A stretch of 64,000 nucleotides of DNA from positions 256,001 through 320,000 of the forward strand of contig CAVSGI010000014.1 of the NCBI GenBank assembly GCA_963727445.1, read 5' to 3'. This stretch comes from an uncultured delta proteobacterium (GTDB lineage: Bacteria > Myxococcota_A > Polyangia > Polyangiales > B10-G4). A model generated the notes under the pieces. That model was not told the origin of the DNA, did not search any database, and saw only the letters and a list, made by a program, of their open reading frames with translations. A program made the position numbers and the translations under genes. Shown piece after piece: positions 1-64,000 of this stretch; the stretch's first letter is position 1, and every line of letters begins with the position of its first letter.

Positions 1-2562
1 CTTCTGCGACGCCATCACGTCGCCGCTGATCTTCAGCTGACCTCCGAAGTAGAGCTTCTGCGCGTCGGCCTCGCCCTTCACCATCGCGACGAAGTCGGAC
101 TCGCTGAGCTCGAGGGTGCAGTCCGGCTTTTCGCTCTCGCCCGGCGTGACCGAGCCCCCGTCGTTCTTGAGGTCGAGGGTCCAGGCGCTCGCCGGATCCG
201 TGAGCCTGAAGAGGTAGACCTTGCCCACGTTCTTCGCGAGCTCGGGGTGGGTCTCGACGTGCACCTGCATCGCGAGGAACGCGTCGAGGCTCGCCGGGGC
301 CGCGGACGGACCTGCCGCCGCTGCGCCCACGCCGCCGGAGCCAGAGAGCCGCTCGGCCAGGGCGCTCTCCACCAGCTTCGGATCGACGTCCTTCAAGAAC
401 GTCAGCTTCTGTGACGCCATCACGTCACCGCTGATCTTGAGCTGCCCGCCGAAGTAGAGCTTCTGGGCGTCGGCCTTGCCGGTGCACATGTCGATGAAGT
501 CGCTTGCCGAGATCTCGAGGGTGCAGTCGGGCTTGGCCCCCGCGCCTGCGGTGACGCTCCCGCCATCGTCCTTCAGATTCATGGTGTAGTCGCCACCGCC
601 CTCGACCTTCCAGAGGAAGACCTTCTGGACCTTGTCGGCGAGCTCGGGGTGTGCCTGGACGTGCGCGTCGACCGCGTGGAAGACGTCGGCCGGCACCACC
701 TCGGCGGGCCCCGCGTCGGCGAGCTCGCCTTCGGCCTTCTTCGGCTTGGCCACCTTCTGCGGGATCTCCTCGTAGAGGATCAGCGCCGCGTTCTTGAGCA
801 CCACCTCGTCGCGCTCCTCGACCTTGCAGGAGAAGACGATGCGGGTGTCCGACTCCTTCCACATCTCGGTGACCAGCGTCTCCCCCGGGAAGACCGGCTT
901 GGCGAAGCGCACCTTGATGGACTTGAAGAAGCGCGGGTCGCCGTCTTTGGCGAAAGCCGACAGCACGTGACGGGCCGCGTAGCCGTAGGTGCAGAGCCCG
1001 TGAAGGATGGGCTTTTCGTAGCCGAAGGCCTTCGCGAAGCTCGGGTCGGCGTGAAGCGGGTTCCAGTCGCCGCTCAGGCGATAGAGGAGCGCTTGGTTTT
1101 CGTCGATCTTCTGCTTCACCACCTCGTCGGGCGCGCGCTCCGGCGGCACGTTCTCGTCGCCGCTCGGCCCCCGGTCCCCACCCCAGCCACCGGCGCCGCG
1201 CACGAAGACCGTGTTCTCGTTGACGATGAGCAGGTCGCCGTCCTCGTCGTAGCTCTTGGTCTCGGTCACGACCACCGCGCCCTTGCCCTTGTCGTAGATG
1301 TTCTTGATGTAGGAGTGGTGCGTGAGCTTCGCGTGGGGCGGCAGCGGCCGAACCAGGTGGGTGTACTGCTCGCCGTGCAGGACGCGGTCGAGGCCGTAGT
1401 TCATCCCGGGCGCCGTGACGCCGCGCTTCGCCATGTCGAGGATCCCGTTGACCGCCGGCACGACGCCGTAGGTCGGCAGCGCCTTGAACCCGTCGCCGCT
1501 CATCTCGTAGACGAGCGACAGGTCGTGGGCGTCGAGGGGATCACTCGCCGCGCCCACACCGAGCGCGTAGATCGCCAGATCACGCTCGTCGTACTTGCTG
1601 GTCCACTCGGGGAACTCGTATCCGAGCGCCAGGTCGACGTCGACGAACTCGTTGCCGCCCTTCGACGGCCCCGCCTGGATGTTCTGCATGATCGGCTGCA
1701 TCGACTCGGTGATGTTCGAGGGATGCTCGCTCTCTTCGAAGCCGGCGATCTTCTCCCACGACGTCTGAACGTCCTCGGGCGAGATCGCGCGGCCCAAGCG
1801 GAACATCCGGCCGTGAGCGCGCTCCCAGCGAAGCTTGCCGAAGTAGCCGCCGCCGACCTCGAAGAGTCCGCCGCTCTCCTCGCAGTCCTCGTGGCAGAGC
1901 CACGCCACGAGCGGGCTCACGTACTCCGGACGCAGCGCGTCGGTGATCTCCTTCGGGAGCACCGTCTCGGTCAGACGCGAGCCGGCGATGGGCGCGATGG
2001 TGTTGACCTGGATGTTGCGCTTGCGACCCTCGATCGCGAGGGTGTTCGCGAAGCCGGCGAGGCCGAGCTTGGCCATCGCGTAGTTCGCCTGGCCGAAGTT
2101 GCCGTAGATGCCCGCGGCCGACGCCGTCATCACGATGCGCCCGTAGCTCTGCTCGCGCATGTGCGGCCACGCGGCGTGGGTCACGGCGAATGAGCCGCGG
2201 ACGTGCACGCGATAGACGAGGTCCCAGTCCTCTTCGGTCATCTTGTGGAAGCTGACGTCGCGCAGGATGCCGGCGTTGTTGACGACGATGTCGATGCGGC
2301 CGAAGGCGTCGAGCGCCTGTTCGACGATCTTCTTCCCGTCCTCGACCGAGTCGTAGTTGGCGACCGCCTCACCCCCGGCCTCTTCGATCTGAGCCACGAC
2401 CTGGTCGGCGACCTTGCCGCTCTTGCCCTCCCCGGTGGCGCTCCCACCGAGGTCGTTCACGACCACCTTGGCCCCTCGCGCGGCGAGGAGTGTCGCGTGT
2501 GCGCGTCCGAGCCCCTGCCCCGCGCCGGTGACGATGGCGACCTTGTCGTCGAACCTCAGCAT
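1..2562 (-). CDS. Multifunctional beta-oxidation enzyme, MFE-2/HSD17B4-like (SDR 3-hydroxyacyl-CoA dehydrogenase + MaoC-type hydratase 2 + at least two SCP2 domains); 3' end runs off the window
   Basis: Not in the ORF track because there is no stop in the window. Manual translation from ATG 2562 (GAGGAGG upstream) gives MLRFDDKVAIVTGAGQGLGRAHA... with NNAGILRD and YAMAK (SDR), YRLSGDWNPLH...PILHGLCT (hydratase 2), and two copies of QKLYFGGQLKISGDVMASQK (SCP2) near 410-470 and 1-60. Confidence 0.9.
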   Translation of the reverse strand, partial: MLRFDDKVAIVTGAGQGLGRAHATLLAARGAKVVVNDLGGSATGEGKSGKVADQVVAQIEEAGGEAVANYDSVEDGKKIVEQALDAFGRIDIVVNNAGILRDVSFHKMTEEDWDLVYRVHVRGSFAVTHAAWPHMREQSYGRIVMTASAAGIYGNFGQANYAMAKLGLAGFANTLAIEGRKRNIQVNTIAPIAGSRLTETVLPKEITDALRPEYVSPLVAWLCHEDCEESGGLFEVGGGYFGKLRWERAHGRMFRLGRAISPEDVQTSWEKIAGFEESEHPSNITESMQPIMQNIQAGPSKGGNEFVDVDLALGYEFPEWTSKYDERDLAIYALGVGAASDPLDAHDLSLVYEMSGDGFKALPTYGVVPAVNGILDMAKRGVTAPGMNYGLDRVLHGEQYTHLVRPLPPHAKLTHHSYIKNIYDKGKGAVVVTETKSYDEDGDLLIVNENTVFVRGAGGWGGDRGPSGDENVPPERAPDEVVKQKIDENQALLYRLSGDWNPLHADPSFAKAFGYEKPILHGLCTYGYAARHVLSAFAKDGDPRFFKSIKVRFAKPVFPGETLVTEMWKESDTRIVFSCKVEERDEVVLKNAALILYEEIPQKVAKPKKAEGELADAGPAEVVPADVFHAVDAHVQAHPELADKVQKVFLWKVEGGGDYTMNLKDDGGSVTAGAGAKPDCTLEISASDFIDMCTGKADAQKLYFGGQLKISGDVMASQKLTFLKDVDPKLVESALAERLSGSGGVGAAAAGPSAAPASLDAFLAMQVHVETHPELAKNVGKVYLFRLTDPASAWTLDLKNDGGSVTPGESEKPDCTLELSESDFVAMVKGEADAQKLYFGGQLKISGDVMASQK

Positions 2563-2685
2563 CTCAGCCTCCTCTGCGCCGCGAGCCCTCCACAGAGCTT
2601 CGCTTGGCAATATTTAGCGTGCGAAATATCCGTGCGCGCGGGGCCCCGGTCAACCCGGTTTTTGCAGCCGGATGCGGAAAGTCGC

Positions 2686-3000
2686 TTAAGGCTCGAGGAG
2701 GGAGCGGAGCCGCTCCATCAGCAGCTGCTCTCCACGGGCGATCTCGCCGCTGGCGCCCATGGCGGCTTCGAGCTCGACCACCAGCGCCTGCCGGACCTCC
2801 GGGCTCAGGCTGGCCACCCGCTCCTCGGCCGGGCTGTCCACGTCGATGCCCTTGATGGCCTCCTTCTTCTCGGCGTCGCTCATCCCGAGGCGGTCCATGA
2901 CCCCCTCGAAATGCTCGCGTTCGGTGTCCTCGAGCGCGCCGTCCGCGATCAGCATCTGGCCGATGACCTGCGCGCACGTCACCTTCTGAGCGGAGTCCAT
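2686..3000 (-). CDS. TerB-like helical protein
   Basis: MDSAQKVTCAQVIGQMLIADGALEDTERE...AMGASGEIARGEQLLMERL shows the duplicated (A)DG/SG-x5-E TerB-type pattern. ATG at 3000 is preferred over the ORF-track start. Confidence 0.65.
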   Translation of the reverse strand: MDSAQKVTCAQVIGQMLIADGALEDTEREHFEGVMDRLGMSDAEKKEAIKGIDVDSPAEERVASLSPEVRQALVVELEAAMGASGEIARGEQLLMERLRSLLEP

Positions 3001-3078
3001 GGGGTGGAGAATCGCGAGCTTCCGCCGCGCGATCAAGCCCCATTTGAGCGTTGGGAGAGCCCCGGCTATCCTCAATCC

Positions 3079-4239
3079 ATGCGCTGGTCTCCCGCCGCGT
3101 TCCTGGGCCTGCTAGTCCTCGCGCCCCTCACGGGGTGCGTGGGCATCGTGGGCGAGCTCGACGACGGCAGCGTCGGGCGCGATGGAGGCGGCGGGGCCGA
3201 TGCCGCGACCGATGCCCCCCGCATCCGATTGATGGACAGCGGCGGCCCGGCGGACGGCGGCCCCTCCGACAGCGGGAGCGCTGGGGACACGAACCCGCCG
3301 CCATCGGACAGCGGCTCGTCCTCCGATACCGGCACCACGATGTGCCCTTCCGGACAGTCGCGTTGTGGCGGCAGCTGCATCGACACCAGCGGCGACCCGA
3401 GCAACTGCGGCATGTGCGGACGCATCTGCTCGACCGGCGCGACCTGCAGCGGCGGCACCTGCATGGGCGGCAGCGGCTGCGCGCCAGCGCCCGGCGGCTC
3501 GACTTCGGGCGCCCAGACCGCGATTCAAGCGGTCAACGACGCCCGCCTCGCGATGGGTGTGCCGTGCATGGAGATGATCGCCGAGATCAACACCAGCGCG
3601 CAGAACCACTGCGACTACTACGCGATGGGTGGCTCGTCCTGCCAGGCGGGGCATCAGGAGATCATGGGCTGCCCCGGGTTCACCGGCGTGAACTTCTGGG
3701 AGCGCATGTCCTACGCCGGTTACACCGGCTCGGCGGCGTCGGAGGACATGGCGTTCAGCAACAACGCCGGCAGCGCCGTGCAGCAGTGGATCGACTCGGT
3801 CTGGCATCGCACGCCGATCCTCTCCCCCTGGGTGCGTCACTGCGGCTACGGCGGCGCGCCCGGCTGCGACACCATGGACTTCGGGCGCGGCCCCTCGACG
3901 CCGTCGGGCGTCACCGCCGTCTGGCCCTACGCCAATCAAACGGGCGTGCCGACCTCCTTCGACGGGCGCTACGAAGGCCCCATGCCTCCAGCGCCCCCGA
4001 GCGGATGGCCCAGCGGCTACCCGATCACCATCTACGCCAACGCCAGCATCACTGGCCACACGCTGACCGTCGACGGAAGCTCCACCCCCATCGACCACGT
4101 GTGGATCACCCCCGACGACTCGCCCCTGCTCAGCACCGAATACGTGATGTATGCGCACGAGCCCTTGAGCAGCCGCACCACCTACCGGGTCCACGTCACT
4201 GGCGGCGTCGACCTCGAGTGGGTTTTCACGACCCGCTGA
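3079..4239 (+). CDS. Secreted lipoprotein with a myxobacterial Cys-rich module and a CAP (SCP/Tpx-1) domain
   Basis: Lipobox LTGC; D(S/A)G linker; CGGSCIDTSGDPSNCGMCGRIC module; CAP motifs VNDAR...AQNHCDY...H...WIDSVWHRTPIL. The true start is 3079, within ORF 2203..4239. Confidence 0.8.
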   Translation: MRWSPAAFLGLLVLAPLTGCVGIVGELDDGSVGRDGGGGADAATDAPRIRLMDSGGPADGGPSDSGSAGDTNPPPSDSGSSSDTGTTMCPSGQSRCGGSCIDTSGDPSNCGMCGRICSTGATCSGGTCMGGSGCAPAPGGSTSGAQTAIQAVNDARLAMGVPCMEMIAEINTSAQNHCDYYAMGGSSCQAGHQEIMGCPGFTGVNFWERMSYAGYTGSAASEDMAFSNNAGSAVQQWIDSVWHRTPILSPWVRHCGYGGAPGCDTMDFGRGPSTPSGVTAVWPYANQTGVPTSFDGRYEGPMPPAPPSGWPSGYPITIYANASITGHTLTVDGSSTPIDHVWITPDDSPLLSTEYVMYAHEPLSSRTTYRVHVTGGVDLEWVFTTR

Positions 4240-4243
4240 GCGC

Positions 4244-4801
4244 TCAAGCCCGCTTGGTGCTCTGCCCCAGGGTCACGCCGCCCGCGATGAGATGCGCGAC
4301 GCGAAGCGGCTCCGGCAGATTGCCGTGCAGCGTGGTCGCTTCGAGGAGACGCTCGGCGTCGCGCTTCCCGAGGCCGATGCGCTGGACCCACACCGCGCCG
4401 AGCTTCTCCATCTTCCCCGCAGCCTCGATCAGCTCCCACTTGCGCGCGCCGCCCGGAACGCTCTCGAGCGCGCGCTCGACGCGCGCGTAGCGGGGCGCGC
4501 GGCGCGCCACCACCAGCACCGGGACGCCGAGCTCCTCGTTCAATCGATGCACGTCCACCACGTTGAACCCCGCGACCGCGATCCCCTGCAGAAGCACCGC
4601 GCGAATGTGCTCTTCGAAGCGGGAGCCGCGCACCATGTCGATCATGCGCTCGGTCGAATTGCGACCGTCTCGCCGCACCTTGCTGGACAGCACGCCCTCG
4701 AGCCGCGTGCGCGAGAAGACCGCGCCCACCAGGAGCACGTCACCCCGATGACCCGGCGGAAACGCACCGTCGTCGAAGCCGATGACGTTGGTGAGGGTCA
4801 C
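4244..4801 (-). CDS. DUF99 / UPF0215 family (endonuclease V-like fold)
   Basis: VIGFDDG at the N-terminus, GIAVAGFNVVD, and a PEPLRVAHLIA C-terminus; start overlaps the upstream stop. Confidence 0.8.
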   Translation of the reverse strand: MTLTNVIGFDDGAFPPGHRGDVLLVGAVFSRTRLEGVLSSKVRRDGRNSTERMIDMVRGSRFEEHIRAVLLQGIAVAGFNVVDVHRLNEELGVPVLVVARRAPRYARVERALESVPGGARKWELIEAAGKMEKLGAVWVQRIGLGKRDAERLLEATTLHGNLPEPLRVAHLIAGGVTLGQSTKRA

Positions 4802-5466
4802 GAGAGCGCTCGATGGGCGGCGTCGCGCAGGGCCGGCCCGAGCTCCGCGGGCACGTCCGCCGGAAGATACCGGGCGTCACGCGGATCGAGACCGACGAGG
4901 GTCGCGGCGAGGACCAACGCAGCGAGGTGAGAGCCCGCGGGCGCCGCGTGATGGAGGTCGTCGTCGTGAAGGACCAACGACGGGTGGTCTTCGAGGGCGA
5001 TGAGCCACGCGTCTCCCACCGGCGCGACGTCACCGCCGGTGCGGGCGGCCATCCCCCGATACGCCTCGCGGAGGAGCCGGGTCATCGCCCTGCGGTCGCC
5101 GCCGCTCCACGCGCTCTCGTAGGCCTCGTGACCGGCGGCGCGCGCCCAGGTCTGGTACCAGACGAGGCGCGCGCCCACCGCCTTGCCTGCCTCGGCGAGC
5201 TTCGGTGCGAACTCTTCGAAGCGCGCGCGGTCGTGCAAGGGCCCGCCGGACTGATCCTGAAGCACCAGGACGTCGAAGCCGCCGCGCTCGATGCGCGCAC
5301 GTGCTCCGGTCCCGTTCTGGTAGTGCAGCTCCACGTGGGCACCCCCCTCGGCCACCGTCTCGACCTCGAGCGGATGACCGGCCTCGGCGGCGAGAGTCGC
5401 GACCTGCGCGGGCACGTCGTTGTAGAAGGTGTACGAGTTACCGACGAAGAGGACGTGTTGGGACAT
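4798..5466 (-). CDS. SGNH/GDSL-type hydrolase
   Basis: VLFVGNSYTFYND (block I), VLVLQDQS, APVGDAW, and DDLHH (DxxH block). Confidence 0.75.
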   Translation of the reverse strand: MSQHVLFVGNSYTFYNDVPAQVATLAAEAGHPLEVETVAEGGAHVELHYQNGTGARARIERGGFDVLVLQDQSGGPLHDRARFEEFAPKLAEAGKAVGARLVWYQTWARAAGHEAYESAWSGGDRRAMTRLLREAYRGMAARTGGDVAPVGDAWLIALEDHPSLVLHDDDLHHAAPAGSHLAALVLAATLVGLDPRDARYLPADVPAELGPALRDAAHRALS

Positions 5467-5506
5467 CGGTGGGCCAGTCTACGCCGCCAGCATCTCGATC
5501 GATGAT

Positions 5507-6001
5507 ATGAATGTGTCCGTGAACAGCCGCGCGCGCATGCTCTTCGGACTCGGGATCGTCCTGGTCATCGCCGCCGCAGCGACGTTCGTCTACGCACGCT
5601 ACGACATGGAGGCGCGCATTCGCGGCTACGCCCCCGCCATCGACCACATCGGCTACGGCCGCGGCGGATGGGTGCCGACCCAGCCAGAGTTCGAGAGCCA
5701 GGCGCGCGCCGCAGCCGACGAGCTCGGTCTCGAGCTCGTGAGCTTCGCCGTGACGCGCAGCGTGGAGAACGGACGCGACGCTGCCGGCCAGCTCGCGCAG
5801 GATCGCATCGGGGACCTGGGAACGATTCGCATGGAGCTCGTCCGCTACCAGGTGCGCGCCTCGGTGGTCGCGCGAAAGTGGTTCTTCTCTCGTTCCGGCG
5901 AGCTCGCCGTCGATCGCACCTACCGGCGAGAGGTCACCCTCGAGACGCCGCATCCCGCGCCGACGCTGCCCTCGGCGCCCGCCGAGCCGCGCGGGCTCTG
6001 A
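5507..6001 (+). CDS. Hypothetical protein with an N-terminal membrane anchor
   Basis: Hydrophobic LFGLGIVLVIAAAATFVYA segment, host-like codon usage, fills the gap between neighbours; start uncertain. Confidence 0.6.
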   Translation: MNVSVNSRARMLFGLGIVLVIAAAATFVYARYDMEARIRGYAPAIDHIGYGRGGWVPTQPEFESQARAAADELGLELVSFAVTRSVENGRDAAGQLAQDRIGDLGTIRMELVRYQVRASVVARKWFFSRSGELAVDRTYRREVTLETPHPAPTLPSAPAEPRGL

Positions 6002-6006
6002 CTTCG

Positions 6007-7071
6007 TCAGGCATCGCGTCCCGAGAGCAGGCCGAGCTCGCCCAGGAGCCTTCCCACCGCACGAAAGCCCTGGCGGCGTCCGAGCTGAAGGATGTGTCCA
6101 CCGGTGAAGATCTCGAGGGGCGCCTGGAGATGAGAGGCGAGGCGCTTTGCGTGTGCCGGCGGCGTGATGCGGTCACCCCGCGCGGCCACCACCAGCCGCC
6201 CTTCGGGTGCGACCTTCGGTGCCCGCGACAGCGGGCTCACCACGGCGAGGGCCTCTTCGAGGAGCGCGTGCTGGCGCCGCCGCTGTGACGCCGTGCCCAC
6301 CAGGCGGTCCCCGTCGCGCGCGAAGTCGGCGATGGACGCGAGGGGGATGAAGGGGATCGCGAAGCGGAGCTCGACGACCAGGGTGGCGAGGAGCGCCGTG
6401 GTGTAGCCGCCGAGGCTCATCCCCATCACCCCGACCGCGGGTGCGCCGCGCGCCGCGAGGAACGCCTGAAGGGCACGGAAGTCCCACACCGCCTGACGGA
6501 AGCCTTCGATGGTGATGCGGGGATCGCTCGACGGGAACTTGGGTCTGCCCGGCGCGCGGCGCTCCCCGTGGAGCGGCAGGACGAAGAGCACCACGTCGAG
6601 GCCTTTGTCGAAGAGCCAACGCAGCGGCCAGGCCTTCTCTTCGAACGCGTGGACGCCGCCGAGATAGCCATGCACCAGCACGATGGTGGGCGCCGGCTCG
6701 TCGTGTAGGAACAGTCGAGCGTGGGCGCGGGTGTTTTCCTCGAAGCTCAGATACCTGTCTGCGAGCTCTTCGGCAAAGGGGCGATAGCCGCTGTCCCATC
6801 GGGCGTCGACGACCTCGCCCTGCCCGAAGCGCCTCACCTTCGCGAGCTCCGGCGATGGCGTCTCGGGGCGCAGAAAGAAGCCTGAGGCATCGGCGACGTG
6901 AGGCTGGTAACGCTCGGCGACGCGCCGCAGCGCCTCGGCGCGCTCGCGCGGTCCCAGCGACTCGGCCGAGGACTTTCTCCGCGAACGCTCGGAGCGCGAG
7001 AGCGCCACCAGGTGCCCGAACTGATCCACCCCGGACGCCAAAAGGTCCAGCGGGGTCTTCGGATCGGCCAT
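6007..7071 (-). CDS. Alpha/beta hydrolase
   Basis: VLVHGYLGG, nucleophile elbow GMSLGG, RGDRI (Asp) and GGHI (His); start uncertain (7071-7107). Confidence 0.8.
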   Translation of the reverse strand: MADPKTPLDLLASGVDQFGHLVALSRSERSRRKSSAESLGPRERAEALRRVAERYQPHVADASGFFLRPETPSPELAKVRRFGQGEVVDARWDSGYRPFAEELADRYLSFEENTRAHARLFLHDEPAPTIVLVHGYLGGVHAFEEKAWPLRWLFDKGLDVVLFVLPLHGERRAPGRPKFPSSDPRITIEGFRQAVWDFRALQAFLAARGAPAVGVMGMSLGGYTTALLATLVVELRFAIPFIPLASIADFARDGDRLVGTASQRRRQHALLEEALAVVSPLSRAPKVAPEGRLVVAARGDRITPPAHAKRLASHLQAPLEIFTGGHILQLGRRQGFRAVGRLLGELGLLSGRDA

Positions 7072-7128
7072 CAGATCGAACCCGCCGGCATGCATGACTT
7101 GTAGCACGGGGCGGGCCGCGGCTTCAGC

Positions 7129-7959
7129 TCAGGCGGGCGGGGCCACAGGTCGGCCGACGCGAACGATCCGCGGGGCGGGCGCGTAGCGGACGACCTCGCT
7201 GTGGCTGTCTTCGCCGCGCTCGAACACCACGCGCACCACCAGGCCCTCCCGCCCCTCGGACTCGACGACCTGCGCGCCGGCGGCGAGGGTCGGGTCGGCG
7301 ACCACGCGCTCGCGGATCGGGAGCACGCGGACGCGCTCCGAGTGAAAGGTCGTCGGCGCGACGTCTTCGGCGCCCGTGATCACCACGAGCAGGTCGTCGG
7401 TGGTGGTGGTCTTGGTGCGCACGGCGACCGGGAAGTCGTAGGGGTTCTGGATGCGGTAATCCACACGACCGTCCACCACGGTGGCGTCCATCCCCGGATC
7501 GACGTAGTGCGAGGGGCGCGAGTGGGGGCGGCGCTCGACGACGGTGAGCCCGGCCTCGACCGCGGCCACGTGGAGCGTGGTGGCGACCTGGCAGACGCCG
7601 CCACCGATACCGCGGCGGATCTCGCCGTTCGCGATGACCGGCGCGTACGCGAAGCCCTCCGCTTCGGTGCGATGACCAACGGTCTCGTTGAAGCTCAGCG
7701 CCTCGCCGGGGGCGAGGACGATGCCGTTCAGGCGCTCCGCGGCGACGCGCACGTTCGCGGCGCGACCCGCGAAACGGCCATGGCTCGGGAAATGGGTGCG
7801 CTGCTCGCCGATGGTGAAGGCGAAGGCGCCACCAGCGATGAGCTCCGTTTCCTCACCCGGCTGATCCCCCGGCCCGTATGCGGCGGACGCCACGGGGGCG
7901 AAGGTGGAAAAGGAAATCGCCAAGATGGTGAGCCAGGTTCCGATTCGTCGCGTCGTCAA
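7129..7959 (-). CDS. VanW family protein with a C-terminal G5-like segment
   Basis: LSFNETVG, GIGGGVCQVATTL, ERRPHS and GMDATV VanW motifs; TTG start at 7959 with GGAGG upstream, followed by a signal peptide. Confidence 0.85.
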   Translation of the reverse strand: MTTRRIGTWLTILAISFSTFAPVASAAYGPGDQPGEETELIAGGAFAFTIGEQRTHFPSHGRFAGRAANVRVAAERLNGIVLAPGEALSFNETVGHRTEAEGFAYAPVIANGEIRRGIGGGVCQVATTLHVAAVEAGLTVVERRPHSRPSHYVDPGMDATVVDGRVDYRIQNPYDFPVAVRTKTTTTDDLLVVITGAEDVAPTTFHSERVRVLPIRERVVADPTLAAGAQVVESEGREGLVVRVVFERGEDSHSEVVRYAPAPRIVRVGRPVAPPA

Positions 7960-8153
7960 TCTCGTGTCCTCCCGTGATGCCCGTCCCTGGGCACACGGAG
8001 GACTTCGCAAAGGCGCTGCCAATCAACACGCGCCGATACCACTCGACAATTCGACGATTCCGAGGACTCGGTGCGGCTCCCGACACAGCGGGCCGTGTCG
8101 CTGGAGACACGAAATCGCCCCGCCGCGGAATAAACGGCCGCTCGGCCAGGACC

Positions 8154-9143
8154 TCAGGGCGTGGGGGTGACGGCCGCGGCGCGGTAGCTGAGCAGCACGT
8201 CACCGCAGGTGTACATCTGGCCCGAGCGCAACGTGTAGTTGAACGTGTCGACGATGACGTAATAGGTGCCGGGCTCGAGGGTCATGGTGATCCGCGACTC
8301 CCGGACCTCGTACATCGTGCCGCTCGAGCATCCGAACGCGGTCTCTCCACAGGGGAGGTCGTCGCTGCACGCGATCTGCGAGGTGCGTGATTCGCAGTCG
8401 GTGCGGATGTAGAGGATGGTGTCGATGGCGGCCCGCCCGTCGTCGTCCCGCAGGTCCAGGGTCACGGTCTGCCGGCTGGTCAGCGTGATGGCGTACATGA
8501 GGTCGCCCCCATTGGAGCGCTGCATCGCCGGACAGCCGCCACCGTCGCCGGTCGGCAGGTGGTCGGTGTCGTCTCCCTGCCCACACGTGTTCACCATCAC
8601 CGAAGCGCCGAGCGCCAGGGGAGGCACACCCGGGCAGCTCGTCGTGGGCGGCGGGCGGCAGGCGTTCGTGTCGGGATCGCAGCCATACATGCAGTCCATG
8701 CGCATCTCGTGCATCCCGCGCGCATCGCAGGTCGCGACCCGACCGGAGCCGTCGCAGCGGGAGGACCCCGGCGTGCAGCTCCAGTCGACACACTCGCTGT
8801 CCATGCAGTAGCTGCCCATCGACTGGCAGTCGGTGGTCGTCGGAACCCCATCGGGGCAGCTCACGAGCACGTCGCCCTCGCAGTAGGGGTCGCCCATGCA
8901 CGCCATGGTGGCGTCGACCACCGTCGCATCGGGAGGTGTGGTGGCGTCCGAGACGCCGCCATCGCCGGGTCCACCGCTGTCCATGAGCACGATCGGCGGT
9001 CCGGTGTCTGATCCGGTCCCGGTGTCGGTGGTGGTCCCACCATCCCCGCCGAGTCGGCTCTCGTCGGGGCTGACGATGGCGCTGCAGCCCCCGAGGACCA
9101 GCGCTGATAGGAGCAGGGAGAAGCAAAGAGAGCGGCACGGCAT
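8154..9143 (-). CDS. Cys-rich lipoprotein with a C-terminal PPC-like beta-sandwich
   Basis: Lipobox LGGC; DTG/DSG/DA linker; Cys repeats; DTILYIRTDC...IACSDD...LEPGTYYVIVD. Confidence 0.75.
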   Translation of the reverse strand: MPCRSLCFSLLLSALVLGGCSAIVSPDESRLGGDGGTTTDTGTGSDTGPPIVLMDSGGPGDGGVSDATTPPDATVVDATMACMGDPYCEGDVLVSCPDGVPTTTDCQSMGSYCMDSECVDWSCTPGSSRCDGSGRVATCDARGMHEMRMDCMYGCDPDTNACRPPPTTSCPGVPPLALGASVMVNTCGQGDDTDHLPTGDGGGCPAMQRSNGGDLMYAITLTSRQTVTLDLRDDDGRAAIDTILYIRTDCESRTSQIACSDDLPCGETAFGCSSGTMYEVRESRITMTLEPGTYYVIVDTFNYTLRSGQMYTCGDVLLSYRAAAVTPTP

Positions 9144-9282
9144 GGGCCCATGATAGCGCGCGGCCCCGCCCTGACGAAGGCGACCCCTCCAGAGGGCAAC
9201 ACAGCGGTCGAAAACCGAATCCGCTCTCCCCGTAACCCTCTACTACTGATAACATTTTCCGCTCTCTGGAGGAGAGTTCGTC

Positions 9283-11091
9283 TTGAGCGGTGAGCCCGCA
9301 GCCAAAGAGGGTGCCGACCCCAAAGCCCGCGTACTCGTCGTCGACGACAACGAGGACAACCGGGACATGCTCTCCAGGCGTCTTCGCCGCAAAGGCTACG
9401 AATGTCCGACTGCCCCCGATGGCCAGAGCGCGCTTTCGCGGATCGCAGAAGGCGACATCGACCTCGTCCTGCTCGACGTGATGATGCCCGGGATGAGCGG
9501 GGTGGAGTGCCTGAAGAAGATCCGCGAGGATCACGCCAAGACGCGCCTGCCGGTCATCATGGCGACGGCCAAGACCGACAGTAAGAGCGTGGTCGAGGCC
9601 CTCGCCGGAGGCGCCAACGACTACGTCACCAAGCCCATCGACTTCCCGGTGCTCCTCGCTCGCCTCGAAAGTCAGCTGAGCATTCGCGAGGAGACCGCGG
9701 AGGCCGCCCGCCCTTCGATCGACGTCTCGGGGGGCATCGACACCGGGACCGTCATCGACGACCGATACGAGATCCTGGGGATGGTCGGGCACGGCGGCTT
9801 TGCTGCCGTGTACCGGGCGAAGCAGCTCAGCACGGGACAGACGGTCGCGTTCAAGTGCCTCTCGGCCGAACGGGTCGTCCGCGACCCCTCCACCGTGGAG
9901 GTGCGGCGCTTCGTGCAGGAGATGAACGCGATCGGGAAGATCGATCACCCCAACGTCGTCCGGCTGATCGATTCGGGACGCATCCGTTGCGCACCTGGAA
10001 GCGTCGTGACCGCAGGGGGCGGTTGGTCCGAGTTCGTGGGAGGTAATCCCGACCAGGTCGGCCCTACCGTCGCGAAGACCCCGACCGCCGACCGCCGCAA
10101 GCTCCTCGAGATGGAGGACACCAACGAGCCGGTGAGCGGTCCGCGTCAATCCTCCGTGGAAGTGCTGCCGCCGCGGGAGATCGAGCTTCCCTTCATCGTG
10201 ATGGAGTACCTCGAGGGCAAGACCCTGGCCGGGGTGATCTCCAAGCGGGAATCACTGTCCTGCGAAGAAGCGGTGGATCTGATGCTGCCCATCCTCAGCG
10301 CGCTCTCGGCTGCTCACGACGAGGGGATCGTCCACCGCGACGTCAAGCCGGCGAACATCTTCCTGGTCGAGAACAAGAAGGGGGACATCGTTCCCAAGGT
10401 CCTGGACTTCGGGATCGCGAAGCTGGTGGAGCGCACCGAAGAGCTCACCGTGGACGACTCCTTCATCGGCACGCCGGAGTACATGTCCCCCGAGCAGGGC
10501 CGCGGCGAGCGTGACCTCGATCCCCGCGCCGATCAGTTCTCCGTGGCGGCGATCCTCTACCACTGCATCACCGGCCGGAAGCTCTACACCGCGACCTCGC
10601 TGATCGGCCTGGTCCGAAAGGTGAGCGAAGGCGACTACCGCCCGCCCAGCGACCTCGTCGACGACCCTCTGCCCGAAGGTTTCGAAGACGTGCTCCTGCG
10701 CGCCCTCGACGTGGATCGCACCCGCCGCTTCTCCTCGGTCGTGAGCTTCGGCAAGGCGCTCCTCCCCTTCGCGAGCGAACGGGCGCGTCGCGAGTGGCAG
10801 GACCGTTTCGACACGCCGACCGACCCGCCGCCTCCGGAGCGGCCCCGCCTGATCACCACGCCCGAGACGCCGCGCCCGCGCGTCGATGCGACCGCGCCGA
10901 CGCAAGCGCCCCCGCGCATGAGCAACGCCAGCGCCGCCGTCGCGTTCGACCCCGACACCACCGCGCGGGGGAAGACCCCCTCCAGGGAGCGGACGTCGGT
11001 CGCGCCGGAGCAACCGCCGATGTGGATGTGGGTGGCGCTCCTGGTGGTGCTCGCCGCCCTCGGCTGGGCGGCCTTCAACCTCGGCCTCTAA
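9283..11091 (+). CDS. Response-regulator receiver fused to a Hanks-type Ser/Thr kinase, with a C-terminal TM helix
   Basis: REC: VLVVDD...LLDVMMPG...DYVTKP. Kinase: GHGGFAAVY, VAFK, HRDVKPAN, DFG, GTPEYMSPEQ. Hydrophobic C-terminus. Confidence 0.9.
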   Translation: MSGEPAAKEGADPKARVLVVDDNEDNRDMLSRRLRRKGYECPTAPDGQSALSRIAEGDIDLVLLDVMMPGMSGVECLKKIREDHAKTRLPVIMATAKTDSKSVVEALAGGANDYVTKPIDFPVLLARLESQLSIREETAEAARPSIDVSGGIDTGTVIDDRYEILGMVGHGGFAAVYRAKQLSTGQTVAFKCLSAERVVRDPSTVEVRRFVQEMNAIGKIDHPNVVRLIDSGRIRCAPGSVVTAGGGWSEFVGGNPDQVGPTVAKTPTADRRKLLEMEDTNEPVSGPRQSSVEVLPPREIELPFIVMEYLEGKTLAGVISKRESLSCEEAVDLMLPILSALSAAHDEGIVHRDVKPANIFLVENKKGDIVPKVLDFGIAKLVERTEELTVDDSFIGTPEYMSPEQGRGERDLDPRADQFSVAAILYHCITGRKLYTATSLIGLVRKVSEGDYRPPSDLVDDPLPEGFEDVLLRALDVDRTRRFSSVVSFGKALLPFASERARREWQDRFDTPTDPPPPERPRLITTPETPRPRVDATAPTQAPPRMSNASAAVAFDPDTTARGKTPSRERTSVAPEQPPMWMWVALLVVLAALGWAAFNLGL

Positions 11092-11106
11092 ATTTAGGGC
11101 GCGGCC

Positions 11107-11496
11107 TCAGTCTGCGTCCGAGCCGTGGCCAACGCCGTTCAGGAGCGCTTCCATCTTGCCGAGGAGTCGCTTGAAGTCGACCGGCTTGGTGTCGTAGTCG
11201 TCGCACCCCGCCGCGAGCGCCTTCTGCCGATCGCCGCTCATGGCGTGGGCGGTGAGGGCGATCACCGGGATGTGAGAGGTGGCGGCGTCCGCCTTGAGTT
11301 GGCGCGTGGCTTCCCAGCCGTCGACCTGGGGCAGGCTCATGTCCATGAGCACGAGGTCCGGCTTGTGCTCGCGCGCCATGTCGACCCCTTCGGCGCCGTT
11401 GACCGCGACGAGCACCTCGTAGCTCTTGCGCGAGAGTCTCCGCTTCAACATGTCGCGGTTCAGATCGTTGTCTTCGACGAGCAGGATGCGGGCCAC
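11107..11496 (-). CDS. Single-domain response regulator (DivK/CheY-like)
   Basis: ILLVEDN, LMDMSLP, IPVIALTAHAM, DDYDTKP. Confidence 0.9.
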   Translation of the reverse strand: MARILLVEDNDLNRDMLKRRLSRKSYEVLVAVNGAEGVDMAREHKPDLVLMDMSLPQVDGWEATRQLKADAATSHIPVIALTAHAMSGDRQKALAAGCDDYDTKPVDFKRLLGKMEALLNGVGHGSDAD

Positions 11497-11555
11497 GAGT
11501 CTCGGTCCAGGACTATACCACCGGTGGAGCCGCTCCGACGCGCTAAGCTCCGCCG

Positions 11556-12248
11556 ATGACCCGATCCCGCCGGGTGGAGCTCGAGGAGGCAGCGATCCTC
11601 TACGAGGACGCGTGGGTCCTCGCCGTGAACAAGCCCGCAGGCCTGCCCACCCACGCGACGCGGGACCCGGCGCGCGATCACCTGCTCGCGAGCGCGGCTC
11701 GCCTCCTGACCCGCCGCGGCGAGACCGCCCCCGAGCTCTTCGCCATTCACCGCCTCGACGTCGGCACCTCGGGCGTGGTCCTGCTTTCGCGCCGCCCCGA
11801 AGCCAACGCGCCGCTCTCCCGCGCGTTCGCCGAGCGAGAGGTCGAAAAGCGCTACGAGGCCGTGGTCTGGGCCGGCGATCGCGTGATCCCCGAGCACTTC
11901 GAGGTCAAGCTCTACCTCCGCGCCCGGGGCCGGCGCTCGGAGGTGGTGCGCTCGGGGGGCAAGCCGTCTCACACCGCTTTCGAGCGGCTCGCCCTCGCTG
12001 GTGATCGCGCCTTCGTCGCCTGTCGCCCCACCACGGGGCGGATGCATCAGATCCGCGTCCACCTCGCCCACTTCGGCGCCCCCATCCTCGGCGACCACCT
12101 CTACGGCCACCGCCGCGCCCACGCCGACCGGCTCATGCTCCACGCCCGGAGCCTCGCCCTGCCCCACCCCAGCGGACAGGGAAGGCTCGCGATCGACGCG
12201 CCCACGCCCGAGGCCTTCGGCGCGCTGATCGGGCGCGACCGGCCCTAG
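11556..12248 (+). CDS. RluA-family RNA pseudouridine synthase
   Basis: VNKPAGL, HRLDVGTSG (catalytic Asp), TGRMHQIRVHL, PILGDHLYG, LMLHA. Confidence 0.92.
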   Translation: MTRSRRVELEEAAILYEDAWVLAVNKPAGLPTHATRDPARDHLLASAARLLTRRGETAPELFAIHRLDVGTSGVVLLSRRPEANAPLSRAFAEREVEKRYEAVVWAGDRVIPEHFEVKLYLRARGRRSEVVRSGGKPSHTAFERLALAGDRAFVACRPTTGRMHQIRVHLAHFGAPILGDHLYGHRRAHADRLMLHARSLALPHPSGQGRLAIDAPTPEAFGALIGRDRP

Positions 12249-12484
12249 GCGGCGGCGACGCCGGCTCGCAGGCAGCAGATCCGGTGGATCTCCCGCCGCA
12301 GCAGCCCGAAGCCGTCATGGTGGCAGCGATCGTAGACGTCGCTCGCGAGCAGCAGCGGAATGTCGTCCGCCGCCATGCAAGCGATCCGGCGTGCTTGCGA
12401 ATCCGAGAGGTCACGAACGGCGGACTTGGCGACATGGCGAATGTAGCGCTCGGCATCGGGCTTCATGCGCTGAACAATAGGCAA
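12245..12484 (-). CDS. Small hypothetical protein
   Basis: 79-aa ORF (or shorter, from MKPDAERY) whose stop overlaps the convergent rluA-family stop; no recognisable domain. Confidence 0.35.
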   Translation of the reverse strand: MPIVQRMKPDAERYIRHVAKSAVRDLSDSQARRIACMAADDIPLLLASDVYDRCHHDGFGLLRREIHRICCLRAGVAAA

Positions 12485-12710
12485 CCGGCATACCGGGAAT
12501 AATGCGTGTGATTCCCGTTCGGAGCGCGCGCGCGCCCGCCCGGTTGCGCAGCTCTTGCCCGACCTTTCGGCCCAGGAGCGGGTGGCGACAGTCGTCCCGA
12601 GTCAGCGAGGCGGAGCTTCGAAAGTGGAACATGGAGCGCTCACAGTCCCCAGCCATGGGAGGTGGCCCGCCGAAAACGAAACGACAATTCGTCAGGCACA
12701 CAGATTGCGA

Positions 12711-13058
12711 ATGTTCAGGTGGATGACTGAAGAAGCGGTGGACTGCGAGATCGTGCGCAGCAAGGGATTCGTTCTGTTGGCCTCCAAGGCGCAGCTCCGA
12801 TCCGATGGCGTGGTGCTCTTCACGGAGCAGGAGATCGCCGCAGGCGAGGAGGTCATCGTCTCGGCCTGTCTCACCGACGGAGGCACCTGGGTCGACGCGG
12901 TGGGACGCGTCGTCCACGTCTCGGAGGAGGACGGACGACGCCGCGTGGCGATCGTCTTCGTGCTCATCGACGAGGGCGATCGTCAGCTGGTGGCGGACGA
13001 CGATCTGGAGCGTCTTCTGTCGGAGCCGCCGCCTCCGCCTCCTCTGGTTCTTCATTGA
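12711..13058 (+). CDS. PilZ-like domain protein (degenerate)
   Basis: LRSDGVVL...AGEEVIV...DAVGRVVHV...VAIVFVLID beta-barrel pattern; the RxxxR c-di-GMP motif is not evident. Confidence 0.55.
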   Translation: MFRWMTEEAVDCEIVRSKGFVLLASKAQLRSDGVVLFTEQEIAAGEEVIVSACLTDGGTWVDAVGRVVHVSEEDGRRRVAIVFVLIDEGDRQLVADDDLERLLSEPPPPPPLVLH

Positions 13059-14478
13059 GCGCGCGCCGCGCCCGCGCCGCGAAGCTGGCCATGGCCGGCA
13101 GCGCTGCGGTCGCGAACGCCGCCCAGCTCGGCTGCCCCGCCTCGCGATCGCGGAGCGCGGCGATCGCCCGCACCGCCTCGCCGCCAGCGCCCGCGCGATC
13201 GAGCCCGGCGAGCGCCGCCAGACGGACGCGCACCTCGGGGTGCGCCACCAGCGCGCGCAGGGAGGAGAGCGCGCGCGGATCGCCATGGCCGAGGCGCCCG
13301 AGGGCATAGGCCACCTTCTCGAGCACGTCCACGTGCTCCGAGCCGGCCTCCGCGAGCCAGCACTCGACGTCGCGCGCGCAGCGACGCGAGAGCTCGAGCA
13401 CCGCCATCCGGCTCTCCACCACGCTCCGATCGGAGAGCTCGATCGCCTCGAGGGGCCGCGCCTCGGGGCCGAGGGCGATGGACACCGCTGCATCGAACGC
13501 GAGCACACGCAGGAGCTCCGACGCCCGGCGATCGCGCGCCACACGCTCGAGGAAAGGCAGCGAGCGGGGATCGATGCGCGCGCGCATGGTCGAGAGCAGC
13601 TCCGCCTTCGACTCGAGCGGCGCCGAGGCGTAGCGCGACTCGAGCAGCCCGCGGACCTGCGAGGCTTCGGGCTCGGCGAGGTCGAGATCGGCGAGGGCGA
13701 CCACCGCGGCAATGGAGAGCGCGGGATCACGCCGCCGCGCGACCGCGACCAGACCATCGAAGGCCGATGGGTCGCCCAGGATGCCGAGCGCCGACGACGC
13801 TTCCTCGACGAGGAGCTGATCCGCCCGCAGTTGGCTGTCCGGGCTCTCCTGTCGCAGGGCCACCACGTAAGCGGCGGCCAGCGCCTGTGCCTCTTCGTCC
13901 TGACCCCTGAGCACCCGCAGCAGCGGCTCGACCGCCGGACGGCCGATCGCGGCCAGCGTGCGTGCCGCTACGTCGTCCATGCGCTCGGTCGGATCGGCGC
14001 CGAAGAGGAAGAGGCCTCGGATCGCGGTCGGGATGACGGTGGGATCGTGAAAGGTGCCGAGGCCCTCCATCGCGTCACGGCGCAACTGGAAGGTTGGCTC
14101 GGGGGAGAGGACCACTTCCTCGAGCCACGCGATGGTGCGGGGATCGTGGAGCTGCACCAGATAGTCGAGGAGACGCCCGCGAAATCGGACGTCGTCGACG
14201 GTGCCCCAGACCCGGAGGACGTCGCCGAGGCTCCGGTCCGCGAGGGCACGGATCGATGAAAGGCGCGCCTGTTCGTCGGTGATGCTCGTCGCGCGCGCCA
14301 GCTCCTCTTCGAGGTCGTCGAGCGCTTCGTCCCGGGTGGCGGGATCGTCGAGAGACGGCGGAGCCGGCGCGGGTGCCGGGGCCGGCGCTGGCGGCCGGGC
14401 GATTGGCGCGGGCGCACGCGCAGGGCCGCCGCCACAGGCAAAGGTCAGCAGAAGCACCGTCGCCGCGAGCCGCGTCAT
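12964..14478 (-). CDS. HEAT-repeat lipoprotein
   Basis: Lipobox TFAC, Pro/Ala linker and repeated AxxALGxLGDP HEAT motifs. The 95-nt overlap with the PilZ gene suggests the true stop may be at 13052 (possible indel). Confidence 0.75.
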   Translation of the reverse strand: MTRLAATVLLLTFACGGGPARAPAPIARPPAPAPAPAPAPPSLDDPATRDEALDDLEEELARATSITDEQARLSSIRALADRSLGDVLRVWGTVDDVRFRGRLLDYLVQLHDPRTIAWLEEVVLSPEPTFQLRRDAMEGLGTFHDPTVIPTAIRGLFLFGADPTERMDDVAARTLAAIGRPAVEPLLRVLRGQDEEAQALAAAYVVALRQESPDSQLRADQLLVEEASSALGILGDPSAFDGLVAVARRRDPALSIAAVVALADLDLAEPEASQVRGLLESRYASAPLESKAELLSTMRARIDPRSLPFLERVARDRRASELLRVLAFDAAVSIALGPEARPLEAIELSDRSVVESRMAVLELSRRCARDVECWLAEAGSEHVDVLEKVAYALGRLGHGDPRALSSLRALVAHPEVRVRLAALAGLDRAGAGGEAVRAIAALRDREAGQPSWAAFATAALPAMASFAARARRALNEEPEEAEAAAPTEDAPDRRPPPADDRPRR

Positions 14479-14498
14479 GGCGCGGACGCTATCAGGAA

Positions 14499-14584
14499 AT
14501 CTGCCGGCCCGGTCTTCGTCGACGGCATCCCATGGCTGCCAACCGAGGCGATCAGTCGACGAAGACCGGACCGGAAGGGCAGAT
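14499..14584. repeat. Long intergenic inverted repeat/hairpin
   Basis: ccggcccggtcttcgtcgac (14504-14523) pairs with gtcgacgaagaccggaccgg (14555-14574), with one mismatch. Confidence 0.75.
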
Positions 14585-14927
14585 CGATCCCGCCCTCCGA
14601 ATCCAAGCTAAAGGTTCGGCGATCCGGCTACGGGTCGACTGACGTCGCCCCTTCGCCTTCTCGTCGATGGCCAGGAGGAGTTTCGCCTCGGTTCACTTCG
14701 CGGAGTCCCTCACCCCCGCACCCGCGTGAATGCCCGAGCGCGCGCGGCGTTGCAAGCGTGGATCGACGGCCGCGATCAGAAAAAAGAAACGCGATCCCGA
14801 ACGCGGACACATCACCCGTGATCCGCCGGATCCGAATGTCGTTTCATTTCGATCGCATGCAGCTCGAAGTGGATGAACGTATCCGCCGCGATCCTCTCGG
14901 CGCGCTGACGGATCGCGACGGATCGTT

Positions 14928-16095
14928 TCACCCTTTGACGCACATCACCTGCTTGAGCTCGGCGACGACCTCGACCAGATCCTGCTGGTACGCCATGACC
15001 TGATCGATGTCCTTGTAGGCCCCGGGGATCTCGTCGATGACGGCGTGATCCTTTCGGCACTCGACGCCGTCGGTCTGCTTTCTGAGGTCCTCCACCGAGA
15101 ACTTCCGCTTGGCAGCACCCCGGCTCATGCGACGCCCTGCGCCGTGGGACGCCGAATGAAAAGATTCGGCGTTACCCTTGCCGCGGACGATGTAGGAGCG
15201 GGTGCCCATGGACCCCGGGATGATGCCGAGCTCGCCCCTCGCGCGCGCTGATCGCGCCCTTCCGCGTCACTAACAAATCCTCGCCGAAGTGCGTCTCCTC
15301 GGAGACGTAGTTGTGATGACAGGTGATCGGCTCGTCGAAACGAACGGACTTGAAAGTCTTCTTCATCACTTCCTGGTAGAGCGCGAGCATCACCTCCCGG
15401 TTGGCCTTGGCGTAGCGCTGCGCCCAGAAGAGGTCGCGCCGGTACGCCTCCATCTCCGGAGTCCCGGCGAGGAAGACCGCGAGGTCGCGATCGGGCAGCT
15501 TCTGATTGTGCAGGAGCTTCTTCGCGCGGCCGATGTGGATCTCGGCGAGGGTCTTGCCAATGTTGCGCGAGCCGGAATGGAGCATGAGCCAGACCCGCTG
15601 CTCGGAATCCAGGCAGAGCTCGATGAAGTGATTGCCGCCGCCGAGGGTGCCCATCTGCTTGCGCGCCCGCCCGAGGCGGTCCTGCACCTTCTCGGTCAGA
15701 CCGTGGAAGTCCTTCCAGAGCGGATGCTTCTCGGCCTGTTTGGGAATGCGGTCGTGGCTCGAGAAGCCCACCGGGATCGCCTTCTCGACCCGGCTCCTGA
15801 GGAGCGCCAGGCTGTCCGGGAGGTCCGAAGCCGTGAGGCTGGTGCGCACCGCGGCCATGCCGCAGCCGATGTCGACCCCGACCGCGGCCGGGCAGACCGC
15901 ATCCTTCATGGCGATGACCGACCCGACCGTCGCACCCTTGCCGAAGTGGACGTCCGGCATCACCGCCACGTGCTTGAAGACCCACGGCAGCGCCGCGATG
16001 TTGCGCAGCTGGTCGAGCGCCGAGCTCTCCACCTCCGTGACCTTCGTCCAGAGGTGAACGTCGACGCTTTTTCCCTCGAGCTTGTCGATCGCCAT
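14928..16095 (-). CDS. rtcB: RNA-splicing/repair ligase RtcB (one frameshift near 15240)
   Basis: MPDVHFGKG, GVDIGCG, GTLGGGNHF, HSGSR, HHNY and RKGA in ORF 15172..16134; SMGTRSY, HGAGR and DEIPGAYK in ORF 14928..15209. Confidence 0.92.
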
Positions 16096-16163
16096 GTCGC
16101 GACTCCGTGGTCCACAGGAATGGGTCGCGATCACCCGACGTCAACCGAGATAATCGACGAAGC

Positions 16164-17739
16164 ATGAGCGAAGCGCCGGAGCAGGACGATCGAGAGAGCC
16201 TGAGCGCGCTCCGGGACACGCCCCTCAGGCGCCTGGTCCGCGCGCTCGAGGGCGACCCACCCGCGACCTACGACATCACTCGCACAGCCATCGCCCGCGG
16301 CATCTCGCTCATCTACCTCTGCGCGTTCGTCGTCGCCCTGAACCAGGCGGTCCCTCTCATCGGCGAGGGCGGGATCCTCCCCGCGAGCTGGTACCTGGAC
16401 GATTCTGCGCTTCCATTTCGGCTCGAGCGTCGCCGGGTTCTTTCAGCGCCCTTCCCTCTTCTGGATCTCCGCCTCCGACACGATGCTCCGCGCCGTCTCC
16501 GCCCTCGGCGTTGGCCTCGCGCTTCTTTCGCTGATCGGCGCGAGCCACCCCCTGCTCTTCTTCGCGCTGTGGCTGCTGCAACTGTCCTTCGTCCACGTCG
16601 GCCAGGTCTTCTGGGGCTACGGTTGGGAGACGCTGCTCCTCGAGGCGGGCTTCCTCGCCATCTTCCTCTACCCACTCCGCGGCATCCGACCTCTGTCACG
16701 GGCGCGCGGCCCGGTCGCCATGATCTGGCTCTACCGCTGGCTCCTCTTCCGGGTGATGTTCGGCGCCGGGCTGATCAAGCTCCGCGGCGATCCGTGCTGG
16801 GCCGAGCTCACGTGCCTCGACTTCCACTTCGCGACGCAGCCGATCCCCAACCCGCTGACGCCCTTCTTCGTCGACCTGCCGCATTGGGCGCTCGCCGGCG
16901 GCGTCGTCTTCAACCACTTCGTCGAGCTGGTGGTGCCCTTCATGTACTTCGGGCCGCGGCGCGTCCGGACCTTCGCCGGCCTCGCGACCATCGCCTTTCA
17001 GGGCGTGCTGATCCTCAGCGGCAACCTCTCCTGGCTCAACTGGCTGACCATCTTCATCGCGCTGTCGTGCTTCGACGACCAGACGCTCGGGCGGCTGGTC
17101 CCGCGGCGCCTCGGCCTTCGCGACGCGAGCCGGCCCGAGCCATCGGTGCTGCACCGGCGCGTGGTGCGGGGCCTGGTGGTGCTGATCGTGCTGCTCTCCA
17201 TCGGCCCCACGGTGAATCTGTTGTCCTCGCGCCAGATGATGAACGCCTCCTTCGACCGGCTTCACCTGGTGAACACCTACGGCGCCTTCGGCAGCGTCAA
17301 TCGCATCCGTCACGAAGTGGTGATCGAAGGCACCTCGGGCGACGCCGACGCGCCCGACTCCGAATGGCACGCATGGGAGCTACCCTGCAAGCCCGGGGAC
17401 CCGAACGTCGTGCCCTGCATCGTGAGCCCCTACCACCGGCGTCTGGACTGGCAGCTCTGGTTCGCGGCCCTCAGCGACTATCAGCACGAGCCCTGGATCG
17501 TGCGCCTCGCCTGGCTCCTCGCTTCCGGCCGCAAGGAACCGCTGCCGCTCTTCGCCAACGATCCCTTCCCTGACGCGCCGCCGCGCTTCGTGCGCGTCCG
17601 CCTCTTCGAATACGAGCTCACCGGCGACTTCGGCCCGACTTGGTATCGCCGCGAGCCGGTCGCCGAATACCTGCGCCCCTTCTCCGCTGACGATCCCGAA
17701 GTGCTGAGCTACCTGGAGATGATGGGCCTCGTGCGCTGA
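16164..17739 (+). CDS. Lipase maturation factor (LMF) family membrane protein (frameshifted near 16410-16460)
   Basis: IYLCAF...LIGEGGILP; GQVFWGYGWETLLLEAGF; FRVMFGAGLIK; TQPIPNP; SGNLSWLN; NTYGAFG; PYHRRLDWQLWF. Confidence 0.88.
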
Positions 17740-17751
17740 GACGACTCTCGA

Positions 17752-19419
17752 TCAGAGCGCGCTGATCGCGCGGCCGCCCGCCGACAGCACGATGGTCACC
17801 GCCTCGCGCAGCTCGGAGGTGTCGAAGGGCTTTTCGAGCCGATGCGGCGCGCGCCGCTCGAGAAAGAGACGGGTGTCCGCGGTGAAGGAGCCACCGCTCA
17901 TGAAGACGAAGCGATCGGCGAGCTCGGGGCGCTCCGCCACCGCGCGCTCGAAGAGCTCGATCCCCGTCAGGTCGGGCATGAGGATGTCGCAGAGGATGAC
18001 GTCGAAGTCCCGCGAGGCGATGTGCTTCCACGCCTCCTCGCCGCCGGCGGCGAGCGTCACCTCGTGCGGGCGAAGGACGCGGCGCACGGACTTGCGCACG
18101 TCTGCCTCGTCGTCCACCACCAGGATCCGCGCGACGCCTTCGGCGACCTCGTGACCTGGAGCGCTCGGCGGAGTGACCGTCACCAGCCTCGGTTTGGCCA
18201 CGCGGAGGTCCACCCGGAAGAGCGTGCCCTCGGCGGAGGACTCGACCGAGATCCGCCCGCCGGTCGCGAGGACGATGCTGCGACAGATCGAGAGCCCGAG
18301 ACCGGTACCCACCGTGCGCGACTTCGTCGTGTAGAAGGGCTCGAAGATCCGATCGCGGATGTCTTCCGGGATGCCAGGGCCCGAGTCCCGCACCTCCACC
18401 ACCACGAAGTCGGGCTCCTCCTCCGACCGCCGAGTGACGACCGAGATCTCGTTCTGCGCCACGCGACCGAGCGGCAGGGCCTGCGCTGCGTTGACGAGCA
18501 GATTCAGGAAGACCTGGCCGAGCTTCGCGCTGTCTCCCTGCACCATCGGAACGTCGCCGTAGCGCTTCACGAAGCGCGCGCGGCTGCGGATCTCGGCGCG
18601 CGCAATGGCGGCAGCCGAGTCGATGGCTTCGTGCAGGTCGGCCATCCCCGAGGTCTCGTCCTCGGTCCGCGAAAAGGTCCGAAGCTCCCGAGCGATCCGC
18701 CGCATCCGCCGCGCACCGCTGATCGCGTTGTCGATGGCGTCGCGGAGGTCGACGTCGATGTCGACCTCTCTCTCGAGGAGGGCCAGCTCGTCGGCCACGT
18801 GCTCCAGGTTTGCGAGCACCCAGGTGAGCGGATTGTTGATCTCGTGCGCGACGCCGGCGGCCATCGTGCCCACCGACGCCATGCGCGCGCTGATCTCGAG
18901 CTGCGCCGACATCTTCCGCGTCTGGGTGACGTCGCGGAGCATCGCCAACACCTGCCCGGGCTGCTCCGGCTGGAAACGCACCTCGTAGGTCCGCTCCTCG
19001 CCAGCGCGTGGCACCGCGAAGTGCCACATGCGTCCCACGCCGGTCTCGTTCACCGCCCACACGTGCTCGAGCGCTTCCTCCGCCAGCGCGGGGGGCAGGT
19101 AGGCCCCGAGGTGCTCTCCCACCAGATCCCCCAGCGCGGCGAGGTCGGGGGCACCCGACTGATGCGCGGCCAGGATCTTCCCGCGCGAGTCGATGATGAT
19201 CAGCTCGTCGGGGATACCGCCGAGGAGCGCACGCAGGCGCGCGTTCTGCTCGAGGAGCTCACGGCTGGTGAGCTCGAGGGATCGCTCCGAGAGCGCACGA
19301 TCACGATCGGCCTGGCGGTACGCTTCCTCGACCTTGTCGAGGAACTCCTTCATCTCCTCCGGCACGTCGTCGACCGAGCCGAAGCATCTGCGGAGCTGTC
19401 GCTCGAGCAGCCTGTGCAC
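17752..19419 (-). CDS. Hybrid sensor histidine kinase (PAS-like, HisKA, HATPase, REC)
   Basis: AHEINNPL H-box, QVFLNLLVNA, DSGPGI, FEPFYTTK, GTGLGL, and a C-terminal receiver ILCDILMP. Confidence 0.92.
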   Translation of the reverse strand: MHRLLERQLRRCFGSVDDVPEEMKEFLDKVEEAYRQADRDRALSERSLELTSRELLEQNARLRALLGGIPDELIIIDSRGKILAAHQSGAPDLAALGDLVGEHLGAYLPPALAEEALEHVWAVNETGVGRMWHFAVPRAGEERTYEVRFQPEQPGQVLAMLRDVTQTRKMSAQLEISARMASVGTMAAGVAHEINNPLTWVLANLEHVADELALLEREVDIDVDLRDAIDNAISGARRMRRIARELRTFSRTEDETSGMADLHEAIDSAAAIARAEIRSRARFVKRYGDVPMVQGDSAKLGQVFLNLLVNAAQALPLGRVAQNEISVVTRRSEEEPDFVVVEVRDSGPGIPEDIRDRIFEPFYTTKSRTVGTGLGLSICRSIVLATGGRISVESSAEGTLFRVDLRVAKPRLVTVTPPSAPGHEVAEGVARILVVDDEADVRKSVRRVLRPHEVTLAAGGEEAWKHIASRDFDVILCDILMPDLTGIELFERAVAERPELADRFVFMSGGSFTADTRLFLERRAPHRLEKPFDTSELREAVTIVLSAGGRAISAL

Positions 19420-20553
19420 TCAGTGCTCTTCGAAGGTGGTGATGGTCATGGTCTGGTTGTGCAGATCGCAGGCGGCGTGCGGCGTCGACGGACAGATCTC
19501 GCCGTAGCTGTAGAAGCCGGTCAACGTCGTACCGTCCCCCAGGATGTGCCTCACGACTTCGAGCTCCTCCTCGGTGCGCTGCTTCAGGACCAGCCTCCGG
19601 CCCACGCAGCTGATCAGGAGCGCCACCGTGGGATGGCTCGCGGCGATCTGGGCATCGCGCGCGGCGCCCTCCGCCCCTTCGATGAGGCGCTCGAAGTTCG
19701 CCTTCATCAGCTGGGCGAAGGTGCCTTCGGGCAGATCGCCGGCGAAGGTCATGGTGTCGGCCTCGTCGTCGACCGACAGGACGGTCCGCACCACGCGATG
19801 GCGCTCGTCGGGGTTGCAGCGAACGCTCAGGGGAAAGAGCAGCCCTGTCGCGGGGAGGCCTTCCGCGTACTCCCCCAGGTACTCCTTGTAGAGCCCCAGC
19901 GCCGAGCGCCCGTCGAGCTCGTAGAGCACGTTGCCCTCGGCGCGTGTGATGATGCGCTCGGGGCCGAAGGGATCCCAGCCTCCGACGGAGCCGAAGCCCA
20001 CCTTCAGCCGCCGGCCGTAGAGACCGACGGCGCAGATCTGCCCCTCGCGCGGCCTCGCGTCGGAGCAGACGATGGTGCGTTCGAAGCGGTCGCCGTCGGC
20101 GGAGAGGCCCCCGGTCACGGCGACGTTCTTGGGCAGCGCTTCGCGGAGGCCGACCGTGAGGTCGCTCCCGTTGACGTTGAGCCCGTCGCTGAAGACAAGC
20201 ACGTGGCAGAGGTCCTCGCCGGCGAGAAGATCGGCGAGGGCGCGACCCGCCTGGCGACCGCGATCGGGCGGGATCACTTCGGCGGAGACGACGCGGACCT
20301 CGGTGTGCTGGAAGTGAAGCGCGGTCCCGGACAGCGAGTCGTCGCGGACACGGATCCCCTCGATCTCACCAGCGGTGGAGCATCCGCAGATGGCGGCGCG
20401 TGGATAGGCGTCCCGGATCCGAGAGATGCGCTCGGGGCTCTCGAGCGCGCCACTGCTGCCGAAGACGAGGATGAGCTGGGTGGCGTCGTCCGGGGTCTTG
20501 GGGAGCCCGACGAACCCGTGTTCCTCGGTCCAGCTGAACTGGTGGGCCTTCAC
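19420..20553 (-). CDS. FIST N/C domain sensor protein
   Basis: GCSTAGEI, VFSDGLNVNG, GGLSAD, GWDPFG, LISCVGR, GFYSYGEI, LHNQTMTIT; its stop abuts the kinase start. Confidence 0.9.
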   Translation of the reverse strand: MKAHQFSWTEEHGFVGLPKTPDDATQLILVFGSSGALESPERISRIRDAYPRAAICGCSTAGEIEGIRVRDDSLSGTALHFQHTEVRVVSAEVIPPDRGRQAGRALADLLAGEDLCHVLVFSDGLNVNGSDLTVGLREALPKNVAVTGGLSADGDRFERTIVCSDARPREGQICAVGLYGRRLKVGFGSVGGWDPFGPERIITRAEGNVLYELDGRSALGLYKEYLGEYAEGLPATGLLFPLSVRCNPDERHRVVRTVLSVDDEADTMTFAGDLPEGTFAQLMKANFERLIEGAEGAARDAQIAASHPTVALLISCVGRRLVLKQRTEEELEVVRHILGDGTTLTGFYSYGEICPSTPHAACDLHNQTMTITTFEEH

Positions 20554-20646
20554 AACGCCGAATGGTAATCGCAAGCGCCCATCCCGGCCACGTCAACGCC
20601 CGGGAGGCCCATCGACAAGACCCGATTCTGAGATAACCTCTCGCCC

Positions 20647-23600
20647 ATGCGGTCAGGGCTTTTCTTGGTTTCGTTCGCGGCGATTCTCGCGCTCGCGGGC
20701 TCGGGGTGTGGTGACGACGAGGCGACCGACACGGGTCCCGCCGATTCGGGGATGGACGGCTCAGATGCCGACGCCGACACCGGGCCTCCCGATCCTCCGC
20801 CCCCCGCACCCCTCGATGGCGTCGAGCAGACCGCCCGGCGCACCATTCCCCAGCTCACCGAGCAGGCCTACGTGGTCCGCGTCGAGCACGACATCCCCCA
20901 CGTCTATGCCGCCAATCGCGAGGACGCCTGGCGCGTCCTCGGCTTCGTGATGGCGCAGGACCGCTTCTTCCAGATGGACCTGACCTCGCGTCTGGCGCAG
21001 GGCACCCTGTCGGAGATCCTCGGCGACGCGGCGCTCTCCACTGACATCGAAAACCGCTTCACCGGCGCCACCAAGCTCGTCGACATCTTCGAGCGGAGCG
21101 TCACCGACGAGGAAGCCGCCGAGGCGGATGCCTTCGCCGAGGGTGTGAACGCCTACATCGAGGCGGTGCGCAACCGGCTGCTGCCGCCGCCCAAAGAGCT
21201 CGACCTGGCCTACATCTTCTTCGGCCTGCGCAGCGTCAGACGACCTGCTCGTCGACTGGGATCGGCGCGACGTCGTGGCCACTGGCGCGACGATTCAGTA
21301 CGCCACCAGCTGGGAGACCGGGGACGTCGGCAAGGCGCGCGCCTTCGAGACGATCGACGATCATTTCACGGGCTTCCCCAATCGGCCCCTGCGCATGGCC
21401 GGGCTCGATGCAGGACATCATCGACCACTACGCGCCGCCCGAACGACGCGCAGCTCGGCGGCGGGATGGGGCCTCGAGACCGCTGGCTCGACGACGCTCG
21501 CCGATCATCCGGCCGGCGAACCGCGGCGCGACCTGCACCTGGGAGCGTGCTCCCCGAGCGCGGCGTCCTCGACCGCGCCCAGCTGCACATCGAGCGCGCG
21601 TCGAGGCGCTTCGGTCGCAGCGACGAGGTGGAGGGCTACGGCAGCAACTGCTGGGCGATGATGGGGAGCGCGACCGCGGACGGCTCCTCGCTCCTCGCCT
21701 GCGACGGCCATCTCTCAGCTCAGCGTCCCGGCGCTATTTCTGGTCAGTCGGGATCGACACCGTGCTCATGGGCGGCGACGCCGGAGAGACCACGCGCCTG
21801 GTGGGCTCGACCATCGCGGGCCTTCCGCCGATGGGCGTCGGGACCAATGGCCGCATCGCCTGGGGCCAGACCGCCTACTTCTCCGAGGTGACCGACTGGT
21901 ACACCGAGGAGATGGTCCTCGACTCGGACGGGATGCCCACCGCCACCATGTTCCGGGGCGAGGAGCAGCCGCTCACCACGGTCGACGAGTCGGTCGAGGT
22001 CGCCAACATCGACTCGATCGGCAGCGTCGGGCGGACCGAGACCTTCGTGCGCTTCGAGACCTTCGACGGGCGGATGATCAATTCCATCGAAGGCCGCATG
22101 GTCACCGCCGACGAGACGCTCGGCGCGGGCGAGACTCGCCTCAACGTGAACGGCGACTTGATCGTCCCGAGCGACATCGACGGTGACGGAGTGATCAGCG
22201 CCATCAGCTTCAAGTACGGGCCGCTCACCGAGGGCTACAGCCTCCTGCGCGCCTTCCGGAAGTTCCAGTTCGCCGACACGGTGGAGGACTTCCGCCAGGC
22301 GACGCGCCACTTCATCGGCTACGGCGGCTGGATGATGGCGTCGGACGCGGCCGGCAGCGTCCTGTACACCGGCTACCACGCCGTGCCCTGCCGCGACTAC
22401 CTGCCCCGCGACGGCTCGAACGTCTGGATCGACGGCGCCGATCCCCGTCGCCTCATCGACGGAACGCAATACCCCGCCTGGGACATTCCCGCTCGACCCC
22501 GACGGGCAGCGTGGACGATTCGGCGGTCGCCGCCGGAGGCCCCGAAGCCTGCGCGGTGCCCTTCGACCAATGGCCCCAGGCCCTCGATCCGGCCAAGCAG
22601 TACGTCCTCCACGCACAACAACGACCCGGCCAGCATCGCCACGGACAACGACCTCTTCGACGATCCCTACTACATCGGCGGACCGTGGATCGAGGGCTAC
22701 CGCGCGGCGCGAGACGACGAGCTGCTCGCTCAGGCGGTGATGGACGGCGACGCGGACATCGCGCGCATGGCCGCCATCCAAGGCGACCACCACTCGAACC
22801 TGGGCGAGGACTTCCTCCCCTACCTCCTCGAGGCGATCGAGGCCGCCCGCACCGCAGCCGCGGGCACGCCGGCTGCCGGCTCGGCCGAGGAGCGCCTGGC
22901 CGCGATGTGGGCGGCGGCGAGCGCCGACTACACCGAGGTCGAAACGCGGATGACGGAGTGGAACAGCGCCGGCTTCCCCACCCCCTCCGGCGTCGAGACC
23001 TTCTATCACACCCCCGCGGCCGGCGACGGTCGCCACGCGGTGGCCACCTCGATCTTCCAGGCGTGGATCCGCGTCTTCTTCAGCCTCGTACTCGACGACG
23101 AGCACATCAACCGGGCCTGTCGCCTGCGGTGACCGGCGACACCTATCGCACGCAGACGATGGACATCTTCCTTCGCGGTCGCGGCGTGGGCAATCCACTC
23201 GGCCTGGGCTCGTGGGATCCTTCCACGGAAGAGAGCGTGTTCTTCGACGACGTCACCACGACCGAGATCGAGAGCAGCCAGGAGATCGCCATCCGCGCCC
23301 TCGACCAGGCCCTCGCCTATCTCCGCTCGGAGCCCACGGCTCCCGGCATGGGCGGCTTCGGCAGCGACGACTTCGACGATTGGATCTGGGGCCTTCGCCA
23401 CATGGTCCGCTTCGACTCGCTGGTCGGCGACTTCCTCGGCGACGACGACACCTTCGGACCGATCGTCGATCAGTTCACGATCACGCCGGAGCGTCTGCCC
23501 CTGATGCCCGATCTCCCAGCAGACGACCCGCGCGCCAACCTCCCCCATTTCCCACGCCCCGCGGACATGCTCGACCTCGACGCGGCCAACCCTGGCTTCG

Positions 23601-23836
23601 GCCTGGGCGACTGGACCCACGGCTCCGGCCCGGTGTTCCGCATGGTCGTCGCGCTCGGCCCCGATGGTGTGCGCGGTCAGACGATCATCCCCGGTGGCCA
23701 GAGCGGCATGCCCGCGAGCCCCCACTTCGACGACCAGGTCAAGCTCTGGCTCGCCAACGAGACCGACCCCATGCGCTACCTCCCCGACGAGGTCGTCGCC
23801 GGCGCCGTCGGCCTCGAGCGCTTCGCACCCGAGTAA
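20647..23836 (+). CDS. Penicillin acylase / peptidase S45 (Ntn-hydrolase) lipoprotein, multiply frameshifted
   Basis: Lipobox GSGC; IPHVYA...GFVMAQDRFFQMD; beta-subunit start GSNCWA near 21640; C-terminal PGGQSG...HFDDQ. Pieces lie in different frames. Confidence 0.82.
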
Positions 23837-23876
23837 CTCACGGGTCAGATCCCGACACCCTGCGATCTACGTGTCC

Positions 23877-24062
23877 GCGCCGGCGGGAGGGTCCCAGCCC
23901 GGGGCTCGGGGGCCTTGCAGATGCGAGCGCGTGGCAAGAGCAGCGCTGTAGTCAGAGAGCGCTCGCGCAAGGCCCCCTGTCCGTCCGCGCCAACGCGGGT
24001 GATGGCACTGCGTGCGCGTTGGCACGGACGGACACCCCGGGCTGGGACCCTCCCGCCGGCGC
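23877..24062. repeat. Y-shaped palindromic intergenic element (28-bp perfect terminal inverted repeat plus two internal hairpins)
   Basis: gcgccggcgggagggtcccagcccgggg (23877-23904) is the exact reverse complement of 24035-24062; inner hairpins at 23908-23977 and 23978-24034. Confidence 0.85.
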
Positions 24063-24197
24063 TGGTGTAAGTGAAGTGAGCGAGAACTGTGCGTGAGATC
24101 GATGCGTCACCGCTCGCCAGGGCGTTGCATCACGGGCAGGCCTCCCGCCAGGATGATTGCCAAGCGCACCTACGGCTTGTTCCCAATCAGCACCTCG

Positions 24198-25052
24198 TCA
24201 GGAGCCGAGCTTGATCGCGACGATGCCGGCGGCGACCGAAGCGGCGGCGAGGACTCGTCTGCGCCCGAAAGGCTCGCCGAGCAGGACGGTGCCGATCAGG
24301 GCGGCGAAGATCACCGAGGTCTCGCGGACCGCGGCGATGAGGGCGATGGGGGCGTGGGTCATCGCCCAGAGGACGACCGCGTAAGCGCCCGCCGACAGAA
24401 CGCCGGCGATCAGTGACGGAAGCGCCCGCGCACGGACCTCGCGCAAGAGCGGGCGGCCGCCGCGCCAAAGCGCGTAGATCGCGAAGGTCGCGCCCTCGGC
24501 GACGAAGAGCCACACGACGTAGCCCGAGGTCGCACCCGAGACGCGCACGCCGATCCCATCGATGGAGGTGTAACCGCCGATACAGCAAGCGGTCGCGAAG
24601 GCCAGACCCACCGACACCCGGTGGCGCGTCCCCACCCGCCCGGTGATCGAATCCCATCCCAAGAAGAGCACGCCGGCCGTCACCATCAGGAGGCCACCGA
24701 GCGCGAGGGGACCGAGCGCTTCGCCGACCACGAGCCACGCCACCCCCGCCACGAGCACCGGAGGAAGCCCGCGCGCGATCGGATAGACCACCGAGAGGTC
24801 GCCGCGCTCATAGGCCGCCACCAGGAGCGCCAGATAGACGAGATGGATGACGGTCGACGCAGCGAGGTGCGGCCACGAAGCTGGGCTGGGCGCGGGAACC
24901 AGGAAGAGCAGCGGCGCCCCCACCAGCGCCCAGACGATGGCGAGGCCCGCCATCGACGTCAGCGGCTCGCCGCGCTTGCCCTTGAGCATGGCGTTCCACC
25001 CCGCGTGGGTCAGCGCCGCGAGGAGCACCAGCGCCAGAGCGAAGGTGGTCAC
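24198..25052 (-). CDS. DMT/EamA family transporter
   Basis: LAALTHAGWN, GDLSVVYPIARG, AVRETSVIFA...LLGE; about ten hydrophobic segments. Confidence 0.88.
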   Translation of the reverse strand: MTTFALALVLLAALTHAGWNAMLKGKRGEPLTSMAGLAIVWALVGAPLLFLVPAPSPASWPHLAASTVIHLVYLALLVAAYERGDLSVVYPIARGLPPVLVAGVAWLVVGEALGPLALGGLLMVTAGVLFLGWDSITGRVGTRHRVSVGLAFATACCIGGYTSIDGIGVRVSGATSGYVVWLFVAEGATFAIYALWRGGRPLLREVRARALPSLIAGVLSAGAYAVVLWAMTHAPIALIAAVRETSVIFAALIGTVLLGEPFGRRRVLAAASVAAGIVAIKLGS

Positions 25053-25156
25053 GGCCCGGAACCTACCGCCACCGATCGCCCGCGTCGATGCGTGGGGTCC
25101 CGAGGGATCAAAGCGGGCGGCTCCTGCGTATGTCAGAGGGAAGCCGGAGGTCTTCG

Positions 25157-25651
25157 ATGCGCTACGTCCCCTTCATCCTCGTTCTGGCCGCATGTGGAGG
25201 CGGCACGGCGACCGCGGCGGAGACCCGAACGATCGTCATCGAGCGCGTGGTGATGGAGGCCGGTCTGCCGGCGGGGGTGCAATCCGGCTTCGCAGTGGGA
25301 GACGAGGTCCTGGTGGAGTACGGCGGCACCTGGTATCCGGCCAGGGTCCAGGCCGTGCTTCCCGATGGGCGCGTGGAGATCGCCTACGACGGCTACAACC
25401 AGGACTGGAACGAAGCCGTCGGGCCCACGCGCATCCGTCCCCGCGGCGCTCTTGCCGCCCCCGGCACTCCCGTGCCATCGGCGGCGCAGCTCGCCAAGGG
25501 CGCGGCGGTCTTCGTCGAATGGCGCGGTCAGTGGTACCCCGGCCGCGTCCGCGCCGTCACCCCCGACCAACGCGTCGAGGTCGCCTACGACGGCTACGAC
25601 GATCAGTGGAACGAGACCGTCGGCCTCGCGCGCCTGCGCGTCGCCGATTAG
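25157..25651 (+). CDS. Lipoprotein with two tandem Tudor/Agenet-like domains
   Basis: MRYVPFILVLAAC lipobox; two repeats of VxVE(Y/W)xGxWYP(A/G)RVxAVxPDxRVE(I/V)AYDGYxxxWNExV. Confidence 0.75.
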   Translation: MRYVPFILVLAACGGGTATAAETRTIVIERVVMEAGLPAGVQSGFAVGDEVLVEYGGTWYPARVQAVLPDGRVEIAYDGYNQDWNEAVGPTRIRPRGALAAPGTPVPSAAQLAKGAAVFVEWRGQWYPGRVRAVTPDQRVEVAYDGYDDQWNETVGLARLRVAD

Positions 25652-26385
25652 AGCGGGCTGATCTCGAGGGAGATCTCGTAGAAGCCCTCGGCGTGGCCGC
25701 AAAGCCAACGCGCCGCGCGGCAGCGCTCGGTGACGGTCGACGCGAGGAGCTCCTGCTGATCCTCGGAGAGACGGAAGACCGGGAGCCCGAAGGCCGAGAC
25801 GTCGTCCTCGATCAGAGTGTCGAGCGGGACGAGCTCCTGACTGACGGCCAGCTCCACGTTCTCGCGGACGTGCGGCGGCAGCAGGCGCCGCCCGCGAAAC
25901 GGGCCGGCGTTCGCCCGCCACAACCAGAAGGACCAGAGGTCTTCGCAGGTCTGAAGGGCCGCGGCGGGCCTCAGGCGTGCCCCGTCCACGAAGCTGCGCG
26001 GCGACAGGAGCGGCGAGCCATCGAGGACGCTCGCTTGGACCAACGCGTCGGGTGGGGGCAGGTCCTCCATACCGAAGAGCGCCCACCGGAGGATGGCCTG
26101 CGCTTCGATCAGCCAGTGGACGTCGCGCCGGGTGTCAGCATCCCAGGACCCCACCTCGGTGTCGAAGAGGAGCTCGCGCTCGATGCGGTGCAAGTGACGC
26201 TGGACCTCTTCGATCAAGGAGTGAGACTGGACCCACATCTGCGTAGCCGCGTCGTCGCCAGCCGCCGCGCGTGTCTCCACCGCGCAGCGCAGGTCCAGGA
26301 TCATGAGCGCGAGCAGTCGCTCGGCCACCTGATTGGCCTTGGGCGGCAGCACGCCTTCTCCGTCCCATCGCGCCGTGAGATCCAC
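25648..26385 (-). CDS. DUF4272-like hypothetical protein
   Basis: WLIEAQAILRWAL, ARLRP and ERCRAARWL resemble DUF4272 patterns; stop overlaps the convergent gene. Confidence 0.5.
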   Translation of the reverse strand: MDLTARWDGEGVLPPKANQVAERLLALMILDLRCAVETRAAAGDDAATQMWVQSHSLIEEVQRHLHRIERELLFDTEVGSWDADTRRDVHWLIEAQAILRWALFGMEDLPPPDALVQASVLDGSPLLSPRSFVDGARLRPAAALQTCEDLWSFWLWRANAGPFRGRRLLPPHVRENVELAVSQELVPLDTLIEDDVSAFGLPVFRLSEDQQELLASTVTERCRAARWLCGHAEGFYEISLEISPL

Positions 26386-26440
26386 CGGGGAATCCTAGCC
26401 GAAAACCCCGCGCGTGTAGGATGGCTTACACGGCTGCCCG

Positions 26441-28286
26441 CTACTCCTGGCCCAGGGCGCGGTAGCGAACGAAGGTGTAGCGCGCTCCAGCGCCGTCCAA
26501 AGCGCGCCCCACCACGCCCTGGACGTCCGGATTCCACGCGGCGTAGCGGTCGACGAAAGCCTCCGCCTCGGCGTGATCGCCGCGCCGCTGGATGCCGATC
26601 ACCTCGGTGAGCATCGACTCCACCACCTCGGGGTAGCGGGCGTAGTCGATGCGGAGCTTGCCGAGCTCCGCGTCGAAGGAAAGCAAGCCGTGCTCGAGGA
26701 AGTAGTTGTTCTGCATGAGGTTCATGGTCGCGTAGGGATTGTCCCGCGAGGGTCGAACGGTGCGGAGCGAGCGGAGCACACCGGCCGCGTACGCCGCGCG
26801 CACGCGCTCCTCGTCGAGCACGCCCAGCTCGGCCAGCCGCGGCATGAGCCAGAGCGAGACCAGGTCCGCCTTCATCTCTTCGAAGTGGTTCTGCAGATCG
26901 GTGAGCGCTTCCGCGATCACGCGCCCATCCTCGGTGGCCTTCGGGCCGAGGTAGTGGCCGACCTCGTGCCACACCGTGCGGTCGAAGTTTCCCGACGCGC
27001 CAAGATCCTCCGCCTGTTCCGGCACCACCGCCGCGGCAAAGCGCGCGTGCCCGCGCGCCACGATGGTCGGATCGCGCAGGATGTTCTCGCGGATCAGGAT
27101 CGTCCGCCCGTAGCGCCGCGCGATGTGCGGGTCGTTCGGCAGGATGGTCGCGGTGTTGCCGCCGCGCGCCTGACCATAATCGGCGTACACCTGGTAGATG
27201 CCGATCGGGATCTGAGAGCGCACGCGCTGATAGGGGCCGCCGGGGAGCGCGTCCTCGAAGCTCTGAAGGTGGCTCACCGCCGCGTCGAGCTCGCTGGTCC
27301 CCGCCTCGCTCCGCACCAGAATGGAGACGGCGTACGCGCCTTTGACGCCGAGCAGATCGTCGTCGTAGGTCTCGTAAGCGCCCACCAGGGCGTTGACGTG
27401 CGCGGGCCGACCGCTCACCCACGCCGCATCGCCCCCCTCGTAGTCGTTGCTCAAAAGATCGCGCGCGCGCTGCTCGAGGTAGTCGGCGAGGTCGTCGTCG
27501 TCGCTGCGCACGCGCTCGCTCGCCGTGTGCAGATGGCCATACGCCTCGAGGAGCGCGTCGGCGTGGGCCAACGCATACGGGACCGCGTAGTACTGCTCGG
27601 GGTCCGGCTCGCCCGCGAGGAGCGCTTCGAGCTCGGGGTGAAGGACCTTCAGATACGGATGCTCGTCGAGGAGCGCGCGGTCGGCGGCGAGCGACTCGGC
27701 GTCGCGCACGCGGACCAGGGTGCGCGTCCCGAGCAGGTCCCCCGCCTCGGGATGCGCGTGCGCCTGGGCGCGCGCTCGATCGGGATCGACCGCCGCCGGA
27801 TAGATGTTGCGATGTGGATCGTAAGGGGCGACCGGCGCGAGGAGCTGGCGCTCGCCCTCCAGATCCCGAGATCACCGGCCCCTCGAAGAGCGCATGGAGG
27901 TCGCGCAGCTCCGAGAGATACGCGCCCTCGGCGTCGCTCGACGGCGCGTAGCTCTCGAGATAGGCGCGCACACGGAGCGCGTCGGGGTGCCGCGCGTCTT
28001 CGTAGAGCCGGTCGAAGATCTCTCCGACCGCCATCAACTCCTTCACTGCGTCGTGCTCGCCCTCGCTGAGCCCCGAGAGGTCGGCGCCAATCACCAGGCT
28101 CTCGGTGCGCGCGAGGATCGCGTCGCACCCATCCTTCGGATAGAAGCCTTCGAGCCCCTCGAAGTCGGCCGGCCCTTCTTCGTCCGACCCGGGCTCTGGC
28201 TCGGGCGCGGGCTCCGAAGGCGAATCGTCACATCCCTGGGCCATCGCGATCAGGAGCAACAGGACCTGCAGCGTCGAGGTTCGCAT
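26441..28286 (-). CDS. Peptidase M49 / dipeptidyl-peptidase III-like Zn metallopeptidase lipoprotein (frameshifted near 27770-27880)
   Basis: Lipobox AQGC; GAYETYDDDLLG, ATILPND, HEVGH zinc motif, EEMKAD. Confidence 0.8.
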
Positions 28287-28324
28287 CGCGCCGTTCTGTC
28301 ACCGATCGGCGCGAACGAAAAGCC

Positions 28325-28498
28325 TCACTCGTGCTCCTGGGCCTCCGCGTCGGTGGCGTCCCCGCTTTCGTCCTCGAGGGGCTGGTCGTCGCCGGCGGTC
28401 CAACGCTCGGTGACCTCCTCTTCGGGTGGCGGGCCCGAGCCGCCGCAGCCGGCCGCGAGAGCCAGGGCGAGGGCACAAGCGCGTGCGAAGTCCGTCAT
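28325..28498 (-). CDS. Small acidic lipoprotein, 57 aa (below the ORF-track cut-off)
   Basis: MTDFARACALALALAAGCGGSGPPPEEEVTERWTAGDDQPLEDESGDATDAEAQEHE; ATGA overlap with the upstream stop at 28495-28497; lipobox AAGC. Confidence 0.65.
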   Translation of the reverse strand: MTDFARACALALALAAGCGGSGPPPEEEVTERWTAGDDQPLEDESGDATDAEAQEHE

Positions 28499-31400
28499 CG
28501 ACTCTCTCCTCGGATCTGCATCGTCCGCCCCTCGGTCATGCGGATCTCGGTCGGCGCCGATGCGTCATAGCTCCGGAGCGACAGCCCCGTGGTTCGACCC
28601 GACGCGATCCACGCGAGCGGAAGCGGGATGCGATGGGCGCCGTCGTGAACGAGGGGCGCGAGGTGCAGGCGCACGACGCCGGCGCCGTCGACCTCGTCCA
28701 CCTTCACGAGACCCGGAGCCTGCTCCATCGCCGAGCGCGCGACGTCGTCCAGCGCCGCGGCTCCCGGCAGGGTGAGCTCCACAATCGGCGCCTCGACGTC
28801 TTGTTCCCCTTCGTCCTCGACCACGAGCTCGAAGGCCGCCCGCCCGCCGAAGCGACCGGACACGCCTTCGATGTGGGCGCGGACCCGGCCGTCCCCTTCT
28901 TCGCGATGCGAGACCAGGTAGCGCGACTCGGTGCGAAGCCACACCGCGCTCTCGGCGCTGACGCGCGCATGGGTGTCGGCCCCGATCTCGATCACCGCCA
29001 CGCCATCGTCGAGATCGACACGACGCATCACGCCGTCGACCTCGACGTCAGCCGATTCGGGCGCGTCCACGCCCAGGGCGCCGTACACACTCGCGGCGAC
29101 CGCCCAGAACGCGCCCTCGGCACCCAGCCGAGGCACCAGATACATCCGGCCGAGAGCGCTCTGCGCGAGGGCGTCGGCGAGCTCGTCGTCCTCGGCCTGG
29201 CGTGCCGCGATGGCCAGCGCGAGGGTGCCGACGAAGGCGTCGGTGGTCGAGCGCGCCCCGACCCAGCGGCGGCCGTGGTCGTCCTCTTCGAGCGAGGCGA
29301 CGGCGCGCTCGAGGAGCGCGCGGCCCGGCACGTCGCGCCGGTCGATCAACAGCAGCGCCGCCGCCATCTGCGCCATCACCGCCGGCCGGTCGGGCGCCGA
29401 CGCGAGAGCGCGCCAGCCGTCGAGACGCAGCTTGGCGAGGAGCGCGGCGAGCTGCTGCTGCCCGCCGTCGTTCACCCCCGGCGCGAGAGACGCGAGCGCC
29501 GTCAGGATCGCTGCGCGCACCGCCAGGTCGTCGGGGACGGCGCCGCCGAGCGCTTCCGAGGCGCGGGCGACTCGCCCCGGCGCGCCGTCGTCTTCGTCCG
29601 CCGCGAGCACCGGAAGCGCACACGCGAGCCCCACCCCGTCGAGCGTCCCCTCCGCCAGTGCGCGCTGGACACGCGCGAGCGACTGGGGGTCCACCTCGCC
29701 GCGGGTCGAGAGCTCCGCCCAGGCGGTGATGGAAGGTGCGGATGTCTCCACCTCCTCGAAGAGCGGGTCGCGATGCAGCGCACGTGGCGCGCCGATGACG
29801 AGTCGCGCGCGCCAGGGCATGGCATCGTCGGGCGCCTCGACCTCGACCTCCGCGGTGGCCGCGCGCGCGTCGCCCTCCCCTCGGGCGAGCGGCGACCGTC
29901 CCGGAGTGACGCGCGAAGAGGCTCCCTTCCGGCACCACGCGCACGCGCTCGGAGAGCGACTCGATCTCCCGTGCGCCCAGGTGCACCTTCACCACCAGAC
30001 GCACCATTCCAGGCCGCCGCGCTTCGAGGACGATCGACTCCCCGGACAGTCGTGCCGAGACCGCGCCGCCGCGCGCCTCGACCTCCACCGTCGGCCGCTC
30101 CGCGTCCGCCAGCTGCACCAGACGGACCGGCAGCACCAATCGTTCGCCGGGCCGCATCGCCGTCGGCAGCGCGAGGCGCGCCGCCCATGGCAGCCCGGCC
30201 TCGAGCTCGTCGCGCGCCGACTCGATCGAACCGTCGCGCCCGAAGCGGATCGCCACCGCCGCGTAGCGCCGTCGCTCCGGCGGCAACTCCCAGGGTCGAT
30301 CCGCGCCGACCCCGCCGATGGGCGCACCGAGCGGCGTGAGGCGCGCTTCGTCATCCTGACCGTCCACCGGTTCGGGGAGCGCGCGCCACCCGTCGACCCG
30401 GGTCCCCTCGGCGAGGCCCGGCTCGGCGGGCTCGACCTCGAAGACCGCGGCGAGCGATTCGACCGTCGCCCGCCCGAGGGCGACGCCGCGCAGACGCGAC
30501 AGGAGCACGTCCTCGCCCACGGCGTCCGCGTAGATGCCGGAGCTCGCGAGGACCCGCGCGAAGGGATCGACCATGTCGTCGCCGCTGCCGATGCGACCGT
30601 CGGGACCCGCGCTCACCAGCTCCCAGCCGGGCACGGGCGACAGGAACGTGAAGCGTGCACGCCCGCCCGGTGCCCGGCGCAGGACGAGCGGCGTCCCCCA
30701 GCCATCGAAGAGATGCCCGCGCACCGGCCACTCGTGCTCGAAGCCGGTCGTCCCGTCGAGGAGCGCCGCCAGGTACTCACCCGGATCACCGAGACGTGCC
30801 CAGGGCTGGTCGAGGCCGTGACTCTGGATGAGCTCGCGCAGCATCACGTTGACGCGCCACAATCGCTCGCGGGTGATCCGCCGCGCCACGTTGTCGAAGG
30901 TGAAGGCCCGATCCATCTGGGTCAGGGCGTCGATGTCGAGAGGCTCGCCATCGAGCCCTGCCACCATCTCTTCGTAGAGCCCGGCGTGCTGGGTGGCCGC
31001 GAGGAGGACGGCGTGGTTGAAGCGCCAGCGCCCACCCTCGCGCACGCCCACCTCTTCAATCTGGTCGGGAACCTCCACGTCAGCGTAGTCCTCGACGGCG
31101 CGCATGAGGCGACCCAGGCGCCCACGGACGAAGCGCGCGCGCGTGCGCCACGGGTCTCGGAGTAGACCGTGCGCGACCGGCGACTCCGGCAGTGGCTGCG
31201 GCAGCACCTCCCCCTCGCGCATCACGGCGGTCGCCGCGTCGTCCTGGGGGGTGCGCGAGGCGAGGAGCGCCGCGACGAAACCCGGGCTCCGGCCGCGATT
31301 CAGCGCGGATGCGACGGCTCCCGCGACCTCGAGGATTTCGGCCTCGAGGCTGGTCCGATGACGTGCGCGCACCGCGAAGACGGCGGTGGTGCCCGCCACG

Positions 31401-33088
31401 CCACCTTCGATCCTGGTGCGCTCTGCGTCGGCCGCGAGGGTGAGCTGCTCCCCGGCTGCACGCCGGCGGTAGACCACCAGTCCTCCTCCGACCAGGGCGC
31501 GTCCGTCGGGCAGGAGCGGTCGCGCGCGCACCCAGACCTCGCGGCTCGCGGCGGCTGGGGGCTCGAGGCGGACGCGGTCTTCGTTCGCGGCGACGACCGT
31601 GGACGCGATCGGCACGAAAGCGTCGTCCCTCCTGACGAGCGCCGTCACTTCGACGGGGAACGCCCGCACGGCGCGCCGGCGTTCGATGCGCGCTTGGATG
31701 GGCCCCTCGAAGAGCGTGCTGTCCGTGGCGAGACGTATCTGTGCGTCGGGCGCCACCGCCAGGCAGAGCTCGTGACGCGCGCCATCCACCACCAGAGCCG
31801 CAGCCGTCGCCGTCGGCCCACCACAGGAATCCGGGGACGCGAAGGTGCTCGCCAAAAGGGTGGTGCCCTCGAAGGTCGCTACCCCGTCGCGGTCCGTCGT
31901 CGCCGGGATCGACCCGCCCAGACGAGGCGCCTCGAGGCTCACCTGGTGGTTCGCGACGGGCGCGCCATCGGGCATCACCACGCGCACGTGTACGCGCGCC
32001 CCCAGCTCGGGAACCAGCGCCCCACCCTCGATGGCATGCGCCACGAGGAAGGGCTCGCGCGAGACACGCAGATGCACCGGCGCTTCCATCGTGCCGATGG
32101 CGGGATGGACGACGACGACGTTGCGGGTGATCTCCGCCACGGATCCCGCCTCCGAGACGACGTCCGCATGGGTCACCGGCCACGCGATACGGGCGCGCCC
32201 GCTGGCGTCGGTACGCGGCAGCGTTTCGTCCTCGTCGTGATGGGCGCCCGCGAGCGAGACCTGCGCACCTCGGACCGGCCGCCCGTCGGCGCGGCGCACT
32301 CGGACGGACACCTGCGCGATGTCGCCGGCAGACGCGACCTCCGGCGTGACGTGCGTCACCACCCACATCAGCGGTGGCTCCACCTCGGTCACCGCCACGC
32401 TCTTCGCCGCGGACCCGCTCTCGGTGGTCGCCTCGATCTGCACCGCGTGCCCCGCTTCACCGACCGAGATGTGCGACGAAAAGACACCCGCCTCGTCGGT
32501 GCTCAGGGTGATCGGTGCCTGGCGGGCTCCCTCAGCGGTCGCGGTGAGCGTGACCTCCACGCCCGTCGCCGGGCGCCCCTGGGTCCGGTCCACCACGCGC
32601 CCAAAGACCGCCAGCGTGCTGTCGGGCGCGGGGTCGTCGCGGTCGGTGAACAACGCGACGCGATAGCGCGGCTGCACCTCGAGGCTCACGCTGAACACGC
32701 GCCGGACCCGCCCGGTCGCAGCGGCGACGCGGATCTCGGCTGCGCCTTCTACCTCGTCCGGAATCGGGATCGCGATCGCGGCCCGGCCGCGCGCGTCCGT
32801 CTGCGCGTTCGCGATCGGCGCGTCGGGCGCGAAAGAGGCCGTGACCTCGATCGCCGCGTCGCGCGCGGGGCGAAGGTCCCGCCGGCGCACGACCTCGTAC
32901 AGGGTGACGAACCACTGCACCTCACCGCCGCGGACCGCGCTGAGCGAGCCCTCGATGCCCATCTCGAGACCGGTGACCTCGCCCCGTGGCACCTGCCTTC
33001 GCGCGAAGGTCTGCGCCCGCGCGGCCGAGGCGCACAGAACGAGACCACACGAGAGCAGACCGAAGGCGACGCGAGAGACGGCGCTCAT
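28495..33088 (-). CDS. Giant secreted alpha-2-macroglobulin-like protein B (MG-type domains, embedded GspG-like motif), frameshifted near 29830-29880
   Basis: Signal peptide; LFTDRDDPAP MG2-like motif; LPTAMRPGERLVLPVRL; C-terminal APIVELTLPGAA. Paralogous to the upstream gene, with an ATGA overlap. Confidence 0.7.
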
Positions 33089-36000
33089 CGCTCACCTCCG
33101 AGTCCCAGGGTTCGCGGCGCGAGGATGCTCACCCCGGCCGGCCGATCCTCGACCCAGCCGGCGACCCCGAGGCCGCGCAGCTGGCCTTCGACGCTCCAGC
33201 GGACGGGCAGTGGGATCCGAAGCTCTCGACCCGGCGGCATCGGAGCGAGGCGCAGGGTGAGCACCCCTTCGGAGACCTCGGTGCGTCGCACGCCCGCGCG
33301 CATTCGCTGGCGCGCCTGGGCGGTGAGCTCGGCGCCGGTGGGCAGCTCGAGCTCCACCACCGGACGCGGCAGGGTGCGCGGTGAGCGGTTGCGGATCACG
33401 AGCTCGAGCTCGGCGACCTGGTCGACTGCGCCCGCCTCTCCTTCGATCGCGAGAGAAAAGGGACCGCGCTCGCTCGGCGCGCGACGCCATCCGATCCCGT
33501 AGCGCGCCGAGGTCGAGACCTGGACCAGCGCGCCCGGCACGGTGCGCGCGACCACGTGATGAGCGCCGGGCCGCGCGAGCTCCGGCGCGTCGACCGTCGC
33601 CGACCCCGCTGCGAGGTCCACCACCTGCCGCGCGCCGTCGATGGTCACCTCCACCGTGGCCGGCGTCTCCCCGTCGAGGAGGCGGGACATCACGACCGCG
33701 GCAATCCCTCGCTCGTCTGCGGCGAGCGTGTTGCCGAGCGTGACCCAGCGACCGACCGTCGACAAGAGCGAGAGCGCCGTCTCTCGGCGACCGAGGGAGA
33801 GCTCCGCGAGGGCCCACAGCAGCGTGCTCCGCACCGACCGTCGATCGGTGGCGAGCCAGCGATCCTCGCCGACCAACACCGCGTGCCGGCGCGCGCGGCG
33901 CAGGAGCTCGGCGACGGAGGTGCGCCCACCTTCGCTCGCGCCGAAGCCGAGGGCGGCCGCGGCGAGCACCCACCCCTCGGGGTCGTCCGCTGCGCCCATC
34001 GCCTGCGCGGCGACCTCGGTTCGGAGCCGCTCGACGAGCTCGACCGGATCGGCGACGCCCCGCGCGTCCGGGCGGTCGGCGATGGGGGCGAGGCCCAGGA
34101 GCGTCCACGCGAGGGCGTGAAGGCGACGCCGCTGCCCGTCTTCCATGTCCGAAAGACGCGAGTCGACACGATCGATCTGTTCGCTGAGCTCGAGCGTCAC
34201 CTCGCTGATCTCCCCGTCACCGCTGGCGCCGTCCGCCCACAGGCTGCCCAGGGAAAACGCGCGATGCACAGGCGCGTAGCCGGTGTGGAGCTCGCGCAGC
34301 GAGGCTTCCGGCCCGGCGACGGGCGGCGACCACTGCGCAAAGGGCGCGTCGGGATCCGAGACGCCGAAGACCGTGGGGCCGGCGGCGACGAAGAGGCTCG
34401 CGCCACGCGCGTCGGCGCCCGCCGGGACGTCGAAAGACACGCTCGCCTCGGTGTCCCCCACCGCCTCCTCGGCGACGGTCACCCGCCGGGAAAGCGCGAT
34501 CACCTCGATGGGCCGGCGCACCGCGTCCACCGCCTCGCCATCGGGGGTGGTGGCGACCACCGTCAGGTGCCCCTCACCGACCCGTTCGAGCGTCACGTCC
34601 ACCGGCACCACCTGGGCATCGCCCGGAGCGAGGGTGAGACGATGCGGTGCGGAGTCGGGCACGCCGAGCCCTTCGTCCCCCAGCAGACGAAGGACGAGCT
34701 CGCGCGACTCCTCGCCGCGATTCGAGATGCGGAGCGGAAGGCGCACCACGTCACCGCGGTGGGCCGTGGTGGGAATCGGTGCGTCGACGACGATGTCGCG
34801 GTCGACCTCGATGCGCGTGTCGGCGGACCAGATCCAACCGTCGTCCCGCCACACGATCGCCTCGACGATGTAGGTGGTGACGGTGTCCGCGAGGGGAATC
34901 GAGATCTCGGTCGTCCCCGAGTCGTCGAGGGCGAGGTCCGGCACGAAGAGCAGGGTCGGCGGGAAGCGCTCGCGCACGATCCCCGCGAGGTTGGACACAC
35001 GCGCCTCGCCCATGCGCAGCCGGGGGACTCGGGTGTTGCGACCGCCCATGCGACCGGAACCACTTCCATAGCCCGAGCCCCCGCCACCCCCACCGGTGCC
35101 GATCATGCCGAGACCACCGAGGCCGTAGTTGTCCTCGCTCACCTCCGCACTCACCGCGTCGCCAATCTCCTCTTCGCGCGCCTCCGCGTTCACGCGCCGG
35201 TACGCCTCGCGGATGAGCGCGAGGGTGGCGCTCAGCGGCGAGATCACCGCGAGTGCGCGCATGAGCGTGTCCTCGCCGCACGCGAGGGCGTAGGGCGTCG
35301 CCGCCGGGACCGCCCGTGCGAAGGGATCGCGGACGTCATCGCGCGTGCCCGGTCGCCCGTCGGGCCCGGGCGAGACCAGCTCGAGATGGGTCGCGCGCGC
35401 GGAGAGCACGACGGTCGGCGCGTTGGTACGGCGGAGCTGATAGTGCCCTCCCCACGGATCGTCCAGCTCCTCGGCCGAGAGAAGCCCGCGCTCCACCATG
35501 CGCGGGAGCCAGCGCTCCGGCGGCTCTCGCGACGCCATCTGTGCCGCGGGCGACGCCTCGTCTCCAGGATCGAGGTACGCGGCGAGGGCGACCATGATGC
35601 GAACCAGGCGGGCGCGCGCGACGCGCCGCGCGATGTTGTCGTAGGTGAAGGCGGGGTCGGCGGCGCTCAGGATGGCGGGGGTGATCTCGGCTCCCCGAGG
35701 GTCTCGTAGCCCTGGCCGGCAATCAGGTCGTCCTCGAAACGGCGGCGTCCGCCGCTCAGCTGCGTCACGTCGTCGAGAGCGCCCGACGCGAGGGCCTCGG
35801 TGAGGCGCGCCTCAATCTGCCGCATCGCCTCGCCGACGCCCCGCCGCGCGAGCTCACGCGAGAGCGGGAAGGGATCGCGGAGGGGACCGGTGGCGTTGGT
35901 GTGCTCGGGTTGGGCGGCGAGGCCGAGGGCGTCGGTGAGCGGCGCGGCGCGGGGCGGCTCCGGGTCGGCGCCGCTGTGCGCGGCGAGCGCGCTCCTGAGG

Positions 36001-37859
36001 AGCCGGTCGGCGGCGGGCGTCGAGGGATCGAGGATGGCCCGAATCGAACTGACCCTCGAGATAGGAGCGGCGAAACGGCTCCTCGCCGCCATGAGCGCTC
36101 AGGTCGCGCACCAGCACCGCGCCATAGCTCTGGCCGCTCCCCGGCGCCGTGTCGAGTCGGACCCGCGCGGTCTCGCCCACGACCCAGCGCTGCCGTTCGG
36201 GCGTCAGCGACACGAAGTCCGGATTGGCGGGTCGTACAATCAACCCCGCGTGGCTCTCCGGGCCTTCGAAGCTCTCGTCCTCGCGCAGGGTGCGCGCGAC
36301 CACCGAGAAGAGGCCGAGCCGATCGGGCGGCAGATCGATGCGCACGCTGTCGCGGCCAGGAGCGAGGCGCGTCACGAAGAGGGGCTGGCCAATCGGATGC
36401 GATCAGCTCCACGGTCACCTGTGCGCCGGGCAGCCCGCGGGCGGCGAAGAACGCGCACCGTCACCGGCGAGCCGGGCTCGGCGACGACTCGGTCGAGCAC
36501 CAGGCCGAGCTCCGCGTCTCGGAACACGGGGAGCGTCACCGGCGCGACTCGCTCGTGCGGGCCGAGGATGCGCACCAGGATCGGCGTCTCTGGCGTCCCC
36601 GACGCGGCGGACGCTGCACCGAGGGGAACGCGCAGGGGGATCTCGGCGAAGCCGTGCGCGTCGGTGGTGAAGGTGCGCGAGCCCACACGCACCGCCGGGC
36701 CCTCGATGGTCAGCTCGGTTCCTGCGGCGGGAGGCTCGCCCGCGCCGTCCTTCAGCCGAACGTAGAGGACGTCGTCGATTTCCGGGATGAGCCCGCCGTT
36801 GCGTGCATAGGCCTCGATTGACAGGGTCCGGGGGACCGCGAGGGTCATGGTGTCCGAGATGACGATCGAGCCGTGGGCCGGATGCGTCACGTCGGCGCTC
36901 AGGGAGACCACTGCGCTGTCGGCCGTGTAGTAAGCGGGCGCCACCACTTGCACCCGCGCGTTCCCCTCCGCGTCCGACTCCCCCGCGAACTCCGCCTCGC
37001 CGATGTGCACCGTCACCTGGGCGCCCGATACCGGGGAGCCGCTCGGCGTGGTCACGTGAACCACCGCGGTGGTCGTGGCCCCCGGGGCCACCTGATTGTC
37101 GGTGACCTCGAGGGTCGCCAGCAGCCGCTCCCAGGTGCGCGTACCCACCTCGAAAGAGACCTGCTGCGAGAGCTGACCTTCGATCTCGGCGATGACGGTC
37201 GCGTAGCCATGAGGTGCGCTCTCGTCGATGGCCATCTCGAGGTGCACGACGCCGCTCGCTGCCGTCGCTAGCCTTTGCACACTCCGCGGCAGGGGCCCGC
37301 CTTCGACGGTGAGCTTCACGTTCTGCCCCACGACCGGCCGTCCCGTGGCGTCATCGGTCAGGAGCAGCCAGACGTGGGCGGGCTCACCCGGCTCGTAGAG
37401 GCGCCGGTCACTGCGCAGCATCATCGAGAGCGCCGGGACGGGGTTCACCGGGATCTCGAAGGTGCGCGCGTCGTCGTCGGGACCGATGCGCACCTCTATG
37501 TGCGGGGGCCCGAGCCCCGGCGTGTGGTCGATGGGTGGGATTGGCACCTGGACCTCGAAGCGCCCATCGGCGGCCGAGGCCGTCGCCACCCACGGCGTCC
37601 GAACGTCGCCCTCCCCCCGCGTGAAGCGCGCGCGCACCTGCCCTTCGAACGGGACGAGCTCGGCCAGGCCACGCACCCGATAGGCCACCCCGAAGAAGCG
37701 GGCAGGCCGCTCGGCACGCACCGAGGTCCCGCCGCTGAAGGCCATCTCGTAGCCGGTGAAGGGCACCCGCTCCTGCGCAGCGGCAGCACTGACGAGCGAC
37801 GACAGCCAGAGCGCCGAAGAAAGAGCGAGCAGCCAACGCCGCAAAGAGCCTCCCAACAT
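33085..37859 (-). CDS. Giant secreted alpha-2-macroglobulin-like protein A (MG2, A2M domain, GspG-like motif), several frameshifts at 35690-36450
   Basis: Signal peptide from ATG 37859; LRSDRRLYEPGE (MG2); VRERFPPTLLF...LADTVTTY (A2M domain); RPVVELELPTGA C-terminal domain. Confidence 0.75.
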
Positions 37860-37898
37860 CACCGAACCCTCGACACCGGCGGAGGCTACAGGTTCCCC

Positions 37899-37996
37899 CG
37901 CCACCACGGGACTCGTGGATTTTCGGCGGCGGCTCTGGCCCCCTTTGGGTTGGGGGGCCAGAGGGTGGCTGGACGTACTCGCCGCGTGAAATGGCG
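37899..37996 (-). repeat. 96-nt pfa-locus element, copy 1 (non-coding, in the leader of the macroglobulin-like gene)
   Basis: The minus strand reads tcacgcggcgagtacgtccag-N21-caaagggggccagagccg-N25-gtggcg, matching the copies in pfa2/pfa3. Confidence 0.8.
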
Positions 37997-38193
37997 TGAG
38001 GGGGCTCTCGTGTACGAAGGGTGCACAAAAGCGCCGAATCTGCGCCCTCACCCGTGGATTTTCGAGGTCTCGGGAGCGCTCCGACGCAGGGCGTCAAAGC
38101 GGCGCGATTCCGGGGGCTTGCCACCGTGGTGAAACGATGACAGGGGGAGGCCCCGTCACCCGCTAAGAAGGGTGATTCACGCGAGCAAGGGGA

Positions 38194-39810
38194 ATGCTTC
38201 CGAGCGTCGGCATGTGGACAGCGGGCGAGACGCCGCCCGCATTCGAGCAACGCGCCTTGTTGTCGGCGATCGCCGACTTCCGGGCGCCGCTGCACGTCCT
38301 ACGTGAGTCCGCCGAAGGGCGCGTCGGCGTGGGACGCGAAGGCGACGTGATCCCGAAGCGTTATCTGAACGGTCACGCCGCTTATCCGCTCCTCGCGACG
38401 CTCCCCGCGCTGTATCCGGAGTGGCTCGGCGATCGGAGCTTCCTCGAGACCCACGGCGTGCGTTTCCCTTACGTGACCGGCGCCATGGCCAACGGCATCG
38501 CGACCACCGACCTGGTGATCGCGATGGCGCGGGCGCAGATGCTCGGCTTCTTCGGTGCCGCCGGCCTCGCCTATCCCCTGGTCGAAGCAGCGGTGGGCCG
38601 CCTCGAAGCGGCCCTCGGCGGAACCGAGCTCGCCTGGGGGATGAACCTGATCCATTCGCCGAACGAGCCCGCCCTCGAAGACGCGGTGGCGGACCTCTAC
38701 ATCCGCCGCGGCGTGCGGCGCGTGTCGGCCGCCGCCTTCCTCGCCCTCACGCCGGCCATCGTCCGCTACGCCTGCGCCGGGCTGTCGCGCGCGCCCTCCG
38801 GCGAGATCCTCCGGCGCAACCACGTCTTCGCGAAGATCTCCCGCCCCGAGACCGCGCGCCACTTCATGAGCCCGGCGCCTCAGCCTATCCTCGACGCGCT
38901 GGTCGCTGCCGGAAAGCTCACCGCGGACGAAGCCGCGCTCGCCCGCCACGTGCCGCTCGCCGAAGACATCACTGTCGAGGCCGACTCCGGCGGTCACACC
39001 GACAATCAGGCCCTCACCGCCATCTTCCCGGTCATCGCCGAGCTTCGCGACACTCTCGCGGCCGAGCACGGCTTCACGCGGCCGATCCGCGTGGGCGCCG
39101 CCGGCGGCCTCGGCACCCCCCGCTCCGTCGCCGCCGCTTTCGCCCTCGGCGCGAGCTACGTCCTGACCGGCTCGGTCAACCAGAGCAGCCTCGAGTCCGG
39201 CCTCTCGGTCGAAGGCAAGCGCATGCTCGCCCAGGCGAGCACCGGCGACGTGGTGATGGCGCCCGCCGCCGACATGTTCGAGCAGGGCGTCCTGGTGCAG
39301 GTGCTCAAGCGCGGGACGATGTTCGGCGCGCGCGCCCACAAGCTCTTCGTCGCCTACGAGAGCTACCCGAGCCTCGACGCCATCCCCGCGGCGGAGCGGG
39401 CGCGCCTCGAGAAGCAGGCCCTCGGCGCCACCTTCGACGAGGTCCGCGCCGCGACCCGCGCCTTCTGGGCCGACCGCGACCCCTCGGAGAACGACAAGTC
39501 GGCGCGCGATCCCAAGCACGAGATGGCGCTCTGCTTCCGCTGGTACCTGGGGCTGTCGAGCCGCTGGGCCATCACCGGCGAGGCCAGCCGCAAGCTCGAC
39601 TATCAAATCTGGTGCGGTCCCGCGATGGGCGCGTTCAACGAGTGGGTGAAGGGTTCGTTCCTGGCGCCCCCGGACAACCGCTCCGTCGTACAGATCGCGC
39701 TCAACCTGCTCGAGGGGGCCGCGACGGTCACCCGAGCCCATCAGCTTCGCAGTTACGGCGCGCCGATCCCGGCCGCCGCTTATCGGTATGAGCCCCGTTT
39801 GCTCGCGTAG
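38194..39810 (+). CDS. pfaD: PUFA synthase enoyl reductase PfaD (myxobacterial Pfa1)
   Basis: GAMANGIA, FGAAGL, NLIHSP, EADSGGHTD, GAAGGLGTP, APAADMFEQG, DYQIWCGPAMGAFN. Confidence 0.95.
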   Translation: MLPSVGMWTAGETPPAFEQRALLSAIADFRAPLHVLRESAEGRVGVGREGDVIPKRYLNGHAAYPLLATLPALYPEWLGDRSFLETHGVRFPYVTGAMANGIATTDLVIAMARAQMLGFFGAAGLAYPLVEAAVGRLEAALGGTELAWGMNLIHSPNEPALEDAVADLYIRRGVRRVSAAAFLALTPAIVRYACAGLSRAPSGEILRRNHVFAKISRPETARHFMSPAPQPILDALVAAGKLTADEAALARHVPLAEDITVEADSGGHTDNQALTAIFPVIAELRDTLAAEHGFTRPIRVGAAGGLGTPRSVAAAFALGASYVLTGSVNQSSLESGLSVEGKRMLAQASTGDVVMAPAADMFEQGVLVQVLKRGTMFGARAHKLFVAYESYPSLDAIPAAERARLEKQALGATFDEVRAATRAFWADRDPSENDKSARDPKHEMALCFRWYLGLSSRWAITGEASRKLDYQIWCGPAMGAFNEWVKGSFLAPPDNRSVVQIALNLLEGAATVTRAHQLRSYGAPIPAAAYRYEPRLLA

Positions 39811-39816
39811 GACGTC

Positions 39817-42800
39817 ATGAACGAGAGCCAAAAGAAAATCGCGGTCGTAGGTGTCAGCACTCTCTTCCCCGGCTCGGTCGATTCGACCGGCTTCTGGAAG
39901 GACATCCTGTCGGGAACCGACCTCATCACCGACGTGCCTCCCTCGCACTGGTTGATCGAGGACTACTATGATCCCGACCCCTCCGCGCCCGACAAGACCT
40001 ACGCCAAGCGCGGCGCGTTCGTCCCGAAGGTCGACTTCGATCCGATGGCCTGGGGCGTGCCGCCTTCCACCATCCCCGCCACCGACACCTGCCAGCTGCT
40101 GTCGCTGATCGTGGCGCAGCGCGTCCTCGAGGACGCGGCGCGGGGCCAGTTCGACTACGCCGACCGCGACCGCATGAGCGTGATCCTCGGCGTGACCAGC
40201 GCCCAGGAGCTCCTCGGCGCGATGGTGAGCCGCCTTCAGCGCCCGGTGTGGACCAAGGCGCTGCGCGAGATGGGCCTTCCCGAGAGCGAGGTATCCGAGG
40301 CCTGCGAGCGCATCGAAGCGCACTACACGCCCTGGCAGGAGGCGACCTTCCCGGGCGTCCTCGGCAACGTGGTCGCGGGGCGCATCGCCAACCGCCTGAA
40401 CCTCGGCGGCACCAACTGCGTCACCGACGCGGCCTGCGCCAGCACCTTCAGCGCGCTGTCGATGGCGGTGAACGAGCTCGAGGTCGGTCAGTCCGACGTC
40501 GTGATCTGCGGCGGCGCGGACACGATGAACGACATCTTCATGTACCTCTGCTTCAGCAAGACGCCGGCGCTGAGCAAGTCGGGCGACTGCCGCCCCTTCA
40601 GCGACCAGGCCGACGGCACGATGCTGGGCGAGGGCTTCGGCATGGTGGCGCTCAAGCGTCTCGAGCAGGCCGAGGCGGACGGCGACCGCATCTACGCCGT
40701 GATCCGTGGCGTCGGCTCGAGCAGCGACGGGCGCGGCACCGAGCGTCTACGCGCCCGTTCCGAGCGGCCAGGCGAAGGCGATCCGCCGCGCCTACGACAA
40801 GGCCGGCTACGGGCCGGAGACGGTCGAGCTGATCGAGGCGCACGGCACCGGCACCATCGCGGGCGACGCGGCGGAGTTCGAGGGGCTGCGCCAGGTCTTC
40901 GACGAGTCGGGTCGTGCGGACCGGCAGTGGTGCGCCCTCGGCTCGGTGAAGTCGCAGATCGGCCACACCAAGGCCGCAGCGGGCGCCGCCGGGCTGGTGA
41001 AGGGCGTCTTCGCGCTCCATCACAGGCGTGCTTCCGCCGACGATCAAGGTGGACGCGCCGAACCCGAAGCTCTCGCTAGCGGAGAGCCCCTTCTACCTGA
41101 ACACGCGGGCGCGCCCATGGATCCGCGACGACGCGCATCCGCGCCGCGCGAGCGTCAGCTCCTTCGGCTTCGGCGGCTCGAACTTCCACATCGCCCTCGA
41201 GGAGTATGCAGGGCGACTCGCACGCCTATCTTCGGCGCGCGACCGAGAGCGAGCTCTTCGTGGTGACGGGCGACACGCCCGAAGCCGTCGCGAAGCGAAG
41301 CGCGCGAGCTGAGCGCCGCGCTCGGCGCCTCGGACGATGCCCTCGGGCTCTTCCGCTACCTCGCGCGCGCCACGCAGGAGGCGTACGACGCGGGACAGCC
41401 GTGCCGCCTCGCGGTGGTGGCGACCGACGCCGTGGACCTCGCCGCCAAGCTCGACAAGGCCGCCGTGATGGCGGCGAAGGGCGACGAGCTTCGCGACACC
41501 GAACGGCATCGTCTTCGGTCGCGGCGCGGCCGAGGGCGACGTCGCCTTCGTCTTCCCGGGCCAGGGCAGCCAGTACATCGACATGGGCGCGGTCGGTCGC
41601 CATGACCTTCCCCGAGGCGCGCGCGCCCTGGGATCGGGCGGCGAGCTCCGAGACGTTCGACGAGCCCCTGCACGACGTGGTCTTCCCGCGGCCGGTCTTC
41701 GACGACGAGGTCCGCGCCGCGCAGGAGAAGAAGCTCACGGCGACCGAGTGGGCCCAGCCCGCGATCGGCGTGACGAGCCTGTCGCACCTGGCGCTCCTCG
41801 ATCGTCTGGGCCTGTCGCCAAAGGCCGTGACCGGTCACAGCTTCGGCGAGGTGATCGCCCTTCACGCCGCCGGGCGTGCTGAGCTTCGAAGACGCGATCC
41901 GCATCGCGCGCCGTCGCGGTGAGCTGATGGCAGAAGCCGCGAAGACGCCCGGCGCCATGACCGCGGTTTCGGCGTCGGCCGACGTCCTCCGCGAAAAGCT
42001 CGCGGGATGGGACACCGACGTGGTCATCGCCAACGAGAACAGCCCGCAGCAGACGGTGCTCAGCGGCCCGACGGCCTCCATCGACGCCATCGAAGCAAAG
42101 CTGAAGGCGGACAAGCTGCGCTTCCGCCGCCTGCCGGTGGCGACCGCCTTCCACTCGAAGGTCGTCAGTGACTCCACCGTCCCCTTCGCCGAGCACCTGT
42201 CGAAGGTCGAGATGAACGCGCCGCGCCTGCCGGTCTACGGCAACACCGAGGCGGCGCCCTACCCCGCCGACGCCGACGCGGCGCGCCGTCTCCTCGCGAA
42301 CCAGCTCGCCGCCCCGGTGCGCTTCGCGCCTTCGATCGAAGCCATGTACGAGGCGGGTGCGCGCACCTTCATCGAGGTCGGCCCGGGCTCGGTCCTCACC
42401 GGCCTCGTCGGCCGCATCCTCGACGGCCGCCCCCATCGCGCCATCGCCCTCGACAAGAAGGGCAAGGACGGCGTCACCAGCCTGAACAACGCCCTCGCCC
42501 AGATGGTCGCGACCGGCCTCCCCCTGAACCTCGCCGCCCTCTGGGAGCGCTTCGAGCCCGTCGAGGATCCGCGCACCGCCAAGAAGCCGAAGCTCACCAT
42601 CTCCATCGGCGGCGCCAACTACGGCAAGCCCTACCCGCCCGAAGAGGGCGCGAGCGCGCTTCCCAAGCCCAACCCCGAACGACCGAAGCAGGCAGCGATC
42701 GTCATGACGAAGCCAGACACCCCGACGACTCCCGCAGCACGCAGTGAGTACGTTCAGCCGCCCTCCGTCCCCCAGAGGCCGATGGGGCCTGAGCCGCAAC

Positions 42801-45800
42801 CGAACGCCCTCGCGCCAGACGTGGCGGCGTACTACGCCGTGCAGTCGAAGGCGATCGAAGCCCACACCGCCTTCACCCAGGCCATGGCCCAGAGCCACAC
42901 CGCCTTCCTCGCCGCCCAGCAGCAGGCGATGCAAGCGATGGCCCAGATGCAGAGCGGCCACGTCCCGACGTTCACGCCGCAGATTGCGCCCACTCCGGTC
43001 GCACTCCCCGCATCGGTTCCCCCCCAGCAGTTGGCCCCCCAACATCCTGTGTCACCCAGCGCGTACGTTCAGTCGCCCTCGGCTCCCCAAACGCAAAGGG
43101 GGCCTGAGCCGCGCGCCAACACCGAGACCTCCCTGGTGGCGTCAGCCACCACACAGCAAAGCACTGTTCAGGAACAGATCGCGACCCCCGCGTCTCCGTC
43201 CGTGCCCGCGTCCGACGCCCCGTCGTCCGTCGATCTCCAACAGATCATGCTCGAGATCGTCGCCGACAAGACCGGCTACCCGCTCGAGATGCTCGACCTC
43301 TCGATGGACCTCGCCGGTGACCTCGGCGTGGACTCCATCAAGCGCGTCGAGATCCTCGCCTCCATGAAGGAGCGCGCCGAGGGTCTGCCCGAGGTCGATC
43401 CCGCCGAGCTCGGCAAGCTCCGCACCCTGCAGGAGATCGTCGACCGCATGCAGGCCGAATCACCCGGCGGGAACGTTCAGGGGCCCTCCGGCCACGGCCC
43501 ACAAAGGGGGCCTGAGCCGGAGCCCAACGCCGTCGGGCCGGACGTGGCGGCCGCGGCCCCTGCCGCCTCGGCGTCGGGACCCAGCCACTCCGCCGCCGAC
43601 CTCCAGGCGCTCATGCTCGAGATCGTCGCCGAAAAGACCGGCTACCCGCATCGAGATGCTCGACCTCTCCATGGACCTCGCCGGCGACCTCGGCGTCGAC
43701 TCCATCAAGCGCGTCGAGATCCTCGCCGCCATGAAGGAGCGCGCCGAGGGTCTGCCCGAGGTCGACCCCGCCGAGCTCGGCAAGCTTCGCACGCTTCAGG
43801 AGATCGTCGACCGCATGCAGGCCGAATCACCCGGCGGGAACGTTCAGGGGCCCTCCGGCCACGGCCCACAAAGGGGGCCTGAGCCGGAGCCCAACGCCGT
43901 CGGGCCGGACGTGGCGGCCGCGGCGCCTGCCGCCTCGGCGTCGGGGCCCAGCCACTCCGCGGCCGACCTCCAGGCGCTCATGCTCGAGATCGTCGCCGAA
44001 AAGACCGGCTACCCCACCGAGATGCTCGACCTCTCCATGGACCTCGACGGCGACCTCGGCGTCGACTCCATCAAGCGCGTCGAGATCCTCGCCGCCATGA
44101 AGGAGCGCGCCGAGGGCCTGCCCGAGGTCGACCCCGCCGAGCTCGGAAAGCTTCGCACGCTGCAGGAGATCGTCGACCGCATGCAGCAGGCCGAATCACT
44201 CGGTGGGAACGTTCCGGGGTCCTCCGGCCACGGCCCACAAAGGGGGCCTGAGCCGCAACCCAACTCCCAAGGGCCGGACGTGGCGCCCACCCGCTGGGCC
44301 CTGCGCCTCGCGCCCACGCCCGCGCCGGGCTTCACCCTTGCGCACCTCTTCGATGCGAAGTCGATCGCCGTCGTCGACGGCGGCTCCGGCCTCGCGCAAC
44401 GCGTCGCCGCTGCCCTCGTCTCGCGCGGGGTGGCTGCGAAGGCGGGAGCGCCCGACGCGCAGAGCGACGGCGTCGTCTTCCTCGGCGGGCTCGCCAAGCC
44501 AGGCACCATCGATGACGCGATCCGCATTCAGCGCGAAGCCTTCGAAGCCGCGAAGGCCGTCGCACCGAAGCTCGCGGACGGGGCCCCGGGCATCTTCGTG
44601 ACCGTGCAGGACACGGGCGCCGACTTCGGGCTCTCGGGCGCCAAAGACCTGCGCGCGTGGGTCGGCGGTCTGCCCGGCCTCACCAAGACCGCCGCGCAGG
44701 AGTGGCCGTCCGTCGGCTGCCGTGCCGTCGACATCGACCGGCACGAGCGCGGCGACGGCGCCGTGGCCGACGCCCTCGTCCGTGAGCTCATCCGCGGCGG
44801 CGACGCCCTCGAGGTCGCGCTGGACGCCGATGGCAAGCGCCACACCCTCGAGAGCTACGCCGCCGAGGCGACCGGCGCAGACGCCGCGCGTCACCAAGGA
44901 CTCCGTGATCGTCGCCTCGGGCGGCGCGCGCGGCGTCACCGCCGAGACGATCATCGCCCTCGCCAGGGAGACCGCCGCGAGCTTCGTGCTCCTCGGCCGC
45001 ACCGCCCTCGAAGACGAGCCGGCCGCGTGCCACAGCGCCGCGGACGACGCCGCCATCAAGAAGGCGCTCCTCGACGACGCCAAGGCCCGCGGCGAGAAGA
45101 TCAGCCCAGCGGATCTCGGCGCGCGCGCGAAGCGCATCCTCGCCGCCCGCGAGGTGCGCGCGACGCTCTCGGCCATCGAGGCCGCGGGAGGCCGGGCTCG
45201 TTACGTCGCCGCGAGCGTCACCGACGCCAGCGCCCTGGGCGCCGCCCTCGACGCGGTGCGCACCGAGTGGGGCCCCGATCACCGGCATCATCCATGGCGC
45301 CGGTCTCATCGCCGACCGCTTCATCGCGGACAAGAGCGTGGAGGACTTCACGCGCGTCTTCGACACCAAGGTACGAGGCCTGTCGGCGCTCCTCGACGCG
45401 ACGGCGAACGATCCCCTCTCGGTGCTCGTCGCCTTCTCGTCGGTCGCGGGTCGCTGCGGCAACCGCGGCCAGTGCGACTACGCGATGGCGAACGAGACCC
45501 TGAACAAGGTTCTCGACGCCGAGCAGGCTTCGCGCGGCACTTCCTTTTTCGCGCGGAGCCTCGGCTGGGGCCCGTGGGAAGGCGGCATGGTCACGCCCGC
45601 CCTCAAGCAGCACTTCCAGAGCCTCGGCGTGCCGCTGATCTCCCTCGAAGCCGGCGCGAAGATGCTGGTGGACGAGCTGATGGACGAGAGCGACTCGGTC
45701 GAGCTCGTGCTCGGCGGCGAGCCGCGGGCCGAGGCGCTGTCGGCGAACGCCGGTGGACATCGGGACTCGGCGAGCTTCGACGTGCTCATCGACCAGCGCA

Positions 45801-46580
45801 CCTTCCCCGCCATCGATCATCACCGGGTCAAGGGTCAGCCCGTGCTGCCGGTCGCCCTGGTGATCGAGCTCTTCGGCCGCGCCATCGAAGCGACCCGCCC
45901 GGACCTGGTCTTCACCGCGATCGAGGACCTCAAGGTCCTGCGCGGCGTGCCCCTCGAACACTACGAGGACGGCGGCGAGCTCCTCGGCATTCGGCTGACC
46001 CAGCTCTCCAACGGTGACGGAGTCGTCTTCCGCCTCGAGCTCGTCGACCGCAGCGGCCACCCCCGCTATACGGCGAGGGGCCTGGCCGAGCACCACGCGC
46101 CTCAGCGCAGCTCGCTTCCGGCCCCGGGCCGAAGGGCTCGCGCGCTTCGAAGGTACCGTCTACGACGGCGTCGCGCTCTTCCACGGAGACGCCTTCCAGG
46201 TGATCACCGACGCGCCCGAGGTCGGCGAGGCCGGTCTCGAAGCGATCCTCGAGGGCGGCGAGTCGCGCGGCTGGACGGGCGATGCATGGGTGACCGACCC
46301 GGCGCTCGTCGACGGCGGCCTGCAGCTCGCGCTCCTGTGGACCTGCCACGAGCTCGGGGGCGCCGCGCTGCCCACCTCCTTCGGCGCTTCCGCCGCTTCT
46401 CGCGCGGGCTCGCGCGGCGGCGAGGTGAAGGCCATCCTCACCGGCAGCGAGCGTCACGAGAGCCGCGGCGTCTCCGACGTCGTGCTCATCGACGCCAAGG
46501 GCAAGCCGGTCGCCGAGATCCTCGGCGTCGAGATGCACGTCCTGCCCGGCTCGCGCGCGGGCACCTCGGTGCGCGTCTGA
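39817..46580 (+). CDS. pfaA: PUFA synthase PfaA-like subunit (Pfa2): KS-MAT-3xACP-KR-PKS DH; many frameshifts
   Basis: KS: DAACAS, EAHGTGT, GHTKAAAG. MAT: FPGQGSQY, GHSFGE, AFHS. Three DLGVDSIKRVEIL ACPs. KR: SGGARGVT, GNRGQCDYAMAN. DH: HRVKGQPVLP and DGGLQ. Confidence 0.9.
42738..44285 (+). repeat. 96-nt element copies 2-6 in pfa2 linkers (42738-42826, 43052-43141, 43454-43549, 43821-43916, 44190-44285)
   Basis: Shared boxes CAC-N9-ACGTTC(A/C)G-N21-CAAAGGGGGCCTGAGCCG-N24-GTGGCG (copy 2 has CCGATGGGG in place of CAAAGGGGG). Confidence 0.85.
43247..44285 (+). repeat. Tandem ACP+linker repeats, period 366 nt
   Basis: atgctcgagatcgtcgcc recurs at 43247, 43613 and 43980; the units are near-identical at DNA level. 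Confidence 0.9.
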
Positions 46581-46593
46581 ACGTCTGTCCCAC

Positions 46594-49500
46594 ATGCGCT
46601 TCGCACCCATCGCCATCGTCGGCCGGGCGTGCCTCCTGCCCGGCGCCCACTCGCCCGAGGCGCTCTTCGCCCTGGCGCGGGAGGGCCGCGACGTGCTCTC
46701 GGATGCGCCCGCGGGGCGGTGGCGCGTGCCGGACGCGGACGTGCTCGCCGTCAGCGGACGACGCCGCGGACCGGACGTGGACGCGGCGCGGCGGCTACGT
46801 CGACGGCTTCACCTTCGACCCGTCGGGTCTGAAGCTCCCAGCCGAGGTCCTGAACGCGGTCGATCCCCTCACCCAGTGGGTGCTCGACACCGGGCGCCGC
46901 GCCCTCGCCGATGCCCGCGCTGGGCGACGACCCGACGCGCACCGGCGCGGTCCTCGGCAACCTCTCGCTCCCCTCCTCGGGTGCGGCGCGCTACGCCGAG
47001 ATGATCTGGCTGGGCGAGCTCGCCGCGAAGGTGGGCATCGGCGCGCATCCCTTCGACCGCTTCAACTCCGGACTGCCTGCCCACACCCTCGCGCAGGCGC
47101 TCGGTCTCGGCCTCGGCGGCTACGCGCTCGATGCGGCCTGCGCCTCGTCGCTCTACGCGATCGAGCTCGCCTGTCGCGCGCTGTCCACGGGCCGCGCTGA
47201 CCGCATGCTCGCCGGCGCCGTCAACCGCGCCGACGACCTCTTCCTCCACATCGGCTTCTGCGCCCTCGGCGCCATGAGCAAGACGGGGCAGAGCCGCCCC
47301 TTCCACGCGCGACGCCGACGGGCTCGTCCCCGGCGAAGGCGCGGGCTTCGTGGTGCTCGAGCGCCTCGACGACGCGCTCCGAAACGGACGCACCATCCAC
47401 GGCGTCATCCGCGGCGTCGGCCTGGCGAACGACGGCCGCGGCAAGGGCCTGCTCGCGCCGAGCGCCGCCGGACAGGAACGCTCCATGCGGCTCGCCCTCG
47501 AGATGGCGGGTCTCGTCGCCCGCCGACGTCCCCTACATCGAGTGCCACGCGACCGGGCACCCCGGTCGGCGACGCGACGGAGATCGCGTCCATGCGCGCG
47601 GTCTACGGCGAGAGCGACAAGCGCATCGGCTCCCTCAAGGGCAACGTCGGGCATCTGATCACAGCCGCGGGCGTCGCCGGGTTGATCAAGGTGATGGAGG
47701 CGCTGCGCGAGGGCGTGACGTCCCGCCGACCCCGCATCAGGACGCGCGTCTCGACGCGCTCACCGCGTCCCCCTTCGAGACGCTCGGACCGCGCCGAGCC
47801 GTGGCGCGGCCCACGCCGCGCGGGCCTGAGCGCCTTCGGCTTCGGCGGGAACGACGCCCATCTGATCGTCGAGGCCTTCGAGCCCGAGCGCGCCTTCGCA
47901 CCGGTACAGGCCGCTCTGTCGCGAGACCCCATCGTCGCAGTGGGGATCGGCGCCCGCGTCGGCGACGGCCAGTCCGCGGCGGACTTCGAGCGCTCGCTCG
48001 GCGGACGCGGCCGCGCACGCGCCGCAGACCGTGCGCTTCCCGATGAAGGAGCTCCGCTTTCCGCCCGATGATCTCAAGAAGGCGAGCGCCCAGCAGACGA
48101 TGCTCCTCGCCGCCGCGCTCGAAGCGACCCGAGGGCCTGACGCTGCCGCGCGAGACCACCGGCGTCTTCGTCGGCTACCAGTGCGACCCGGAGATCGCGC
48201 GCTGGGGCGCGCGGTGGCGCGCAGGGACGCTGGGCCGAGGCGCTCGGCGCGGGCGAGGATTGGACGCGCGCGGCGAAGGACGCCTTCGTTCCGCCCCTCG
48301 AAGCGCAGCACGTCCTCGGCACGCTCCCGAACATCCCCGCCAACCGCATCAGCTCCCAGCTCGATCTCGATGGGCCCGAGCTTCACCACGAGCGCCGAAG
48401 AGCAGAGCGGCCTTCGTGCCCTCGGCCTCGCCATCGAGGCGCTCGAGCGCGGCGACCTCGACGCCGCCCTCGTCGGCGCCGTCGACCTCTCCACCGAGCC
48501 CGTCCACGACGCGGCCCTCTGCGCCATGGGCCAGACCCCCGCGCACGGCGACGCCGCGGTGATGCTCGTGCTCGAGCGCCGCAGTGACGCCGAGCGCGAG
48601 GGCCTGCCGATCCTCGGCGAGCTCCGCCTCGGCGAGAGCGACGCCCCCGCGCTTCACCTCCGCCCTCCCCCGCGCCCACGCCGCCGCCGGCCTCGTCGAC
48701 ACCGCGGCCGCCCTGTTGCGCGCCGCCCGCGGCCAGCGGCGCCGACGGCACCCCCTGGACCGATGACGAGCGCCGCCTCGCCCTCGACGTCGACGCCCTC
48801 GGCGCCGCGCCCATGACCGTCGAAGTCCGCGCGACCGGCCCGGCGCTCCCCCCCCTGTCCGAAGCGACGAACGACGAGACCCTCGACATGCCCGCACACC
48901 TGCCCCCCGTCGCCCTCCCGCCGCTCCGAGCCGCACAGGATCAGCCGATGCAGAAGATGGCGCCCGCCCCCACCTTGCCGCCCACCACCTACGACGGCCC
49001 TGCGGCACCCCCTGAGCCGCACCCGAAGGCCGAGACCTCACTGGTGGCGCCGCCACCACACGGCTGAACGCCGTTCCGCAGTATCTCGCGACCCCACAAC
49101 CCTCCGGCCCACTCGCTCAGTTCGCCCACCACCAGGCCCAGGTCGCCGAAGCCCACACCGCCTTCATCCAGCAGCAGACGGCCCTCCACCGACAGTTCCT
49201 GGCGACGATCTTCGGCACCCCCGCGCCCACTCCCGCGCGCGTCCACACGCCCGATCCCGTTCGCATTCCCGTTCCCGTCTCCCGAGCCCGCTCGCGCTCC
49301 CGTTCACATTCCCGAGCCCGCTCGCGTTCGCGGTCCTATTCACGCTCCCGAGCCCGTTCACGAGCAGGCCGCTCCGACACGCAAGCTGAAGGCCGAATCA
49401 CCCAGTGGGATCGTTCAGTCACCCTCGGGCGAGCCATCTCAAAGGGGGCCTGAACCGCCTCCGAAGGCCGAGACGTCGGTGGTGGCGCCCCTCGCCTTCC

Positions 49501-52500
49501 GCCCCACCGGCCCCTCCTTCGATCGCGCCGCGCTCGAAATCCACGCCTCCGGCCGCATCTCCGAGATCTTCGGCACCGACTTCGAAAAGCAGGACGGCTT
49601 CGCCGTCCAGGTGCGCATGCCCGAGCCGCCGCTGCTCCTCGCCGACCGCGTGCACCGGCATCGACGCCGAGCCCGGCTCGATGAAGAAGGGCACGTGCTG
49701 GACCGAGACCGACGTGCGCGAGGACTCCTGGTACCTGCACGACGGGCACATGCCCGCCGGGATCATGGTCGAGTCCGGACAGGCCGACCTCTTCCTGATC
49801 AGCTATCTCGGCGCCGACTTCTTGAACCGCGGCGAGCGCGCCTACCGCCTGCTCGGCTGCGAGATGACATGCCACGGCGACCTGCCGAAGATCGGCGAGA
49901 CCCTCGCCTACGACATCCACGTCGACGGCCACGCCGCCCAGGGCGACGTCCGCCTCTTCTTCTTCCACTACGACTGCCACGTCCGCCGCGACGACGGCAC
50001 CACCCGCCCGGCGCTCAGCGTGCGCGGCGGCCAGGCCGGCTTCTTCACCGAGGGCGAGCTCGCCGAGTCCGACGGGATTCTGTGGAAGCCCGAGGGCCAG
50101 GAGATCGTCCAGGACGCGCGCGTCGACGCGCCCGCGGTCGCCTCTCGAAGCGCCGGCGCTTCTACGCGCGAAGCAGGTCGAGGCGTTCGCCGACGGCCGC
50201 CCCTGGGACTGCTTCGGCCAGGGCTATCTCCGCACCAAGACGCATACCCGCACGCCGCGCATCCAAGACGGACGCATGCTCTTCCTCGACACCGTCGAGC
50301 TCGATCCGAAGGGCGGGCCCTGGGGCCGCGGCTATCTCAAGCGCGGTCACCCCCATCTCCCCCGACGACTGGTACTTCGACGGCCACTTCAAGAACGACC
50401 CCTGCATGCCCGGCACGCTGATGTTCGAAGGGCTGCGTGCAGGCGATGGCCTTCTACCTGTCGGCGCTGGGCTACACCATCGACCGCGACGGCTGGCGCT
50501 TCCAGCCCATCGCCGAAACGAAGTTCGACCTTCGCTGCCGCGGCCAGGTGATCCCCGCCTCGAAGGAGCTCACCTACGAGGTCTTCGTCGAGGAGGTCCA
50601 CGACGGCCCGGTGCCCAAGCTCTACGCCGACCTGCTCTGCACCGTCGACGGCCTCGGCGCCTTCCACGCGCGCCGCTTCGGCCTCGAGCTCACGCCGAGC
50701 TGGCCGCTGACCGACCGGCCGGAGCTCATGCGCGAAGGCAAGGACGACCCGCGCGCCGCCGTCGCGTCGATCAGGACAGCGCGCCCTTCCGCTTCGACTA
50801 GCCCTCGCTCCTCGCCTGCGCCTGGGGCCAGCCCTCGACCGCCTTCGGCCCGATGTACGAGCGCTTCGACGGTCACCGCCGCACGCCGCGCCTGCCCGGC
50901 CCGCCCTACCACTTCCTGACCCGCGTCACGAAGGTCGACGGAGCGATGGGCGGCCTCGAGAGCGACAAGACCCTCGAGTTCGAGTACGACATCCCCGAGG
51001 ACGCCTGGTACTTCGAAGAGAACGGCGCGCGGGTGATGCCCTTCGCCGTGCTGCTCGAAGCCGCGCTGCAGCCCTGCGGCTGGATGGCGAGCTACGTCGG
51101 GTGCGACTCTCACGAGCGAGAACGACTTACTCTTCCGCAACCTCGACGGCAAGGGAACGATCCTCGCCGAGGTCTTCCCCGACAGCGGCACGCTGCACAC
51201 GACGGTGAAGATCAAGAACATCTCGCGCTCGAGCGGAATGATCATCGTCTCCTTCGACGTGCGCTGCCGCTTCGGCGACACCGACGTCTACCATCTCGAC
51301 ACGGTCTTCGGCTTCTTCCCCCCGGAGGCCTTCGAGGACCAGGCCGGTCTACCCACCGACGATGCCCAGCGCGCGACCTTCGACGCCGAAGGCAACGTCT
51401 CCATCGATCTCACCGCGCGCCCGCCGCGCTTCTGCGAAGGCTCGGCTCCGCCTCGCCGAGCCGATGCTCCTGATGCTCGACCGCATCACCCGCCTCGACA
51501 AGACGGGCGGCGCCGAGGGCCTCGGCGCTGCTCCGCGCCGAAAAGGACGTCGACCCGGCGAGTGGTTCTTCAAGGCGCACTTCTTCCAGGACCCGGTGCA
51601 GCCCGGCTCGCTCGGCATCGAGGCGATGCTCCAGGTGCTTCAGGCGTTCATGATCGACGCCGACATGGGTGAAGGCATCGCCCACCCGCGCTTCGAGGCC
51701 ATCGCCACCGACCTGCCCCACGTCTGGAAGTACCGCGGCCAGGTCGTGCCCGAGGCGAAGACGGTCACCACCACGCTCGAGATCGTCGAGACCGGCGCCG
51801 ATGATCGCGGGGCCTACGCCCTCGCCGACGCGTCGCTCTGGGTCGACGGGAAGCGGATCTACGAAGCTCACCGCCTCGGCATGCGCATCGTCGCTGGCGA
51901 GCCCGCGCCCGCAGAGGACGAAGAGATCCTCGATCCCGAAGAGGACACCTGGCTCGGCGATCACCGCCCGACGCACACCGCCCCCGCGCTGCCCATGATG
52001 AGCATCGTCGACCGGATGATGGCGGCGGCGCGTCGTGCGCGCCCCGACCTCGACGGCCTTCACGATCTCGAGGTCGAGCGCTGGGTCGTGGTGAACGGCC
52101 CCACGCGAACCCGCACCGTGCTGGACGGCGACGAGGTGCGCTTCGAGGTGTGGCGCGACGCGAACGATCCGCGCCTCTCCCGCTTCGAGGTCGCCGCGCG
52201 CGCCAAGCTCGGCGCGCCGACGTCGCTCGAGGAGATCGCGCCCCTCGGCAAGACGAAGCGGATCGATCCCTATGGGGGCGACCGCCTCTTTCACGGCCCC
52301 GCCTTCCACTACGTGCGCGAGCTCGAGATGGGCGAGCGCGGCGCCCGGGCAATGCTCGACGTGGACGCTGGGACGGTCCCCGCCGGCGCCATGCACCAGG
52401 GTCTCCTCGACGCGATCACTCACCTCATCCCACACGACGACCTCGCGTCCTGGTCGCCCCGCGTCGGCAAGGACGTCGTCGGCTACCCGCGCCGCCTCGA

Positions 52501-53962
52501 CATCCGCTTCTCGGGCGAGGCGCCCGCGAGCGGCGTCGCGCGCGCCGAGGCGCGCTTCGTCGGCTTCGACCAGGACGACGCGCGTTTCCCCGTCTTCCGC
52601 GCCCAGCTCCTCGCCGGCGACCGCGTCTACGCGGACCTCCGCCTCGTCGAGATCCTCATGCCCAAAGGGCCCATCGGCGCGGCCGAGCCCACCGCGCGCC
52701 ACCGCTTCCTGACCGGCGAGCCCGCCCCCGGCGTCGGCCTGTCGCGGCGACAGGGCGAGGTCACCCGCCTCGATCCGAACGACGTCGCCCTGAGCGACTG
52801 GTTCCCAGGTACCGTCGAAGCGCTCTACGGCACCCGCGCCCCCCGCGACATCGCCATCGCCGACCACCTCGCCCGCGCGCTCGACGTCCACCCGCGCCAC
52901 ATCCGCGTGGAAGGCGATCACGGCGTCGACAGCCACCGGCCGCTCACCGCGCACCCGGTGACGGTGAGCGAAAGCGGCGAGATCGAAGTTCGGAGCGCTG
53001 GCGCGCCTTTCCTCGACATCACCCCCGTCTCCCGCTTCTGGCGCGACTACTTCGCGATCGGGAGCTGGCCCGTGGAAGAGCTCTACTACGCCCTCGTCGA
53101 GCGCTTCGTCGGCGCCTTCGTCGTCGAAGATCCCGACGCCCTCGGCGCGCTCCACGGCCGAAGCGTCCTCTACCTCGGCAACCACCAGACGGGCATCGAG
53201 TCGCTCATCTTCTCGATCGTCGCCTCGGCGCTCCAGGGCGTGCCCACCCTGACCCTCGCCAAGACCGAGCACATGACGAGCTGGCTCGGGCGGCTCATCC
53301 AGCACTGCTTCACCTGGCCCGGCGCGAAGGATCCGGGCGTCATCGCCTACTTCGACCGCAGCGATCCTCAGTCGCTGGTGCGCATCGCCTCTCAGCTCGC
53401 GGACACTGCCTCAGCGAAGAGCCTGATGGTGCACGTCGAGGGCACGCGCGCGCACTCCGCACGCCACCGTGTCGAGACGATGAGCGGCATCTTCTGCGAC
53501 CTCGCCATCAATGCCGGCGTCCCCATCGTGCCGGTCCGCTTCGCGGGCGGCCTCCCAGTCGCGCCGGCCAGCGAAAAGCTCGAGTATCCCGTCGGCATGG
53601 GCCGGCAGGACTATCACCTCGGCGCCCCCATCCTCCCGCAGGAGCTCGCCGAGCTTCCGCTCAAGCCGCGCATCGCGCGCGTGGTCGACGCGATCAACGC
53701 ACTCGGTCCGGACGCGTCCACCGAGACGCCGCTGGCGGGCGATCCGGAGCTGGCCCAGGCCGCTCTGAGCCGCGTCTCGCGCACTGGCCTCGGCCTGGGT
53801 CTCGCGACGATCGTGGAGCTCCTCAATTCGCGCAACTACCTCGGCCCGCACCTCACGCGCTTCCTCAACGCCGTCGACGGCGAGCGCCGCGCGACCTCCG
53901 GCTCCTCCCCGGAGGACCGCTGGGTCGACGGCCTTCTCGCGCTCTTCCGGCCCGAAAGCTGA
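46594..53962 (+). CDS. pfaC: PUFA synthase PfaBC/PfaC-like subunit (Pfa3): KS-short CLF-linker-FabA-type DH/pseudo-DH x4-PKS DH-PlsC-like acyltransferase; many frameshifts
   Basis: KS: DAACASS, ECHATG, GHLITAAG. CLF: SAEEQSG (no Cys). DH: FDGHFKNDPCMPG and FKAHFFQDPVQPG. PKS DH: DHRPTHTAPALP. Acyltransferase: NHQTGIE and HVEGTR. Confidence 0.85.
49011..49487 (+). repeat. 96-nt element copies 7 (3' half, 49011-49049) and 8 (49392-49487) in the pfa3 linker
   Basis: Copy 7: cctgagccg-N24-gtggcg. Copy 8: gccgaatcacccagtgggatcgttcag-N21-caaagggggcctgaaccg-N24-gtggcg. Confidence 0.85.
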
Positions 53963-53971
53963 ACCGGCGCG

Positions 53972-54550
53972 TCAGCCGTTCGGCCGAAGCCTCCGCATCC
54001 ACGACTCGCCGGGGCGCTCGTCGCGCGCCTCGCCGATCCGCACCTTCGAGAGCGTCATCGACGTCGGCTCGCTCGGGCTGAGCTCGAGCTCCGAGAGCTC
54101 GGCAGAAAGGGTGACCACGCAACGCCCGTGCGACGCGCAGCGCCCCTGGAGCTCGCGGTACTCCCGGGCGCCGAGCGCGAGGCGCGGCATCCACCCCTGG
54201 ACAAGGCGCTCGCCCAGGCGCGCGTGGTCGAAAGGAAGCACCGCGCAGCGATCCGGCGCGGTGCAGAAAGGAGCGACGTAGCGAACCTCCCAGGAGATCT
54301 CGCGACCGACGTAGCGCTCGCGGGTGGCGACGAGGGCCAGGTCGTCGCCGGACTCGGCGAAGCTCTCGCGGGCATCGACGATGGCGTGCGCGAGCTCGAC
54401 GGGATCGATCGGGGGCGCCGTTTCGACTTCCTCGCGCTCGATCACGCGCGACAGCTCCGGCACACCCTGCCCCGCCGCGAGCCAGGCCGCCGACGAGAAA
54501 GATGCAGCGAAGACCGCCGTCAGGTAGAGCGCCATGCGCGGGCGGGTCAT
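53972..54550 (-). CDS. Hypothetical exported protein (last gene of the DUF4331 operon)
   Basis: N-terminal hydrophobic segment, two Cys pairs, ATGA overlap with the TPR gene. Confidence 0.6.
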   Translation of the reverse strand: MTRPRMALYLTAVFAASFSSAAWLAAGQGVPELSRVIEREEVETAPPIDPVELAHAIVDARESFAESGDDLALVATRERYVGREISWEVRYVAPFCTAPDRCAVLPFDHARLGERLVQGWMPRLALGAREYRELQGRCASHGRCVVTLSAELSELELSPSEPTSMTLSKVRIGEARDERPGESWMRRLRPNG

Positions 54551-55917
54551 GCGCCCCTCCCTTCGCCGCTGGCGGCGAGACCCGCGCGGCGCTCCACCTC
54601 CGAGACGACGAGCGGATCGACGCGCGGGTTGATGGCTCGGGCCGCGCCGAGCGCCTCGGCGGCACCCGCACGGTCGCCGCGCACCGCGAGCACCAGCGCG
54701 CGGTGAAGGTGAAGGCGCGCGTCGGGCGTACCGAGAGCGAGCGCGCGATCGATCGCCGCGAGGGCTTCGTCGGTGCGCCCGACACGAAGGAGCGCGAGGG
54801 CGTGGGCGTCGCGCGCCGCGATGTTCTGGCGCGCCTGCATCGCGCGCTCGGCGAGGCGCAACGCCTCGGCGGGCTCTGCGTCGTGGCGCGCGAGATAGAC
54901 CGCCATCGGGCGGGGCTCGGCGAGTCGGCGCGCCTGGGCGAGGTGGCGGTCGGCGGCAGCGGCATCGCCCTCGCTCCGCTCTATCTCGCTCAGCGCGAGC
55001 AGGTCCTCGGCCCCCGGCCGACGCGCAACGGACGCCGTCAGCGCCTCGATGGCCGCCGCAGCGTCGCCCGCCATCGCGTGGGTCTTGCCGGCGAGCGAGA
55101 CGGCCGGGAGGTAGTCGGGCACCAGCTCCCTCGCGCGGTCGGCGGCGGCGAGGGCACGACGGGTGTCGCCCTCGCGAAGATAGATGTGGCCGAGGTCGAC
55201 GAAGCAGAAGGCCATCGACTCGGGGTCGCGGGCGCTGCCGGCGTCGATGGCCAGCTCGAGGAGCTCGATGGCGCCCTCGCGGTCACCGTGGAGCCATCGA
55301 AGATGGGCGCCGCGATCGTAACTCCGGAGGTCGGGGCGGATGTCGAGGGCGGCCTGATAGGCGTCGACCGCGCCGTCGTAGTCGCCGAGCTCGAGGAGCG
55401 CGTCGCCCAGCACCATGTGCGCGGTGGGCAGCTCGGGCGCCCTCCTGAGCACGCGGCGCGCGACGTCGCGCGCCTCGGCGAAGCGATGCTGGTCCTGCAG
55501 CATCATGCCGTGCAGGAGCTCGGCGCGCGGGTCGTCGCCGAGCGCGCGGGCGACGCGGAGGGCATCCTGTGCGTAGAGCGCGTAGCCGGCGTCGCTGGTC
55601 TCGCGACGGCGGCGAAGAAAGAGGGTGGCGAGGCCGATGTGCGCCTCGGCGCTCTCGGGCGCGGCGCGGACGGCGTCCTGCGCGGCGGCGATGAGCGCGT
55701 CGGTGGGCGTCGCCTCGCCTTCGGGCACGTAGCCGAGGGCGAGCTCGGCCGGGGCCGGGGGCGCCGGGGTCCGCGTCGCGGCGGCGGCGTGAGCCGACTC
55801 GTGAACGGAGGCCTCGCTCGCGTCCTCGCACGCCCCCAAAGAGAGGGCGGCGAGGAGCGCGGCGAGGGACGGCCAGAGGAGGCGGTGGAGGATTGGATTG
55901 GGGTGTCCCGTGACCAT
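54547..55917 (-). CDS. Tetratricopeptide-repeat lipoprotein
   Basis: Lipobox LGAC; TPR motifs such as LGDALLELGDYDGAVDAYQAALDIRPD; start uncertain (55917-55995). Confidence 0.8.
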   Translation of the reverse strand: MVTGHPNPILHRLLWPSLAALLAALSLGACEDASEASVHESAHAAAATRTPAPPAPAELALGYVPEGEATPTDALIAAAQDAVRAAPESAEAHIGLATLFLRRRRETSDAGYALYAQDALRVARALGDDPRAELLHGMMLQDQHRFAEARDVARRVLRRAPELPTAHMVLGDALLELGDYDGAVDAYQAALDIRPDLRSYDRGAHLRWLHGDREGAIELLELAIDAGSARDPESMAFCFVDLGHIYLREGDTRRALAAADRARELVPDYLPAVSLAGKTHAMAGDAAAAIEALTASVARRPGAEDLLALSEIERSEGDAAAADRHLAQARRLAEPRPMAVYLARHDAEPAEALRLAERAMQARQNIAARDAHALALLRVGRTDEALAAIDRALALGTPDARLHLHRALVLAVRGDRAGAAEALGAARAINPRVDPLVVSEVERRAGLAASGEGRGA

Positions 55918-55997
55918 CGTGGGCAGTACGCAGCGCGCGCCCTCTTGGATTGACGAAATCATCACCAGCTCCTCGTTCTCCATCGCCTCGGCCAACC

Positions 55998-57275
55998 TCA
56001 GGGGTTCCCGGAGTGCGGGGATGCGAGGTACGGGAAGGTGTTGGTGAAGGGCAGGTCGTTTCCGTCCACGCCGTCACCGAGGGGCGAGCCGCTGTTGCAG
56101 GCGACGGTCAGGAGCGTGTCGGTGACGTCGTCCTCGAGCCAGCGACCGTTGGGGAAGCCCGACTCTGCGAAGGTCTGCCCCTCGCGGATGTCGATGCGCA
56201 ACAGGTCCGCGGGCGTCGTCCCCATCGGCGAGAGCAGCCCGACGATGTCGAGGCGGCCGTCCGCGGGCGTCTCCGGACAGCCCGCGCCGAGGACCAGGTT
56301 CAGAAGACCGGGCACCTCGGGGTCGAGGATGTAGCTACCGAAGTTCGCCACGTCGTCAGCGGGCGCGGAGCGGTTGTAGTGATCCTTGTCCTGAAGGGGA
56401 ATGATCACCTCGTTGACGAGCGGCCAGCCGAGGCGGGAGACCTGCTTGTAGGAGCCGAAGCCGCGACGGTGGTGACGGCGGCCGAGGATGGACACCTGAC
56501 GGCGAAGCGCGCGGGCGTAGATGCCGACCACGCTGTCGGGGCCGGTCGCGCCCGCCATGGGGCGGGTGCCGCCGGCGGCGAGGTCGGCGATTGGCACCTC
56601 GAGCGCCAGGGACATCACGTTGACGCCATCGGTGGTGGGCGCGCCGCCGACTCCGAGGAGATCGAAGACGTGAAGGTCGACGAAGAAGGGCTCGTCACGA
56701 GGACCGGCGAAGACCCGGCCGCCGCCCGAGGTCTCGTGGATCGCCTGGCGGGCGACACCCTCGTAGCTGTCGCTGGGGAAGCTGCGGCTGCCCACGTTCC
56801 ACGGCGCTACCGGCACGTCGCTCGCGATGATGCTGCGCGAGTCGTCCGTCATGTCGATGCGGATGACGTCGTAGACCTGCTTCACGTTGAGGTTCGCGTC
56901 GTCGATCGAGGCGATGGGGCCGACGTTGTAGAGGAAGGTCCCGCCGTTCTCGATCCGGGTGCGGAACCGGAAGCGGTAGCAGACGTCGGAGACCGCGTCT
57001 CCGTCGTTGTCCGCGCAGATCTCGTAGCGAACGCTGTCGGAGAACCGATAGAAGTTCGGGCCGGAGGCAGGGAGGAGGAGGGGAACGTAGTTCGCGACCA
57101 TCACCAGGTTGTCCGGGTTCTCCGGGCTGATGAATGCGTAGAGGTCCGTGTTGTCCGCGAACTGATCCTCGGCGATGGCCGGCGCCTCACGATGGCTGCT
57201 GGCCGAGGCCGAGGTCGTCACGCTGAGCGCCGCGAAGGCGACGATGATCGAAAGCTGAATCCGCTGATTACCCAT
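55998..57275 (-). CDS. DUF4331 domain secreted protein
   Basis: Signal peptide followed by SSHREAP, DNTDLYAF, GPNFYRF, FAGPRDEPFFVDL, QVSRLGWPLVNE, GFPNGR..DDV.D, FPYL. Confidence 0.88.
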   Translation of the reverse strand: MGNQRIQLSIIVAFAALSVTTSASASSHREAPAIAEDQFADNTDLYAFISPENPDNLVMVANYVPLLLPASGPNFYRFSDSVRYEICADNDGDAVSDVCYRFRFRTRIENGGTFLYNVGPIASIDDANLNVKQVYDVIRIDMTDDSRSIIASDVPVAPWNVGSRSFPSDSYEGVARQAIHETSGGGRVFAGPRDEPFFVDLHVFDLLGVGGAPTTDGVNVMSLALEVPIADLAAGGTRPMAGATGPDSVVGIYARALRRQVSILGRRHHRRGFGSYKQVSRLGWPLVNEVIIPLQDKDHYNRSAPADDVANFGSYILDPEVPGLLNLVLGAGCPETPADGRLDIVGLLSPMGTTPADLLRIDIREGQTFAESGFPNGRWLEDDVTDTLLTVACNSGSPLGDGVDGNDLPFTNTFPYLASPHSGNP

Positions 57276-57289
57276 GTTCATTTCCTCTT

Positions 57290-58234
57290 TCACTCGGCGC
57301 GGTAGATCGCGCCGCCTTCCGAATCGACGAGAGCGAAGACGCCAGCCTCACGCGCCGTGCGAATGCCGGCGGGCTCGACCAGGTCGGGGGTCTCGACGAC
57401 GATCGTTTCGCCGGTCGAGATGCGAACGGTGACGAGCTGGGCGTTGCCCGCTTCGTCCACCGTGGGGATGACGGCGGTGTCGCCGCCCGCGGCCAGAGAG
57501 ACGCCGGCCGGTGCGGCCAGACGCAGGCCGGTGACCACCTCGCTGATCTCGCCCGCGGGAGTGATGGCGTAGAGCGCGCCCTGTCCTTCACCGCCGCCCG
57601 CCAGGTGCTCCATGACCCAGGCGACGCTGTCGGCGTCGACGTGCACGCCGGTGGGAGAAGCGAGCGGTGATCCGGCGTAGAGCTCGGTGGCCGCGCCGCC
57701 TTCGGCGGGCACGGTGAAGACGGCCGCTTCGCCATCTTCGTTCCAGCCAGTGACGTAGAGGGTCTCGCAATCCACGGACAGGGCCAGCCCGCTCGGACGC
57801 AGGATGCCGTCGGCCATGAAGGCCATGGGCTCGCCGCCGCCGACCGAGAGGGTGTAGAGCGCTCCCCCGTCGTCCGAGCCAGGCAGGCCCTGGTCGGCGA
57901 CCCACACGTGGTCTCCGTCACAGGACATCACCAGACCGGTCGGGTAAGAGAGCGGCGCCCCCGCGTGAAGCGCGGTCACCGCGCCGCCAGCCGAGGGCAC
58001 GCTGAACACCGCGGGCGCACGATCGTCGTCCGACGTGAAGGCGGTGAAGACGAAGGTCTCACCGTCCGGTGTGGCCACCGCGTCGCCGGGTTGCTCGAAG
58101 CCCTCCGAAGCGACCATGGTGACGTGCTCGGGAGCGGTGTCCGGCAGGCTCGTCCCGCCAGGCCCGTCCTCGCTGCACGCCGTCGCCACGATCGGGATGA
58201 CGAGCGCCGTCAGTAGGATTGGATTTGGTTTCAT
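57290..58234 (-). CDS. Beta-propeller lipoprotein (NHL/SMP-30-like)
   Basis: Lipobox ATAC; about six repeats of LxxPxG(L/V/I)x(L/V). Confidence 0.72.
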   Translation of the reverse strand: MKPNPILLTALVIPIVATACSEDGPGGTSLPDTAPEHVTMVASEGFEQPGDAVATPDGETFVFTAFTSDDDRAPAVFSVPSAGGAVTALHAGAPLSYPTGLVMSCDGDHVWVADQGLPGSDDGGALYTLSVGGGEPMAFMADGILRPSGLALSVDCETLYVTGWNEDGEAAVFTVPAEGGAATELYAGSPLASPTGVHVDADSVAWVMEHLAGGGEGQGALYAITPAGEISEVVTGLRLAAPAGVSLAAGGDTAVIPTVDEAGNAQLVTVRISTGETIVVETPDLVEPAGIRTAREAGVFALVDSEGGAIYRAE

Positions 58235-58255
58235 CTGCCGTCTTCCTCCAGTCGG

Positions 58256-59392
58256 TCAAACGCCGAGCACTGCACGCTCGACGAGCCACACGGCCCCCAT
58301 GGCCGCGATGGCGAACGAGCCGCCGCGCAAGACGACGGGCTCGTAGAGTTTTTTCGACGCGAGCCACGCGAGAGGCGCGAGGAGCACGACGACGAAGGAG
58401 AGCTGCGCGAGCTCGATCCCCACGTTGAAAGAGAAGAGCGCCAGCGCGCGCTGGCTTGCCGGCAGGCCCACTTCGGCGAGCACCGAGGCAAAGCCGAAGC
58501 CGTGGACCAGCCCGAAGACGCCGCTGAGCGCCGGCCGTGCCCCGGAGCGCTCGGGGCGGAGCACGTTGTCGAGGGCGACGACGACGATGGTCGCGGCGAT
58601 GGCCGACTCGACCCAGCGCGGCGGAAGGGTCACCACCCCGAAGGTGGCGAGGGCCAGGGAGACACTGTGGCCGAGGGTGAAGGCGGTGACGACCCAGGCC
58701 ACCTCTCGGCCGGCCACGCGGAGGCCACGCTTCTTCGACACCACACCCCCCGCGAGGAGGAGGGTCAACAGAAAGAGCAGGTGGTCGTAGCCCGTGACCA
58801 GGTGGATGGCGCCCTCGACCACCATCTCGATCGCGGTGGCCGCGGCCGAGGGCGCGGCCACGAGCTCCACGCTGCGCCGCTCCGAGGACAGGACGTGGAC
58901 GGCGTGCGAGTCGCCGTCCATCACCTCGACGACCGTGGCGTGGTCGGGATCGGTGTCGAAGACGGTCTGATCCGAAAGGACGTAGGGGCTGCCCGCTTCG
59001 CAGATGTAGGCGACGCGCACCACCACCGTGTCGATCCCGTCCCGCGACGAGGCGTGAGGCGCGCCGGGTGCCGCGGTGCAGGGCTCGCCGGCGCCGGTGA
59101 CGTTCACGCCGGCGCTGAGCCAGCGCGCGATCAGCGCGGACCGCGCCATGAGGGTGCCCGGATCGGCCTCGAGCCCCAGACCGACGGCGAGGGACGCATC
59201 GACCGCCTCCACCTCGAAGGTGGCCAGGACGCCGTCGCTGAGGAGCTCGGCGCGGACGTTCTTCTTGCTACCGAGGTGGGCGTGCGCGGTCTGCGTGAGC
59301 GCTGCGATGCCGGTGGCCGACAAGATCAGCGTCAGTGCGCAAAGATGTCCGACCGCGCGCAGCTCGCTGCGCGCCCACGTCACTTCCTTCAT
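58256..59392 (-). CDS. HupE/UreJ family membrane protein with an N-terminal periplasmic domain
   Basis: AHAH after the signal; HLVTGYDHLLF, TAFTLGHSVSL, VESAIAA, FGLVHGFGFA, FNVGIELAQ. Confidence 0.88.
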   Translation of the reverse strand: MKEVTWARSELRAVGHLCALTLILSATGIAALTQTAHAHLGSKKNVRAELLSDGVLATFEVEAVDASLAVGLGLEADPGTLMARSALIARWLSAGVNVTGAGEPCTAAPGAPHASSRDGIDTVVVRVAYICEAGSPYVLSDQTVFDTDPDHATVVEVMDGDSHAVHVLSSERRSVELVAAPSAAATAIEMVVEGAIHLVTGYDHLLFLLTLLLAGGVVSKKRGLRVAGREVAWVVTAFTLGHSVSLALATFGVVTLPPRWVESAIAATIVVVALDNVLRPERSGARPALSGVFGLVHGFGFASVLAEVGLPASQRALALFSFNVGIELAQLSFVVVLLAPLAWLASKKLYEPVVLRGGSFAIAAMGAVWLVERAVLGV

Positions 59393-59437
59393 CCGAATCT
59401 CCCTGCCGCCCGGGGGTCGGGCGTCCTGAACCGTCTT

Positions 59438-59467
59438 GTCTACGAGGCAGGGGTGGGAGCGGATCGG
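59438..59467 (-). promoter_or_regulatory. Putative ECF sigma promoter for the HupE-DUF4331 operon
   Basis: The minus strand reads CCGATCC-N16-CGTAGAC, 45 nt upstream of the hupE-like ATG. Confidence 0.7.
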
Positions 59468-59486
59468 TGCAAAACCCACATCGACT

Positions 59487-59516
59487 CCGATCCACTCACC
59501 CGCCCGGTCCGTAGAC
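59487..59516 (+). promoter_or_regulatory. Putative ECF sigma promoter for the beta-barrel gene (leaderless)
   Basis: The plus strand reads CCGATCC-N16-CGTAGAC and ends 5 nt before ATG 59522. Confidence 0.7.
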
Positions 59517-59521
59517 CTCAC

Positions 59522-59980
59522 ATGAGCGGGTGGATCGAGACGTTGGTGGTTCTCTTCAGCTTCTCTGGCTCACTCGGCCTCAACGGCTTCGCGCCGCCGG
59601 ACCGGGAGCTTGGCCTGGGCCTCGCGTCGATGACCAGCACCGCCCAGCTCGGGAGCCTCTCGCTGCAGCTGAGCGCGGAGGCGGAGTGGGACCTTCACGA
59701 CGCGACGCTGATGCCGCTCGACGTCGCGCTGGTTCAAAACGTCGCCCCGCTCTCCTGGCTGTCGCTCTACGGCGCGGTCGCGACGAACGTCACCGTCGAG
59801 CGCTCCGGGGTGCAGACGCAACAGACCTCGGTCGGCTTCGCCGCGGCGCTCCGCGCGGGCGCGAACGCGCAGCTCACGGACCGGCTCTCGGTCGGCCTCT
59901 CCCTCGAGTACGCCGTACCGATCCAGCCGAGCCCCACTCCCGAGATGATCGTGGAGCTCGGCCCGTCCTTCTCCTTCTGA
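59522..59980 (+). CDS. Small outer-membrane beta-barrel-like protein
   Basis: Alternating amphipathic strands (LRAGANAQLTDRLSVGLSLEY) and a C-terminal GPSFSF ending in Phe. Confidence 0.55.
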   Translation: MSGWIETLVVLFSFSGSLGLNGFAPPDRELGLGLASMTSTAQLGSLSLQLSAEAEWDLHDATLMPLDVALVQNVAPLSWLSLYGAVATNVTVERSGVQTQQTSVGFAAALRAGANAQLTDRLSVGLSLEYAVPIQPSPTPEMIVELGPSFSF

Positions 59981-59988
59981 GAACGCGC

Positions 59989-61749
59989 TCAGTCGAAGAG
60001 GCGCACCAGACGCCCCGGCCGCGCCCCGGTCATCGCACCGTTTTGGGCGATCACCTCGCCGCTCACGATGGTCGCCAGGTATCCATCGGCGGCCTGCAGC
60101 AGGCGCTTGCCTCCGGCGGGCAGATCCTGATGCATGCGTGGCGCGTGGAGACGCAGCCGATCCATGTCGATGATGTTGAGGTCGCCCTTCTGGCCCACCG
60201 CGATCTCGCCGCGGTCGGTGAAGCCGGCGTAGCGCGCGGTCTCTCGCGCCTGCATGCGCACCAGGTGCTCGAGCGGGATCCGGTCGTGGTCGCGGTCGCG
60301 CCCCCAGTGGGTCAACAGGAAGGTCGGGAAGCTGGCGTCGCAGATGGTCCCGACGTGCGCACCACCATCGCTGAGCCCCGGCATGGCGAGGGGATGGGTG
60401 AGCATGGTGTGCAGGTTGTCGAGGTTGTTCTCGATGTAGTTGAAGAGCGGGAAGTAGAGCAGGGCCTTGCCCTCCTCTTCGAGGAGCGCGTCGTAGATCG
60501 TCTCGAGGGCGCTCCGGCCGGTACGCATGGCCTCGGCGGCGAGGCACTTGCCGGGCGTCGGCTCGTAATCGGGCTCTTCGCCCAATCGGAAGAGGCGCAT
60601 CGCAACCATGTCGATGTTGGCCAGGAGCTCGTCGGCCATCGGGGGCACCGCGCTCCCATCGCCCGCGATGGGCTCGCTCTCCTCCTTCAGCATCCGCGCC
60701 TTGAGCTCGGGGTTCTTCATCGCGGCCACGCGCTCGGCGAGCGGCAGGTGGGAGATGGCCTTGTAGGAGGGGAAGCCGATGAAGGGATGGAAGGTCGCGT
60801 CGAGGCCGAGCATCACCCCGACGGCGCGCGCGGCCACCTGCAGGCGCATGGGGATGCCGCGCGCGTTCGCCTGCTCGGCCCGCTCGATGATCTTCCGCCA
60901 CTGGCGGGGCGAGGCGTCGCGCTGCATCAGGGACACCGAGAAGTTGTGGCCACCGGACGCCGCCGCCATCGCCTCGAGCAGTGACCACTCGCGCTCGAAC
61001 TCCTCGTCGCTCACCGCCATGTCGAAATCGCTCACCGCCGACAGCACCCCATGACCGAGGCCGCGGAAGGCCTCGCCGAAGCCCATCAGCTCCTTCTCCA
61101 TCGCCTCCGATGCGGGCGTCGGGCTTCCGTCCGCCAGGCGGTGGTTGTCCGAACGACCGGTGGAGAAGCCGATCGCGCCCGCCTCGAGCGCTTCGCGCAG
61201 GAGGCGCTTCATCTCCGCGATGTCCTCATCGGTCGCGGGCGCGCCGGCGACAGCGCGCTCGCCCATCACATACATGCGCAGCGGGTCGTGGGGCACCTGC
61301 GCCGCGAAGTCGATGCTGTGCGGGATCTTGGCGATCGCCTCCATGTACTCCGGGAAGGACTCCCAATCCCAGGTGAGCCCTTCGGCCAACGCCGAGCCGG
61401 GGATGTCCTCGACGCCCTCCATGAGCGAGATCAGCGCGTCGTGATCGGTGAGCTTCACGGGAGCAAAGCCGACGCCGCAGGATCCCATCACCGCCGTGGT
61501 GACGCCGTGGTTGGAGGACGGCGCCATCTCCTCGTCCCAGGAGATCTGACCGTCGTAGTGGGTGTGGATGTCGGTGAAGCCGGGGGTGACGAGGGCGCCC
61601 GCGGCGTCGATGGTGCGGTGCGCGGCGCCCGGCGCCTTGCCGACCGCCACGATGCGCCCGTCCTTGACGGCCACGTCGCCGCTGAAGCGCGGCGCGCCGG
61701 TGCCATCGATCAACGTTCCACCTTCGATCTTCAGGTCGTACTCGGCCAT
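59989..61749 (-). CDS. N-acyl-D-amino-acid deacylase family amidohydrolase
   Basis: [47 protein letters not shown]. The true start is MAEYDLK at 61749. Confidence 0.88.
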
Positions 61750-61815
61750 TTCGACTTCTCCCCTGAGTTGTCCTTTTGGGCGCTTGCCCGCCCATCGAGG
61801 GACCTGTATACTGCT

Positions 61816-61846
61816 TTTAACCGCTCGGTCAAACCGATCGGTTAAA
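61816..61846. promoter_or_regulatory. Putative TetR operator (two overlapping palindromes)
   Basis: TAACCGCTCGGTCA followed by AACCGATCGGTT, between the divergent deacylase and tetR genes. Confidence 0.65.
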
Positions 61847-61881
61847 CAATTCCCGATCCGGCGGAGATCATGAGGAAAATA

Positions 61882-62472
61882 ATGGGTGACCCCGCTCAGA
61901 ATCCCCGCGCACAGCAGATCCTCGACGCCGCCGAGGCCCTCCTCACCGCGGAGGGGTACGAAGCGCTGAGCGCCAAGGCGGTGGCGGACCGCGCGGGGGT
62001 GAACAAGGCGCTCGTCTTCTACTACTGGGCCAGCACCGACGCGCTCTTCGACAAGGTGCTCGAGCGCTACTACGCGCGGCACAAGGCCGAGCTCGCCGCC
62101 GCCTTCGAGGGACAGGGCACGCTCAGCGAGCAGCTGCATCGCGTGGTCGACGTCCTCTTCGACTCGATGGGCCGAACGCCAGCCTACCCGCGCATCGTTC
62201 AGCACCAGGTCAGCGGCAACGGCCCGCACCGCGCGCTGGTGCTCGCGCATCTCGCCGAGGTCCAGAGCCGCGTCGCGGCGCTCCTCGCGGATCACGTCCC
62301 CGTGAGCGGCCACCTCTCTGCGCGCCACTTCCACCTGAGCCTGTCGGCGGTGATCATCAACTTCTTCACCTACGGCCCGGCGTACGGCCTGTCGCCCGAA
62401 GAGGATCTCGACGAGCGCCGACAGCACGTGCACTGGCTCGTGGACGCGTGGCTCTCGGCGCTGGAGGTCTAA
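61882..62472 (+). CDS. TetR/AcrR family transcriptional regulator
   Basis: [38 protein letters not shown]. Confidence 0.9.
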
Positions 62473-62473
62473 C

Positions 62474-63010
62474 TCAGCGCTCAGGCACGCAGTAGCCGCC
62501 TTCACAAGCCGCGGATATCGAAGTGTCCACGCGGCCGTATCCGCAGCGAACGTGACGCCTGAGGAGCGCGTCGACGCGATCGGCGAAGGCCTCTCGCGCG
62601 CTCACGCTCACCGCCTCGGTCGGACCGCAGAGGCCCTCGGCCACCACGCAATCCTCGTCGCTCTCGCAGCGGTGCTCCGTGGGCGGGCCCAGCAGCGCGA
62701 CGCACGCGCCCGACACGCAGGCGGCGGTGGTGTCGGAGGCCGCGATGACTTCCGCGCTGCACGAGCGGTGACGCCCGCGCACCTCGATCATCCGCTCCAT
62801 CTCGCGCACGTGCTCCGCGTTGACCGGCGTGGGGCTTCCGCACACGCCCGACAGCACGCGACAGTCCGCGTGCGTCTCGCAAACCGACCGCGGATCGGAC
62901 GGGGTCGCCGGAGACTCACCCACCTCCGAGAGCTGGGCCGCCGCTCCGGTCTCGGCCCCCTCGTCGCATCCGGCGAGGAGCAAGAGCGCGACGAGCGCGC
63001 ACGCTCTCAT
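62474..63010 (-). CDS. Cys-rich lipoprotein with two repeated six-Cys modules
   Basis: [15 protein letters not shown] lipobox; CExxxDCxVxxGxCG...C...AACxxGxCV occurs twice; ATGA overlap with plsC. Confidence 0.7.
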
Positions 63011-63756
63011 CCCTGCTCGCTTTCGGCCCCGTCGTAGTCCGGCAACCCGCTCTCGATGACCGCGCGGACGTCCTTCATCAGCTCCGCGCGCTTCTTCACG
63101 CCGTACGCGCCGGGATCGATCGGCGGATGGAAACGAACATCGGCGCGCTGGCCCTTGCGAACGCGCCAGTCCTTCGAGGGGAGGATGTCGCGCGTGCCGG
63201 AGATGCTGACCGGAAGGATCGGGATCCCGGTTCCGAGCGCCAGCATGAAGCCGCCCTTCTTGAAGGGCAGCATCGTTCCGCTCTGACTTCGCGTGCCCTC
63301 GGGCGCGATCCAGACGTTGATGCCGGAGTCCATCTTGTCGCGCGCGTATTCGAGCGCGGCGCGCGCCCGCCGGTGGTTCTGCCGATCGATGGGGATGAAC
63401 TCCGCGGCGACCATCGCCTGCCCCATGATCGGCAGCACGAATGTCTCCTTCTTCGCCACCATGCGCATGTGTCCCGGGAACGCGCAGAAGAGGGCGAAGA
63501 TGTCGTACATCGACTGATGGTTCGACATCAGCAGATAGGTCTTCGAACGATCGATGTTCTCGAGTCCGTGGGAGACGAGCTCGGCTTCGGCGAGGGACAT
63601 GGCCCGGCGCGCCCACTCGTCGAGCCGCCGGGTGCACGTCTTCCGCTCGACCCTGCCGAGAGCCGTCTCGACCACGGTCGGCGTGCAGATCCGAAAGGTC
63701 TCCGCGAGCTGAAGGGGCAGGACGAAAGGACTCGGGCCGAGCATCCTCGGCTTCAT
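63007..63756 (-). CDS. plsC: 1-acyl-sn-glycerol-3-phosphate acyltransferase
   Basis: SNHQSMYD, VAKKE, IPIDR, PEGTRS, PFKKGGF. Confidence 0.88.
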   Translation of the reverse strand: MKPRMLGPSPFVLPLQLAETFRICTPTVVETALGRVERKTCTRRLDEWARRAMSLAEAELVSHGLENIDRSKTYLLMSNHQSMYDIFALFCAFPGHMRMVAKKETFVLPIMGQAMVAAEFIPIDRQNHRRARAALEYARDKMDSGINVWIAPEGTRSQSGTMLPFKKGGFMLALGTGIPILPVSISGTRDILPSKDWRVRKGQRADVRFHPPIDPGAYGVKKRAELMKDVRAVIESGLPDYDGAESEQG

Positions 63757-63787
63757 AGCCAAAATGGCGGGGAGGCGAAAGCCGAAG

Positions 63788-64000
63788 TCAGTAGCTCCAG
63801 CCGCGCATCCGACCCTTGACCGCCGAAAGCCGGCGGAGCAGGTGCTGACGGTTCCGGTCGAGGAAAGCGGCCGCGAAGATCAGCACCACCCCGAAAACCG
63901 TCAGGCTTCCCCAGTGGGTCAGCGCCTCGATCCGGAGGGTCAGAATGCCGACGTGCGCGAGCCCCGCGAGGGCCGCGACGATCCCGAGGACGATGACGGC
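63788..64000 (-). CDS. C-terminus of a membrane protein (partial)
   Basis: Open frame from the window edge: AVIVLGIVAALAGL...WGSLTVFGVVLIFAAAFLDRNR...GWSY-stop. Confidence 0.6.
   Translation of the reverse strand, partial: AVIVLGIVAALAGLAHVGILTLRIEALTHWGSLTVFGVVLIFAAAFLDRNRQHLLRRLSAVKGRMRGWSY

Follow-up and report, generated by a model that had tools for sequence, protein, structure and literature searches.

A 94-nt repeat in the linkers and leader of a PUFA-synthase operon resembles a small mobile element more than an RNA control element

A sequence of about 94 nt recurs in the linkers of a PUFA synthase and in the non-coding leader of the divergent operon, which raises the question of whether it is an RNA element serving long operons, as proposed in the initial annotation, or a DNA repeat. 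Eight copies had been placed in the window (the whole 64-kb stretch of DNA analysed), and all eight are present where they were placed (Table 1). The 18-mer core matches seven times in the window, compared with 0.08 times expected on the basis of shuffled sequence, and a repeat finder aligned five full plus-strand copies and the one at 42737 in a single ungapped 90-nt register, also recovering the half copy at 49011. No further copy was found in searches of the window, as had been stated, and the fixed spacers of 9, 21 and 24 nt hold, with 25 in the non-coding copy. Two copies are confirmed by gap-free short-read contigs, one from run X1 that covers 43696-44066 and the copy at 43821, the other from run X2 that covers 42650-42900 and the copy at 42738. 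The copies at 43454 and 43821 are identical members of a tandem ACP repeat and are therefore not independent.

Table 1. Repeat copies and pfa-region genes in the window
Feature	Position	Strand	Remark
Repeat copy, intergenic, divergent leader	37899..37993	-	3′ end 39 nt before the macroglobulin-like ATG at 37859
Repeat copy in frame, Pfa2 AT-to-ACP linker, before EAHxAF segment	42733..42826	+	Short-read contig spans copy
Repeat copy in frame, Pfa2 linker before ACP1	43048..43141	+	Likely donor of half copy 49011
Repeat copy after ACP1, within ~366-bp tandem ACP unit	43456..43549	+	
Repeat copy after ACP2	43823..43916	+	Identical to copy after ACP1 (ACP unit duplication); short-read contig spans copy
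Repeat copy after ACP3	44192..44285	+	Nearly the entire ACP-to-KR linker
3′ half copy, Pfa3 linker	49011..49049	+	
Full copy, Pfa3 linker	49394..49487	+	Mosaic
pfa1, PfaD-family enoyl reductase	38194..39810	+	TIGR02814 over cut-off
pfa2, KS-AT-3xACP-KR-DH	39817..46580	+	Frameshift-broken in assembly; end approximate
pfa3, two KS-type pieces, FabA-type DH, acyltransferase	46594..53962	+	Frameshift-broken; start approximate
First alpha-2-macroglobulin-like gene, divergent operon	33085..37859	-	MG2, MG4 and A2M domains; frame-broken, 3′ end approximate

The element sits in frame in the flexible linkers of this megaenzyme without breaking coding. All six full coding copies use the same frame and encode a VQ..P..GPEP..VA-like peptide, in line with the annotation. 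Its remark on atypical codons stands in part: the named codons are rare (shares of their own amino acid: GTT 3.9%, CAA 8.4%, AGG 4.1%, CCT 6.1%, TCA 2.7%), but one in-frame linker lacking the element is equally atypical (CAI 0.51, versus 0.38-0.53 for element copies). Two further CAI controls, ACP1 and one linker, had been read out of frame and were excluded from this comparison. The view that nucleotides, not just the peptide, are conserved is upheld, with the peptide matched in 0/120 Pfa2 homologues and most copies non-coding. Many 1-nt frameshifts interrupt pfa2 and pfa3 in this assembly; an extra base near 43650 is missing from short-read contigs of runs X2 and X4, so at least that frame break looks like an assembly error. 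In G001, a genome of the same genus, no clear orthologue of pfa2 was found, nor did a scan detect related pfa2 loci, so the pfa linkers could be compared as proteins only.

Across the genome we found 37 matches at E ≤ 1e-3, at about 27 loci, with 30 matches outside the window; the best match in a reversed-genome control had E = 2.7. Most copies are intergenic, often abutting a stop codon. Orientation over 30 loci is 8 sense and 7 antisense in co-oriented contexts, 11 divergent and 4 convergent, and the gene downstream is sense at 19 of the 30. Two copies are in frame but antisense, in the linkers of a dihydrolipoamide acyltransferase (E2) and a membrane protein; none of nine E2 homologues, three of them at 78-80% identity, aligns with the element-encoded peptide. 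Genes neighbouring the copies share no common function that we could find. The replication strand, inferred from weak GC skew, is leading for 11 copies, lagging for 9 and unclear for 10, with no bias. Dispersed copies are never near-identical: the closest pair reaches 77% and the tree is star-shaped, so there is no sign of a recent burst; one 77-nt tandem array and two 3′-half duplications occur among the copies.

The repeat is previously undescribed and confined to one myxobacterium-like lineage. The family was not found in 60 relatives or in 150-genome samples of the order and phylum, and G001 (86% complete) has no copy (best E = 0.01); viral contigs, plasmids and phages searched were equally negative. 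Twelve single weak matches among the 150 order genomes (E 7e-4 to 1e-2) were treated as chance, none of the four inspected having all blocks, and 14 GTDB matches to the 18-mer carry nothing of the element beyond it. Rfam gave no match to the element, for the window at gathering or for 15 loci at E ≤ 5, and no description appeared in the literature searched, mostly non-subscription papers without supplements.

Two metagenome contigs carry the element at sites that are empty in this genome, one of them (L106) from a closely related strain; L106 and the cluster members P0243-P0245 testify to further members of the species. On L106, 98% identical to contig C25 of the genome, 97 nt including the element face 25 nt; homology resumes at the 3′ end of the element, whereas 12 mismatches in 75 nt are confined to its 5′ side. 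This copy overlaps the trpS stop codon. On L105, 83% identical, a copy follows dctP, with none at the same site in the genome; a direct repeat beside it is part of a different tandem repeat family and was therefore not counted as evidence. Both loci are empty/filled sites in close relatives, with a blurred left boundary. The L106 copy shares no more than 77% identity with any aligned copy in the genome, so this polymorphism may reflect ordinary recombination that moved an older insertion. The repeat occurs scattered in either orientation, is polymorphic in its presence at orthologous sites of close relatives, and is tolerated in frame on either strand of flexible linkers.

The element extends over about 94 nt, from a 5′ end near CG-NN-TSAC to a 3′ end at GTGGCG. 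Its left ends are blurred because in E2, trpS and the last ACP linker it stands in place of other sequence instead of being added to it. The 5′-side tetranucleotide reads TSAC in 10/27 copies and SAC in 16/27, and may lie inside the element. Terminal complementarity is imperfect and spans at most 4-6 bp, with no long terminal repeats. Flanking target duplications are absent, at control level, from 26/27 copies, although short old ones could have decayed; one copy at the end of a gene lies between two identical 59-bp direct repeats, the second of which leads into the gene's original end. Spacers near-random in sequence yet fixed in length separate strongly conserved positions, a pattern that our best reading leaves unaccounted for. 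Likenesses to group II intron domain V, an HDV-like ribozyme, attC, ops, a sigma-54 box, a diversity-generating retroelement and a nanopore adapter were assessed visually on the table of alignment columns and set aside.

Given these properties, the element is probably a mobile DNA repeat, non-autonomous and specific to its lineage, that inserts in frame in the manner of RPEs. An RPE-like mobile repeat came last among the candidates of the initial annotation and fits best; the element looks more like a short transposable sequence than a regulatory RNA.

A sense-strand RNA element of long operons, acting in antitermination, mRNA stability or ribosome pausing, would suit the eight window copies, all of them sense, the predominance of sense genes downstream, and the many copies abutting stop codons, a position at which repeats can be recruited to control mRNA (PMC2229807). 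The pairs proposed for its hairpin (GUUCAG/CUGAGC and CCC/GGG) form in 83% of cells, a better fit than slid registers, and G-U-dependent consensus stems, the longest of 5 bp, arise on the forward strand only. However, the hairpin shows no covariation and is scored as high by 408/500 shuffles, and its A-U pair is broken in 13/27 copies. Predicted folding of the copies does not surpass that of shuffles (mean z -0.58; 3/27 below -2), RNAalifold returned no consensus fold, and neither mutual information nor an exhaustive helix scan detected covariation. The annotation had itself named genome-wide copies in both orientations as evidence against such an element, and these are what the genome holds, with no orientation bias in co-oriented contexts and antisense copies inside two genes. 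Furthermore, other myxobacterial pfa genes, compared as proteins, lack the element, and the divergent leader contains no terminator-like or sigma-70-like site that we could find. We regard an RNA role as very unlikely; the element reveals no new RNA regulator of long operons.

A host DNA site selected at each locus, for protein binding or site-specific recombination, is unlikely but would read the blocks as contacts, the spacers as helical geometry and the imperfect inverted repeat as a dimer site. Conservation varies between columns far more than neutral decay of a single master predicts (200 simulations at each of three rates), with 23/90 columns conserved at ≥90% and 15/90 at ≤45%, against simulated maxima of 7-13 and 1-5. 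Single bases are fixed within the 24-nt spacer (C in 12/12 and 11/12 non-window copies), the conserved positions mirror each other across the inverted repeat but do not covary, and copies cluster mildly (8 neighbour pairs <50 kb apart versus 3.7 expected, p=0.02; none on the 1.58-Mb contig). Yet the clustering is not significant by contig (p=0.13), the unevenness is inflated, since a profile-based search preferentially recovers copies whose blocks are intact, and selection acting on mobilisable masters would yield an equal pattern. The absence from G001 and the other relatives searched, the empty/filled sites and the functionally unrelated neighbours also speak against a host site. Retroposed fragments of retron msDNA, a most improbable source, would suit the sharp 3′ and ragged 5′ ends, and the genome encodes a retron-type reverse transcriptase; Lampson and Rice reportedly proposed such an origin in 1997 for repeats of the myxobacterium Nannocystis exedens (cited in PMC6868368). 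However, msDNA is a long stable hairpin, whereas the element has no stable fold and no similarity to the resident retron locus. Least credible of all is a conserved linker peptide or an assembly artefact: the shared frame of the six full pfa copies and the error-rich assembly would favour it, but the Pfa2 homologues lack the peptide, and it is refuted by the non-coding or antisense position of most copies and by the element's occurrence in independent short-read contigs and two metagenome contigs.

As a mobile repeat, the element would have entered the pfa operon few times, about two or three times into linkers and once in the leader, and then multiplied locally through tandem ACP duplication and ectopic conversion between pfa2 and pfa3 linkers. 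The half copy and its downstream flank (to 49095) are 77% identical to 43103-43188, which indicates that they were copied from pfa2. In the full Pfa3 copy, the 5′ part matches the ACP copies at 20/24 positions and the 3′ spacer matches the half copy at 19/24. The multi-copy ACP region ends at the last base of the final Pfa2 copy.

The conserved blocks and fixed spacer lengths of this mobile repeat would constitute a recognition geometry for an enzyme acting in trans. Because target duplications and long terminal repeats are lacking, our guess, more likely wrong than right, is that mobilisation depends on a single-strand HUH transposase. The genome encodes candidates of two types, Y1 and IS91-like Y2; such an enzyme might cut at the 3′ end, leave no target duplication and optionally carry 5′-flanking DNA in a circle. 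Integration of a circle with captured flank has been proposed for ISCR1 (PMC7707992), and the 59-bp direct repeats, a single case, are the structure expected from it. A one-sided divergent tract at another locus may be a second trace of such capture, and the half-copy transfer, running beyond the element's 3′ end, is a counter-case. The absence of replication-strand bias counts against an IS608-type pathway. The genome yields 8 IS110, 7 IS91-like, 12 integrase and one retron reverse transcriptase matches, and none for TnpB. Among the loci tested no mobilising enzyme is linked to the element: 16 loci of Y1, IS110, IS91-like, retron and integrase genes gave no match beyond chance (best E = 0.026 in 54 kb), and the ends of the IS91-like elements tested do not match its own. 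The repeat touches one of four Y1 genes, on one side, with a degenerate copy. A RAYT link was rejected: this copy overlaps the stop codon of the RAYT-like gene (C9:168544-169248), but an 83%-identical paralogue (C10:985537) has none, 0/76 homologous loci carry the repeat, and the L106 copy overlaps the trpS stop likewise. One copy shares a 3′ 13-mer with the repeats of Y1 locus L061, but this motif recurs 22 times across the genome, mainly at other places, and was therefore not used as a link.

We also entertain, as an improbable extension, that the pfa element is a recombination handle of an unrecognised single-strand system, which would read the fixed geometry instead of a hairpin or terminal repeats and form circles at the 3′ end that include captured upstream DNA. 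With a copy in each ACP unit and each docking linker, it might then permit changes in ACP number, Pfa2-Pfa3 linker exchange and PUFA tuning. PUFA productivity rises with ACP number (PMC5067506); on this reading the element would drive ACP copy number and so PUFA output. More broadly, mobile DNA that supplies or replaces whole megasynthase linkers and travels through ACP duplication would offer a way for module number to evolve. Reviews treat the movement of RPE-like repeats and their in-frame entry into genes as an open question (PMC2229807, PMC10969869). The present family is a GC-rich, free-living example, and its empty/filled pair, fresh 59-bp flanking repeat and few candidate enzymes in one genome make the mechanism testable.

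Among known repeats, the Caulobacter CIR resembles the element in length (~110 bp), GC-rich host, intergenic position and conserved internal motif, but CIRs form two long stem-loops, carry stops in every reading frame, do not occur inside genes and are shared between genera (PMC2229807). REP/BIME sequences with TnpA-REP (RAYT) are likewise dispersed near stop codons, with a tetranucleotide before an imperfect palindrome, tandem arrays and RAYT-like genes. REPs, however, are 20-50 nt long, mostly follow GTAG, usually form inverted doublets and flank their transposase (PMC8266576), whereas the 94-nt element has GTAC (17-nt block, variable T) before a weak imperfect stem and no inverted doublets. 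With IS200/IS605 and IS91/ISCR single-strand elements and their non-autonomous derivatives (PMC5027513, PMC13181058, PMC7707992) it shares the absence of target duplication and a strand-specific subterminal palindrome, and may share one sharp end and capture of flanking DNA; it differs in that the loci tested supplied no autonomous partner whose ends match, no clearly invariant target tetranucleotide precedes the copies, and lagging-strand bias is absent. YPAL/RU-2 of Yersinia is also not AT-rich, lacks TA termini, and has an internal inverted repeat, a gene-fused open frame and empty/filled sites (PMC2229807), but is 168 bp long with target duplications of 3-26 bp, against none in 26/27 copies and one 59-bp repeat here. 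As in MITEs and RPEs, the element is shorter than 200 bp, non-coding, multi-copy and lineage-restricted, with in-frame copies in pfa2, pfa3, E2 and the membrane protein, but it shows neither terminal inverted repeats closing a long stable stem-loop nor a target site duplication. Rickettsia palindromic elements are similarly ~100 nt, lineage-specific and dispersed, both intergenic and in frame in unrelated housekeeping proteins (PMC2229807, PMC10969869). In contrast to RPEs, which are long stem-loops with 12-bp terminal inverted repeats, the element described here has no stable consensus fold, and is GC-rich, built around fixed-length, near-random spacers and concentrated in one megasynthase.

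A sequence search of the window bears out the eight copies reported in the initial annotation, with the core 18-mer matching 7 times against 0.08 expected by chance. Six plus-strand copies form an ungapped 90-nt alignment, the full coding copies, six in number, share one reading frame, and a repeat search places the half copy at 49011 in a 41-nt family. Short-read contigs from unrelated runs bridge copy 42738 and copy 43821 gap-free, and the additional base near 43650 is missing from them. The element is therefore real and that frame break is probably an assembly error; frame shifts are frequent in this assembly. Domain matches identify the host operon as a myxobacterial-type PUFA synthase with an architecture like that outlined in PMC6731297, and macroglobulin-like genes open the divergent operon.

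Features of the window, of the genome carrying it (G000; C-numbers are its contigs, L031 to L098 loci extracted from it) and of metagenome contig L105
Feature	Location	Strand	Description
pfa1			PfaD-family
pfa2			PfaA-like, three ACPs
pfa3			acyltransferase at end
Divergent operon	window:26301-37859	-	two large alpha-2-macroglobulin-like genes with Ig-like domains, then uncharacterised genes and a zincin-like protein
RtcB; penicillin-amidase-family gene	window:14943-16098; window:20674-23824		split by frameshifts, as pfa2/pfa3; probably assembly errors
EAHxAF docking segments	window:42856-42880 (pfa2); window:49147-49171 (pfa3)		25-nt linker segment
Head-to-tail array	L031:1772-2146 (C9:551271-551645)		about 4.7 units of 77 nt of the element; divergent intergenic region
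Copy beside tRNA	L032:2000-2169		starts a few bases from tRNA-Met(CAT) 3' end; tRNA at 1 of 14 loci scanned
Expanded copy	L036:1937-2061 (C9:719136)		first spacer enlarged by five-fold hexamer repeat
Two other intergenic repeat families	L105:1597-1722; L105:1865-2012		about 30 G000 matches each, often in tandem units of 120-225 bp; many such arrays in G000
RAYT-like Y1 gene	L055:1636-3262 (C9:168146-169761)		between its own 155-bp inverted repeats (83% identical, sole pair in genome) and hexamer-repeat tracts; under NCBIfam RAYT cut-off
RAYT-like paralogue	C10:985537		83% identical, without these repeats or tracts; under the same cut-off
Two more Y1 genes	L061 (C9:567190); L062 (C10:487668)		short flanking inverted repeats ending GTCCCC, reiterated several times on both sides in L061
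Retron-type reverse transcriptase	L098:1045-2322 (C1)		best NCBIfam match retron St85 family, below cut-off; neighbours a SWIM-like-looking gene and an opposite-strand gene
2.46-kb element, two copies	C11:7653-10114; C22:7497-9959		IS91-like Y2 transposase and tyrosine recombinase; nested among IS110 copies

The element is dispersed across the genome. An iterated profile seeded from six window copies yielded 31 matches at E<=1e-3 in 9.47 Mb, 7 of them within the window (best match in the reversed-genome control, E=2.7). A sequence-only model built on 27 copies raised this to 37 matches at about 27 loci: 7 in the window, 5 in one tandem array and 25 elsewhere. The underlying alignment combines 6 window and 21 outside copies, leaving aside copy 43821 (an identical twin), the half copy, the remaining units of the array, a microsatellite-expanded copy and partial copies. 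Contigs C10 (1.58 Mb) and C8 (0.61 Mb) carry no copy, with 4.8 and 1.9 expected; the overall by-contig test is not significant. Approximate, codon-based gene calls were used to classify 30 loci (the leader copy and 29 others; two fall below the E cut-off): 11 are divergent and 4 convergent, and co-oriented contexts hold 8 in sense and 7 in antisense orientation, which does not support the proposed tie to the sense strand of long operons. Two copies lie in frame yet antisense, one in a dihydrolipoamide acyltransferase linker and the other in a membrane protein's acidic tail. We found no replication-strand bias (11 versus 9, 10 unclear) and, in 92 neighbouring segments scanned, no common function; neighbours include ribosomal proteins, prfA, tRNA-Met, kinases, TPR proteins and transporters.

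The initial annotation had inferred a hairpin-forming cis-acting RNA/DNA element, with an RPE-like in-frame mobile repeat among its candidate roles. RNAalifold recovered only three pairs, and single copies were not more stably folded than shuffles (mean z -0.58 for RNA, -0.50 for DNA). The nine proposed pairs form in 83% of cells, equalled by 333 of 500 shuffles; their covariation was matched by 408 of 500, and the A-U pair is broken in 13 of 27 copies. At 80%, a full helix scan gave, on the forward strand, two 4-bp stems plus one of 5 bp close to the 3' end, all in near-invariant columns, and no stem on the reverse strand. With pairing and covariation no better than shuffles, and copies in both orientations, the RNA-regulator reading is not supported. 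Conservation resides in the blocks (73% identity between copies, versus 40–42% in spacers). The fixed spacing largely stands, the core measuring 90 nt in 13 of 27 copies and 88–91 nt in 23, with the expanded L036 spacer as the main exception. The tree of copies is a star. At least 90% conservation is reached in 23 of 90 columns, against at most 13 in neutral-decay simulations, an unevenness that profile-based discovery inflates. Specific bases at fixed distances are read by something.

The taxonomic range is narrow. BLAST found no match in 40 relatives, and the model none in 60, including a same-genus genome; in samples that overlap with these, 12 of 150 genomes at order level gave single weak matches only, and 0 of 150 at phylum level. 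The exact degenerate pattern was absent from GTDB and viral contigs and matched two metagenome contigs, both with full copies (E 6e-16 and 4e-15). Plasmids and phages gave no match. No Rfam family matched, and the encoded peptide occurs in 0 of 120 Pfa2 homologues, whose ACP linkers are ordinary Ala/Pro-rich stretches. Literature searches returned no description of it.

Two sites are polymorphic. Metagenome contig L106 is 98% identical to contig C25; at the trpS 3' end, the 25 nt of G000 are replaced in L106 by 97 nt that contain the element. Homology picks up again at the element's 3' end; twelve mismatches are packed into the 75 nt on its 5' side, which blurs the left end and means that the filled allele may have been acquired by recombination. 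In L105 (83% identical to G000), a copy downstream of dctP is absent at the G000 site. At C20:466578, a copy is flanked by identical 59-bp repeats of a kinase gene 3' end. The second repeat is the original gene end, since it continues into an alternative end overlapping the convergent gene's stop, and this structure places the terminal CG within the element. Around the remaining 26 of the 27 copies, flanking repeats do not rise above control level. Units of the tandem array are joined at short microhomology between the element's two ends, the 3' half is duplicated in two cases, and two copies are deleted internally with both ends kept.

Local copying accounts for much of the pfa cluster. An ACP repeat of ~366 bp carries three copies, the multi-copy region stopping at the third copy's last base; over 86 nt, the half copy and the sequence just downstream of it match copy 43052 and its flank at 77% identity; and the 5' part of copy 49392 is shared with the ACP copies. 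The eight copies thereby come down to some three or four entries, which nonetheless is a strong local excess compared with the genome-wide one locus per ~350 kb. The EAHxAF segments of pfa2 and pfa3 agree at 24 of 25 nt (96%), a sign of recent conversion between the two genes.

Dispersal, both orientations, two polymorphic sites, in-frame tolerance and local copying are observed directly, and we consider the element probably a mobile repeat. It would be non-autonomous, moved by an enzyme in trans. An HUH enzyme is a tentative, somewhat unlikely choice for this role. Such chemistry, described for IS91 and ISCR1 in PMC13181058 and PMC7707992 and for TnpA-REP in PMC8266576, would fit the lack of target duplication, the single sharp end, the weak stems confined to one strand, the tandem arrays and the one circle-integration-like locus, C20:466578. 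Against it stand the absence of a constant target, of a partner and of lagging-strand bias, the last a feature reported for IS608 in PMC5027513. The genome offers four Y1 genes, seven IS91-like matches, eight IS110 matches and one retron-type reverse transcriptase as candidates; at the 16 candidate-enzyme loci tested, no ends matching those of the element were present. A single degenerate copy lies across the stop codon of a RAYT-like gene, but controls give no support for that gene as partner.

Among known repeats, the element lacks the terminal repeats, stable stem-loop and duplication of MITEs, and differs from REPs in size, GTAG and flanking of a transposase; it is therefore filed under neither. 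It works like the RPE and YPAL repeats as described in PMC2229807 and PMC10969869, and probably belongs with the small in-frame mobile repeats, among which it stands out by its fixed-spacing constraint and its concentration in a PUFA synthase.
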